The notes: generated by a model not told the origin, from the letters alone. Positions 1 through 63,819 are shown, numbered from the whole stretch's first letter. The stretch: 63,819 nt of DNA, filler included, from Choristocarpus tenellus KU-1152 (GCA_964200185.2; 12 parts of 12 records of this genome joined end to end with filler, not necessarily neighbours in it), one strand, 5' to 3'. Made by a program: numbers and translations.

Positions 1-27
1 CTCCCCCCCCCCCAGATACTTTGGGTC
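1..27 (+). mobile_element. MITE family A, right terminus (partial)
   Basis: Poly-C followed by CAGATACTTTGGGTC, the same as the right end of the full copies at 5041-5221 and 53571-53754. Confidence 0.8.
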
Positions 28-1081
28 CGGTGCATTTTTGCCGTGTGAAGATGTTTAGGGGTGTAAGGTTGTCATGATTTCTGATTCAGAAAAAATGGGA
101 AGCAGGACAATTCTAGGACCCCTAGGTAAGATGCAAGCTACAAAGAACATCACTGGGGTCATATTTGATCGTGCTACTGTACCAGGATTGGGATAGAAGA
201 AACGATAGGTTGGCTTAATTTACTGGAAAAAATAACACCACAAACCTTCAGTTGAACACCGCAAGGGTCATAAATAGCTACGACCAACCATCATGTTGTT
301 GTTGTGCTTTATCGATTTAAGTCTTCCAGAACTAACAGTGATAAGTCATACACCAATAGCATCAAGTAAGTGTGAAACGAAGTACAAAGTAATTTCGTTC
401 CTTAGGGGTATACCCTTCATCACGTCCAAATGCCTACTGTGCGTGCATCCACTCAAAACTCTGTGTGGACATCTACTGTGGGGTGTAGATAAAAAGGACG
501 TGGAGCTGGCAAGAGCTGTAACGAACCTTGATAATTTGATACACAGAGTAAATAATTTATCATTCTTAAATCTCCCAAAAGTCTTTGCTTGCTTAGACTC
601 TCTGTTGACACATATATCAGTAACACGTCCATCAAAGGGGAGCAAACGTTTCTTACTTCTAGCACTTGATTTCTAATTGCTTTGTGTCCATACTCATGAG
701 GTACTCGGAGTGTTGCTTCTGCACACACTGAGGGATGGAACACAAAGGTTGACTGGTACTATTATTACCGCCCTTGCCAACAAAGAAGAAGATATAACAT
801 CTGCACCCGCAAGATGTCTAATTACCGCACCCAAACAGATGACCCCATTCCTAAATCCAAAACCCTAAAAATGGTCAGAAAGGCCTCCAATGCAGTATAT
901 TTGAGGTATCATCCACTTGCTTGCTGCCTTGTCTCTCAGAGACCAAAATCGCAGGAAATGTGCCCACCTATGCAACTCGATAAAATTTCGTGTTTCCACC
1001 CCCTGTTGAGCAAAGTATGCCCTGCCCACAGAATTTGGCATTGAACTCTGAGTCTAGCTCCTCTCCCTGTGAAGTAGGATA

Positions 1082-1259
1082 GGCTCAAAGTATCTGTGAG
1101 GGGGTGCCGGCTGTCCATTTGGGGACAATTTTTTCATGTCGCGATTTTTAGGTGATTTGGTTGCATACATCACATGGATACTGTAAATACACTTTTCCTT
1201 ATTTTGGTTCAAATGGACACCTTGGTGTAGACCCCCCCCCCTCCCAGATACTTTGGGCC
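1082..1259 (+). mobile_element. MITE family A, full copy
   Basis: TIRs GGCTCAAAGTATCT...AGATACTTTGGGCC with inner inverted GTCCATTTG/CAAATGGAC; TSD not preserved. Confidence 0.9.
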
Positions 1260-1780
1260 AACCCTAACCAACAGTAATTGCATTTCGAACACTCAACCCA
1301 ATCCGCGAAGAGACAGATTTCACCTTACATCTAACATGTCGACGTAGTTGCAATGCGGCAGCTATCGTCAGAATTAATTCCAGTGAACTCAACCGAACCT
1401 TTTTCCGAAATTGGAACATGGGTTGAGGTGACATATGTTGAGAGTAATCAGACAACTGATCCGAAATAGAACTAAGATTCCACGATCCAGTTTCACGCAC
1501 CGCAACATCCGTCTGTTGAATGTTACATGGTGACACCATTGATACACACGTGTTAGGGCTCCGATACAATTGGAACCTTTCCGATAAGGTTTGTATTGCG
1601 TCGCAACGTGATCTCGATTTAACTCATGCGGTGGTATCAACACACGTCTGTAGATTAGTAAAAAACTCGCGATAACCTCACCTTAGATGGCTTCTGCCAA
1701 CCGACAGAACATACCAAATTTCTATTTTGATGTATGTTCCAAAATTACCATATTCGTTTCAAACTGGTGCATTCATGCTT

Positions 1781-2238
1781 TCACTCTCGCGGTTCCACAT
1801 TATGTTTTCCTGCTCATTGTTCTTGTTCCAAAACGGTACAACCCACCCCCAAACGTTTTGCCGAGCTTTGGAAATTGATTGCCTTTACCGTCCGACATTA
1901 CACATCAAATTTCTTCATTACTGTCTGGCCTATGTCAGACACAAACCTGTGCATGGTTGCCCTCCTCACATCTAACCCAGGTCGGCGCGTAAATCCTTTT
2001 CATCTTCATCTTTCACTTTCGCGGGTCAACGTAATGTTTTCTTGCTTAGGGCTCTTGTTCCAAATCGGTACACACCACCCCCAGCCGTCTTACCATGCTT
2101 TGGAAATTGATCGTCTTTACGATCCGACATAAAACATCAAATTTCTTCATTACTGTCTGCCCTATGTCAAACACAAACCTGTGCTTGGTTGCCCTCCTGA
2201 TATCTAACCTGGGTCGGCACGTAAATCCTTTTCATCTT
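1781..2238. repeat. Degenerate tandem duplication, 2 x about 230 bp
   Basis: 1781-2007 and 2012-2238 align, e.g. CTTTGGAAATTGAT...ACATCAAATTTCTTCATTACTGTCTG...GTAAATCCTTTTCATCTT in both. Confidence 0.85.
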
Positions 2239-2580
2239 TGCGTACGGTATTGGTGCGTTCTCATATTCATTATTCCTTCCATGTCGGTGGGACTTATTGT
2301 TTGCCGCATGTTCACAAATAGCAGTCTCCACGGAAAGCGCTAAGCCGTCCTCATGACGACAACAGCGCTTCGCCCTTATCATCTCACGTTTTCCTAGCCC
2401 ATGCATGGACACGAACCTCGCACTCCCTACAGATCCCGTTATCATTGACCACATACTCTATCACTGTTTATTCAACAACACCCTTGCTGTTATCGCCTAA
2501 CAATAGTATCCGCCCCAGTGTCGATATCCTTCTCGTTTGCTGATATTGTTGTCATAAAATATCCCCCCCTACCTTTACAG

Positions 2581-5034
2581 GCAGTCGACCGGAGACCCAA
2601 AGAAACCTGAAGAGGAAAAGACGACAGAGTTGAGACCCGAAGTATTTGTGAGGGGGAGGGGGGGTCTACACAAGGTTGTCCATTTGAGGCAAGATCAGGA
2701 AAAGTGCATTTAAATTATCCATCTGACGCATGCAACCAAATCACCCAAAAATCGCGATATGAAAGAATGGACCCCAAATGGACAGACACCTCTCCTCTCA
2801 GATACGTTCAACCTTGATCATGTCAAACCTCAGCGCGACCCGTACGATCGACCTGGCCACATCTGCTTTCTTGTCCCAGAGGTACAATGCCTATCTCCTT
2901 GATAAGGATAGGGTAGAGTCCATGTTTTCAAAGCTGGGGCCGGACCCACACGTTGCCGCCAATAAGCTCGCAGGGATCCTGAGTGGACAGTCTTTCTCTT
3001 TGTGCTCGAGATGGGAAACCATCAATAAGTTCAAGGCCGACATGCGAAGGGCAAAGGTATCCTCTGATGTGTCCGACGGTGAACTGCTCACGCACCACAT
3101 TGCCAACGGCAACCTGAGCATAGATGAGGATGGCGACGCTAGGGATCCGGACAACGACGATAAGTCTTGTTTTGTCTGAATGGACAACATAGAATATTGC
3201 TCCTGAGGGTAATCGAGTGCGTGGAGAAGGAGGATAATATCCCATGTGGCATCAACCTCCCAGTCCACGTCACAGCACAATTGGCCTCAGACGTAGGAGC
3301 GAACGTCCAGATAGGCAAGCACAGGAGATTCATGTGGAAGATATATCCACTCGACCAAATTCCACTGCCGCCCAGGCCGCGGAAGAATGGGCATCACAGC
3401 CGTGGAAAATCAAAAGGTCATACTTAAGGAGAATGCACACCAAGGTTGTCCTCATCAAAAAGGCTGTCCTGGAGGTCGCCATGCAGGTCATGAACGACCT
3501 CAAGAGGAAAGACGAGCTCAGGATCGGCCCCGACGCCAAGGAGTCCTCAGCCGGGTCTTCAGAAGAGCCTGTTCCAAAGAAACAATACACCCTGAGCAAA
3601 GAGGTACTCAAGAGAGTGTCAGGTTCGTCCTCTCATCTGTCCACAGTATTTGAGTTCGTAACAAGTCAGCTCACAATAAACACCCTGATATCGCACATTA
3701 ATTTAAACCCATAAAATCCACAAGAAAAAAGGGATCTCGTGTTGTGGGAGGATGTGAAGGAGGGTACATTCTACCTGGACATCGTCAAATACTCAGAGGG
3801 CGTTACCTTGAACACCAGTGGCGAACATGCCGGCAAGTAGTTACATCATTGTACAATATCGCCATACGTGAACATCAAACATCGTTCCCTACACCAAACA
3901 CACCGCCTCGACCCTCAGAGATCTTACCGACATTGGACAGTTTCACAATGTACACAGACACAGGGTTCTCGAGTTTTATATGTTGCGAAGATGCTCGTCA
4001 AACAGATATATTCATACTTACGCTGTGTTGATATCGACACAACCCAGCGAAGGGTGGGAAATTATGTCGTGGTTCATGTCCTATAGTCCTATACGCATCT
4101 TCTTAACCCAATGTTACAAGCCCTACTTGTCTTCCTGATCTATGGGCTAAAAGAATCCGCCCAAGTACGACAAACCGCACGTACTCCTTTCCTTCCATAT
4201 TTTCCTCAGCCTTTGCTTCCTCGTCTATATCCTCCTTCGCTTACTCCTTTCACCAAACTTGCCTCCTCCCTTGCCTCCTAATCCTAACCCTTCTTCCCGT
4301 TGTTTTGCCTCCTACTTCGCCTCGTCCTTTGCCTACTCCTTCACTATTACAGAGATAACATGAGTCACAAACATTGTCATCACGCCAGAGAAAAACGCCA
4401 CGTCCGAGCACGACCTTGACAGGTTCAAGTCCGAAACGAGCGCCGCCCACGAGAGAGCAGTCGCCCTTCTCCAGACCCGACCAGGAGGCATCGTAACCAC
4501 ATGCACCACCCTCGGGGACAACCACGATCCGGATCGTATCCAACTCCTGATCAACGAACTCTCCACCCTCTGCAATTTTGCGCTGGTGAAGACACCGATA
4601 GCTGGTGGCGTATCCACGCCTATACCTTGAGGAGGACCCGACCCATTAGGTGATAAAAAGGAACAGGAGATGATCCATCGCCTAACCCTACCGTAGGTGC
4701 GAGAAGCGATTCACTACATGGGGGAAAGCATCCAACCACACCCTCGGAACATGACTCTGAAGGTGATAGGGGCCAGTCCAATTGTAACGCTTTGTCATGT
4801 CCAGAGGAAGATGTCCAGGAGAACGTGGGGCGGCGGCTAGGCACGTACTCAGAGTCCATGCCTGTCAGGAGTGACCACGGAATGTCCCCAAACGTCCATG
4901 CAGTGGGTAGCAGCGGCGACAAGTCCATCGATGCTGACCCAACAGGTCGAGGGAACAGGAATGACAATACTGTGGAGCAAAGTGTGAACTACGCCCATGC
5001 CGACTCAACAACACAAAGGGTTGATTTGACATAA
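2581..5034 (+). pseudogene. Disrupted multi-exon gene of unknown family containing an NGQHR (ParB/DGQHR-like) motif
   Basis: Acceptor TTTACAG ends at 2580. The frame QSTGDPKKPEEEKTTEL continues as IMSNLSATRTIDL after removing the MITE at 2634-2813 plus one TTGA. Frameshift near 3165 into CLNGQHRILLLRVIE; further exon-like segments to 5034 carry stops. Confidence 0.5.
2634..2813 (-). mobile_element. MITE family A, full copy inserted in a coding exon
   Basis: Reverse-orientation copy flanked by TTGA at 2630-2633 and 2814-2817. Confidence 0.85.
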
Positions 5035-5040
5035 TCAAGT

Positions 5041-5221
5041 GGCTCAAAGTAGCTGGGAGGGGGGTTTGGCTGTCCATTTGGGGTCCATTTTTTCATATCG
5101 TGATTTTTGGTTCATTTGGTTGCCATACGTCGGATGCGTAATGCAAATGCACTTTTCCCGATTTTGGTCCAAATGGACACCCTCGTGTAGACCCCCCCCA
5201 CCCCCCCAGATACCTTGGGTC
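5041..5221 (+). mobile_element. MITE family A, full copy
   Basis: GGCTCAAAGTA...TACCTTGGGTC; 3-bp direct flank AGT/AGT. Confidence 0.9.
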
Positions 5222-5235
5222 AGTTACTCACATAG

Positions 5236-5335
5236 NNNNNNNNNNNNNNNNNNNNNNNNNNNNNNNNNNNNNNNNNNNNTTAATTAATTAANNNNNNNNN
5301 NNNNNNNNNNNNNNNNNNNNNNNNNNNNNNNNNNN
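5236..5335. other. Artificial contig linker N-TTAATTAATTAA-N (11 such linkers in the window)
   Basis: The same all-frame-stop spacer recurs at about 5280, 8981, 12953, 18799, 23111, 30491, 33532, 41770, 48014, 52160 and 61136. Confidence 0.98.
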
Positions 5336-5521
5336 ATGGAGCTTTTCATTGAGGATGGGCTTGACCCAAAATTGACTGGGATAAAGTGTCGATATATAAA
5401 ATTGACTGGGATAAAGTGTCGATATATATTTTTTTGTATCAAGATACAATATCCCAGTCAATTTTGGGTCAAGCCCATCCTCAATGAAAAGCTCCATCCT
5501 CAATTTTTGAAATCGGCTGTT
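5336..5521. mobile_element. Foldback MITE family C
   Basis: Arm ATGGAGCTTTTCATTGAGGATGGGCTTGACCCAAAATTGACTGGGATA and its reverse complement at about 5450-5497; related ends at 13009-13062 and 30660-30723. Confidence 0.8.
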
Positions 5522-5992
5522 TTAGGCAGGGTGGTGGACTGGGCAAGACGGACCAGAGAGGACGAGGTATAGGCTGGACAAGTGCAAGACTGCTTGGACT
5601 TGCAGAAAACTGTGGAGTGATGAGAATGTTATAATAGGGGGACCATCGCAAAGTCAAGACAAGACGACAAGAGAATCTTTGATGTGTGACATCCCTGGTT
5701 GAAGAGATGCCCACTACTTGTGGGATTGTTCTCTTGAAAGATTCCACACCTCATATATTCGTAAGACCCTCCGCTGGAATCGGGGATTCCTGATAAGGAA
5801 GCCTCAATCGGTATAACGATATATGACATACAGCAATAACGGTATGACAACAGACAAACCTGCTTCCACATAAGATATTTTCGGTATGATGTGGAAAACT
5901 TCCAAATAATAGAGAAATCAACTCACCCAGGTCATCCTTGGCACTACATCCATAGAAATATGTGTGAATTGCAAAATACTGAAAAAGTGGCT

Positions 5993-6250
5993 GAGCCAAA
6001 GTATCTTAGAGGGTAGGGTAGCGTCCATTTGGGTTCAAAATCCAATGTTGAGATTTTGATGTAATTTTGGCTATGGTGATTGTTAGGAAGTGTCAGTATC
6101 CTTGTTCCGGATGCACCTTTTCGTAACATATATATTTTACCTACTCCAAAACATTTTGGAGTAGGAAAATGTCATAAAAAACGCCGAGGGAAGCCAAGCC
6201 CCAAATGGAAAAACAGGGCAAAACTCGTACCCTCTAAGATACTTTCACTC
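5993..6250 (+). mobile_element. MITE family B (Sola-like termini), full copy
   Basis: GAGCCAAAGTATCTTAGAGGGTA...TACCCTCTAAGATACTTTCACTC; flanks share only GCT. Confidence 0.9.
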
Positions 6251-7194
6251 GCTTATAATGCAAAACGACCTAAGACTGGGTACCTCTCGCTTACTTTGAC
6301 TCTTTCTTGTACATGTATGAGATTCAGGGGATTCAGGGGAGCTTGAGAGGGGTAGTAATCAAGGGATTCAGGTTGAGAAATTAGTTATACATGATAGGTG
6401 ATGATAACCTCCTGGTTTTGGTGGTGGTTGAGGTAAACTGTACGTACCCAGAGCCTCTAATGTTATGAGTGGGTTTGTCAGGGGCAACTGACCTGATGCA
6501 ATAATCTCTATAACCTCAATCACGAGCTCCTCTGCATCACATTATACAAATTTGTACACGCTCTTCAGACCTTTCCTTGACCCAAAGGTAGACTTGAAGA
6601 TGGGGCTACCATTCCCCCCACAGACCACTGTCACCAATGGAAACCTGACAACTCGAGATGTTCTATACTACTGGAGAAAAGGTCAGACTCAATCACTGAC
6701 ACCAGAAGTAGACAACAATCTTCATGACTGAGACATCTATCTTCGATTGTTCTACTCCGCCTTCTTCAAAATAGGAAACCTGCAAAGGTCAGTTTCTGAT
6801 TGTGGGCCAAAAATTGGAGATGGCACAAGGCTATTTTGCTGGTCCTCTCTTTGTTGTTCTTCGTGGATATTGGCATTCAGAAGACCCTTTCCCGCCAAAG
6901 ACTCCACCACTTGCCACCAATTGGAGTGTAGTTTGGTAACACCACTGTCCATGGCCACCTCGGAATCTCTCATGATGAATTGCAGTCAAAACAACTGGTT
7001 GTGATGAGCAAGAAGTGAACACTCTTGGGTGATGTCAAGTCACACAATGCCCACACACAGATGAATGAGGATCATCCACCACTAGGTCCAGATCTCAACA
7101 CTGACGTGTGGGCTAGATAGAAGGGACAGAGTTCCGAAAAAGGAAGGGATTGAGGGGGACCTCAAACAAATGAAAGGATGTTCAACTGACAAAT

Positions 7195-7449
7195 GACAAT
7201 GTATCTTAGAGGGTAGAGCCACGTCCATTTAAGGTCCAAAATCCAATGTTGCGATTTTGATGTAATTTTGGCTATCGTGTTTGTTAGGAAGTGTCATTAT
7301 TCTTGTTCCGGACACACCTTTTCATAACATACACATTGTACTTGTTCTGAAATATTTTGGAGCAGGAAAATGTCATTAAAAACCCGTGGGAAGCCAAGCC
7401 CCGAACGTACAAACAGGAAAAATTCGTACCCTCTAAGATACTTTCACTC
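7195..7449 (+). mobile_element. MITE family B, full copy with a degenerate left end
   Basis: Same body as 5993-6250; AAAT flanks both ends. Confidence 0.88.
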
Positions 7450-7515
7450 AAATAGTGGAACTGAACAGGAGTCAGACGCTCAAAACCAATTGTCTCATGA
7501 ACCCTGTTCTACTTC

Positions 7516-7516
<1 letters not shown>

Positions 7517-7547
<31 letters not shown>

Positions 7548-7580
7548 ATAGCAATAGTAGTTGTGGTGGTGGTGGTAGTA
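7517..7580. repeat. (AGT)n/(GGT)n microsatellite
   Basis: Direct reading. Confidence 0.9.
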
Positions 7581-8157
7581 ATATATATTGTTTCTTTTCA
7601 TCTGTTGTCATACTGTACAGGATATACCTGTGAAAACTTACATCAAGTCCGATTTCCTCCCAACCCCTTTGAATACTCACCATGAGATATCCTTTGATGG
7701 TCAGGAGTGGTTTTTCACTTGAATAAACCAAGCACCATTACTAAACACTTGGTAGTGTTCAGTATATATGAATTGTGATATAGGGTGACTTCCTTCCTTC
7801 TATCGACTTTCAGTGAAATCTATCAAATTTGCAATGTGAAACATCCAACCCCATCATCCATTCCTACAGCTAGTGCTGATGTCTCATCTCAAGCCACAAA
7901 AATATAAAAACTTAAGGGTGGCTAACACAACACTTTCACCACAACAGAGTTCACAACAGGCAATGCCTGCAATTAACAGAAAAAGCACACTTCAGTTCTG
8001 AGAGCTAGCTCATGCTGGACAATACGTTTCACATTGCAAGCACTCATCCCACCATCTCCTCCTGTGATACACTCAGCATATTTCATTCTCGATATTCTAC
8101 TCCTCAACCTATCATAACCTCAAAGGCATTGACAATGCTCCCAACCAACCCAACCAC

Positions 8158-8532
<375 letters not shown>

Positions 8533-9099
8533 TCATTACATGTCCACATCTGTTACAGAAGCTCGTTTATCAAGTCATGTCGACGGTCTAGTGGTTGATG
8601 GACATTTACCTCGCCTTCATCATTGTTGACATTGCAAACTAAAATCCCATCATTTCTCATGTGTCCGATACTCACTCCAAGAGTGGTTACTGTTCTATAT
8701 TCAAATGGAGTCATCAAAATGGGTTACTTTCCAGATCGTCCTTTCAGCAGTTTCCTTTTTAATCTGTGGGGGGGTAGTTCTATTGCACTATCAAAATATG
8801 ACTCCTTGTCGTCTGCCCATCTCGGTCAAAAGAATGTCACCAACATACACAAATATCACCATCTCCCAACCCCCCCCCCACCCCCCCCCCAAAAAAGTAA
8901 AGGAGAGTGAAACCTTGGTATTCCCAATGTTACCACNNNNNNNNNNNNNNNNNNNNNNNNNNNNNNNNNNNNNNNNNNNNTTAATTAATTAANNNNNNNN
9001 NNNNNNNNNNNNNNNNNNNNNNNNNNNNNNNNNNNNGTGTATCATATCAACAAGAAACAAATGAGTAGCCTATGTTTTAACAGGATACTGCAAGTTCCC

Positions 9100-9162
9100 T
9101 CCTCCTGGTCAGGGCCCAAATGGACACCCTAGTGTAGACCCCCCCCCCAGATACTTTGAGCC
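9100..9162 (+). mobile_element. MITE family A, right half
   Basis: CCCAAATGGACACCCTAGTGTAGAC-polyC-AGATACTTTGAGCC. Confidence 0.8.
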
Positions 9163-10264
9163 TGCAACGATCAGGGAGACTCGTGATGCGAAGAGACATC
9201 AATTGGGAGTCTATGTGGGATAGTAATATGTATGATGGCACCCGACATCAATCTTCAGGGTTCCTGCTGTGGAAGGGGGAAGGAATTTTACCGGTGACAA
9301 CTAGCGAGGAAATGAAACCTGAGGGTTCTAGTGATGAAGAACCTGGAATATTTTTGGAGGGTGTGGTGGAAGTAATTAGTGTGGAGGAGGATTTGCGGTT
9401 AGGTACTACTGAAGAAGTACACTTGAGGTCTGGGTCAAGAGGTTGTGAACTGATAGATGAGAACTGCGTTACGTCATCTCTGCAGCAGGGGAGTGGGAGG
9501 CTTGAACCTAGCATGCTGTATCAGCTCCGCGAGTATAACGTGGGACTGTCACTAACTCCTTGGGCACTGTGGAGAACGACTAGTCGAACGGCCTACGTGG
9601 TAAGACACAAGGTGGAAGAGGTGATTGGCGACGAATTGGGACTGGGGGGACCAGGGGATATTGTGGGTAGTGAGTTGCCTCCTGCCCCTACGACTGTGAA
9701 GTAAACTCTTGAGTCTCGGGAGTCCAAGGAGTGGGTCGAGGCTCCATAGGCTAAGATGGATTAATCACTAATGAAACATGGGTGCAGGATCCTTGTCCAA
9801 CTCAGGCGAATGTCCTACAGATGAAATGTTGAAACGTGATTTTGTATGAGAATGTGTTGTTGTGATGTGTCTGGCTTGTGACGAAGAAGATCATAACGCA
9901 ACAAAGCACTGATGAATTTGTCTTGGTAGGTCTGATGACATGCTGTTCTCAGTCAGACAGTGTTCGATGTGAAGGTATGTTTGATTGTGCTATGATTAAC
10001 ACGTTTAGAGGCAAGTGTGTGTCATAGTGCAACAAGACACCTGCGGGTTTGTCTGGTGCGTCTGAAGGGATGTCTTACTCAATCAGACTTTGGTTGGAGT
10101 GAAATGTGTACTGGTACGTCTGTGGCATGTTTTACTACTCAGAGCAGACTGTGATTGATAGAACTGTGTGATCATTCATTGAGATGCTCAAATGAAGAAA
10201 TTCATCCTCTGTGAAGAGGGGTGTCACCTTGGCAAAGGAGGGTTTCGAAGGATGGTTTTAACTC

Positions 10265-10602
10265 TGTTTATATTGCATCCTGGCGTGTGTCATATACGTG
10301 TTGAAGAGTGATGGGATGTCTTATTGAGGGGACAATGCCAGTGAAGTAAAAGATAAGAATCAATACATACTATGCAACTCATGAATTGTGTGAAAAAGAA
10401 GTAACATAGGAAGAAAGAAGAAACCAAGCTTGGATCCGTATCTAACGAACTACTGCCACACATCTTCTGTGTGAGTTGTGATGATGAGCTAATGCTGTAA
10501 ATGGGAATAGCGACCATTGCAATGGACAAACCAATGTTCAGTATGGACTGACGATGCTGTATCGTATCAAAGCAAATCGAATGAGTAGCCTATGTTTTAA
10601 CA
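10265..10602. mobile_element. Probable LTR of a repeated family
   Basis: TG...CA bounded; its 3' end ATGA(G/A)TAGCCTATGTTTTAACA recurs at 9037-9082 and 42117-42162. Confidence 0.55.
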
Positions 10603-10619
10603 CGAAATACATTTTTTCG

Positions 10620-11540
10620 AGGAAGGTAAATTTAGTTGGACTAATGGACCGCTGGAAAGCAAGACTGGTGGTACAAGGGTTCCGACAACAGCCTGGTATT
10701 GACTGACATGAAAAGTTCGCACCGACAGCTCAAATGTCAAGCCTGCGTACGATCCTCGCACTGACTGTTTGGGGTAGGACCTAAACATGGCAGACGCAGT
10801 GAGGGCTTTCATCAATGCAAACCTGGATGAAGACCTGTATGTAGAGCCATCAGAGGGAGTGGTGACTGAATTCGATGGGGTGGTTGGGAAGCTATAAAAA
10901 TCATTTCATAGGATTGCCCAAGCATAATGTAATTGGAATGCCCTGCTTGTGGCATCATTACTGGAGCTGGGACTGGAGCAAAGTGAGACTGATCTTTGTT
11001 TGTTTTAGTGGGTGTTGGATAGGGAACTGGTACTAATAACGCTCATCCATGTCGATGATATGCTTATGGCCAGCAAGGGGTCTATGTATGCCATAGATGT
11101 AGTTCAAGGATTAAACAAGAAATTCCTGTGGAGTACCTTGGGGAGAAGGGACAGTTTCCATAGACCAACAGGTAAATGTTGAAAGCTTGGCGGCCAAATG
11201 TGGATAACGAGTAGCTGCGACCTTCCTGCTGCTACTACTAAAACCTTGTTGAGGAGGGACCAATTGGAGATGGTTGTCGTGCAATGGTTGGGAGTCTGAT
11301 GCGGGCATCAATCATGACCGGGTCAGATGTAGCATCAGCTGTAAGGAGCCTAGCAACGAAGTGCGTGAATGCCCCATAGTTACGGATTGAAAAGGGGCAG
11401 AAAGAGTGATTGTTTATTTGCTGAAGGATACGTAGGAGGGGCTTGACCTTTGGTGATTCCAGTTTTTATGGTGATGCACCCTAGAGACCAACTCATTGGC
11501 TATGCTGATGCAGACTACGCCAAATGTGAGGAGTCAAGTC
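10620..11540 (+). mobile_element. Decayed Ty1/copia reverse transcriptase and start of RNase H
   Basis: Translated fragments KARLVVQGFRQQPGID, AFINANLDEDLY, WNALLVASLLELGLEQSETDLCLF, LIHVDDMLMA, IGYADADYA, with stops and frameshifts. Confidence 0.9.
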
Positions 11541-11544
11541 AGCT

Positions 11545-12380
11545 TTGCTTTCCGGAGATAGTACGAAACATCGTTTATGCTGCATTCTTGGTGATTGTTT
11601 CTAATGTTGCAAACTCGTCAGCTACTTGAGAGTATGACGGTGGAGGGATCGAGAACACTGACGAGGCTTCTCCTTTTGTCACAACCCCGATGTGCTACCA
11701 CCTCCCATAAACCCATTGTCATTCTCATCACACCCGAGCTTTCATTGTCTGACTGGTGCAAGGATTCCTCGAGGAGCTGGTCTTTCATGTTCTATAGTAT
11801 CGCATTAGCCACTTCATCGTTGTCTTCCACACCCATCCACGCTCTCGCTGCCCCGATGGAAGCCTGAGACAGTTTTCCGCTGGGTCTGAGGTGCAGAGTG
11901 TCAAGAACATCGGAGAGATGCTCATCAATATATAGGGACACCCTATAGAACGTACCTCTACGAGCAAAATGGCCACCCGTAATACTACAGTACACAGTAC
12001 AGACACACAGTACGACAGAAACGAGTGCAAAATTTCAAAAAATTCAATCATGATCCTCATCAGCAGACAGTGCAGAAAGACAATTCAATCAAACATCACA
12101 ATCAACCTACTTCCAGACTTTCTATCCACATGCTGACGCACCTCGACATGTTTGGCACCCCTTGCAGACTTGGGAGTCTGACTTCAGCATCTGCGCTTTC
12201 TCCGTGATGGTTGTTGCCTCCTTCTTCAACTTGTAGAGGGTGTTGTGACTGATTCCTTTTGAGCAACCACAGTTCCAGTCATGGTCTTCAGGAGTGTCAA
12301 CGCTTCCACCTTCTCTGCAAAGCTCAATCGCTTACAATTGTCGGCACTGCGTGTCTTGTAGGCTGTGTCTTTCTCCATAG
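11545..12380 (-). mobile_element. Internally deleted pogo/CENP-B-like transposase remnant
   Basis: N-terminal MEKDTAYKTRSADNCKRLSFAEKVEALTLLK resembles the psq-type HTH of pogo/Tigger; acidic C-terminal fragment AWMGVEDNDEV. Confidence 0.5.
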
Positions 12381-13008
12381 ATATATTTGGTAGATTCTAG
12401 ATATATATATTCTTGCCCTTGTTCTTGTTATCGTGGCGCTTTGACGCTGTGTTGTCACCGGCTGGAGGACTCGAAGCCTTGCGATTGGTGTAGCTCACGC
12501 ACAATTACACATGTGTTTCATTTCGCTGGTGCCAACGGATCCATGACGCTGCAAATGCTATGAAGATTGCCGCTACAAAATCGACACTTACGACATGTAT
12601 ATAGTTGCAGACCAAGAGTATTACCCTGTATAATGCAGCTGGATCCCGCGGTGCAGGGCATCGTTATATCCGCACGGTGTAGTCAACTAAACTTGATGTT
12701 ATATACTGTATGCACTGTACTATACAGTACTGAGAGACAAAATACCTCTATGCTGTGTACTGCTAGTCTCGAGCAACTTTGTACGTTTTATTTTGCTTAG
12801 CTTTAGACATTGCTTTTTGCGAAACCCCTTGGTCAAGTACAGTACCTACCCCGATTTTGTGCACCCATGGGCATGCCCGAAAAAAGCGGCACAGAATTGA
12901 TGTGGTACNNNNNNNNNNNNNNNNNNNNNNNNNNNNNNNNNNNNNNNNNNNNTTAATTAATTAANNNNNNNNNNNNNNNNNNNNNNNNNNNNNNNNNNNN
13001 NNNNNNNN

Positions 13009-13062
13009 GTCAAACCCATCCTCCATAGTATGCTCCATCCTCAATTTTGCTGAGAGGCCGTT
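13009..13062. mobile_element. MITE family C terminus at contig start
   Basis: GTCAAACCCATCCTCCATAGTATGCTCCATCCTCAATTTTG matches 5469-5510 and 30670-30710. Confidence 0.75.
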
Positions 13063-13979
13063 ATCTGCCCTAATCTGAGATAACACTTGCTCCTTCTGAA
13101 ACACACCTTCAAAAATACAAAGTATATATCTCGGACATGGCCTATAATAAATGGGTCCCCAGTTTCGATCTCCCTACTCACAAACGTGATTTATCTATAT
13201 CCATGTTCCCTTTGAAGTGTCTGCCCACAACGTCACAGGATACAATCTCCTTCGAATTGTGTCTGCCCTAATCCGAGTATACACTTGTTCCTTCTGAACT
13301 GGACCTTCAAAAATGACAAAGTATATAGTTCTGACTAGACCTACAATTGATTGGTCCTCCGTTCCAATCTTCCCCGTTACAAATGCAAGCACTATCAAGG
13401 AATAGACTTACATTATTCATGACCTACTCGATATCTGAATATTGCCTGTCCTATGCCCCCCAAGCACAAAGCATACTCAAGGCTGCTGCTAGTGCGTAAA
13501 AGAGGCAAGAACAAAAAAATAAAGAAATAAAGAAAGAAAGAGAGAAGGGCTAATGAGAGCGACAAAATAAAAAAACACAAAATAAAAGATAAACAAACAA
13601 TAAAAATAATATAAAATAGAGAAATAAACGGAAAGGAAAGAAGAAAAAAATCAGTGGGTCATGAAGGAAACAAAAATGAAAACTAAATTGAAAAAGAAAA
13701 GAAAAATAAAGTGGAAGAAAGAAAAGAAGAAATAAGTTGGTAAATAATGGGAGTAATAAATGGGAAAAATGATATTAATAAAATGATAAAATAAACAAAA
13801 TGGTGGGACCAGGACAAAGAAGATAAATAGGAAAATCTACGAAGAACAGAATTTTGAGATATAAAATAAAAATTATAAATATTCAAGATCACAGAAAGTA
13901 GTTACAAAGTAGAAAAGAGGGAAAAGAAAAAAGAGTAATGTATTGGTTGCATTCTTTTTTAAAGACTACAGGCTGTGCA

Positions 13980-15770
13980 ACCCATATATTACTGTATGCT
14001 CTGATGTGAGCAACTTCTTGGTTCCAGCTTCTGGTATCCGGCATTCCTTTCAGTGACTATGACTATCAATGTGTTATTCCCTTAATCTGGCATACACCAG
14101 CTAATCCTCACCTTGTCTTTCGGGTATACAGTTCTTACCTGGTGGGAGTTCTCGCAGAGAAGCCAGTCAATACCTGGACCTGTGCACCACCTGTCTCTTC
14201 CTCTTTCATCCTTCCACGACCTTTGAAACTGTTATCTATAGGGAAGAAACATAACACGTCCTTTCGGGGCAAGGGGGGAACATTAGTTGGGTGAGGTCTT
14301 GTGTCAGGATTGTAAATGTCTTAGAAGGCATAATGAACATCCAACTGTAGTGAGATAAAGCTGTTCACCGCTGCTCTTTTTGTTATCCAGTATGACAACT
14401 TACGCATTTTAGAACTTTCCTTTGTACTACAGTGCCATTCGCTAAGGGCTGACAAGGGTACACTGCTACTGCGGGATCTGGATATTGGAACTCTGTCAAA
14501 AGGTACACATGGTGACTGTGGGGATGGTCGGCAGACTTGACTTCTCTAAATGATAGTATGCTCTGGTGTCGTCTACAAAATGTTGCTCCTAACATTATTT
14601 CCTAAGGCAGCCCCACCGTCTACCTAAATGTCACATTTCACAGTTTATTTTCTGGGGGAAACGCTATTGGCAGTTTGCATGACCCCAACACCTGCATTGG
14701 TGTAATATTGCACCCTCTGGGGTTTGCTACATGTAAGGTATGTTTGCCTGCTATGTTGAGATGTGGTAAGTCGTTGCCACCCCCCAAAGAGCACTTTCGA
14801 ACCAGAAAACAGACGAGACGTAATTCCCCCCTCATGCACCTGTGTCAAGGAGTACCTGGACAGGCATTCTCGAATGAACTTTTGTGTGGATGCCATAGCA
14901 GGGCGGATATTCATACTTTACTACGCTGAGCAGGTGTCATGGCGAATATTATCAAGTTGGGAATGGGAGACTTACTGTCTATAGTTGGAATAACGGGGAT
15001 CCCTGGAGCCTCAGACTCCAGGGCTTAGCTTCAAGACGACTCTGAAGCATTCGAATCGGTTGGGCTTCTTGCGAATAGTGGAGGGAGTTCAGAGTCTTGC
15101 ATCACTGCTATGTATTGGAGTTGTGTATTTGTATAGGCTACCACGGTACGCGACGCTGCAGTGGATTGAGCACCTGGATATCCTTGGTGGATTCTTAAAA
15201 GGTATGAGAAGTATCCCTTGGGAACTACCGAGTCGTCATGTGTATACCTGCACTCACCGGTTATGGACCTGAAGCAGTGTTGACCATAGGCATGATGGAA
15301 GCAAACTTGGTGTGCCTTTAGCCATGCATCGACTTCATCCTAGGAGGAAGATGGTGGAGGTAAGGCTTTGCCGCTCACCTTGTCTGTGGGTAAGGAAAGT
15401 GGGGATGGACTCACAGGCTGGGTAATGGATGTGAATGATTGAACGGGTTTTGATGCATTGATTCTTGGAACGAATAAGGTACCGTATTTACCAGGAATGG
15501 AGGAAGGTTGGTTGTTTAAGGCAGCACGGACAGCAGTGAGGAGTTCTGGGCTAAAACAGGTTGGAGCATTGGCATGAGGGCTGCCAGTACACTCTTGACA
15601 ACCTCTTGGTGTGGCAGTGAATTTTGGCTTGTTACCTCTTCTGACGTGGACATCCTATTCTGGCGAGGTAGTCCCAGTTCCTGCCTGACGATCGGGTTTT
15701 TGGCTGAGGCAGCGAACGGGTGTGACATGCTAGCGATAGCATGCGCATTTGACATGATACCCAAAGCAAT
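13980..15770 (-). mobile_element. Decayed Ty3/gypsy-like gag-pol remnant
   Basis: Aspartic protease motif VQVLLDTGA*GGNYVS at about 14815-14862; surrounding frames are broken and the boundaries are approximate. Confidence 0.55.
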
Positions 15771-16024
15771 GTGAGTTTTATCCTTGTACTACCTCTGTGC
15801 CAAAAGTTTGTGCCGCAAAACATCTGGGCTTGACAAGCGAGAACGGCGCAGAATCGGACGATAACCCCATAAAATGAAATCGGTTGACAATCTCAGCTTT
15901 CAGAAAAGGTTGGAGGTAGAGGATCATCCGCTACAAACTCGAGGCGCTTCAAGCCGTCAAACTAGGGGTCTTTTGGGGCAATTTTGAGGCCTGACCTGGG
16001 CATGGTGAGGATCAGCACGTAGGC

Positions 16025-16356
16025 ATGGAAAACCCTCCTTTGACCCCCTTGCGTAGGAAGGATGCCCAAGTGTCCCTGAATGCCAGGGTTGCGCTTGCAG
16101 TGCGGCACACCCTCGCAGCAGAGTTTGGAGTGTCCAAGCGTTTCATGCGAGGGCTCTGGGAGGATGTTACCGATCAGCTTGCCCGTGGCCACACGCTTGA
16201 CCTAGGGGTGGCGGCACATAGTGGGCGGCCTTCAGAGCTCACACCGACCAAGATGACCGCAATATATAATATCAACTCCGATAATCGGTCATCCACAGTG
16301 CGTCAGGTGACAATGAAGATGGGCGCCAAGGGGCTCAATTATAGCACAAGCACCAT
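16025..16356 (+). mobile_element. Tc1/mariner-type transposase N-terminal HTH fragment, cut by an LTR element
   Basis: LAAEFGVSKRFMRGLW...SGRPSELT...RSSTVRQV...STSTI has the paired-like HTH and GRP linker pattern. Confidence 0.6.
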
Positions 16357-18283
16357 TGTGCAAAATAGGACAATAGTGAGGTGTACCTTATTTTGTGTAT
16401 GAGAGGTGTAACTAATGAGATAGTACGTCTGGATTATGAATGGGAGTATGAATGGGTTTTTATTCTGCATTCAACTACTTTGACATAACCATGGACTTAT
16501 GTATGAGGACCAAATAATTATAAAAACAAGCAACCAGAAGACACCCTACAAAGGTCACTCTTCTAATTTCAACCATGTAATCACGTTCAGCAAAGGGGGT
16601 CGTGTGAGGCTTCACACCTTCTTATCTTCACTACTAACAAATAAAATTACTTCCCAAGGTAATTTGCGCAGGTTATGAGCCTAAGCAGTATGGAGAAAAG
16701 GAGCAGGTGATGGGCCCGAACAACATGAAGAATTTGCCCAACTGAACTGGAGCATCGGCATGATCAGTGGAGACTTGGACAACATGGAGATTATATCTGG
16801 TGGTTTATGCCAGCGAAAGGGTCTTTAGGACATTGTGCGGCAAATATACATCGTCCTGAACTCACGGAGACACTAACGGAACAGGAACGAATATCGCACG
16901 GAAACTACGAAAGAGAAGAATTAATGAAGGATGCACGGAGGACTAGATCCCCGTGCAGCTCAACAGAGGATGTGCGGAGGACGATATCCTTGTGCAGCTC
17001 ATCACAAGACCCGATATAAGCTACAGGAAGCTGAAACGGGCAATAGTATCATCATCGTCATCCCAACAAAGTGGACCTGCACCTTCGACACAAATGGAAG
17101 CTGGAGGCTAAGGAGACATGAGATATGGTACGATCGATAACAAGCAAGAACTGGAGGTCAAGAAGATAATTTGGGTACCTGGTATGCCAACAAGATCCCC
17201 TACCAGAGACGAGATCAGGACCAACAGAAGATGTTTAAACTGTGGACTGATCAAGCATATTGGTCCTTGCTCTTTTAAAGGAATATGCTACAACTGTGGA
17301 GGTAAAGGAAACCTTCAGATCGTTTGTCGCCAGAGGAGAGCGACACCGTCTTAACAGGCGGAGGAATTAGCTGGACCAGGGTTGGAGCCAGAAACGAAAA
17401 CCAGAGGAAGCTTGTCAGCAAAGGGCTGCCTGTACAAGACTTGTAAGTCTGGGAAGTAAATAATATCTACTCCAGACCATCAAGAACCATCTTCCATATC
17501 AGAGGCACCCTGGCGAGGAAGATTGTTAGCAAAGGACTTCACTCAACAAGAGGATGTACAAGATATTCAATTATGATAGGCTACAAGCCTGGGGGAGTGA
17601 GTGTTACGTCCAACAAGAGAAACAGCAAGAGGGGGCTGGTTCAAATTATTGACCATGAACTAAGCAAGGGGTCATCATTGGATACGATTGTACATCACTG
17701 TGTTGGTGCATCTAAAGAAACAAGTACAAGACTTCGTAGACACTGTCTTGACTAGATGAATGACGTATGTTTGAGTTCAAGCAATCAGTGTTATTTTATT
17801 GCGTTGACAAGATAAATGTGATGTGTGTGAGAATTGAACCAATCTGACGTCTTTTACTTCCATTTTCATGGCCAGTGTGCAGAATGGGGAGTGTACACAA
17901 TAAGATGTTTTAGGTTTGAGAGTTCCAGCAACTTTTCATTGCCTGCACTCTCATGGGGGATTGTGCAAAATAGGACATAGTGAGGTGTACCTTATTTTGT
18001 GTATATGAGATTATTGTGTTGAATTGAGTACATGTAATGTATCTAATGATATAGTACATCCGGATTATGTATGGGATTATGTATTGGTATTTATTCCGCG
18101 TTCAACTAATTTGACATAACCGTTGACTTAGATAGGACGCACAAATAAACAATACACAAACAATGAGAAGACACCACACAAAGGTCACTCTTCTAATTTC
18201 AACAACCATCCATTCTTTTTCACGTTCAGCAAGGGGTCGTGTGAAGCTGAGAAATAGCATTACCTCCCAAGGTAATTTGCACA
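16357..18283 (+). mobile_element. Short non-autonomous Ty1/copia LTR element (gag remnant, pol largely deleted)
   Basis: LTRs 16357-16670 and 17962-18283 (TGTGCAAAATAGG...GGTAATTTGC(G/A)CA); PBS GGTTATGAGCC at 16671; purine tract GGGGGA before the 3' LTR; degenerate zinc knuckles CLNCG..H and CYNCGGKG...C. Confidence 0.88.
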
Positions 18284-18854
18284 TAAGTAGCTTCAAGAAG
18301 CCCACGACATATAACGGAGATAAAGATTGTGAAGAAGCTGACATAGCCCTTATGGAGTGGGGAAGAGTTATTGTGTCTGAGGCCTCCTTTTTGTCCGAGC
18401 GATGTGGAAGGGCCATTGACACTACACAGCTCTCAAAGAAAAATGGGCACTGATCTACAAGGAACGGAAAGGGGTTAGGTTATGCTCAAAACATTTCTGG
18501 TCTGCTCTTCTGTCTTGCCCATAATATATCGATGGCCAAGGACCTGTAAGGCCACCTTAAGAGTTACGTAATGACATTGGAAAGATGATGTCATGTCCAT
18601 TGCCATCTCTACCAGCGGTTCAGCAGCAAATGCCATCGCATCACATGCCCTCCAACTGCGCAACAAATTGAGCCACTTGATGTGTTAAAGAAACTGATGT
18701 TCCCAAGACTTGTGTGTGTAAATAACTCGATTATTTCCTCATTATGTAGAACAGNNNNNNNNNNNNNNNNNNNNNNNNNNNNNNNNNNNNNNNNNNNNTT
18801 AATTAATTAANNNNNNNNNNNNNNNNNNNNNNNNNNNNNNNNNNNNNNNNNNNN

Positions 18855-18924
18855 TCAAAAATCGCGACATACAAAAATTGACCCCAAATGGACAGCCGCT
18901 ACCCCCTGCCAGATACTTTGAGCC
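18855..18924 (-). mobile_element. MITE family A, partial at contig start
   Basis: AATCGCGACAT...CCCCAAATGGACAG...AGATACTTTGAGCC. Confidence 0.82.
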
Positions 18925-18929
18925 CCTCC

Positions 18930-19960
18930 AAGATAAACAAACACAAATACAGACAAAAAACCATGATAGCACTGAACTTGGGTATTGCCACGGACTCTCC
19001 CCTTTCAGAACTAAAACACAGAAACGATAGGACACTAAGACCATGACTCACAGTCACAAAAGAGATTGGGAGCTGTCATGGAAAGGCTTACCCTTGCTAG
19101 GAACTATGAATATATACCAAAAAATCAACATCTTAAAATAAAAAATAAGAATAGCGAACATCTCAGCAAGTCTCTCCCTCTTCACAACTATCAACAAAAA
19201 TGAATACAGACACAAAATTACAATAGCACTGAAATAGNNNNNNNNNNGGCTTACCCTTGCTAGGAACTATGAATACATGCCAAAAAATTCAAACATCTCA
19301 CAATAAAGAAATAGCAATAGAGAGCATATCAGCAAGTCTCTCCCTCTGCACAACTATCAGCAAAAATAAATACAGGCACACAATTACAATAGCACTGAAA
19401 TAGGGTACTGCTTAGACTGCCCCCCTTCACAGCTATAAACACAAATTATTGGACACCAAGATGTCTCACAGTCACAAACAAAAACAAGGTCTTGCCATAT
19501 AAAGGCTTGCTCAACCCATAAACAAAGAACATACAAAAGACTCCGAAAAATAGGGAGTGGAATGTCATAGTAAGACTCTCCCCCTCACAAATATCAACAA
19601 AAATGAATATGACTGCAAAATTACAATAGCACTGAAATAGGGAGTTGTCATAGACTCTCCCCCTTCAGAACTAAACACAAACAACTATAGGACACCAACA
19701 CAATTGCCTCACAGTCGCATAGAGGTAGGGTGCTGCCATGGAAAGGCTTACCTACCTTCTCTAGGAACTATGAACGTACAAACAAACAAGATAAGCGTCT
19801 TACAATATCATCAAAATAGGGAGTGTCATAGCAAGACTCTCCTGCTTCAGAACTATCAACACAAACAAGTACAAGACACAAGAATAATCTCTCGACAAAC
19901 ACAGACAAAATGTCTAGCAATAATATAAAATATCTATAAGCCATAGCAAGACTTTTCACA
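18930..19960. repeat. Degenerate satellite-like tandem array
   Basis: Recurring ACAATAGCACTGAAATAG, GACTCTCCC(C)TTCA(G/C)AACTA and GGCTTACC..CTAGGAACTATGAA; internal N gap. Confidence 0.75.
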
Positions 19961-20134
19961 CTGGTAGAGTGCGAAAAGGCAGACATGCTATTCGCCTGTA
20001 ACATACGCCCTAGCGTAAACTAGGAATATATGTTTCATTCTTATCACAGGCGATTATCACGGGTCAGGACAATAAATAACATCTATCAACTCGAATCGTG
20101 CTGCGGCAGCATGTATTAATTGCCACATGGCGAC

Positions 20135-20340
20135 ATAGGGGCTCCAGTTCCGACTCTGTTCCGACTCCGTTCTCACTCTGCCAGTTTTTTCTGCGACCTA
20201 GGGACTCCAGTTCCGACTCCGTTCCGACTCTGTTCCCACTCTGCCAGTTTTGTTGCAACCTAGGGTCTCCAGTTCCGACTCCATTCCGACTCCGTTCCCA
20301 CTCTGACAGTTTTGTTGCGACCTAGGGACCCAGTTCCGAC
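20135..20340. repeat. Compound minisatellite built on GTTCCGACTC
   Basis: Three to four roughly 58-bp units CTAGGG..CCAGTTCCGACTCCGTTCCGACTC.GTTCCCACTCTG.CAGTTTT. Confidence 0.85.
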
Positions 20341-21539
20341 TAAACCCGTGGGATAAAAGGATAGTGTGTGATACACAAAAAACAGATCGGGAATGTGAGT
20401 GTACGAATGGCGAGGAAGAACTACCTAGGCAACGTCTATACTCTGGCTGTCAAAAACCACTCGTTTACGACTATAGGTGGATGATGTGGTGGCGATCGGA
20501 GGCCACTCTTTTTACAGCTAGAGAGGGGCGATTCCTCAGAAGCCACAGAAGCCCTCAGACCCATGAAGACGACGAGCCCACGGAGGGAATCCCGTAGACG
20601 ACGAATGAAGACCACAAACCCAGGTGAAACAAGAAACCATTCCAGGTGGAACAAGAAAACAATCCTGGTAGAACAAGCAAGGACCTCCGGTCTCGGTTAG
20701 ACGTCCAGTCTCGGTTAGACCTCCAGTCTCGGTTAGACCTCCATGTTACAGGCGCTCCAGAAAGCTTACCTCCCCAAGATATATAGCTCCAATCCACGGT
20801 CGTATAGATGGTGCCGATGTGCGTATAGGACTCCTGATGCACAATTCGTCAAGTATGCTGGACCTCTCACTTTGCATTATCATCGTTATCGTCATATAAA
20901 GAAAGGAACTGACCTGCGCTGTCTTATGACAATGGGGGACTACAATGACCAAATAATAATAAATAATCAAGAAGTACAAATATATGACATCTAGAACTTC
21001 GATGTCATAATGGTGTTTATGAAACCGCCATTAAGACATATCGCCTGTGACATTTCCGCATCGGTCCAGTCTTCTATACGGGGGCACTTGTGCACACAGG
21101 GTCAGCCCCTTACCGGGAAAAAGGCCTCCCGCTCGATATTACATTTGCAGAAGTGCAGGCAACCTCCCAACTTCCACATTCATCCACCAGCAATAGTGTA
21201 ATTTCTGCTGCAGCCGAGGTGCGAAAACACACCCACTACGAGGGCTCTTTTTATCCGTCGCAGTTGTAACCTCAACGCCTTCGCAGTGGAACGTTTTGGG
21301 CGCCTCGCCAAGCAAGCAGAACGTTTCCTGGATGAGCAGGCTACACATGCGCTAGGGGGGAGAGAAACTAGAGGCTATGGCAGGAAAGGGGTGGTCAAAT
21401 CCCGCCGAAGACAAATTGCATCGGTAAAAACGAAGGTGGTCCTGTCTAAACGGGTCATGCGTTTTAAGCTGGAGTCGTCAAGAAAATGGGTAAGGAGGGG
21501 TTTGTTCGATTCTTGGGAATGTAATACTGGGCATCACTA

Positions 21540-22200
21540 ATGGGCGCCCCCTCCCACCGCACATGTGTCACATCAGTGGAGCCCACAGCATCAGGAAATC
21601 ATGCCGCTCCGTACGTGCGCACGACCTCCCCCAAATCTTCGCCCTCTGGTAGATAAATCCACTTAGAGTACATCACACGCGCAAAGCACTAGCAGAAGCG
21701 GTGAAATGTGGTTTGTGCTGTACTCTCAGATATACTGAAGAATTGCTCGATATCATCAAAGCAGTTTTCCCCGGAGAGGATTTGGAGAACCGATGGCACC
21801 TGCAGGTGGCAAAAGTCACTTATGGTACTGTCACAGGCCAAAAGGGCGATTGAATCTACGAGTCCCATCGAGGTAGACTCTTCACACAAAAAACAACACT
21901 ACTGGCGGGTATGATCACCTTCAGCTTCGGTGGCATCTGCGGTTCGACAACCAAGCCACCCCTGCCTTTGTGTCTCCTTCACTAATTCTTTCAAGAGAAC
22001 AAAATAGGACTCGGAACCGCCACCTAAACTTCAGCGCCTCCCGCGAAGTGGCGTCTCTCAGAGACTCCTCTCTCTCCCCAGAATAACCCCCCACGAGCTT
22101 GCCGAGTAAAGTGGCCGATCGTGGGGGATTCGAAACCTTCGAAACAATGGACGTTCTCCCTCCTCATCCTCCTCGTCCATCAGAGAGTAGATGAGCAATA
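21540..22200 (-). mobile_element. Decayed PIF/Harbinger transposase
   Basis: KFRWRFRV, SVLQIL..ENCFDDIEQFFSISESTAQTTFHRFC and FPDAVGSTDVTHVRW (first catalytic D of the Harbinger DDE), with frameshifts. Confidence 0.8.
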
Positions 22201-23166
22201 ATATCCACAGTTGCGTTTATCATCTCTGCCTAAATCTTGCCGACAACCTAAAGGTTGTTTCATCGAAAGACGGTGAGCTAGACGACGACGAACTCGAAGA
22301 CGATGAACCCGAGGATGATGAACCGGAGGATTATTGACATTCGGTCTCCCTCGCTCTCTTCATCCCCATTATGTCCATCTTGAACCAGATGTGCTATATA
22401 TACGTAATACCTTTGTAGCCCCAAGTAGTATGCTACGAACATCAACAGAGCGTAAATCCAAACACTACGAATTACGTTCAGATTTTCCTTGAAAATTTGC
22501 CACGAGTCCTCTCATCCACCCTCCGTTCGGATTTGGCTCGTTCAGAAATGCCCAAGAATTGCCATACAACTTACACTGGTGAGGAATTTCCATTTGGAAA
22601 TGCTCAAAAATGTCCAAAACCAAAACCAAACGACGTTGAAAACGTGCCTATAAGATATGTTTAACCAGCAACGTTACATACTCATTTTGAGTGTTTAGTT
22701 TAACTTTTTTTGACCTTTTCCCAGTTTGGACTTACCCCCCATTGGCGTGGAACACGATAGTTTCTCATCTGCAGCCTGCACAATTTTATACTGTACTAAT
22801 GTACAAACGATGCAACGCCGTCGTTTTATCAAAACACCAACCACTATCATGCCCGTTGCTTTGATGTTCGGTAGAAATAACATAGAGAGTGTCCCCAAAG
22901 GAGTATCGTGCATGCCCCTTCAAGTCTACCGCTAGATGATTTTTGTGTTGAGCAAGAGAGTGCGATGCATATGTTAGGTGGGGGAATGTTGCTCACGAAA
23001 CTATAGTTAACAATAACTCGTCTTTGGCGCCATCCCCATCTATTTTCACAACCTCATATCTGCTTTNNNNNNNNNNNNNNNNNNNNNNNNNNNNNNNNNN
23101 NNNNNNNNNNTTAATTAATTAANNNNNNNNNNNNNNNNNNNNNNNNNNNNNNNNNNNNNNNNNNNN

Positions 23167-23750
23167 CCGTCCTCCGTAGTGCAAGGGATGCCCATCCCCT
23201 TGGATAGTCGGTGTAGGCGTTTTACCATTGGAGTGTGCTGTCGTACCTGTCCCCCTGCCCTGGGGAAGGTACGGGCATGTCTGGTATGAACATTTTGCCT
23301 CCTGCATCCTGCCACTGGGCACCTGTTGGATAGGGCCTCCTTCCTCCCGAGGGATCTGCTGACTGCGAGCTTAAATTCCTGAGGGGCGATCTGGCATGCT
23401 GGTTCCAGAGGTTGAGTTGAAGCCCACGCGTTTGCCCCTTGTCTACACTGGCTCTGGTGGCGCACTAGGACCAATGAAGAGCTTTCCCTCCCTTGGTGTG
23501 CCTCATTTGGAAGGCCGGCCAACTGTGTCCTGAAGGAGTCAAAACGGATCTTGCTGAGGAGGCGTGTGATCTCGTGTTGAGCCCTCCTTGTGAACCTGGC
23601 GTCATGGGCAGCTAGGATATGTACCTCCAGGGCAGGTGCAGGGGATGTTGTTCCCCCCCAAGTTACCCAGTCTTGCCAATGATTTCGGGAAGTTCTTCTG
23701 ACCTCATGTTCCAAGCACCAAATGAGGTGGCAGCCATCAGCCTGATGTGA
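23167..23750 (-). mobile_element. Non-LTR retrotransposon C-terminal region (RLE-type, CRE-like)
   Basis: SQ..QGANAW...P.....EFKLAVSRSLG...CP..GC......H.....G.QVRQH....L....GI...E pattern that precedes the restriction-like endonuclease. Confidence 0.7.
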
Positions 23751-26700
23751 AATGACGTAGATGATATTAAGATATCCCGTTTTATTGTTCAACTTAGGTA
23801 TGAAAATAACCCTTTCCCCTATATACAAAAATATTTTGACAAGTTCACAAGTCTCTTCATTGTGTCGAATATTAACACTAAGTTCCCATCGTTAATTATG
23901 AATCGTCATGACGTCAGCAAGTTCCAATAATCAAAATGTTCTGGAACAAAATAATATTTAATACGGGAAGATCTGAATACCTACATCAGAATATTAGAAG
24001 TGGCGTATTGGTGAGATTAATTGTTATGTTGAAGTTGAGTATAAATTGGTGGTACATATTGTTCAATAGATCCTTCATCACTCTTCAAATATCTTCTCTG
24101 TCTCTATCAATTATACTTGGAGGATTTTGACAAGAATTGACCTCAACAAGTATAGATTGGAAGGACAAACCAAACCGAATGGAAAAGGAACCACTATAGG
24201 TCAATATTGATACAAAATATAGTACCCAAATTTGTAGAATGTAGAATGTGAACCCATATACAAATCGTAGATGTAGTTCTAATATAGATACGGATAAAAT
24301 ATCTACTTATTATATAGCCTCTGTTCTAGTATCTTGAACGTTGTATTCTAATCAGGAAAAATACCATGTCCTAAGAGATCTGAGTATAGTATTAAGTACA
24401 TAGATATGATATTATTTATGATTTTTTTGGTAGTTTTGGTGTGGGATAGTGTTAGGATTATACACTATACTTACAATCTATAGATAAAGGATCTGGTTAT
24501 ACCTGAATCTGTTGGATCCTGTTTGAACATGTCGATACCAACCTTACTCCAGCATACAGTGCGCGCGCAAATATATCTACACAGTTTTTACTCGCCATCA
24601 ATACCTGGAAAACTGACCACCTCCAATCTTCTCAGAGAAACTGACTGCACTGTCACAAACGTCTAGGTACCTATCCTCTGGTCCGTGAAAAGTCCCCGGA
24701 AAAGCACCCTGCGGATAGAAGATCGGAGGACAATGCAGACACAAGGGAAAGCTCAGCATGTACCTCTGAAGAAGGTAATCATGTGGTAGTAATTGGGGAT
24801 AAGAGTGCACACACTAAATGTACTGATCCAAAGAGGTCTGTACTTCCTCCTCGCATATCAGAAGGTGCGTTCGTCGATGTCCTGTTTGACAACCGATTAC
24901 ATGCTTATCCTTCTCTCGGAATAGGTGAAGCTCAAGTTCCATTACGAAGAGGGCATCCGTGTGGTGGTGGTCTCGGAAGGGGATTGCCTATCGAAACTGA
25001 AAGAGGTGACCATCGTACAATTACATGGCAAATTTGATCTCCTACGGGCATGCTTGTACTACTGGTGATATATTCAAGTCGTAAGATCTTCTGGTGCGAC
25101 GAAAGCTTATCATTACATTTTCCCGTCTTCGTCTATGCACTGAAGATAGTGCAGTGGTACCAGTGAAGTTTATGCAAGGTATCCTTTGATGCCCACTCGC
25201 AATCCTGCCCAATGTGACGTATCTTCGCATACTCAGGCGATGCCCTGTGTAGCGCTTATAGTAATCCTCCTCGAAGACTTGTCTTGTAAGCTGTGTGAGC
25301 TCATGAGAAAATAAACTCTCCTGTCCAACTATTAGTGTAATTTTGTATCATTTGCAGTGAAGCTTGAGGGTGAAGATTGTCCTTGCTGACTGAAGAAGAC
25401 CCGCGCCACCCATCCCCGTCTGTCTTGCCAGCGTTTGAGGGGAGACTACGGCTTTGACGTATCCCTTGTTTATGAGGATAACGATGGTGACAAGGTAATT
25501 GGCTACATACAAGGGGAGATACACAACTATTTCCAACTTTTATATAGAAATGATCGTATCTGCTCTCTATTGAACTTGAATGCTGCTGCTTGCCCTTAGA
25601 ATGTTAGCCAACTTACCACAGATGATATCTATCTCCTTGCAATTGTTAAGGGTGTGGTTTTGCTGCGAATGTGCCTGGTTGCCTTCCATGATTTCCCTAC
25701 ATTTCTACTTCTGAAGTATTTTCAACACAACTGGTTTTGTGTATTTATCAATAAGGCTGTGTTTTCTGTCATTGTTGAACACAGCTGTTTCTGACTGAAG
25801 AAGCACTTGCCAAGGCTTCTGCTCTTGCAGACTATCCCATGTTTTCTCTCTGAACAAACTCTTCTTCTCAAGTATCTCCACTTCTGTTCATGCTCCCCAT
25901 TCTGTGATAACATTGCTCAATTTTTTGTTTTTGTGACGAATGTTCCATGGCCTTTCTTGCAGATATTTTTGCCAAGAGTAGATGCCTATTTTTGAGTGCT
26001 ACTCCGTAGAGTTTGCAACTTGTTTTGAAGGAATGAAATCTTTATATATCTGATTTATTTACTTTTGAGGTCACAGGGTGAACGTGAGGTTAAGATGCAT
26101 ACTGTGTCTTCTTATATGTTTCAACCGCTTTCTGTATTTGTGTGTAGGATTGGTTCATTCCAACAATCGTCACCATCCGACTTGTGTCAGTTGGATTGAG
26201 GTGAGAAAACTGCAGTGTGTGCTGAAAACCTGTGGTATACTTTGGATTGCGCAAAGATAGGGCATACTCAGGAACGAGCCGAGGATATCCGAGGCAAAGA
26301 GGAACATCAATAGTTCTATGGATCTTTACAGAAAATGCTTCTTATACATGTGTTCTGTACATGTGTGTGCAAGTGTCCCACGACTCTTGAAAGATAGCTT
26401 TCAAGCGACCCAATTGGATGAGACACTTAAAGTTCCATGACGACTGTAGTTGCTGGAAGCATTTGATCGTTTCCATTCTCTTCCACCCCCTCCCCTCTCT
26501 CCTTTACTTGTTAATCTGTCAAGCGCCTACTGTGACGATTGAAGAAACTGTGCTCTTGAAGTTCAATTTTTGCTCAGTTGAATGAACATCACCAATCTCC
26601 AGTCCTTCCTCCCTGCCACCTCAAAACAGATCCTGTTGGGGTGTGAGAATGACCTGAAAGAGCTCATCTACAACGAACAGGGAAGCGTTAATGTACACGT

Positions 26701-28285
26701 CACGAAGGAAACCTCCACAGAGGTGAGCAAACAAGAACATGCCAGGGGAGCTTGGGAAAGGGATGGAAACCCTGCACCTCACCGACCCAGTCAGGAGTCT
26801 GTGGTGGGTGCCTTGACCTTCGGTGTTTGCACTCAATACAAAGCTCTCTGGGACAGAAGCGCTGAGCCTGATGGCCGAGTTTTTTTATTTTATTTTTTAT
26901 TTATTTATTTTATTGTTCGCGTTATTGTTCGCGTAAGACCGGGCGTATACTCATTCTTTACATTTATGGCATTACACAGTGCGTTGAAGTTCCAATGAAA
27001 ATGACAAGGAAATTGTAACAAACCCCGCTGGATCGCAAACTCCACTGGAACTATTGTGCCAGTTTGCCTGCTGCGCTTTGATGTCTTGATTGCCTTCAAA
27101 AAAAAAAAGACACTTCAGAAATTAGAAATTGCAGCAAACGCCCGTCCAGGTTTTGAGATATTTTGTGAGTCACAAGTTGTTGCCCTCCCATTTCCCAACG
27201 ATGCCATCGAGACAGTTTCACCAAATGGTGCTCCATTTTTTTTTTTTTGAGACACTTGTACCCCCTGTCATTCTGTTATCTGCGGAGCGAGCCAGTTTTG
27301 CCCTTCAAAGCTTTTGGAATTACTCTTCTGCCCGGGGGATTTTTCTCCTTTTTCCAGCACACCTTTTGAAAGTCTTGAAAGTGTAGTTAGAGTTAGGGTT
27401 AGGGTGTGCCGCATGTGCTGATTGGTTGCAATGTCTTGGCCCCTACGTGTATTTGGCGGAAAGCAGGGCAGCGTTGGTTGAGGTTTTCATGCTGGTAGGG
27501 GGGGCGATGTGAAATGTGTCCATCACGAGCAAGTCATGAACCACAATAAAGCTGAGGTCGTGGAAGTTGTGCCTGCCCGCAGGCAGTGTTTGGTGCTTTG
27601 CTTCTGTGCTTCAGTTTGAAAACAGATCTGGCGTGGAAGCATCTCTCTGCGCATCATTGATTGTATTGCAGGTCTAACTATCCCTATCCCTAACCCTAAC
27701 CCCTAACAATGACTCTAATGAACCAAACCGTTTGTCTCATCTTTTTATTTTTTTATTTTTCTCACCGGGCGGTAAAAGGAGTTAGGTTCGCTGACCAGGT
27801 GCATATTTCAGGCACTTTTGTTGTTGAAGGGGTGATGACCCTTACCCACCTTATTGTGAGACTTGAGAGTGTCGTTCTTCCATGTCCATGCCTCCTATTG
27901 GGTGGATGACTGTTGTCTTTTGTGATTTGGTGAGGGATGGGTGCCGGAGGTGGTTCAGGGACTCATTCCTCAGAGGGTTGCAGTCTCCTCGTCTCGGTAT
28001 CCGTGCCATCTCAGGGTTTCAGGAAAAATTATGCTCTGGCTTTTCATGCCACTGTTGCCTTGTGTGTTACTCAACCTACCGCTGCAATTTTATGCAGGAG
28101 CTTTCATGCTTCATTATGGTATAGGCTGGGGTCGTACTAGATAGTGTGCCTTAGGTCCTTCAATGCCCTCCTCACCCATATGACCCAGTTTTTTGACAGT
28201 ACTTGGATGATGCTTCTCTGGTGCTCCAAGATTTTTTTTGTTGTTGCAGTACTATTGCCTGTAGTACTAATTAATGATGTTTTGT

Positions 28286-28476
28286 ATTGCTATTGCTATT
28301 ACTATTACTATTACTATTACTATTACTATTACTATTACTATTACTATTACTATTGCTATTGCTATTGCTATTGCTATTGCTATTGCTATTGCTATTGCTA
28401 TTGCTATTGCTATTGCTATTGCTATTGCTATTGCTATTGCTATTGCTATTGCTATTACTATTACTATTACTATGAC
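28286..28476. repeat. (TATTGC)n/(TATTAC)n microsatellite
   Basis: Direct reading; source of the spurious poly-Y/C, poly-L and IA ORFs. Confidence 0.97.
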
Positions 28477-29230
28477 TATCCTTGTTCTTATTATCTTATT
28501 TTGATTCCAGGATACTATCAAGTGCTGTGAGTGAAATATGATTGAGCTTTTCTTTCAATATGATCTACCCTTGTAGCCTTAACCCTATGGTAAGTTCCAA
28601 CCCCATCCCTACCTGACTTTTGTATTTTTTTGTGTACATTATGTGTGTGCTACTGCGCAGTATGAATTGTTTTTTGTTTTGCTATGGGAGGTGTACCCCA
28701 TTTGGCCAAAAGCACTATTCACACAGTTGTAGTTGGGCGTTCCAATGGCTTACATCAACACACTTAGATTTAACTATTTTTATTCACTTTATTTTTTACT
28801 ATTTTTTTAAATCTCCCGGCTAACTATAACCAGCCCCCGTTTTTCTGGCATTGACTTCATTAAGACTAAGGGATACCTTGATATATATATATTGTTTTTT
28901 TCAGTGGGTGTCATTTTTCCTTTTATCCCAAGGAGATGCCCCACCTGGTGTAGCATATGATGGGACAGGATTGTGGAGTATTGTTTCCTAAGGTTGATTT
29001 TTGATTGTGTCACAATAGTCAATGCAAAAGTCGGTACTAATGGTGGTGTTTTACAATAGGCAGTACATTAAGTAGGTAGGTAACTGCAATGGCAGTACAG
29101 TACAGTACAGTACAGTACAGTACAGTACAGTAGTGGAAAGTCACGACTGCTGACTGAAGTATGATTGATGTCTCAACACAACATGTTGGATATTAGTACA
29201 GGTTATCACAACACAATGAATATCCCACAG

Positions 29231-29379
29231 GTATTGTCACAGCTAACAGAGGGGAGGGGTCAGCCCGTACAGCGCAATCAGGGTTTTTTTTCCAACTTGG
29301 CAATGGAGTCAGCAGTAGCGGCACTGGGAACCAAAGGCAGGAACAATACCTGGCGGAGAGGGGATGACGGGCCTGTTAG
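29231..29379 (+). CDS. Possible internal exon, unknown protein
   Basis: CCCACAG acceptor, open frame VLSQLTEGRG...DDGPVR, GTGAGA donor, between microsatellite-rich flanks. Confidence 0.35.
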
Positions 29380-29756
29380 GTGAGATATTTCTCCCGTGGG
29401 AGTGGTTCCAATGGCAATGGTGATAGTAATTATAGTAATAATAGTAATAGTAATAGTAATAATATTGCCAATAATAGCAATGATAACAAAAGTGATAATA
29501 ATAATAGTAATAATAACAATGGTAACAATAGTAATGATAATAATAGTAATGATAGCAATAGTTGTAATGATATTACTAATATTAATAACAGTAGTAATCA
29601 TGACATTGATGATGATGTTGACGATGGGAACATTTCACATTTTAAAATGAGAAGCATACAGCTCTGTGGGCCATTGATGCATCCGGAAATTTCTGGATTC
29701 TGCCGAGTGGGATTCTAAGGTCAGTGGAGCAGATTGATGCTACGCATTTGAGTAGC

Positions 29757-29940
29757 TGTTAACAAATGGTATGAGGAAGTCACTGTTAACAAATGGTGTA
29801 AGGAAGTCACTGTTAACAAATGGTATAAGGAAGTCACTGTTAACAAATGGTATAAGGAAGTCACTGTTAACAAATGGTGTAAGGAAGTCACTGTTAACAA
29901 ATGGTGTAAGGAAGTCACTGTTAACAAATGGTATAAGGAA
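29757..29940. repeat. 27-bp minisatellite, about 7 copies
   Basis: AAGGAAGTCACTGTTAACAAATGGT(A/G)T head-to-tail with no spacers. Confidence 0.95.
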
Positions 29941-30066
29941 TTCTGCATGTGCTGCTAACAGTTCTTTTCTTACTCATTATGTAGAGTTGACTGGTAAATG
30001 AAAAGCCTATTTAAATAAAAAATGTTGTGTTAAATAAAAAATGTTGTGAGGGTCGTCTGGCAAGAG

Positions 30067-30097
<31 letters not shown>

Positions 30098-30152
30098 GTG
30101 CACGATGTATTCTGGGCAGTTGAAATAACTTTTGTTTTTTTCTTATTGGACT

Positions 30153-30192
30153 GGTTAGGGTTAGGGTTAGGGTTAGGGTTAGGGTTAGGGTT
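30153..30192 (+). repeat. Interstitial (TTAGGG)n telomere-type repeat, about 6 units
   Basis: GGTTAGGGTTAGGGTTAGGGTTAGGGTTAGGGTTAGGGTT. Confidence 0.9.
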
Positions 30193-30546
30193 GTTTGAAT
30201 ATCATATACAAAAGGGGTAAGAGAGGCATGGTGGTTTACCTTTGCCTTGTGACATGGGGTTGACCTTGAGTGTATGCTACTTTTCGCCCCTAAGTGCTGT
30301 TGGGATTTTAGGCATCAGCTGATGACTATTTTCAAGACGATAACTTTAGGAATGAAATAGTTTTTCCCCTCCCCCTCCCCCCCCCCCCACTCGATTAACC
30401 AAAAAAAACCAAAATTTAATTCTATTCCTGTGGGCATCATTATTTCNNNNNNNNNNNNNNNNNNNNNNNNNNNNNNNNNNNNNNNNNNNNTTAATTAATT
30501 AANNNNNNNNNNNNNNNNNNNNNNNNNNNNNNNNNNNNNNNNNNNN

Positions 30547-30723
30547 GTGCCCTCCACAAGCACCAAAATATTTTTGACCAAAAATATATCCCATTGTAGC
30601 GGGGTCCTTCAAAAGCTCCGCAACATTTACAAAAAAAAACGTATGGGCACTTTCCACGCACCATTTTGGGTCAAACCCATCCTCCATAGTATACTCCATC
30701 CTCAATTTTGGTGATCGGCTGTT
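30547..30723. mobile_element. MITE family C-related terminus
   Basis: Ends TTTTGGGTCAAACCCATCCTCCATAGTATACTCCATCCTCAATTTTGGTGATCGGCTGTT, like 5462-5521. Confidence 0.75.
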
Positions 30724-32097
30724 TTCTGATGATATAATGTCCACAAAGGACAAAGTGATACTGCTGTGAACAGTTTTTTTTTATCATGTAGAATTGATGA
30801 CTACGATTGTGCTCCCATCTTCAATTACCGAAGAGACGCTCAATGTGCGATTTTGGGAAGTAAATGCATATATGAGTTCTCTTCGTGAGTTTCTAGGAAG
30901 CAAGGGACAATTCAATCTACACATGAAAGAATATGTGCGAAGAATACTGTTACTTTGAAAACCAAGCAATAATAATACAATATAGCGCGGAAGTAAATCA
31001 CCTTTCAGACTTGCACTTCTAATTTCTGGACCTGTGGGGGGAAACTTGATCTACGTATGTATGCCCTGTTGTGGTAAATCCGTTGAGCGTGGAGATTAAA
31101 GCTCATTTCGAAAGAGCAATGGATACAGATACGCAGCCATCCCACCATAATGAAGGGTGAGTATATGAAAAAAAAATTCTACTACTATTATTATACTACA
31201 TACTTCTTGAAGGAAGCAGGATCTCCCGCTCCAGACAATGTCGATACACTAGACCTCTACCTGGTGCACATAAATAACCTATAGGAGCAATAGTTGGGAG
31301 AATAGGGAGAAGAAGAGAACAAGGATTTTAGTTGCTATTCTTTTGCTGACAGTGATAATAATAACATGGATGCATGATTTGAGTGTGTGTGTGTGTGTTG
31401 TGTATCATGTGCTCTACAATTATCAATTGACTGATGCGTTTCAATTTCACATTTTAAAAATGCTTGGTAGGACTGAGTATATGTGTGCGCCTTTGTGCAC
31501 TTCATTCTGCTTTATGTAGCCGAGTGGTAATCTTTTCGCTGCTGATGATGGGGGTGAAGCACTGTTTCCAGTGGAAGGCTAATTTTCAAGGTAAGAGTAG
31601 GTTGTTTAGATCTTAAAAACCCTGTAACAAGTGTCACCATATGGGCGATATGATCCGTTCTCATTTTCAAGCTCCACGAGCTTCATAGTTCACCCTTCCC
31701 TCATTTGAAGAAACGGGATTTCTCCAAGGCAAGGTGAGTTGCAGCGAAGGTAAGAGACGCGAAAATAGTAACAAAATGGGCTCGATTTAAAGGTGCAGAA
31801 TTGTTGTGCTTTGTTTGACATGCAAGAAGATACCTCCCGCTTTCTGTGCTGACCATCACTTGATGATCAAAGCAGACATGATACACAAATGAGACAAAAC
31901 AAAGCACCATGGTGTTGATGACAGGAGAACATTGCAGCGGCTTGTTGCTTGATCAGCATAGTCAACAGACGATCACATATATAGACAGTAGCCTTGTATT
32001 CCCACTTCGTAGTTTTTTTACATTTGTCAGAGAGTATGTCCATACAAGGATGGATACTTCCATGCCAAGCACTACACAGTGGAGGAGGAGGCTTCTA

Positions 32098-32923
32098 TCA
32101 GAAGCCATACGTGGTTGAGTTGTGGGGTCTGGGAATTCTACCACGGAGCCCAGCTCTGGCCATCTCTCTTTGTCGCTCCCTCTCCTCCTCTGCTGCTTCC
32201 ACCCTAGCCCGGGCAGTCTTCCTCCTCACCCCCTCTGCTACCAGACGTCCCCTGTGTCCCCTGAACGTCCGCTGAACAACTTGCGCTGCCTCTGCCCTTG
32301 GACCTGAGAAACTCTTGTTTTTTCCACCTGGCACATCCAACATTGACTTGGTTGAATGATGCTGCCTCCCTTTTGCTCCCAAGCCACCGTAAATATCGTG
32401 TTGCTGTGAACCTCGGCCATGCAAGTTAGTTGGGGTCACCTCTGATGATGTGGTATGTTTATGTCTAGGAGGCGTGAATGAGACTGGTCCATCTCGACAG
32501 GAAGGCGGAGATCTCTCACTGCCTCCCACCCGCACCATCCCTCTGTCACCACTACCTATTCCACTACAGTGTTGTTGTGTGCCCGGTCTCCTGCTGCTAG
32601 GATGGTCCCAGTAGGGGCTGGCATTACCCACATCATTTTTGAGAGTCCCCTGCAGTACTGCCTTTTGCCCACCATCGCCCCACCTCTTGGTCCCACTCTT
32701 CTCAGTTCTAGATGGTTTGGGCTTGATCGCCCAAGTTTGACCTTGTCTGTTAACCCCTTCAGCTCCCATTTCCGCCCTTTGGAAGACCTTAGGTGATGTT
32801 AGTCCTCTTGTTGCTGTTGAGCATTTCAAATGGCTGCTACGAGGGGTTCCTGGTGTGTCCCAAGAGCTTTGGAGTAGAGCCTCAAATTGAGCATCACCGC
32901 CTTCAAGGCCGGCGTTGATATCA
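32098..32923 (-). CDS. Last exon of an IQ-motif protein
   Basis: About 275-codon open frame after acceptor TATCCCCAG; IQ-like AAQVVQRTFRGHRGR followed by a charged coiled coil; stop at 32098. Confidence 0.75.
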
Positions 32924-33426
32924 CTGGGGATAATGTGACAATGGGATGCCATGTGTGTGGAGTGGCATGCAGAGTGCAGAGGTTAAGGAAGAAGGGGTAA
33001 ATGAGGTGTGGGGAGGAGCTATGGTTGAGAGGGGGAGAAAGTACCACAGGTGATATCATATACTTCGAGAAAAAAAAACTGAACACTAAAGCGGATTGAG
33101 TCTAATGGCATGAGACTGATCAACATGTGTTCCAGATTACATAACTGCGGTGTGCAGGGGGGATGTTCAAAGAAGTGTGCAACATTGTAGGGGTGGGGTA
33201 AATGTATCCAATTAAACAATTACACCAATGAGATGCCATGTATCTCACAATTAGTCAATAGGAAGCAGATGCCCTGCAATACCCCCCATCCCCATAGATT
33301 TAGTACCGCATTAACTAGAGTGCATAGAAGGACCCGTGGAGGAGATAGTGGGCTGATTATATTGCGTGGTTGATGGAGATGAACTGATTCATCCCAGCGA
33401 GCACAAGTGGTAGGAACATATGCTCT

Positions 33427-33487
33427 GAGTGAAAGTAACCTAAAGGGTACGAGTTTTGCCCTGTTTGTCCATTTGGGGCTTGACTTC
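33427..33487 (-). mobile_element. MITE family B, partial at contig end
   Basis: GAGTGAAAGTA...GGGTACGAGTTTTGCCCTGTTTGTCCATTTGGGG. Confidence 0.82.
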
Positions 33488-33587
33488 NNNNNNNNNNNNN
33501 NNNNNNNNNNNNNNNNNNNNNNNNNNNNNNNTTAATTAATTAANNNNNNNNNNNNNNNNNNNNNNNNNNNNNNNNNNNNNNNNNNNN

Positions 33588-33660
33588 TAGCCCAAAATCG
33601 GGACATGAAACATTTGACCCCAAATGGACAGTCGCCACCCCCTCCCAGATACTTTGAGTC
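33588..33660 (-). mobile_element. MITE family A, partial at contig start
   Basis: CCCCAAATGGACAGTCGCC...CCCAGATACTTTGAGTC. Confidence 0.82.
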
Positions 33661-34279
33661 ACATACACAGAGATTTCACACGTAGTCATAGTTGACACGT
33701 ATGGGTTATGGGTTCTGACGATAGGCCTGTCTAGTCAGGCTAAGAAATAAAGTACATACTGTGAGATATTACAATGGTATCTCATCTTGGTGACGTGTGG
33801 TCTGGAAAGAAAAAAAGGCTTTCGGTCAAAAAATGTATAAATATTCTGATCGCACACGCTTGTTAGGTAGGAACACTTGTTCGGAGCAAAACAAAATTGA
33901 AACAGGGCTGGTTGTAATGTAAAGCGGGCACCTCAGAAGGTTTTTTTTTTTTTTCCTTGTTTGGTTGTTGTAGAGAGAGGGGACGCAGAGGGTTGGGCTG
34001 AATGAAGCCATCTCCTGCTCACTGTGCTAAAGGGTTGTGCCCAGGGTTCTAAGATGCTGAAGATTGTTTGGCAAAGACGATCTCCAGTTCTCCTGTTCAC
34101 CCTGGCCCTCTTTTCCATCCTCAAGTTTTCCCAAACATCAGCGTGTTGGGTTGTTCATCCACCGCACGCGCAACTTGCAATGAGAACAGGAACCTCTGCT
34201 TCTGCATAGTGGTCATAATGACGGCATCTTCACTGTATGATGTGGTGTGATCATTGTGTACTTGTTTGCAGAATCAGAT

Positions 34280-34432
34280 GCATTGCAGTACTAGGACTTT
34301 GTGATCACTGTGGTATTCGGATTTTGTGATCCCTGTAGTACTAGAACTTAGTGATCACTGCAAAACTAGGACTTTGTGATTACTGCAGAACTAAGATTTT
34401 GTGATCACTGTAGTGCTAGGGCTTTGTGATAG
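34280..34432. repeat. Degenerate 25-bp minisatellite
   Basis: CTGCAGTACTAGGACTTTGTGATCA-like units, about 6 copies. Confidence 0.8.
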
Positions 34433-34724
34433 TGAAGACAGGGCTTGACAAAGCATGCCTAGCACAGCGTCCCCATCAAGCAACCATACAGGAATACCTC
34501 CTGTACTTCAACCTTAAAGCATCCATATCTTGATTTGGAGACTATGCCTGTGTCTCCGTCGCAAAGTACTTGACTCTGTACCGCGACATGTGGACACGCC
34601 TCTAAGCCTTTTGAACTCCACTGCAAATTTTCGTGATAACACCTGAATCAGATAACATAACACCTGAATCATCGTTGATGATGTGCCTCCAAACTACACT
34701 TTGGCATCAGAGGATGACATCAGC

Positions 34725-35005
34725 TGATATCTCCAAATGTCGGAATTGATATCTCCAAATGTCGGAATTGATATCTCCAAATGTCGGAATTGACATCTCC
34801 AAATGTCAGAATTGATATCTCCAAATGTCAGAATTGATATCTCCAAATGTCAGAATTGATATCTCCAAATGTTGGAATTGATATCTCCAAATGTCGGAAT
34901 TGATATCTCCAAATGTCAGAATTGATATTTCCAAATGTCGGAATTGATATTTCCAAATGTCAGAATTTATATCTCCAAATGTCGGAATTGATACCTACAA
35001 ATGTC
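34725..35005. repeat. 21-bp minisatellite, about 13 copies
   Basis: GAATTGATATCTCCAAATGTC(G/A)-type units head-to-tail. Confidence 0.95.
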
Positions 35006-35398
35006 ATGCAGAACACCTCCTGCCTCATCTTGTTCCTACCTGCCGTTTGTTCCTGGTCATATCTTCACTCTTCCTCTTCTTCTTTCAATCTGAGTCTCTC
35101 TGTGAACACAAATACAATATTATTTTTCTTATTTCTATTTCTCGCTTTGGTTCCGTCTTCTCCTACCCATGACATGACCCATGACATGGTCAGAGGTTCT
35201 AGAGCACAGGAATCGATGAATGGAAGGAGCGTGTGCGGGAGAAGGAAAAGAAATAAAAAAAATTATGAAAAAAACATGAATGAAAAACAAAGGAAAAAAT
35301 AAAAAAATAGTAACACAAAAGGGGGAAAACACACACACACACACACACACACTCAAACATAAATTCACGGTGCAATGACCAGCAGAAGAAACACATCT

Positions 35399-35445
<47 letters not shown>

Positions 35446-37063
35446 TTTGTACTGTATAGTCTTTGGGGTCTATCCCTATCCCTTCCCTTAAATCAGAGGC
35501 ACCAAGCACTGCACCACTTCTAATGCTATCGATGATACTAATGTAAGTGCTGTTACACTCATCGTACGGTATTGTTCCTGTGTGTGCGCTGCTTCTCACG
35601 TGGTAGGTTCAGCTATCCCTCCACTGGTCATTCCACCTCATCCCTCAAATCTCAGTTGGTGTCACTAAGCAACAGAGTCCATGATTCCTCGGCCTTGGCT
35701 CGGGCCTTCTTGATGTACAGCAACAGATAGGACGGTACTATCCATAGTGCTTGCCACGTGAGCTTTGGATAATCAAAATCAGATCTCATGAAAAGAAGTC
35801 TGGCATTATCAAAGGGGTTGAAACCTACTGAACTCATTCAGGGAACATCTTCCATAACCGCTGAGCCATAAGGACGCTCTAACTTTTGCACTATCACAAA
35901 TTGAACTGCCTCAGTTCATCATGCTTTGTCTCTCACAAGTTGGGTTCAGTCCATCCTACCTACCGCCCATCGTTCCACCTCTTCTCTCTTGAATCTTGTG
36001 CTGAGCCTGTTTTGATGATAGTCAGCAACGAACCCTTGCCTTGCCATATCGATCTTGGTTTGTCATTTTCGAGGTACAGCATTTTTGAGGTATAGCAAGA
36101 GGATATCGCAGATGTACAGTCCATGGCACGTGCGACATGGACATGCTGATAGAGAGGTGCCATTCACAAACCGTCAGCAATTTTCTCAAAAATTTCAAAG
36201 GTTCAGGCAGGTGCCACACAAACATCGGAAACGATTTTCTTTTCTTGAATACGATTTTCTTTTCTTGAATATATGTTCCTTGACGGAACTGGAGGTGAAT
36301 TCTACGTCTGGTGATATCAGTTAAAGGGGGCTGATTGATGTCTTACCAAAGAAGCTGGTAGTATACAATACCATAGAGTAGTAGCATACACCAATGGAAC
36401 AGAAGTTGATACTTACACTGGGACGAAGTCGGCAGTTAATATAACATTTCCAAATTATGTGCAGCCAAGCCTATGAGTTTAATCCAAAACTATCAATACC
36501 ATATCGCCACAATCCTAGTACAACATGGTAAGCATCTCACCACAATAACCTTACTGCATTGGTCAGAACAAAACTGAGAGGCTAGAATATACAGCTTGCA
36601 GTAGACACACTTCAACCCCCCCACTCTTCCTGTCCACATGCCACAAGACCGCATATATGCTGAGGCAATATCTAAGGAGTATGAAGTGGGAGGTGGAGCA
36701 TTACCGAGGATTGTGTCTCTTATCGCGTACACGCCTTCCATCATGGCGACCTCTTCTGTGAGAGCTCCATCTCTGAATAATAATGGACATCAACGCCATT
36801 AGGAACATTGTGTCCAGGACAAATACTATCGCCAGGGCGCAAAGCTCGTCCAAGTAAATCACGTGGTTTGTCTGCCTGCATTCTGCCACTGAAATGGTTA
36901 GGTTCAAACCCTGGTGGCAAGCGCACTAGGGGAAGGTCCACCATTTGCAATTCTGTCACAACATACAACGCTTCGTACTTTGTTATTGTTATAGGTCGAC
37001 CAACATTTTATTGTCAGGGGAGGAATCTGCTACCATTCACTAAGGCTCTAGTGGAAAATGCAC

Positions 37064-38813
37064 CTGCTGGCATCCATACAGGCGTTCTCGTAGGTCCCCT
37101 TGGCCTGTCGGTACTCTCCCTGCACCACCTCCAATTCCTGCACCAGCTCTTGCGCCTCCGCTCCCAGGCGCTCAACATGAGCACGATGCCTGACTGCATA
37201 CTCGCTGAGTGTCTTTTGAGCACCACAAAAGATCCGATACGTTTTATAGGCATGAGATAAAACATTGGGCGACCTTAGGGTAATAGCTAGGCTCAAGCTA
37301 TCCTGAGTGTCTTGCATTTATGTAAACAATTAATAGAATTATCACAGTTCACAAGCGCACTCACAAGCAGTTCTCAGTCAGTCCATTTTACCACATAGGC
37401 GCAATGCACAGGTGTATTTACATTCTTTAAGACATTGCATGTGGTTTCAGGGCAAAGGTTTGGAATGACCAAAGTAATTCAGCAACGGAAGGGAGTGATG
37501 AGTGGAAAGTAGCTGGAGTTGACTGGGGTTACGGTTCAGAACATTTGTTGCTTCTAATTGCAATCAAAGACTACGCGACATTCACATATATACTTCGTTT
37601 CAAAGCACATATGAATATACAGAGGACAGACATATGTAGGTCACAGTTGTTTGTTGTGATAGGGTTGAAACATGATTGTAATGAGAGAAGACAATTCTAG
37701 TTAACAATAGAGTGAGGGTTGAGGTAGGATTTCAGTCAGCAGTAGATGCTCCAGACACAATCTTCATTCTGGCAAATGACCGTTTTGCTGGGTGGGCGCT
37801 GTGACCAGAGAACGACCAATATCCGACACATACCAAACCACCAAGACTTGAGACAACTTCAATAGCGATGTCTGGGAAGGACCCTGTGCTTAAAGGTAAG
37901 AGGTTGCACGAGATGTGCCTCAGCATACCTGCAGTATTGCAAAAGCCTGAGGGGGTGGTACCCCGACAAAGCATGGCAGCGACATGCCATGAGAACCAAG
38001 ACAAGCTATTCCACAGACTGCCAGTTTGACATTGATTGGGTATCACGTCCCAGAGGGCGAGCGCCGACACAAGAAATGGTAAGTTACTATTTAACAATAG
38101 ATGCACACCACCAGAAAGGGTCATTACTCACCTTCGCTATGTTCTGTTCAATGCACAATGCCCACCCCACGTGCTGCTTCCCCCAGCTTTTGAAAGCTGC
38201 CAAGAGGCCAGCCCAGCCCTCCATCAGAGCAGGGGCCCAAGCTGGCATCACAGCAGCCGCCTGTCCCCATCCTCCACCTCCATGTTGCTGTAACCCCTGG
38301 TACTTTGAAACTGCTTTCACAAGAGCCTTTTTGCGTAGTCAAGAACATATGTACAAGGAACACGAGGAGTGTAAGACTGCTTGGAAACGTATTTTCGTTG
38401 CTACGGTCCAAACCTTCCACCTTTTGGTTGCAAGAGGCACTGCATAATCTTCATTGCCTACAGTATTTCACAGTCTTGGAGACTGAGGATATCTTCACCT
38501 TGCCGTAAGTGTTCTCCAAAGACGCACGCTCAGCCAGAAAGTCCGCCATAGCCTGACAAGTCTTAACCCCATGGGAACCCTTGTCCTTAACAACATCGAG
38601 GCGCTCCCACAACCGTTCGCCATAGGTTATTGCAGGTGGCATCTCCGTCGTTTTTCTAGGCTTCGTGTTGCTGTTATGGGCCTCCACAGAGAGTCTACTG
38701 TCATCTGTACTCTTCTCTTTCTCCGCGATGCCCTCGTTCGAATTGCCCTTATTTTCCACAAAACCAATTTCCTCTTCCCTGCTCAACTTCCTACCCCCAA
38801 CTGCCTCCCTCAT
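37064..38813 (-). CDS. F-BAR/FCH domain protein (partial; exons about 38813-38499 and 37212-37064, more likely downstream)
   Basis: YGERLWERLDVVKDKGSHGVKTCQAMADFLAERASLENTYGK is a typical FCH helix pattern; donor AAG|GTGAAG; second exon is coiled coil ...LEVVQGEYRQAKGTYENAC. Confidence 0.8.
37740..38420 (+). mobile_element. Possible decayed RTE-type LINE 3' fragment in the F-BAR intron
   Basis: Broken frames loosely resembling RTE C-termini (FPQLL.A...R..G....W...AF); weak. Confidence 0.3.
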
Positions 38814-39200
38814 TGAGCCGAGTACTTCAGCTGGAACCTACCTGAGAGAGGCAGAACAGGTGCTACTTATAATTTTCATGAACTACTACTGATCTGTGAT
38901 ACAAGACAGTGGATACTAACTATTGATACACACTCACTACAACTACTACGGCTGCTACTACTACTACTATTGTTGTTCACTATCACAAATACCGCGCGCA
39001 ACCACTTTCGTTGACATCACAACGCACATCTCAACCACCTTTTTTGGTGCAACTTGGTGACCGTGTGTTGCGATCTACCTTGTGTCTATTACTGTCCTTG
39101 AATCTTCGAGCCTAGAATTGTATCCGTTATTGAACCCTTGGTGTGCTTCTACAAGTCTGTACAGGGAGCTAGCTCCCCACCCCAACGTGGGTTGGTCATC

Positions 39201-41676
39201 ATGGCCAAGCAGGGCCTCGTACCCCTCTGGGTGTCCTTGGCAACGTGCTTGCTGGCGTTGGGCGAGCTAGGACTAGCTTTTCTCGCCCCTGTGACTTCTA
39301 TACATTGTCAGGGCAATACGTTTGCCTCTTCCAAGGTGAGAGTTCAACTTCATGCGTGCCATGTCTACGAGCCAAGTGCATGTGTCGATAGACACCTCCC
39401 CACTCTTTAGAATTGAACCCGAGCGTGCCTCGCCACTGTCCGCTCACTACCTACATGCACGTGAAAACTCCCCTGAGTCCTGCAGCACAATAATACATAC
39501 GGGGTGGATTCCTTCCCGACATGTGACCTCACCTAGAGTTGTCCTGTCGTCCTCACATGTCACCCACTCAACAACCCTCAATACAACTTATCTCCTTTCG
39601 ATCTAATCTTAATGCCCATCCCTCTACAATAAAAGGATTCGATGTGTCGAGTGTGCTGTGCAGGAGCGACCGGGGTCGAGGTGGAGGGAGGAGTTGATGC
39701 AACAGCGACAGGAGCTATCGAGGTGCGACACACGGTTCATGACCAATCTGTCACTACAGTACCAAGGAACTGCTTCGAATGCAATTGACGCGGTATGCTC
39801 ATTGCTCTACGTGTGGTTGATCTTGATGCAGATACTGTTGGGGCATGATGATAAGAGGTAGCTGCAATCCGTATCCAAGCCATGCAGAAAATCTTGCACT
39901 AGGTCACCAATCAGGTGGCGAAGTAACAACTGAGGCTAAGAATTGTGTGTGTGCATTGACAACTCGAACGCTTGAGCTTAGCTACTTTACTTCATGTTGT
40001 AATTGGCCAGTTTTGTATCGGTTTAGTGGCTGCACCTGGTATGAGATATCCTTGTTCGAGATACTCTGGTGGTTTGAGGGATGTTGCTTGCAATGGATGA
40101 AAAGGTGAGGATGACCGACAGTACTTTCATGAAGGAAGGCCCAACCCATTGTCCAAAGTATGTATTGATATGCTTAGACAACATGCATGGCAGTCGGTCA
40201 GTCATGGCAATTGAGCCTCCAGATGCTACACAACTCAGCAGAGCTCCTTGGCCAAGGTGATGCCGCACTAAGTATCTTGCACAAAGGCACATCTGGACCT
40301 CCTGGTACTTGTCTTGCCTATGTTCGATGTGGAAGGGTGTGATGGTCTCACAAGAGACACTCTATGCTTGAACTTGCAAAGCAAAAATGCTATTCCCTAC
40401 TCACCATTGTGATCTCAGGAGAACATTCCACTAAGTTTCGTTAACACGGTGAAAAGGCTTACTATAGGCCCTGGGTTCAAATCCCTCCATAGCAAGAACG
40501 TATGGTTTTATCTGAAAGATAGTTAACTGGTGGGAGTACTTCAACACAGGCGCCAGTGGGGTGAACCACTTTGTGTGTGCTGGTCACTGAAGGGAGAGGC
40601 CAGACTGGACCTGTTGGGTACAACCTGTTAGGTACCTTCATGTGGCCTTGTTCAAGGCAGGAGGAGGGATTAGCCCTGATCAGGCAGTCTTGGATATTGT
40701 GGGAGATGAATATCGACATGCCTCGCTTCTTTTTTTTTCAACTCTAGGGTGTATCGAGTAGCCTGCCCAACTGTACTGCAAGAAGAGCTCTCTTGTCAAT
40801 TTCTCGCAGAGACCCAGTACTATCCGTAAGATATTTTTATTATTATAAGAACATGAACAAGAACATGAACAAGAAAATGTCCTTTCTTGTCGTCGTTTGG
40901 GAGATTATTTCGGCAGCCCTTTCCCACTCTTGTGCAAGTGGTCCTTACTATATATAAATCAGCAGCAGTACTACACCGTCTCCAGATTGACCTGCTAGTA
41001 AGTTATTTGTTGGAGTGACTAGTGGGCACCGATTTTGGTCATACATCCAGAAGGGATCACTGATGCATCCAGAAATTTGACTGCTATTTGGAGCGGCACG
41101 CTAAGAACTCCATACATACTGTCATACTTTCACTACTACCGTGTGCAAAAAGAGTATCTCCTGTTGTCGGTCTCTCACCTTTTTATTCTCATTTTTATTA
41201 GCAGAGATCAATGATTTCCAGGATTTAGCCGTACTACTAGGTAGGTAGGCAACCTACAAAAAAAAAACTCAATTTCTGTTTTTTTATTTATTCTTTTTCT
41301 TCTACTTCGGTCGTGCTTGACCGGTGCCTTTCTCACTGCTGATTGAAGGGGTGTGAATCATTGAGGTATGTACGCCTGCCATGAATGGAAACCTACCTCT
41401 CTTTTTTCTTATTCTTCTACTGTTCCTGTCCCTCTTCGCCCCTCCCTGCAGGGGGGATTGCTATCGCCGCTTGATAAAAGCAATGGGGAGGCTGGTGGAG
41501 AAGGGGAGGGTGTTGTTACTGAAGGAGATGTCAGTGATGCCTCGGGGAGGCGGGCATGGCAAGCGCCTACAGGGGAGATAGATCGGAGGAGGAACTTTGC
41601 CATCATCTCACACCCAGATGCAGGCAAAACTACCCTAACAGAGAAGCTCCTGCTCTACGGGGGGGCCATTCAAGAG
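39201..41676 (+). CDS. prfC: Peptide chain release factor 3, plastid-targeted precursor (first three exons 39201-39335, 39664-39792, 41452-41676)
   Basis: [34 protein letters not shown] is the RF3 N-terminal signature; all three exons are phase 0 with GT-AG; exon 1 is a hydrophobic signal peptide ending GLA-FLAP. Linking exons 1-2 to exon 3 is inferred. Confidence 0.88.
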
Positions 41677-44373
41677 GTGTGACATTTTTTAGGAAGTCCA
41701 ACACATCTTGGGGAGGGGGTGGGGGNNNNNNNNNNNNNNNNNNNNNNNNNNNNNNNNNNNNNNNNNNNNTTAATTAATTAANNNNNNNNNNNNNNNNNNN
41801 NNNNNNNNNNNNNNNNNNNNNNNNNGCATCTGGGGTCTTATTCATATAAAAAGGAAGAACAGAGATTGCAACAACAACAATGTAGAAAGAGGAACACAAG
41901 GTAACAGTGGAACGCACTTGACGAAAGTTCCAAAGCAACTTGGATGACGGGTGCTATGATGTTCCTGTGTGTGATATGGATCAACTGAATATCAACTGAT
42001 GCTATGCTTCTATCTACTGTCATCGATGCGATAATGAGTTGGAATGCGCAATAATTAAATGAACACTAACAACCAGTGCAGTGCACCAATCAACTGTCAG
42101 TATAAGCCGGTAGTATGTGTATCATATCAACAAGAAACAAATGAATAGCCTATGTTTTAACACTTCTTGCATGCTTTTCCCCTCTTTGTGTGAAATATGT
42201 GACATGTGGTGAGTGATGTTTTTTTGGGCTCGGTGAACCGGATACGACACAGTTTTTGTTTTGTGGGTACTGTACATCCACCTTTAGGTTCTTTCCTTCG
42301 CTTCATTATTTTTTCTTCATTCTTGCAACATCTTTTCATTTTTTGTTTTTATAGTACCTGTCATATTTCTCAAGCAGTGTCTATTACTTGATTTTGATAA
42401 CTTTTTCGTTCAAAGGTCTGGGATCACTGCCATTAATGCCAGCAATACTATATAAATCAAGAATAATGCTGATAATGATTGAAATTATAACAATGATGAA
42501 ACCAACAGATAGGATATGATTGGTGCACAACCCGTTGAGGTTGCGATGGGAATTGGACCATCGAAACATTGCTTTCAAATAGAGTCTAGCACCGATGGGT
42601 TTCAAACACGCGAAATTCACGCAGACCTCCTTTACCACTTTACCCTTCAGGACTCTCCAGAGACGTTACAACTCTAACCTTTGACTTACAAAACCTACAC
42701 GCTAACTGAACCATATCTCCCTGATTCCTATGCGCTAATTGTGTACGCATCACAAAGCTGGAATGAGGTGGCAGGGCTTCATTGTGCATCTGTGTCGAGG
42801 CAAGAATTGCACAACAAGATCTGAGAGAATGGGGGGGGTAGTAAGAGGTGAGACGACCGAACCCAATGCGCAAGAAGCAAAACATACACAATGCATTGAA
42901 ACTATACAATAGTAGTGTCAGCTTACTTTAATTGTGCCTTTATTGAGAAGTAAAAAAGTGTCTACTGTGTTTAGCCATGGGTCTTGCTAATACCTGGACT
43001 AAAATAAAGACAATGCTTACATAAATATTAACACAATTTCGAACAACAGTGAAGATGTCTACGTTTGCTAAAAATACACTACCAACTCTGACAATTTGTA
43101 GACTCGTCAAAATGACATACTCCAACAGGATGAATCAGGTTAAGAGGTGATTACGAACGAGTTTCTCGTGAAGAGTAGGCCATGTTCCGTATTTCAATGT
43201 CAGCAATCAAGCACAACCCTAGGGTGAGTCACAATGGAGAGACCTTCCTACTGAAGTCGGTACAATCCATTAGACGAACACAACTCGATACGTCGCATTG
43301 ACACCTTTGTCTACAATACGACTTCGTCCCTTCATTAGACACCTTGTTTTTTAGCAAGTGTAGACATCATCATGGTCGTTCAAAAAGCACCCCTTTTTTT
43401 TTGTACGCTCACAATCTGTAACGCACTTGCTAAAATTGTAGTGTTTAGAGTATCTAGTAATTCAGAGTCTGAGACATATTGTTACGCCTACTCAAATAAA
43501 CCGCGTTCTGAATGGTGAATAGACTTACAAATATATAATGTGTTGCATTGCTCATAAATCTGGAAAAATTAATTAGCCTTGTCTTAGTCTTCAATCATTG
43601 TTCTCCTCCTCAACCAACATCAAACTACTTCTTCCTTACCACACCACCCTCCGTAACACTATTATTGTAACCCCACAAACTCTGCGGCCAATTTCAGCGA
43701 ACCCACTCCCTCACAATCCTCCCGAACCGCTCTACCCCCATTCATGACACTCCACCTTCCTCCACAACACTGTACACCATACCACAACACCCTACGCCAC
43801 TCCACAATACTCCACATTAATCCAAGAACAGTCCCCAATCATCCACTCCCATACCGTGGCTTTGCACTAGAAGGCATCTACCCTGGTCAAGCTTGATCTC
43901 CCCCCCTCCCCCAACATTCACTTGATCGTGAGCAATCGAGAGGGTGAACAGGCGGGAGAGATTGCTCAGAGGTTCCCTTAACCCTGTCGCTTCATACCTC
44001 CTTACTCCGCATTTGACTTCATGGAACCTCTCGTTTTGCCTAAGTCCTTCTTGGCTCTGTTCTCCTACCATTCATTTACCTTTAAGTTCTTGATTATACG
44101 ATCTGCCTCACAGCCTTCCAGTCATCCAGCCATCCACTCTTTTAATTTTCCGTCTACCCTCCTCATCTTTTTCTTCTTCTCTTGCAAAGACTCGGGTTCG
44201 TGTACGTATCTATCACTGCAAATTCTCGCAAAACTTTCATTAATTCATAAGCTTTCCCTTAATGTGCATATCGTTTTACATAATAAAAATATTGCTTGTT
44301 TATGTATGAAAATAATATTGAACTGTGTTACATGAGATGCAAGAGGACAAATGTACAAACTAGGCAAAACAGA

Positions 44374-44446
44374 GACCAGAGGCGAGACTTGAACTCGCGA
44401 TCTCCTCTACCCTAGAATGTAATCTTACAATCTAGACCACCCGGGC
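44374..44446 (-). tRNA. Degenerate tRNA-Pro(AGG)-like sequence (pseudogene)
   Basis: GCCCGGGTGGTCTAGATTGTAAGATTACATTCTAGGGTAGAGGAGATCGCGAGTTCAAGTCTCGCCTCTGGTC: A box, perfect T arm GCGAG-TTCAAGT-CTCGC, 73 nt; anticodon stem is mispaired. Confidence 0.6.
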
Positions 44447-47400
44447 ATTCGAAAAAATGATTTATAAATATATTCTAATATATTATCACAATATTGTCAC
44501 ATTTAGGAAATAACCAATATCAATGGCTTGTTTATAATAACGAAGCAAAATATAGAACTGGGTACACCACAAACACGTGAACTCTGTATTTTATGGGATA
44601 AAAAAATCAAATAATATACTGCAGAACCTGTGCTTCCACGTTACTATTTCAGTCCTGAGTACATACACACTTTGCTGTAAGCGAAGAGATGGATTGACCG
44701 GCCCTTGATATATACAACGTGTATGGAGTGAGTTAATGAGCTAGATTTAATTTCAATTAATTCGTGTTGTAAATATTGTAGTGTTGTGAACCGAAAATAT
44801 TTCCGGTCAAAATTATATCGACTAGAAGATTTTCGATGAACTTACTTAAACTGTTGGAACACGAGCCAAAAAGGCCCCAGTTAGAACAGGACCCTTTTGG
44901 AAACCCGAAATCTCGACTTACCCTATCCTGCTCTCTCTCTTCAATGCCAGAAGTATGATTTCCTGTAGTATCTGAGGTGGAATATCTGTATCTTTTATTC
45001 ATGTCTTGCTCTTAAAGAAGGTCCAATAGTGTATGTGGTTGGAGGGGTTGACGGTGAAGAGCAAAGGTGGATAATTTTTAATTTCCCCTCATGTATGTTG
45101 CTATTATACTTAGTTCAATAGTAGGCATAAGTTAGGGTCATATAATTCTTATGATATCGTTGAAGGAGAGAAGGTACATCCATTCAAAGGGTGGTATATA
45201 ATATTATGCCCTCTGATGTTTTGCAGATGTTTCTGGGGAAAAGTCAATTCCATATCATAAGAAAACCCCCGTAAAAGTAACAGCTGTCGTAAATGCAAAA
45301 AAATTCTTTCTAAAACGGTGTATCAGTTCTTTGTGTTTTCTGAAAAAGTATACTAGGAGATTATATGTGAACAACTGAACTTTTTCATGAATCTCGGCTA
45401 TTCTCAACAAATTGGACTGAAGCAAATTAAACAATCAGGGTATGTAACACTAGAACCATGATGCTTCAAACAATTTGGTTAGTTTCAACTGGAAGTAATT
45501 CAGATGGTAATCAAAATATCTTAGACAAGCTGATTCTTTGATTGTGTCCATGAATGCTGCATAATAAACTTTGAACTTCCTCGAAACGCTTGGGGTTTCG
45601 TTACAGGCACCCTATGTCGCTTTGTGCTCTGTGCACCTCACCTCCCACGTCGTGCACACTCTTCAATCAAATCAAGTTCACAAATTGAATTGCTTCAAGC
45701 CGGTTGACAAATAATTAATTCCTTCCATAAGCAGCATCAATGTTTTAGTTGCAGACAGAGAACCCAAAATCTACGTTTCAGTAGGTTCCTAGTACATTAT
45801 GCCAACCGGCCATGAATAGGATGTAACTAGTATTTCTGTATCGATTATTTTGATGCGTGATGGTACAATTTCTGGATTACATGGAAACTTACATTGTTGA
45901 TGGTTAGGGAGCAGAGGATTTAAATGGAAGGGGACTATAGAGGTGCTCCTGCACCAAATTGTCCATTGACAGAAAAAAGCACACCAGATCAGTTACAACA
46001 GCACAGGTATTCTACTACTGTCAAAAGGTGAGTAGAGGAAATCGACGTACACAAATATTGAAAGTCATAATCACACGAAACGGTAAATGAAATGAAAAAT
46101 AAAACAAGCTGAAAAGTCCATGGAGTTAGGAGACGTACCAACACATACAGACATTACTCACAATCAATGATAAGTTTTGGAGATTATAACTGATGCAGTC
46201 AGCAACGACAAAGTCCCATGGGAATCAGAGTAAAATCCTGCCTGCATCCTTTCAAACACCACTAATCTCATGCACCAAAAAAATTAATACTAGAACCAAT
46301 AAAAGGAACCAACAAAATGAGTAACATTCAACAAGCAGTAGTGGATCAAAATCAGGTCTTGTCTCGGTAAAGATTTCACACCTGGGTACGGTGACAGCAA
46401 TTATGGGAAATTCATGGTATGGTGAGGTAGGTTCTAACATTTACTTTTTGCACGGTATAGAAATGCCTATTTTGGAAACGTTATGGTGCGGTATGGTCAG
46501 GTCTACCACAACACAAATGGAATAGTACGTAAACAGTAATTTTTGGAAACACCACAGTACTTCGCTACGGTTTTTCCATGATTTTCCAAGGTGTGATGAT
46601 ATTTGGACAGTATGGTGCAAATTTTACAGTTGTTCCGTGGCATTTCATTGTAGTTGAGGTATCTACCATGAGTCACACTCCTACACAATCTGGTGGCCCC
46701 TTCTCGTGATATGCTAGCGGACCGTTGCCAAATTGACATCAAACACATACTCCTACAACGCCGAAATCTTGGTAGGACCTCCATGTTACAGCACGCTCCA
46801 TAGCGTACCTATACGGGATGTATAGCTCCAATCCACAGGCCTATAGATGGCGCTAATGCCTGTACAGGACTCCCGAGATACTCCGACAGTCAAGTCCAAC
46901 GAGGATGGTGAATATCGGGTTAGCAGATGAAGGTATACTTTGAGTCAATGGGAAGGTACGGCAAATAAGTATCAAAGTGAAAGCTGGGGTGCTTTCATCA
47001 ATCAATCTACTTATTCAAGTTTACAGACGCCGCAATAAATCTGAAAACTGTTGCTTTATTCTGAAGTGCAGATCTTAATCCGCAACTTTAGCAAATCGGA
47101 GTTCCCCCTTTTGAGGTTCCACACGCGTGTACACTGCTCGTGTTGATTAGAGCACGAGGAGAAATACTTACGCTATTCACCTGTAATACTACCACCAGAT
47201 TAGATCTGGACATTTGAAACCTTCCACTGTTCGTGCATGAAAATACTATTCAGAAATGACCATGACAGAGTGGTAGGGTGAATGGAACATTGAGCATGAG
47301 TGTGAGTGTGAGATTGTGTGTTTTTATTTGGAGGCATGGGGAGTGATAAGCCCACTTTGTTGTCGCTGGTGGAGAACGAATAGAGATCAATGGTGGAGCG

Positions 47401-47844
47401 GAGTTATATCATGACAGCTTTCTGGAGTAAATTATGCACCAGATCATGAATAGGCTGTGTAATCTCTGACGTTATGCAGCAGATACCCTCTCCTCTAAGA
47501 ACAGGTGAACACTGAGATCCGAACACTTGCTCTCGATGATTGGGAACAGGACATTATTGTGTCATTGGTTAGCTAGGACAAGGCTCAACCTATGGACACA
47601 TTTACCTAGCAAAACACAACCTGTCATACAAAGGGGCATGATCTATTCGACACTGCAATCAGTTTCACCATTCTTCCTCTCACCACTTAATGATGGCCTG
47701 ATCCTTCTCTCACTCTTTGACAACCATAACGCTAGCCTCAATCACCTCCTTGGGCTGCTGTTGCTCGTGCAACTGGTTCAGATGAACAATGAGCCCAGAT
47801 GTGACGCTCTTGGAGGTGTGATTGAGGGGATGTCCACTCTCCGT

Positions 47845-47969
47845 GAGCCAAAGTATCTTAGAGGGTAGAGCCGTGTCCATTTGGAGGTCAAAATCCAATG
47901 TTGCAATTTTGATGTAAGAGTGAAAGTATCTTAGAGGGTACGAGTTTTGCCCTGTTTGTCCATTTGGGG
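47845..47969. mobile_element. MITE family B left end (47845-47917) joined to an inverted family-B copy (47918 onward)
   Basis: GAGCCAAAGTATCTTAGAGGG...GATGTAA then GAGTGAAAGTATCTTAGAGGGTACGAG. Confidence 0.85.
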
Positions 47970-48656
47970 NNNNNNNNNNNNNNNNNNNNNNNNNNNNNNN
48001 NNNNNNNNNNNNNTTAATTAATTAANNNNNNNNNNNNNNNNNNNNNNNNNNNNNNNNNNNNNNNNNNNNGGGGGGGTCTACACCACGGCGTCCATTTGGA
48101 CCAAAATCAGGAAAAGTACCTTTACATTATCCATCCGGTGTGTAACAGTATGTTTGTGAGATCAGGAACCGATTATGAGATAAGGAATGAGAAATATTTT
48201 GAAACCATCCTGCACGCCACCGATCAATTTCAGTGTGAAAGCTTTCAAATGGTCAGATTCTTGAAGTTGTTGATTTTTTGGAGTGAAAGCTTGCGAACAC
48301 AAGAGGGAGAGCTCATCGATATTTTTGTGAAAAAGCTTTCAAATCGCCAAAAATTATAAGCTGTTACTTGTGGAGTGAGAGCTTGCAATCAGCGAAAGAA
48401 AAAGGGGATAACCGATATTTTTGTTAATAAAGCGTTCAGACGACCAACTGATGATGGGAAGTCGGTAGTAGTAGTGGTTTGAAAGCTTGCGGTGAGCATC
48501 CATATTTCACAATTGAGTGGCAGCAGTTCCTTGCATGAAGTATAAACGACGAATGAAACCACGTTCCATGTAGTATGTCAAATATTCTGAGTGTTTGCTT
48601 TTTCACCCACCCCCTCCCTGTCATATATGTCAGCGTAATTTGTGTCCTCTCCATTG

Positions 48657-49202
48657 TTATGATTCCTCTTCATCTTCATCCTCGTCATCCGAACTTTCCG
48701 AACCACCTGCCCTACTTCCTGGAAAGAAATACTTATGCAGCAATTCCTCTCCTGCTACGATGTCTCTAGTTAGCCTGAACTTCAGCGTGTTAGGTGGGTA
48801 ACTCAGTGCTTCCCAGAGTGGGCCTTTCCGTGCTCTTGCTCCCCCATCCCTTCCCCCCGTCGATCCCTTCTCAAGACTCCAATTTGTGGGGATAAACTTC
48901 GAGTGCCGTTCAACATTCGCCTTCTCCAAGTCCGCCCTACATGAGTTCATGAGCGACAAAAAGAGGCAACGTGGTGGCACTAAAAACAGTGCGGCGTGCG
49001 GCCGCGACACTTCACCGCCTACACACATAGAAGCCACATCATTCGTCACCATGTACCGAGGAACGCCATCAGTCACGATGGCGTCATGAACCAAATTCTC
49101 CGTATCGTACACTACGAAGGTTCCGAAGCAAGAAATATCTATGAAGTCCCCAGCCTTGATGTCCTTCACCGCAAATAGCCCGACGCCATGAGTATCAGAC
49201 CC
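48657..49202 (-). CDS. SET-domain lysine methyltransferase, terminal exon
   Basis: Acceptor TTTTCACAG, then GSDTHGVGLFAVKDIKAGDFI...LMNSC..ANV...FRLTRDIVAGEELLHKY and an acidic tail; no stop in 181 codons. Confidence 0.88.
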   Translation of the reverse strand, partial: GSDTHGVGLFAVKDIKAGDFIDISCFGTFVVYDTENLVHDAIVTDGVPRYMVTNDVASMCVGGEVSRPHAALFLVPPRCLFLSLMNSCRADLEKANVERHSKFIPTNWSLEKGSTGGRDGGARARKGPLWEALSYPPNTLKFRLTRDIVAGEELLHKYFFPGSRAGGSESSDDEDEDEEES

Positions 49203-49555
49203 CTGTGAAAATGTCAGAAAATATCAGGAAAAACGCGGGTGGGTGGAAAGGCGTAACAGCGAAGAGAGCTCGTAAGTAGTGAGATACCATGGTTGCGATG
49301 ATCAGTCGACAACTAGACAGAAACGTTCCACACACGGTTCACATACAAGCTGAAAACTGAACCTGACAAGATTGTTGACTCTGCCTACCTTCTATCGCCT
49401 GGAGGACAGCACACACCAATCAATGTCAAATGGCATGCATGTATTAGCCAACACTGCTTGCTAGAAGAACCTCAATTGAGTGACTTACGATACAGCCACA
49501 ACAAACAAGCCCTCACATCCGTATGTGAGGTTTAACCGTCCCTCAATGTGCATAC

Positions 49556-50943
49556 CTTTATCTTGAGGTCCTTGGATGCAGCGGCCTTCTGTGCCACCTG
49601 CCGGGCGGGGGAACCATCCGATTCTTCTTGTCTGGACGCCATGTCATCAAGCACCGTGCGTGGAACGTTCGTCTCCGGAATGTTTACCGGCTGGAGGCGC
49701 CCTCCCACCATTTTCTGGGGCTGGTCAGCAGTCAGGATCTTCGACCATAGTCCTGTCTTGGTGGCATGATCGCAAACACTAACCAGGTTATCCGTAACGG
49801 CTTGGAGCCTCGAAAGTTCGGGCACGAGGGCGACGAGCGTCCGCCCAGCTTTCAGCACCACCCGCGAAAGCTCGCTGTCTCGATCATACTACTGCTTCTC
49901 AATCCCCAACTTCCATCTAGTATGCATCGTAAGACATGTATGTGTGTTGAACACCGAGCGAAGTCGCCTACTGCAACTTAGTTTTTGTTGGTGTGTATAA
50001 AAAAATATCCATACTTTCACTGCTTCTCCGAGCAGGTTCTTCGGCAGGGGGGCCAGCTTCATACCCACACCAGTGATGGAATGAGGGGATGTTGCAGGAG
50101 GTATTGGGGTACAACAAAAACCAACCGTGGGCCAAACAAGGCAAATAAAGCAAAACGCACATTCCAAGATGTGTGTGGCAAGGACCAAATAAAGCAGAAG
50201 CAAAACACAACTCGCGAGACGCGGGGCACAATGAACCAGTTCTATTCTCGTCGAGACTGCTGTATGCTGTTATATCTCTGGTACTTTGCCATGGCGATGA
50301 ATATATCTACAGGTGCAACAGCAGTCGATCAAACTCTGCCGCAATACACCAGCCACAACAACAACCACACTGACTGACTGCTGTCCTACACAACACTGCT
50401 GCTGTTGCTGCTACACAATACATCAGGCACATGGTCTCATTTTCTTCTTGCTCCCAGCTGTACAGCAGTGGTAGTAATAGGAGACACCAAAGGTGACATA
50501 TGTATATATATATTGTTCGCAACAAGCTTTTGAGGGAGAGAGAGGAGAGAGGAGAGCGATTTTCTACAGCAGCAGTGATCTTGCACCAGACAGACTAGGA
50601 GAAAGCAAGAGAGAGGAGACCCAACCAAAGTTTACACACCCGCCCTGCTTCACAATCGAAGCCTCTCACTGCTGTTCAGCGCTTGGATCCCTCTCCGCGT
50701 ATACAACTTTGTGCATTACGTTTTTGCCTGAAAATTCATGCTGAGACTCCCGATTACAATAATACTAGTAAATACTTGATTCACATCAAACCTGCCGATG
50801 AAATACCGCTCAAGCAGCGCTTTCAAGCCGCCTCCGGAGGCCACGTTGGGCTGCTGCTGCTGCTGCTGCTGCTGTTGAGAGGGCAAGGCAGAAGCGGGCC
50901 GCTCCGACGATCCCTCAGCGGACCTTTCTTGGGTGGAAGGCAT
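49556..50943 (-). CDS. Upstream exons of the element's gene (about 50943-50792, ?-50015, 49888-49556), unknown N-terminal region
   Basis: MPSTQERSAEG...polyQ...ERYFIG then CAG|GTTTGA; ...LLGEAVK|GTATGG; 333-nt phase-0 exon YDRDSELSRVVLKAG...DLKIK|GTATGC; some junctions unresolved. Confidence 0.55.
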
Positions 50944-53570
50944 GGCGTGTGGGTTTGTGATATGGTGGTGCGTGTTGGAGTGATGCGAGGGGTGTGGGGC
51001 GGTGGAGTTGCATGATGTATTTACGCAGAGTTCCGCCACCCCAACAGAAAAACGTACAGCTCAACGACCCTAACAGGTCGGATAAACGCGGCTCGATAAA
51101 CACGGAGATCAACCATATATAGCAGGGTAGATATTCCGAAAGAGGCTCCAACTTGCAGGATATGCATAACCCACAGGGAAGCTTGCGGGAAATATTCCGA
51201 TCTTTGTTCTGATTCTTGAAATCGAAACATACATGGCTGTTATTCCAACGGGCACGGGTTAACCTCGGAAATCGGAACATACTTGTCTGTTGTGCTAACA
51301 GTGCACGGGGTGCACTTCGAAACACTCCAATTATTTTGACTGTTAGATATTCCGAAAATGGCTCCAACGTGCCGGTTCCATAACACACAGGGAAGCTTTC
51401 AAGAAATATTTTTAATTTTTGTTCAGGTTACGATTTCAAATAGGAACGTTTATGGTTTATCAATGTTGAACAGATAGACTTCGGACCATTCCGACTCTAT
51501 TTAACTAGTAGTCTACTGTGAGAGTACGATTTTTGCCTGGTAGTCTTTTACCTGTCGAGGAAAACCCGTGATTCAGTTCTAAAAACAATCACCCTACCTG
51601 AAAATCTGACGGATAGTTTTTTTTTAATCGATTTCGAGATTCGTTGGCTTGTTTGATTCCGACGACCGAGCCTTTCACCTCACAAATCGGAACAGCCGTC
51701 AAGGCAGCCGATCAAAAATCAGGTGCTGTAGATGTCCTCTACTGCGAGCACTTCTTCAAGAACAAGCTTTCGCCGTGATGGTTGTTAGTTGTCCACCTGC
51801 GGGTCGCGCGAATACCTAACGGTGAGTGTCCCCTCTCTGCTATATGTACAGAGTAGGCATCATAAGATTGCACACAGGGCTGTTCATGGGTATGGAATGC
51901 ATCACTGTAACCTGTCATGATGTGGTTCAAACCTCGGTTGCCATTAAAACTTTCACACTGAAATTGATCGGCGGCGTGCAGGATGGTTTCGAAATATTTC
52001 TCATTCCTTATCTCATAATCCGTTCCTGATCTCACGAACATACTGTTGTGTGCAACCAAATTACCCAAAAATCGCGACATGAAAAAATTGACCACAAATG
52101 GACAGTCGCCACCCCNNNNNNNNNNNNNNNNNNNNNNNNNNNNNNNNNNNNNNNNNNNNTTAATTAATTAANNNNNNNNNNNNNNNNNNNNNNNNNNNNN
52201 NNNNNNNNNNNNNNNGGAGTGGGGGAGGGCAGTACCCTCCCATCCAATTTCTCGGGGGAATTGGTGCACTGATTTTTTGGAGCCCTTTCTTCGCCCTAGT
52301 TTCTTGTGGGGGTGTGTCTGTAAATGTGGGTGGGTGGATTAAGTATGAGGTGGCAAAGCAAGGCAACAATTGCTGCACCATGCTGCTGTTCCAGATATTT
52401 CACCGGATCAGCAGTTTTTTTTTGGGGGGGGGAGGGGAGTTGGGGTAGGAGGGAGGAATGGTGATGCAATTTTGTGGAATGAGAGTTTTGTTGGGTTATC
52501 CTTGATTGTGTTGATTGCATCATGGGGGTTGTTCATTGAAATTGACCCTCTTGGAGCTATCTTCAACGAGGATTTTTGAAACTCATCTCCTATTGTTGTG
52601 TTGTTTAACTATTTATATTGTTTCATATTACTACTAGTGCGTGCTCTAGAGCTTCCAAGTCAATCATGATGGTGATACTTACTACCTACGTACATACATA
52701 CATGCATCAAGATACACAGTTTTTCTTTTGTGGAGGCATAATCAACTCTTTAGTCGAAGTCACCGTTGTTGAACAGGTACCTATTGATAGGGTTAGAGGG
52801 TATAGTAACAGCAACTTTAATACTAGCCGACAATTTTTTTTCATTATTTTTTTCGGATCTTGTGAGGGGGGTAATCTCGAATATTTTGTTTATATTTTAG
52901 TGTTCACACAAAAAACTGTGTCTGGAGATTAATTACAAGCTCTTCGTTCCTCATCTTATGTTGGTCGGCACTTGCCTTTGCTGCATCTGATTGTGTTGCA
53001 TTATCACACTACTATCTCTCTCTCTCTCTCTCACTGGCACTCAATGCCCCAGAGATGGATTCCCCTTTCTGATTGCCTTCGTATGTTACCCACCCAGGTG
53101 TTCAGGAAGTGAGCAGGTGATACCTAATGTGGGACTGCTCTACCTTCATCCTGTACCACCGAGACATACATATACATCCATACATAAATACACAATCCCA
53201 CACAGTGTTCATTCTGTCCTAGTCTTTTCACTATTCCAGGATCCCTAAATTAAAGACTCCTTCCATAGCAATAATGATATACCTGCTCTTCATCTGAAGT
53301 TACTTCAAAAGAGAGGGAGGCTCCTATGTGCACTGCAACGGCCCTATTGGTTGGGTGGTTCGTCTCCGTTAGTACATCATGGAATTTATTCAGTTCTGCT
53401 GATTTGAAACCCATCTGGAACTCTAAATTAAAATATTGTGAAAAGTGTCCAAATTTTCACACTAAATAATGATCAACGTAGTAAGAAGTACCTACATAAA
53501 AGTATTTTTTGCTGATAGAAGGGAATGTTGCCCATTCTTTCAAAAACATTGTACTACGACACGAAAGTCG

Positions 53571-53754
53571 GGCTCAAAGTGTCTGGGGGGGGGGGGGGTG
53601 GCAGCTGTCCATTTGGGGGCAATTTTTTCATATCGCGATTTTTACGTAATTTGGTTGCATACGTCGGATGGATAATGTAAATGATCTTTTCCTGGTTATG
53701 GCCCAAATGGACACCCTGGTGTAGACCCCCCTCCCCCCCCAGATACTTTGGGTC
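53571..53754 (+). mobile_element. MITE family A, full copy
   Basis: GGCTCAAAGTGTCT...AGATACTTTGGGTC; 3-bp flank TCG/TCG. Confidence 0.92.
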
Positions 53755-54121
53755 TCGTGAACAAAGATTTATGTGAAGTATGTAGTACCAATCCAACCTG
53801 AAACACTTTGCTTTTTGCTTGATATGACCTGTAACTATATCAAGGATGCATTATTAACATCAATCTTGTATCCATTAAATCAAGCACAGCTATTCCCCGA
53901 TAATGCAAAGTGTGAAACGTCAAAAGAAACTGCTGCCCCCTTTCCTTGCGATGGTCCTTCATTATAAAATCATGAACGGTGCGGCAATCTCGCGTATCAA
54001 GTTTGGTATACATGGCGGCCTCATATGTGGTAGCCTCAAAGCCACTTACTGTTGTTGAATACGAGTATGGACCACCTCCAGTGCTAACAGTTTAGGCCCA
54101 TAATCTGCTGCTACTGTGAGA

Positions 54122-55387
54122 ATGGGGGACAGAAAGGATCTGGCATCTGCCTCACATTCCTTCCCTCTCAATATTGGTGCACTGTTCGGTAAGAAAAGAG
54201 AGCGCCAAGTCTACTTCTCTGGAGATATTGCCAAGCATGTGGAGTTTGAAGAGGGCAGTAGGGAATCATTCCTCGGATCGAAGTGCGGTGATCTGGGAAC
54301 AATTCTCGGCCACTACGCAGAGTCCCCTTACGGTCGACTGAAGCAAGAGGCGGCAGCGCTAAGAATTAAGACTGTCGACACATCAGATTCTGATGCAGTA
54401 ATGAGAGGGAAAACCAAGAGCGTTGTTCGTAAGGGGGTGACCATGCATCGTCATCAACGTGACACTGTTCGAGAAAATGGAATGGTGTTTGGAGGGTACA
54501 GTGACACCACCAATGAGGTCGCGGAGGAACTTCTCCACAAGTTGACCAACAGTGAGGTCCGAAGGCTGAAGGAACTTACAAGGTTGAAGCACGAGACCAA
54601 CCCTATCCACCTGATACGACGCTTCCTGCGAACTTCTGGGTGAGCGATAACAATGCTCAAGTTCGAAAAATGTCTTAATCTTACAAAGGATCCCGTTGAG
54701 TGCTTCAGATTCACTGTTCAACCAGGTGATAGATAGAGACCGCAACGCTCAATCCTCTCCATGTTACCACTTTTACTGACTAGAAAAAAAATGATACAAT
54801 TGTTCTATGTAGGGATACACTTCTCTCCCCTTTTTCTGTGTACAATGGCGTCTGCTGCCGTATCCCAACTACTGCCGCCTACCCAACCCTGGCCAGGACA
54901 GTCTTCCTCTCGACCACATCTTTGCCACTGCCGTCATTGTCTATCGGCGTGAGCACCTTGGCCCAGCTTTCCGCTTGTGGAAAAGGTTTATTAAAACGGA
55001 CATTCTCCGCTTGACTTCTCGTGCAGTTGCTTCTCTAGTCATTCAGCGTGCCTGGCACAGTCCACATGGTCCTTCCAGAACAAGTGACAAGGGCTTCTCA
55101 AAAGATCCAACCACAGATGATGCTGAAGCTCAGGGTATCCAGCAAGAGTTAAATGAGTTGGCAGGGCAACAAAGGGTGGTGTATAAGCTAACCACAGGGC
55201 AGGGCAATGATTCACAGCAGCTAAAGGAAGAGCCAGTCTCTCATATACAATTTAGGATAGAAGCAGTAGTTGCACTTCAGTCGCTGTGGAGGGGAACCAT
55301 GTGTCGAGTGCAGGTTGGCCAGAGACTACATGGAAGGCTACGGAAGGCACTAATAGAGCTAGGTGGGGGGAAAGGTCGGATACACAG
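54122..55387 (+). CDS. IQ-motif protein, 5' exons (54122-54639, 54689-54725, 54897-55387)
   Basis: Phase-compatible GT-AG junctions give one frame containing ASLVIQRAWH and AVVALQSLWRGTMCR; donor CAG|GTGACA. Confidence 0.72.
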
Positions 55388-56622
55388 GTGACACAATACA
55401 TTCTCTTAAGCCAAACTGCCTGTTCTTTGTATTTTGGTGCACAGGACATTCTATGAAGTGTGGAAGGTTTCCACTTGACGTCTTATCACCAGCAACAGAC
55501 ACCAACAGAAGTAGCGGTAACGACATCACTAATGTGAAAAGTGGGAACAGGATATGTTATATTCAGTGCCCCTTTTACTCAATGGTTGTCGAAATAGAGG
55601 TCTAGCAAAAGACGGTTTGGAAAAAATTTCTGAAGAAATATTTTAGCATGTCAATGCCTTTTGGGTTGATGCAATGTCTGTCAGCTTTATAGGGATAGCA
55701 ACTGCAATAGGCGGGGGAGTCTGATTCGCAATTGCTGTTCTTTCTATGGTCAAAGATATGAGCTGCCTCTTTCGATTCATGGGTGACTGTCTATAGCTTT
55801 AAGGTAAAATGTAAATAATCCAAAGACTTAAAGCAGTACACCTGTATAATTGATTACTTTGACATTGGTCAGGTTACCCATATTGCTCCTGGTCAATGAA
55901 CCGCCCTTCGACAAGGTAATGTGAATCAAGATGGCCTTCTATTTGAGTATCAATGGTATTCTCAGTATCTTGGCACGAAAATACACCACATCAACATCTG
56001 CCAACAAATCATGAGCACTCCTTATTCTTACACTAAGGCACAATATTGCCAATTTCCTGCTTGAAGTCCTTACTCTTCTTCTGCATCCTACATATCAGCT
56101 CCCCAAACTTCACACCTGAATCAACAATATTACCCACACCCTCGTGTCACAAGTACACACGATTTAATCATGCCTCAATCTCATCACCAGTAGGTCCGTA
56201 TCACAGCTCTTGCTGCTAAACCAACCCCACAAGTCTCAATCTTCATCTCCCCTCCCTCTTTCCTTTGTGCTATCCTACATCTGCATGCATTGGTCCCGTG
56301 GCAGGGTATATATGGCTACCAGGGAAAGGAGCTTGCTTGAGCAAACTGCTCTGTCTCGTGCGTGTGATGTTGCATTCAGCTCTTATCAATGCACACCAAT
56401 TTGTTGTGGACCATCATGGAAGGAGGTGACTATTGTGCAACCCCCCAAAACCTTTTTTATAAACAGAGTTGGGCTGGGGAAGGGGATTACTACTCATATA
56501 TTATACTACCTTTTCAATGACCTGTCACAGTCACCAACTAACTATTGTTGGTTGCAACATGATGCTCCCAACTATCACCACTTCGGTGTATGTGAAAACA
56601 TTGAATGAAAAGGCGCACTACT

Positions 56623-56880
56623 GAGTGAAAGTATCTTAGAGGGTACGATTTTTGCCCTGTTTGTCCATTTGGGGCTTGGCTTCCCACAGGTGTTTTATGA
56701 CATTTTTTCTACTCCGATATGTTTCGGAGTAGGTAAAATTTATACGCTATGAAAAGGTGTGTGCGGAACAAGGATATTGACGCCTCCAAAAAACACGATA
56801 GTCAAAATTACATCAAAATCGGAACATTGGATTTTGACACCCAAATGGACGCGGCTCTACCCTCTAAGATACTTTGGCTC
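56623..56880 (-). mobile_element. MITE family B, full copy
   Basis: GAG...CTC termini, 4-bp TSD TACT/TACT. Confidence 0.93.
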
Positions 56881-57109
56881 TACTTCTAAGGCCAAGTGCA
56901 GCAATGGCATATTCCTGGTGGTTCTTCTGAAAATGTTGTACAATTTTCCTATGTAGTCTCTTATCCACTGCTGAGATTTCGAAAATATAATTTAGCTGAT
57001 TATACAGGACAGTACAATGATAGAAAATACTCCAGGTGAGTTCTTGATAATTCTACACAATGCAAACCATTCAAAAATGAAGGTGATTCTCTCACAACCC
57101 CTCTGGGGA

Positions 57110-57332
57110 GAGTGAAAGAACCTGAGAGGGTACGAGTTTTTCCCTGTTTGTCCATTTGGGGCTTGGCTCCCCATGGATTTTTTTATGACATTTTCCTACT
57201 CCAAAGTGTTTCAGAGTAGGTAATATGTATACATTATGAAACGTTGTGTCCAGAACAAGGATATTGGCACTTCCTAACAAACACGATGGCCCCCAAATGG
57301 ACGCGGTCCTACCCTCTAAGATACTTTGACTC
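57110..57332 (-). mobile_element. MITE family B, internally deleted copy
   Basis: GAG...CTC termini, 4-bp TSD GGGA/GGGA. Confidence 0.9.
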
Positions 57333-58815
57333 GGGAGTTTCACTTTGAATCGATAATACGCTTCTACCCCTAAGCCTTCAAGACATTATAAATTATCTCT
57401 AGGTATCAAGTATTGCTTTCCAAGTGTGTCAAATGTATTGGCCTAATCGTGACAGAAAGGCAATTTGATTTCCCTCACAATGACTATCAGTGAGTAGCTT
57501 CAATGTGTGCACAGTAGACAATAACAACAGAACTTCAACCCCCACCCTTCATAACATAACACAATGTCATAGTTACATTTTTCAGCTCAATCTCTGGTGA
57601 ATGATATCTCCGAAGTCTTACCCTTGTATATTATGAACATGTTAGGATGTGCCACTTCCCTGATTGTTTCTCCATGACATCGTAGTTGCAGTTTCTAGTA
57701 GATCTGGTTGAGGGACTGCTAGATGCTCGCAGAAGTCAAAGGAGAGACTTGGAGGAAGCTTGGGTAAGACAGGCAGCAGTGAACGAGACAAGGGAGAAAC
57801 AATGCAAGGAAGAGAGGATGCTAGGAGCACAACGGTGGTTATCAAGAACAAGGTGAGTATCATCCACTTCTTCCACAAGGGTAAGAGGGTGCTTAGGGGA
57901 GGGGAGTAAACTGTCTACCTGCAAGCACCCTTGGATGAACGGTGTGCAGAAATATTAGCTTTACTGACATTAAACTGAGCTTGATAACTGTTGTGTGTTT
58001 GAACCCCATTGGGTGGGACCAAATGGGCAAGGAATTTGACCAAGAACGCCATTGAAGTTGGCATCAACTCCTTTACCGTAGAGATGTCGGCTCTTTACTC
58101 GAAACTCTTACCCTGTTTGAATGGTCTGACACAAGGGTTTATCTGAAACCTTGTCTTTATGAGAAAGCACCCTTGCAAACTGAGTACCACCAATTCTTGA
58201 ACTGTTTCTTGTGATTGTTTACCGTGCGAATTGCTGGTATGACTGACCAGGCGGAGGCACTCAGAGGATGAGGCTGCGATGAAGAAGTTACGAGGTGGAG
58301 CAGACGACAGTGAGTTCCGGGATCACCTGTGCCAGCTGCATATGAGAAGAATTCAACACGATGATGCACTAAAACGACAATATTTGGAGCGGGTGAGAAT
58401 ATTTCACCAAGTAAGGAAGTAAGATGAACGGAAGACTGGAAAATTACTCGCAGGGGTGCTCTGGGTCAGTGGGTGCATTTGATCTTTTCAACTCCTGATC
58501 AGGAAAATGGTCAATTGCCCCCTGATTGGTCTACAGTAGTTGGGGAATATGAAACTCAAGCAGTAGTCGTACAAGCCTAGGTCTACAAGTGCCAAAGAGA
58601 TTGATTGCTTTAACTCATGAACGAACACATGATATTCAGCAGAATGCATTCAAATTCACACACACATGTACATAATGACACACCAATTTATCACTTCAGA
58701 AAAGACTTCATGGAATGATATTGATGCAATACATTTTCAAAAGAAGAAAAAGAAGTAGACCAGATACTTGATTCGGCATCAGAGTTTCTTTGAAGCATCC
58801 AAAATCACATCAATT

Positions 58816-58994
58816 GGCTCAAAGTGTTTGGGGGGGGTGACGACTGTCCATGCGGGGCCCAATTTTCCATGTTGCGATTTTTGGGTGATTTGGTTGCATG
58901 AGTCAGATGGATAATGTTAGTGCACTTCTCCTGGTCAGGGCCCTAATGGACACCCTGGTGTAGATCCCTCCCCCCCCCCCCGAATACTTTGTTC
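58816..58994 (+). mobile_element. MITE family A, diverged full copy
   Basis: GGCTCAAAGTG...ATACTTTG with the family-A body. Confidence 0.85.
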
Positions 58995-59099
58995 TAATTT
59001 ATAATTCTTTCAATATTTCTTGGTATTTTCAGTTATCTAATTGACACCAATATTCCATGTTTGAGATGTGGAAACAGTGTGCTGTGACATCAATAGTAG

Positions 59100-60330
59100 C
59101 TGCAAGTAAGGTCTTCCTCTACCGCCACCCCCAGCTCCCAGTACATACTCCTACTACATTGCCTTAAATTCTTCAATAGTTCCCGTTCCTTGCCTATCCA
59201 ATAGCTATCATGTATCTTCTACATTTGGGCCCCTCTTGTACAAGAGCAGTTACACAGGAACAAAGGGTCATCATCCACGTCCCTAGAGGCACGACTGTTG
59301 TTGAGATAAGCATTCAGGGTATTGTCTGTTGCAGAGAACAAGTGTCCTGGGGTGGCTGAGCTACCTCAAGCACGGATAACCTCTGAGCAGATTTCCTCAG
59401 CTCTCCTATTGAAATCTTGCCTTGCTAGCCACAACTTAGGTGGTCAGAGACAGTTTTGGTAAAAGAAAATACGAATGACTTGAGTTATTCTACACCAATC
59501 TGTACTGGTTCAGGACTTGCACATGAAAGGGGCACCTCCAATGATCACCTCTCTTCCACTTTCTTTGCAGTCCACCCTACACCAAGACAATCCATAGCAT
59601 ATGCATCAGTATTGTTCTAGTCCAAGGTTTCTCTACAGTCTTTGTATCAAGTTGCCAGAAGCACTTCACTATAAATACATAGAGGACATACCAGATACAC
59701 TACTTCTACTATCAACAACTCTGGAGTATTGCTAGATGCATCTTGCTTAAGGAAAAACAATATCAATAGCAGAATGAATAAGCAGTCGGAATTATTCGGT
59801 TTTGATATCTTAGATGTTTAATATGCAAGTTCACCTTCCTACCTACCCACACATGGACGTCAAGCAAGGTTTCCTCCTACTCTATCTTGCGCATGTACCA
59901 CATACACACACATGTGGCTCATGGGATGAGCCAAAGGGCATCGATGTATCATCATCTGAAGCACAAGCACATTCTCCTCGTGCACACTGCCAGCATCTGG
60001 GAAGATAAACCTCGATAAACTGAAAAACGTGGATGAAATGCTAAGATTTGACTCAATGATATTGATTCCTCCATTGTTTGAGCATTATTGGACAGAGCAC
60101 AGAAAGGTCCTACATGCACATTTGTCAGCATCCTAACAATATAACCCCAGGTATCTTTCATTCACTTTGGATTCGCCCATCCTCCACAAAAGTCAGAGTT
60201 CATTTGCTCGATTATTGCCAATCGTCCATCAAATGCTTGGCACCATTTACTCTGTTGCATCTGTCATCTATTTCATCATTCAAGGCTGTTTGCCCAGGAG
60301 TGCACTCTGGACTATCAACTCTATGACGTT
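59100..60330 (-). mobile_element. Possible highly decayed LINE reverse transcriptase remnant
   Basis: Only faint RT-like fragments in stop-riddled frames. Confidence 0.25.
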
Positions 60331-60378
60331 CTTTGTTGGGCGAACGCCTCCGTCAATTCGATCTGTAACATGTCTTCT

Positions 60379-60637
60379 GAACCAAAGTATCTTAGAGGGT
60401 AGAGTCGCGTCCATTTCGGGGCCAAGCTCCAATGTTGCGATTTTGATGTGATTTTGGCTATCATGTTAATTATACAGTGTCAATCTTCTTGTTCCGGACA
60501 CACCTTTTCTTAATGTATACATTATACCTACTCCGAAACATTTTGGAGTAGGAAAATGTTATAAAAAGAAGCACGGGAAGTCAAGCCCCAAATGGACAAA
60601 CAGGGCAAAACTCGCACCCTCTAAGATACTTTCACTC
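60379..60637 (+). mobile_element. MITE family B, full copy
   Basis: GAACCAAAGTATCTTAGAGGG...ACTTTCACTC, 4-bp TSD TTCT/TTCT. Confidence 0.93.
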
Positions 60638-61009
60638 TTCTCCAGGACACCACTTACGGCCTTTTTCTCAGTACAGTCCATTTTTCTATACAAATCTTTG
60701 CCGTGTACTTTGTGAAATGCTAAAACGTTGGGTTGAGTTTTGCGAGCATTTACGTTGTCCGCGTTGTTAACATACACCATCCCTTGCACCAAACATGGAA
60801 AACTCTTTCTTGTCAGGAGGAAAGATACTTCATGTGGCGTGAGGAGATACGACAGCAAACTGCCTTGGCAAACATAAAAGCGCATCAGACCAGCAGGTGA
60901 GCTCCATTATGAAATCTGGTGACCAGCATTCCCTCAATAGAGAGAGAGACGCTTGCTAGTAATACTCGCAGAAAGAGAGGACTCTTTGCTGCTTTCAAGA
61001 GGGACAGCT

Positions 61010-61091
61010 GGCTCAAAGTATCTGGGAGGGGGTGGGGGCTGTCCATTTAGGGTCAATTTTTTTATGTCGCGATTCTTGGGTTATTTGATTG
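61010..61091 (+). mobile_element. MITE family A, left half at contig end
   Basis: GGCTCAAAGTATCTGGG...GTCCATTTAGGG...GTCGCGATT. Confidence 0.85.
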
Positions 61092-61419
61092 NNNNNNNNN
61101 NNNNNNNNNNNNNNNNNNNNNNNNNNNNNNNNNNNTTAATTAATTAANNNNNNNNNNNNNNNNNNNNNNNNNNNNNNNNNNNNNNNNNNNNTGATAGCTA
61201 AAATCCAAGTAAAATAACTACGCAAGCACGCTTAATAGGGTGCTATAGCATGTTAAGCTGTCCTTGGTGATCTGTTGTCCCACACAACTAGTTATATTAT
61301 TGTTTATTCACTTGTACCACAGTTAAGAAGAGAGTGAGATACCTTCACTAAGTGGGGCTCACCAGTCCTTACACTTAATGACTCAGAATACCAAATGACT
61401 CAACGTATCTCTAGTACAC

Positions 61420-63622
61420 TTCAGAAACACTCTGACTCTAATAGTCCGCCGATTACTTCTGATCAAATACCCCGCCTAAATATCCCGAATGTCCCGCATT
61501 ATCTTCTGTGCGTACATAAAATAATACTTCAAATCATATTCTCACAAATGGTCAAGCATAATCTTGACAAGGTTTCCGATGAGCCTTGCCAATAGCGCAC
61601 CCCTTGCAGTATTGTTGCCACTCCCCAGTTAAGCAAATCCCACGATCCTTGGCATACCTGTGTACCATCGCTTCATGGCAGTGACTGAGTCACATATGCA
61701 TCCAGTTGATATCCACTCTGACCCCAAGGGGCCGTGATAAAAGCTCCAGTCCCACCTTGGGCTAGCTCATCAGGTCCATCATTGCCTGATGTCGATGCAA
61801 CTTCTATATCACCAGTATCCATACTTGAGGCGAGCTCCTCCCCCTCAACAGTCCCCCCAGGGACGATGGTATGTGCATTACTTCCACCCAGTTCCTCAGC
61901 ACCCACCACTGATGTTTCATTCGGACTAGTTGACCCCCCTGGATCAAACACTGGTGGAGCCATCTTTGAGGTAGGTCCCTCCCCCACAACTATCCCCTCT
62001 GGGATAATGTCATTAACTTCAACCCCCTCGAGGGGAAGTTTACTCATTTCTACAGCATCCTTCACTGATGAAGTAGCCTCGATCATCAATCGTTCTCGAT
62101 CAATATCCCCACCACTCCCCTCTTGGGCGAAATCAAGATCTCTAGCCCCACCGTGGGTTAGGTCGATACCTCCAGCCTCATCCTCATCCTGCACGAAGTC
62201 GACTCCTCTAGCTTCCTCCTGGACGAGGTCAATACTTCCATCCCCATCCTGCGCGAAATTGGCACCTCCAGTCCCCACTTGAGTGAGGTTAATTGCTGCT
62301 GTTCCTCCAAGCGCAAATGCCACTTCGGTCTCATCAGGTGGGTAAGGGGGAGTTGATCTACATGGTGGTGTAGGTTTAGTAGGCATTCTCCTCCTAGCCT
62401 TTAATGTGTCCCATTCCGCTACAATGTAGCAGGTACCGAAAAACATTTCCTATTATGGGTGGGGAAGAAACAGACAGACAAACAGACATGTAATGCGGTC
62501 CACCGTACTTGAAACATTTTACACCATGTTTACCATGATATCCAGCGGATGATGCAGAACATGATCCATGATTGAAAGTCGAGCTTCCAGTAGACATAAG
62601 CACTCCATTGTGGTTCCCAATACCACTGTCCACCAACTTCTTGTTCATTCGATATGATTCGCAGACCCTCTTCCGTAGTTGTAATCTTGCCGGTCGACCC
62701 ACATCGGAAATCTGACGTATTTCAATCACATATTCTGCAGTAAAACCGTTATGAATCACTGTCAGCTGCTCTTCCTCGTCAGGTTCGGCACCAAGACTCT
62801 GCAACTTCTTCACCAGCTTTTTCACCACCTCTTGGATACCATCTGCAGGACCCCCTCCAATTGATAGACGGAATTCGTGTAATATTGTCCTCCAGATAGC
62901 TCTTTTCGTGATAACATCTCTTTTGAAACAGTCTCTCAGTGCCTGGAAAGCTTCAGATGGGCTGTCGTGGTTATCAACAATGTCGAATGCAAGTCCTCCT
63001 AAACTCATAACCAATCCAGCCAATGCAATGCTGGCTTCACGAACTTCTTGGCGTGTCCTCCTCGACATATTTCCTCCTTCTAAGTCCACCCTGATGTGGT
63101 CTTTGGTGAACAATGCATCCATCCATTCACCCATAGCAGCACAAGTTAGAAATAGATTCCTGTCAGAGGGAAACCCCTCCCCATCATCGTCTCCATTGTA
63201 CACCACAAATTTGGAGGGAAGTGGGATGAGGCGCTACAGGTCCACTCCCGCAGTCCGTCTTGAGATCTCGATCCCCCTCGTCGCTAGATCCTCCTCATCA
63301 TCGATGCCCTGTACTTCCACACCAACATCTTCAACCTCCACAATCAGGTTACCGACAGGAGACGCCATCGGGACTCCGTCTGACCTCTCTACTACTACCT
63401 AAATCGAGATATCAGCACACTTTAAAGTGCGCTAGATAGCATGTTAAAGAATGTGTAGAATCCCAAGTCTTGATATTGAAATATGTACATTAATTCATTT
63501 TCAGTTATGTTGTAGATAGAAAGTTGGAGTGAAATTATCCCGTTATCCAACAATAGTTCAACAACTCAATATTTCACCTAGAGAATCATCTTTTTCACAC
63601 GAATAAAAGCATATTCTTAACA
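61420..63622 (-). mobile_element. Ty1/copia-type LTR retroelement remnant (putative 5' LTR 63622-63442, gag, acidic linker)
   Basis: TGTTAAG...TTTAACA bounded segment; ORF 62394-63206 has a copia-gag-like pattern (AFQALRDCF...LHEFRL...KLQSLG....EEQ...I.NG...EY) and degenerate knuckle KCFKYGGPHYMSVC. Confidence 0.75.
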
Positions 63623-63811
63623 CACGGTTCGACCCTTGATATCCTTTTCCAGATCTAACACCACAAGGGTAGCGCTACTGAGCTGCAAAGCCCCCAGGCT
63701 TGCCAGCTGCCTCATGCGGCCTGGGGTGCCCACAGCCAGGGGGAAGCAGGCCTTCCTAAGCATCGTCTTTTGCTCATCCATCTTGAGGTGTTTGGCAAAG
63801 AGTTTCAATAC
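63623..63811 (-). CDS. CMSS1: Exon of a CMSS1/Cms1-like protein (helicase-like ribosome biogenesis factor)
   Basis: Acceptor TCAG, then VLKLFAKHLKMDEQ..ML....LAVGTPGRMRQL...GALQL....LVVLD..KD.K, the Cms1 family signature. Confidence 0.85.
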
Positions 63812-63819
63812 CTGACATC

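Follow-up and report, generated by a model that had tools for sequence, protein, structure and literature searches.

The locus studied here raises the question of what a SET-domain gene is doing between terminal inverted repeats (TIRs) in the brown alga Choristocarpus tenellus KU-1152: whether the whole is a mobile element and, if so, whether the gene belongs to the element or was picked up by it. The window, a stretch of 63,819 nucleotides in which 12 records of this genome are joined with filler, holds at 48070-52115 one complete C. tenellus contig of 4046 bp, whose features are collected in Table 1. A preliminary description from the sequence had placed a pair of ~110-bp TIRs around 48143-52048. 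This pair is real; the arms measure 102 nt and are separated by 3700 nt, and the element spans 48144-52047 (3904 bp). Three assemblies show the conserved terminus AACAGTATG, at six element ends in all. Copies at different sites, which the description had expected, are indeed found, since beyond the identical terminus the flanks differ in four related loci (L002, L003, L005 and L008). The two flanks of the window copy, described as halves of one MITE, match contiguous halves of intact copies of ~135 bp at L001 3230-3362 and 4102-4235, where the equivalents of 48070-48137 and 52048-52115 lie side by side. The reconstructed empty site, CCATCCGGT[GTGT]GCAACC, has the length of the MITE consensus CCATCCGACGTATGCAACC, and together with the duplicated GTGT it confirms insertion as a block after the MITE. 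The host MITE is very abundant (summed contig depth 5e4-4e5 in runs X1-X3), and many MITE contigs in the sequencing runs bridge the insertion site. The interval 48144-52047 is a TIR-bounded mobile element, and it entered a MITE as one block.

Table 1. Features of the C. tenellus contig, with positions in the window and strand where one applies
Feature	Position	Strand	Remarks
Host MITE, left half	48070-48139		contig begins within; matches L001 3230-3296 and 4102-4163
TSD GTGT, left copy	48140-48143		identical 4 bases at 52048-52051
TIR, SET-proximal end	48144-48245		opens with AACAGTATG; 102 nt, 95% complementary to 51946-52047
Subterminal GWGAAAGCTTKC array	48235-48490		spacing ~46-104 bp; candidate transposase-binding sites
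SET transcript, 3' untranslated end	48610-48656	-	spliced X1 contig stops at 48610; X1 depth 0 at 48475-48609
Last exon, SET domain	48657-49202	-	181 codons plus stop codon 48657-48659
Intron, 353 nt, GT..AG	49203-49555	-	joined in X1 contig; donor and acceptor conserved in L002, L004, L006 and L008
Penultimate-exon remnant	49556-49885	-	frame open from 49885; annotated start codon 49711-49709
Filler without match in related loci	49887-50508		deletion breakpoint 49886/49887 inside penultimate exon
Putative first exon/5' region homologue of full-length SET gene	50509-50922	-	73.5% identical to L005 3413-3824 (= L006 12862-13273)
Internal region, subterminal here	51348-51829		matches L006 12249-12537 and 11094-11224; ~7-8 kb from TIR in full-length elements
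TIR, far end	51946-52047		closes with CATACTGTT
TSD GTGT, right copy	52048-52051		pairs with 48140-48143
Host MITE, right half	52052-52115		contig terminates within; matches L001 3299-3362 and 4168-4235

That an ordinary host SET gene came to be flanked by chance by two inverted repeat copies is scarcely credible. The NCBI record does annotate the product, P0001, as protein-coding, but the target-site duplications (TSDs), the nesting in a MITE whose intact copies correspond to the empty site, and the several copies with different flanks and with termini conserved in other species all argue against it. For annotation, this means that the contig 'gene' P0001 is a transposon remnant and not a host chromatin gene. 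Inside the TIRs, the motif GWGAAAGCTTKC has 13 matches in the contig vs 1.25 expected, the majority within 48235-48490, where the direct-repeat families D1, D2 and D4 also occur; the same motif is present in the inner TIR of L006 and L007rc.

The exon at 48660-49202(-), 100% identical to the C. tenellus protein P0001, scores 25.7-25.8 bits (E 1.5e-5) with Pfam SET (PF00856), for which the cut-off is 22.4 bits, and it contains the HGVGLFA, LMNSC, GEELLHKY and acidic tail reported earlier on the minus strand. Among the 30 nearest named ESM Atlas clusters, 26 are SET. A PDB sequence search with the exon and with the family profile gave no match, and the AF2 model of the exon (mean pLDDT 43.9) was too poor for a structure search. 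The PF00856 threshold was passed by 4 of the 12 family members, with a best E of 7.7e-6. SET enzymes have an N-terminal GxG motif for SAM binding and a C-terminal ELxF/YxY motif with the catalytic tyrosine. HGVGLFA and GEELLHKY are conserved throughout the family alignment, the Pylaiella sequence reading HGLGLFA and GEELLFHY. The canonical SET motif between them is NHSC. The family consensus is FLWYMNSCG, with M-N for N-H, and the window copy reads LFLSLMNSCR; catalytic competence is therefore uncertain. Judged from profile and motifs, the SET identity of this exon is weak but real.

The gene had been described as multi-exon, and this holds for its last intron. A 785-nt contig from run X1 (RNA-like, not recorded as RNA) joins 49555|49201 with 0-1 mismatch, and the junction is that of the intron at 49203-49555, since one G is common to both sides. 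It is the only intron supported by a spliced contig. Where further introns had been supposed, an X1 contig runs through 49848-50473 unspliced and collinear with the genome, and splicing of the putative first exon was not observed. The last two exons appear to be still transcribed and spliced; an intron-less DNA copy could be an alternative source of the spliced contig. The penultimate exon, whose remnant is 85% identical to L005 9330-9715, has a third-codon-position bias in the comparison of L004 with L006. Within or at the 5' region homologue there is an ORF (MPSTQ...RFDVNQ, 50943-50776) together with a CAG repeat, and its peptide is conserved.

The preliminary description called the element complete, a term that has to be withdrawn. 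Homology to L002, L004, L006 and L008 ends at 49886, upstream of which the four continue together, and the SET gene is cut there. The contig lacks the equivalent of L005 3824-9330, as well as the ~7 kb bearing the transposase gene in L006 and L007rc. As already noticed in that description, no transposase is recognisable in the contig: a Pfam scan and tblastn gave no signal of DUF7869 or of any other transposase, and the window copy has no transposase of its own on which autonomy would depend.

A longer, transposase-bearing copy had been anticipated. It was found in Ascophyllum-like relatives and not in Choristocarpus, where a limited search of a fragmentary assembly yielded no DUF7869 protein and no transposase-bearing copy. 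The Ascophyllum-like elements, of 16.4 and 17.6 kb, have the same termini (AACAGTATG...CATACTGTT), and their SET gene lies at the corresponding end; the other strand of the full-length relatives bears a multi-exon DUF7869 gene. In L006, which has TIRs of 363 nt (88%), two DUF7869 exons were detected (E 4e-10 and 1e-5) by scanning all stop-to-stop ORFs of at least 50 aa, a first ORF scan of the 5' half having been blank. L007rc holds all transposase blocks (IDGSD, LQCDNCSRENKNR and GHTHD). The conserved D, D, D blocks, IDG.D, DNCSRENKN and GHTH..ID, occur in the full-length relatives only, and D323 is invariant in the DUF7869 transposase. In Foldseek, the AF2 model of the transposase core (pLDDT 75-95) matches the cores of Sleeping Beauty, Metnase, Mos1 and ASV integrase. 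It predicts an RNase-H-like fold, and each D falls where such a fold would place it (beta1, beta4 or helix). Homologues of 600-1000 aa bear DUF7869 alone. Pylaiella also has the DUF7869 transposase gene, to which a divergent SET-like exon is linked. The idea of one long protein ending in SET, or of a transposase-SET fusion, was dropped because the Pfam scan of long ORFs between the first and penultimate SET exons (L005 5835-9894) found no domain and L006 14598-18700 has no coding signal in the codon-position test of L004 vs L006. ParB or N6/N4 DNA-methylase domains were also sought upstream of SET, and none was found.

The TSDs are perfect and 4 bp long, none extending to 5: GTGT in the contig, TCGT in L006 and ACAT in L007rc. 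Because of these three clean duplications, Harbinger (0-3 bp), MuDR (~9 bp), Transib (5 bp) and Polinton (6 bp), which had become candidates through partial TSD readings, were excluded. The definition of the Sola superfamily includes a 4-bp TSD (PMC10741241), which is found here together with TIRs and, in the full-length relatives only, with a DDD transposase. Several blocks, VDN..ENKN, GHTH..IDQ.FS, LANF/IRDL and QAFK/R, match by eye those in the transposase (PMC12477816 supplement) of Sola1-1_Ec32, a giant Ectocarpus DNA transposon of the Sola-1 type (Genome Biol 2025, PMC12477816). The family, unclassified in the preliminary description, would thus be Sola1-type by its 4-bp TSDs and DUF7869/DDD transposase, a placement drawn from TSD length, the triad and motifs matched by eye with a single curated transposase. 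The window copy would be a non-autonomous, internal-deletion derivative of this family. We consider this explanation, taken as a whole, highly probable. A separate superfamily, Sola-like in TSD length only, is improbable: Pfam labels the domain as a DUF, but the transposase agrees by eye with the curated Sola1-1_Ec32 sequence block by block, and both have long TIRs, AAC.G termini, giant size and the same TSD length. With the Sola1 assignment, the Pfam family DUF7869 would be tied to the Sola1 transposase core.

Whether the SET gene is an accessory gene or a Pack-type capture was left undecided in the preliminary description. The evidence favours an accessory gene of the Sola1-type family, because full-length relatives carry SET and a Sola1-like transposase between the same termini. 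Passive carriage of a host SET fragment by a non-autonomous element would fit the contig without transposase, the truncated SET gene and the neutrality of copies within one genome (dN/dS ~1). It is nevertheless very hard to reconcile with the recurrence of SET and its intron at one particular end of elements with TIRs in at least two distant orders of brown algae, with its linkage to the same transposase in Ascophyllum-like contigs and Pylaiella, with a dN/dS of 0.16-0.37 between lineages, and with the absence of a TIR-free host paralogue among the matches. A host-gene fragment, inconsistent across the family and free of selection, is not what was found, and capture is a most unlikely origin. 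A dN/dS below 1 among copies, which the description had looked for, is thus seen between lineages and not within a genome; the two Ascophyllum-like full copies, when compared, show neutral decay and are uninformative on selection.

Judging from these ratios, the SET protein of the master elements is maintained by selection. The window copy itself is decaying neutrally. It should be mentioned that its two remaining exons are open and that the spliced contig matches it, and the closest language-model clusters consist of ~180-aa SET proteins that stand alone in giant viruses and bacteria. These points would suit a successful short sub-family whose truncated 233-aa SET protein is active, e.g., working by itself as a minimal methyltransferase or regulating the family. 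We regard this as unlikely, given a dN/dS of 0.98 against the sister copy L002, six private amino-acid changes beside MNSC at otherwise near-invariant positions (HFLWY..G to LFLSL..R), frameshifts or a lost donor site in the sisters L001 and L002, and a deletion breakpoint that interrupts an exon.

A working model for the neutrally decaying, internally deleted copy can be proposed from its full-length relatives. Full-length members measure 16-18 kb, and between their TIRs of 100-360 bp lie two genes with divergent transcription. One has several exons and encodes the DUF7869 transposase, with its D, D, D triad and predicted RNase-H-like fold; the other is the accessory gene, whose last part encodes a small SET domain. 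Supplied in trans, the transposase may bind the TIRs and the subterminal GAAAGCTTKC repeats, excise the element and reinsert it with a 4-bp duplication, which at the MITE target here would have produced GTGT. The window copy has lost its transposase gene together with the upstream portion of SET, and it keeps the last two exons. The SET protein of the master elements would most likely be a SAM-dependent lysine methyltransferase, and its target may be the transposition machinery or else the chromatin in and around the element. Brown algae are not known to have cytosine methylation or Polycomb marks. A broader reading, which we put forward as speculative and rather doubtful, is that an old brown-algal Sola1 lineage keeps SET under selection, that the enzyme either deposits or prevents a histone mark on the chromatin of the element itself (anti-silencing or targeting), and that the family may have crossed distant orders by horizontal transfer, since dS is just 0.2-0.6 and non-coding identity 75-85% between Choristocarpus and Fucales-type copies.

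DNA transposons bearing chromatin- or DNA-modifying enzymes are rare, yet they recur in algae and oomycetes. If true, a SET-bearing Sola1 lineage kept under purifying selection in several brown-algal orders would mean that a mobile element recruited SET independently once more, and it would offer a testable candidate for the interplay between giant transposons and host silencing in brown algae. As in primate SETMAR/Metnase, SET is associated with a DDE/D transposase, and the predicted DUF7869 core resembles the Metnase fold; however, SETMAR is a domesticated host gene in which a mariner copy became fused to a SET gene that was already present, whereas here the genes are separate and lie in a mobile element. 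The vSET of chlorella viruses is a small stand-alone SET protein. Proteins of this type resemble the present one in size (~120-180 aa) and in being without pre- and post-SET cysteine clusters, and the top language-model cluster of the SET exon comes from Nucleocytoviricota; in contrast to them, the present domain has no sequence match to solved SET structures and forms the C-terminal exon of a gene that is longer and spliced. Phytophthora HarbingerS and MuDR families carry SET (Kojima & Jurka 2014, Repbase Reports, cited in PMC12730594). As far as the descriptions cited there go, they too are stramenopile DNA transposons with an accessory of the SET histone-lysine-methyltransferase type beside the transposase, and they are set apart by belonging to other superfamilies with TSDs of 0-3 or ~9 bp and unrelated transposases. 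The Plavaka (EnSpm) element of the red alga Bostrychia, likewise an algal giant DNA transposon, has a SET-containing accessory, PAG2 (bioRxiv 10.1101/2025.02.11.637652), but PAG2 combines a DNA methylase (PF01555) with SET and its carrier is CACTA-type. Sola1-1_Ec32, with its 4-bp TSD, 282-bp TIR and AACCG termini (PMC12477816 supplement), shares with the present family the brown-algal host, the TSD length, a long imperfect TIR (102-363 bp here), AAC.G termini, a size of 16-21 kb, transposase blocks that agree by eye and an accessory gene on the strand opposite to the transposase. Its accessory, however, is a 1104-aa ParB-like protein with a DNA methyltransferase, whereas the accessory here ends in SET, and its termini are AACCG where those of the present family are AACAG.

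The piece examined, window positions 48070-52115, is one entire C. tenellus contig of 4046 bp. A repeat search of it found a single long inverted pair, 102 nt and 95% complementary, which bears out the TIR-bounded unit of the preliminary description. The sequences outside the pair (48070-48137 and 52048-52115) correspond to adjoining halves of intact ~135-bp MITEs in another contig of the organism (L001), in agreement with the earlier view of them as two halves of one MITE. Since the contig starts and stops inside this host MITE, the assembly evidently broke at that repeat. In three public sequencing runs of the same organism (X1-X3) the MITE is very abundant, with a summed contig depth of 5e4-4e5, and many contigs bridge the insert-free site.

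All six element ends compared, from three assemblies, stop at the common sequence ...CATACTGTT, beyond which they diverge. Given this terminus, the element is flanked on either side by GTGT (48140-48143 and 52048-52051), and the target site duplications (TSDs) of two full-length relatives are TCGT and ACAT. In each of the three cases the duplication is perfect over 4 bp and does not reach 5 bp. Deletion of the element together with one GTGT rebuilds a site, CCATCCGGTGTGTGCAACC, that is equal in length to the MITE consensus at the insertion site obtained from loose contig ends, CCATCCGACGTATGCAACC, and only three transitions apart from it. The motif GWGAAAGCTTKC, occurring 13 times against 1.25 expected, clusters beside the left TIR (48235-48490) and is present too in the inner TIR of relatives; the array has the layout usual for transposase binding, which makes its members candidate sites. 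In runs X2 and X3, contigs link the right terminus (52046) through six additional letters, AATTTG, to position 50505, a junction that indicates another rearranged or nested genomic copy.

Two further C. tenellus contigs, both of assembly GCA_964200185.2, hold copies 91-94% identical to the piece, and in one of them, L002, the shared terminus is followed by a different flank. Complete elements were found in Ascophyllum-type contigs (ENA ERZ26962164), to whose exons the A. nodosum protein P0022 is 100% identical; those of L006 and L007 (L007rc in reverse orientation) are collinear at 86-92%. Further copies, some partly deleted, lie in L004, a Logan contig, and in L008, a contig of A. nodosum. 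In all copies the SET exon and the exon ahead of it, with the intron between the two, adjoin the TIR that they adjoin in the piece. Relative to the Ascophyllum-type L005 and L006, the piece is without ~5.5 kb (L005 3824-9330) and without the entire ~7-kb side adjoining the other TIR. Homology ends at 49886, within an exon whose open frame reaches further upstream in L002, L004, L006 and L008, as it does in protein P0011, and 49887-50508 has no match in any fetched related locus. Judged from these alignments, the window copy is a deletion derivative, and the term complete, applied to it earlier, has to be withdrawn.

Other losses were seen among the relatives. L008 is missing a different internal segment of 3 kb (L006 15634-18706; L008 9716-9722), and the GHTHD-encoding transposase exon is gone from L006 (6862-6998, compared with L007rc 5302-6000). 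Independent deletion derivatives are common among these Sola1-type elements. The Ascophyllum-type elements and their surroundings also contain dispersed members of a second short repeat family (~160-210 bp), some of them nested inside the elements.

Coordinates of the window element, its relatives and associated features
Feature	Locus	Coordinates	Strand	Detail
Inverted pair	window	48144-48245 / 51946-52047		
Host MITE	window	48070-48139 / 52052-52115		GGGG...CCCC-type ends
Intact MITEs	L001	3230-3362, 4102-4235		GGGG...CCCC-type ends
SET exon	window	48660-49202	-	open
(CTG)n/(CAG)n run	window	50851-50876		
Complete element	L006	4015-20418		16.4 kb; TIR 363 nt at 88%
Complete element	L007, reverse orientation	2552-20187		17.6 kb
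DUF7869 piece	L006	7266-7520	-	Pfam E 4e-10
DUF7869 piece	L006	6463-6789	-	Pfam E 1e-5
DUF7869 gene	L009	10001-14786	+	
SET-like exon	L009	628-181	-	
608-aa gene	L009	866-5453	-	annotated
Second repeat family	L005	91-251, 4461-4671, 12556-12764, 15147-15267, 15624-15838, 16005-16166		

An ORF profile scan of the piece matched no ORF to any transposase family, as the preliminary description had noted, and ORFs of at least 80 aa in L005 and L006 gave no transposase signal. A later scan of every stop-to-stop ORF of at least 50 aa in the 5' half of L006 recovered two pieces of the Pfam domain DUF7869. An exhaustive HMMER search with the 7266-7520 piece found brown-algal homologues in Pylaiella littoralis (P0027) and A. 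nodosum (P0022 and P0023), as well as environmental-assembly homologues of 600-1000 aa in which DUF7869 is the sole Pfam domain. Three acidic blocks stand out in the alignment: IDG.D, LQ.DNCSRENKN (D invariant) and GHTH..ID. The AlphaFold2 model of the P0027 domain (pLDDT 75-95) has a predicted beta-beta-beta-alpha-beta-alpha-beta-alpha core, for which Foldseek returned catalytic cores from Sleeping Beauty, Metnase/SETMAR, Mos1 and avian sarcoma virus integrase (probabilities close to 1, E-values a modest 1e-3 to 1e-2). The tblastn alignment of P0027 to L007rc consists of seven segments running from 9518 to 4924, antiparallel to the SET gene, and includes all three acidic blocks.

The defining features of Sola elements are a DDD transposase and a 4-bp TSD; their TIRs measure 11-1124 bp, and an element may be more than 15 kb long (PMC10741241). 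The curated Ectocarpus element Sola1-1_Ec32 is 21.5 kb long, with a 4-bp TSD, a 282-bp TIR, AACCG...CGGTT termini and an additional gene on the strand opposite the transposase (PMC12477816). The C-terminal part of its transposase reads ...VQVDNTVAENKNNY...VGHTHIQIDQIFS...LENLANFKDL...FQAFKI... (PMC12477816 supplement), and by-eye comparison with this printed sequence found the DUF7869 blocks in identical order. Based on this agreement, the SET-bearing family probably belongs in Sola1, and DUF7869 is taken to be the Sola1 catalytic core. Together with the 4-bp TSDs, the shared blocks replace the earlier designation of the family as unclassified.

The SET exon contains HGVGLFA, LMNSC, GEELLHKY and an acidic tail, as described previously. 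It passes the Pfam SET profile narrowly (25.7 bits, E 1.5e-5; threshold 22.4 bits), SET accounts for 26 of its 30 nearest named clusters in a language-model search, and it is 100% identical to the NCBI C. tenellus protein P0001. A 785-nt X1 contig aligns to 49747-49555 and 49201-48610 with 0-1 mismatch, skipping 353 nt; once a shared G is allowed for, the skipped segment is the GT..AG intron 49203-49555, and the junction agrees with the NCBI model (...DLKIK|GSDTHG...). X1 covers the exons at a depth of ~9 and the intron at 0-2; it is a putative RNA run, its public record not naming it as such. Other X1 contigs are collinear and unspliced across 49848-50784, so that no further intron is supported; of the multi-exon structure proposed earlier, the last intron alone has support.

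Both remaining exons of the window copy are open. Six private amino-acid changes lie beside MNSC (PLPCHFLWYMNSCG to PPRCLFLSLMNSCR), at positions near-invariant in the other 11 sequences of the family alignment. The sister copy in L002 has a frameshift in the SET gene, and that in L001 a 43-nt deletion that takes out the splice donor. Because the family motif reads MNSC instead of the canonical NHSC, it is uncertain whether even intact members are catalytically competent. The (CTG)n/(CAG)n run encodes poly-Q in the putative first exon, kept as a Q-rich stretch in Ascophyllum-type copies.

The preliminary description left open whether the SET gene is an accessory gene or a Pack-type capture. 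In Pylaiella (L009), a DUF7869 gene adjoins a divergently oriented SET-like exon with the motifs DSPIHGLGLFA, DGIPRY, FLWYLNS and GEELLFHY, ~30-36% identity to the Sola1-type family SET and a weak Pfam SET match. When lineages are compared (Choristocarpus, L004 and Ascophyllum-type), the Nei-Gojobori dN/dS of the SET exon is 0.16-0.37. This linkage and the between-lineage ratios favor an accessory gene, and Pack-type capture was rejected on both. Within genomes the ratio is close to 1, at 0.98 (piece vs L002) and 0.94 (L006 vs L008). This is the classical pattern in which selection would keep the SET gene in the active lineage while each inserted copy decays. Directly upstream of the Pylaiella SET-like exon, on the same strand, lies a 608-aa gene that has no Pfam match and in which no resemblance to the penultimate exon of Choristocarpus could be detected; it may encode the accessory protein's N-terminal part.

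Choristocarpus represents the earliest-branching brown-algal order. Its copies and the Ascophyllum-type ones (L006, L004, L008) share 75-85% DNA identity, TIRs and intron ends included. The high identity, with a dS of only 0.2-0.6, may reflect horizontal transfer of the transposon.

The window object is a non-autonomous Sola1-type element with a truncated SET accessory gene. The preliminary description is partly supported in its interpretation, and its observation is confirmed except for the multi-exon detail. The element would move by cut-and-paste with a Sola1 transposase supplied in trans, and by analogy the SET protein of the master element probably methylates lysines, either in chromatin at the element or in the transposition machinery. 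Precedents for such a function are PAG2, the methylase-SET gene of Plavaka in a red alga (10.1101/2025.02.11.637652), and, in Phytophthora, the SET genes that HarbingerS and MuDR elements carry (Kojima & Jurka 2014, as cited in PMC12730594). A domain search upstream of SET found no ParB or DNA-methylase domain. Within the literature searched, the combination of Sola1 and SET at the family level appears undescribed.
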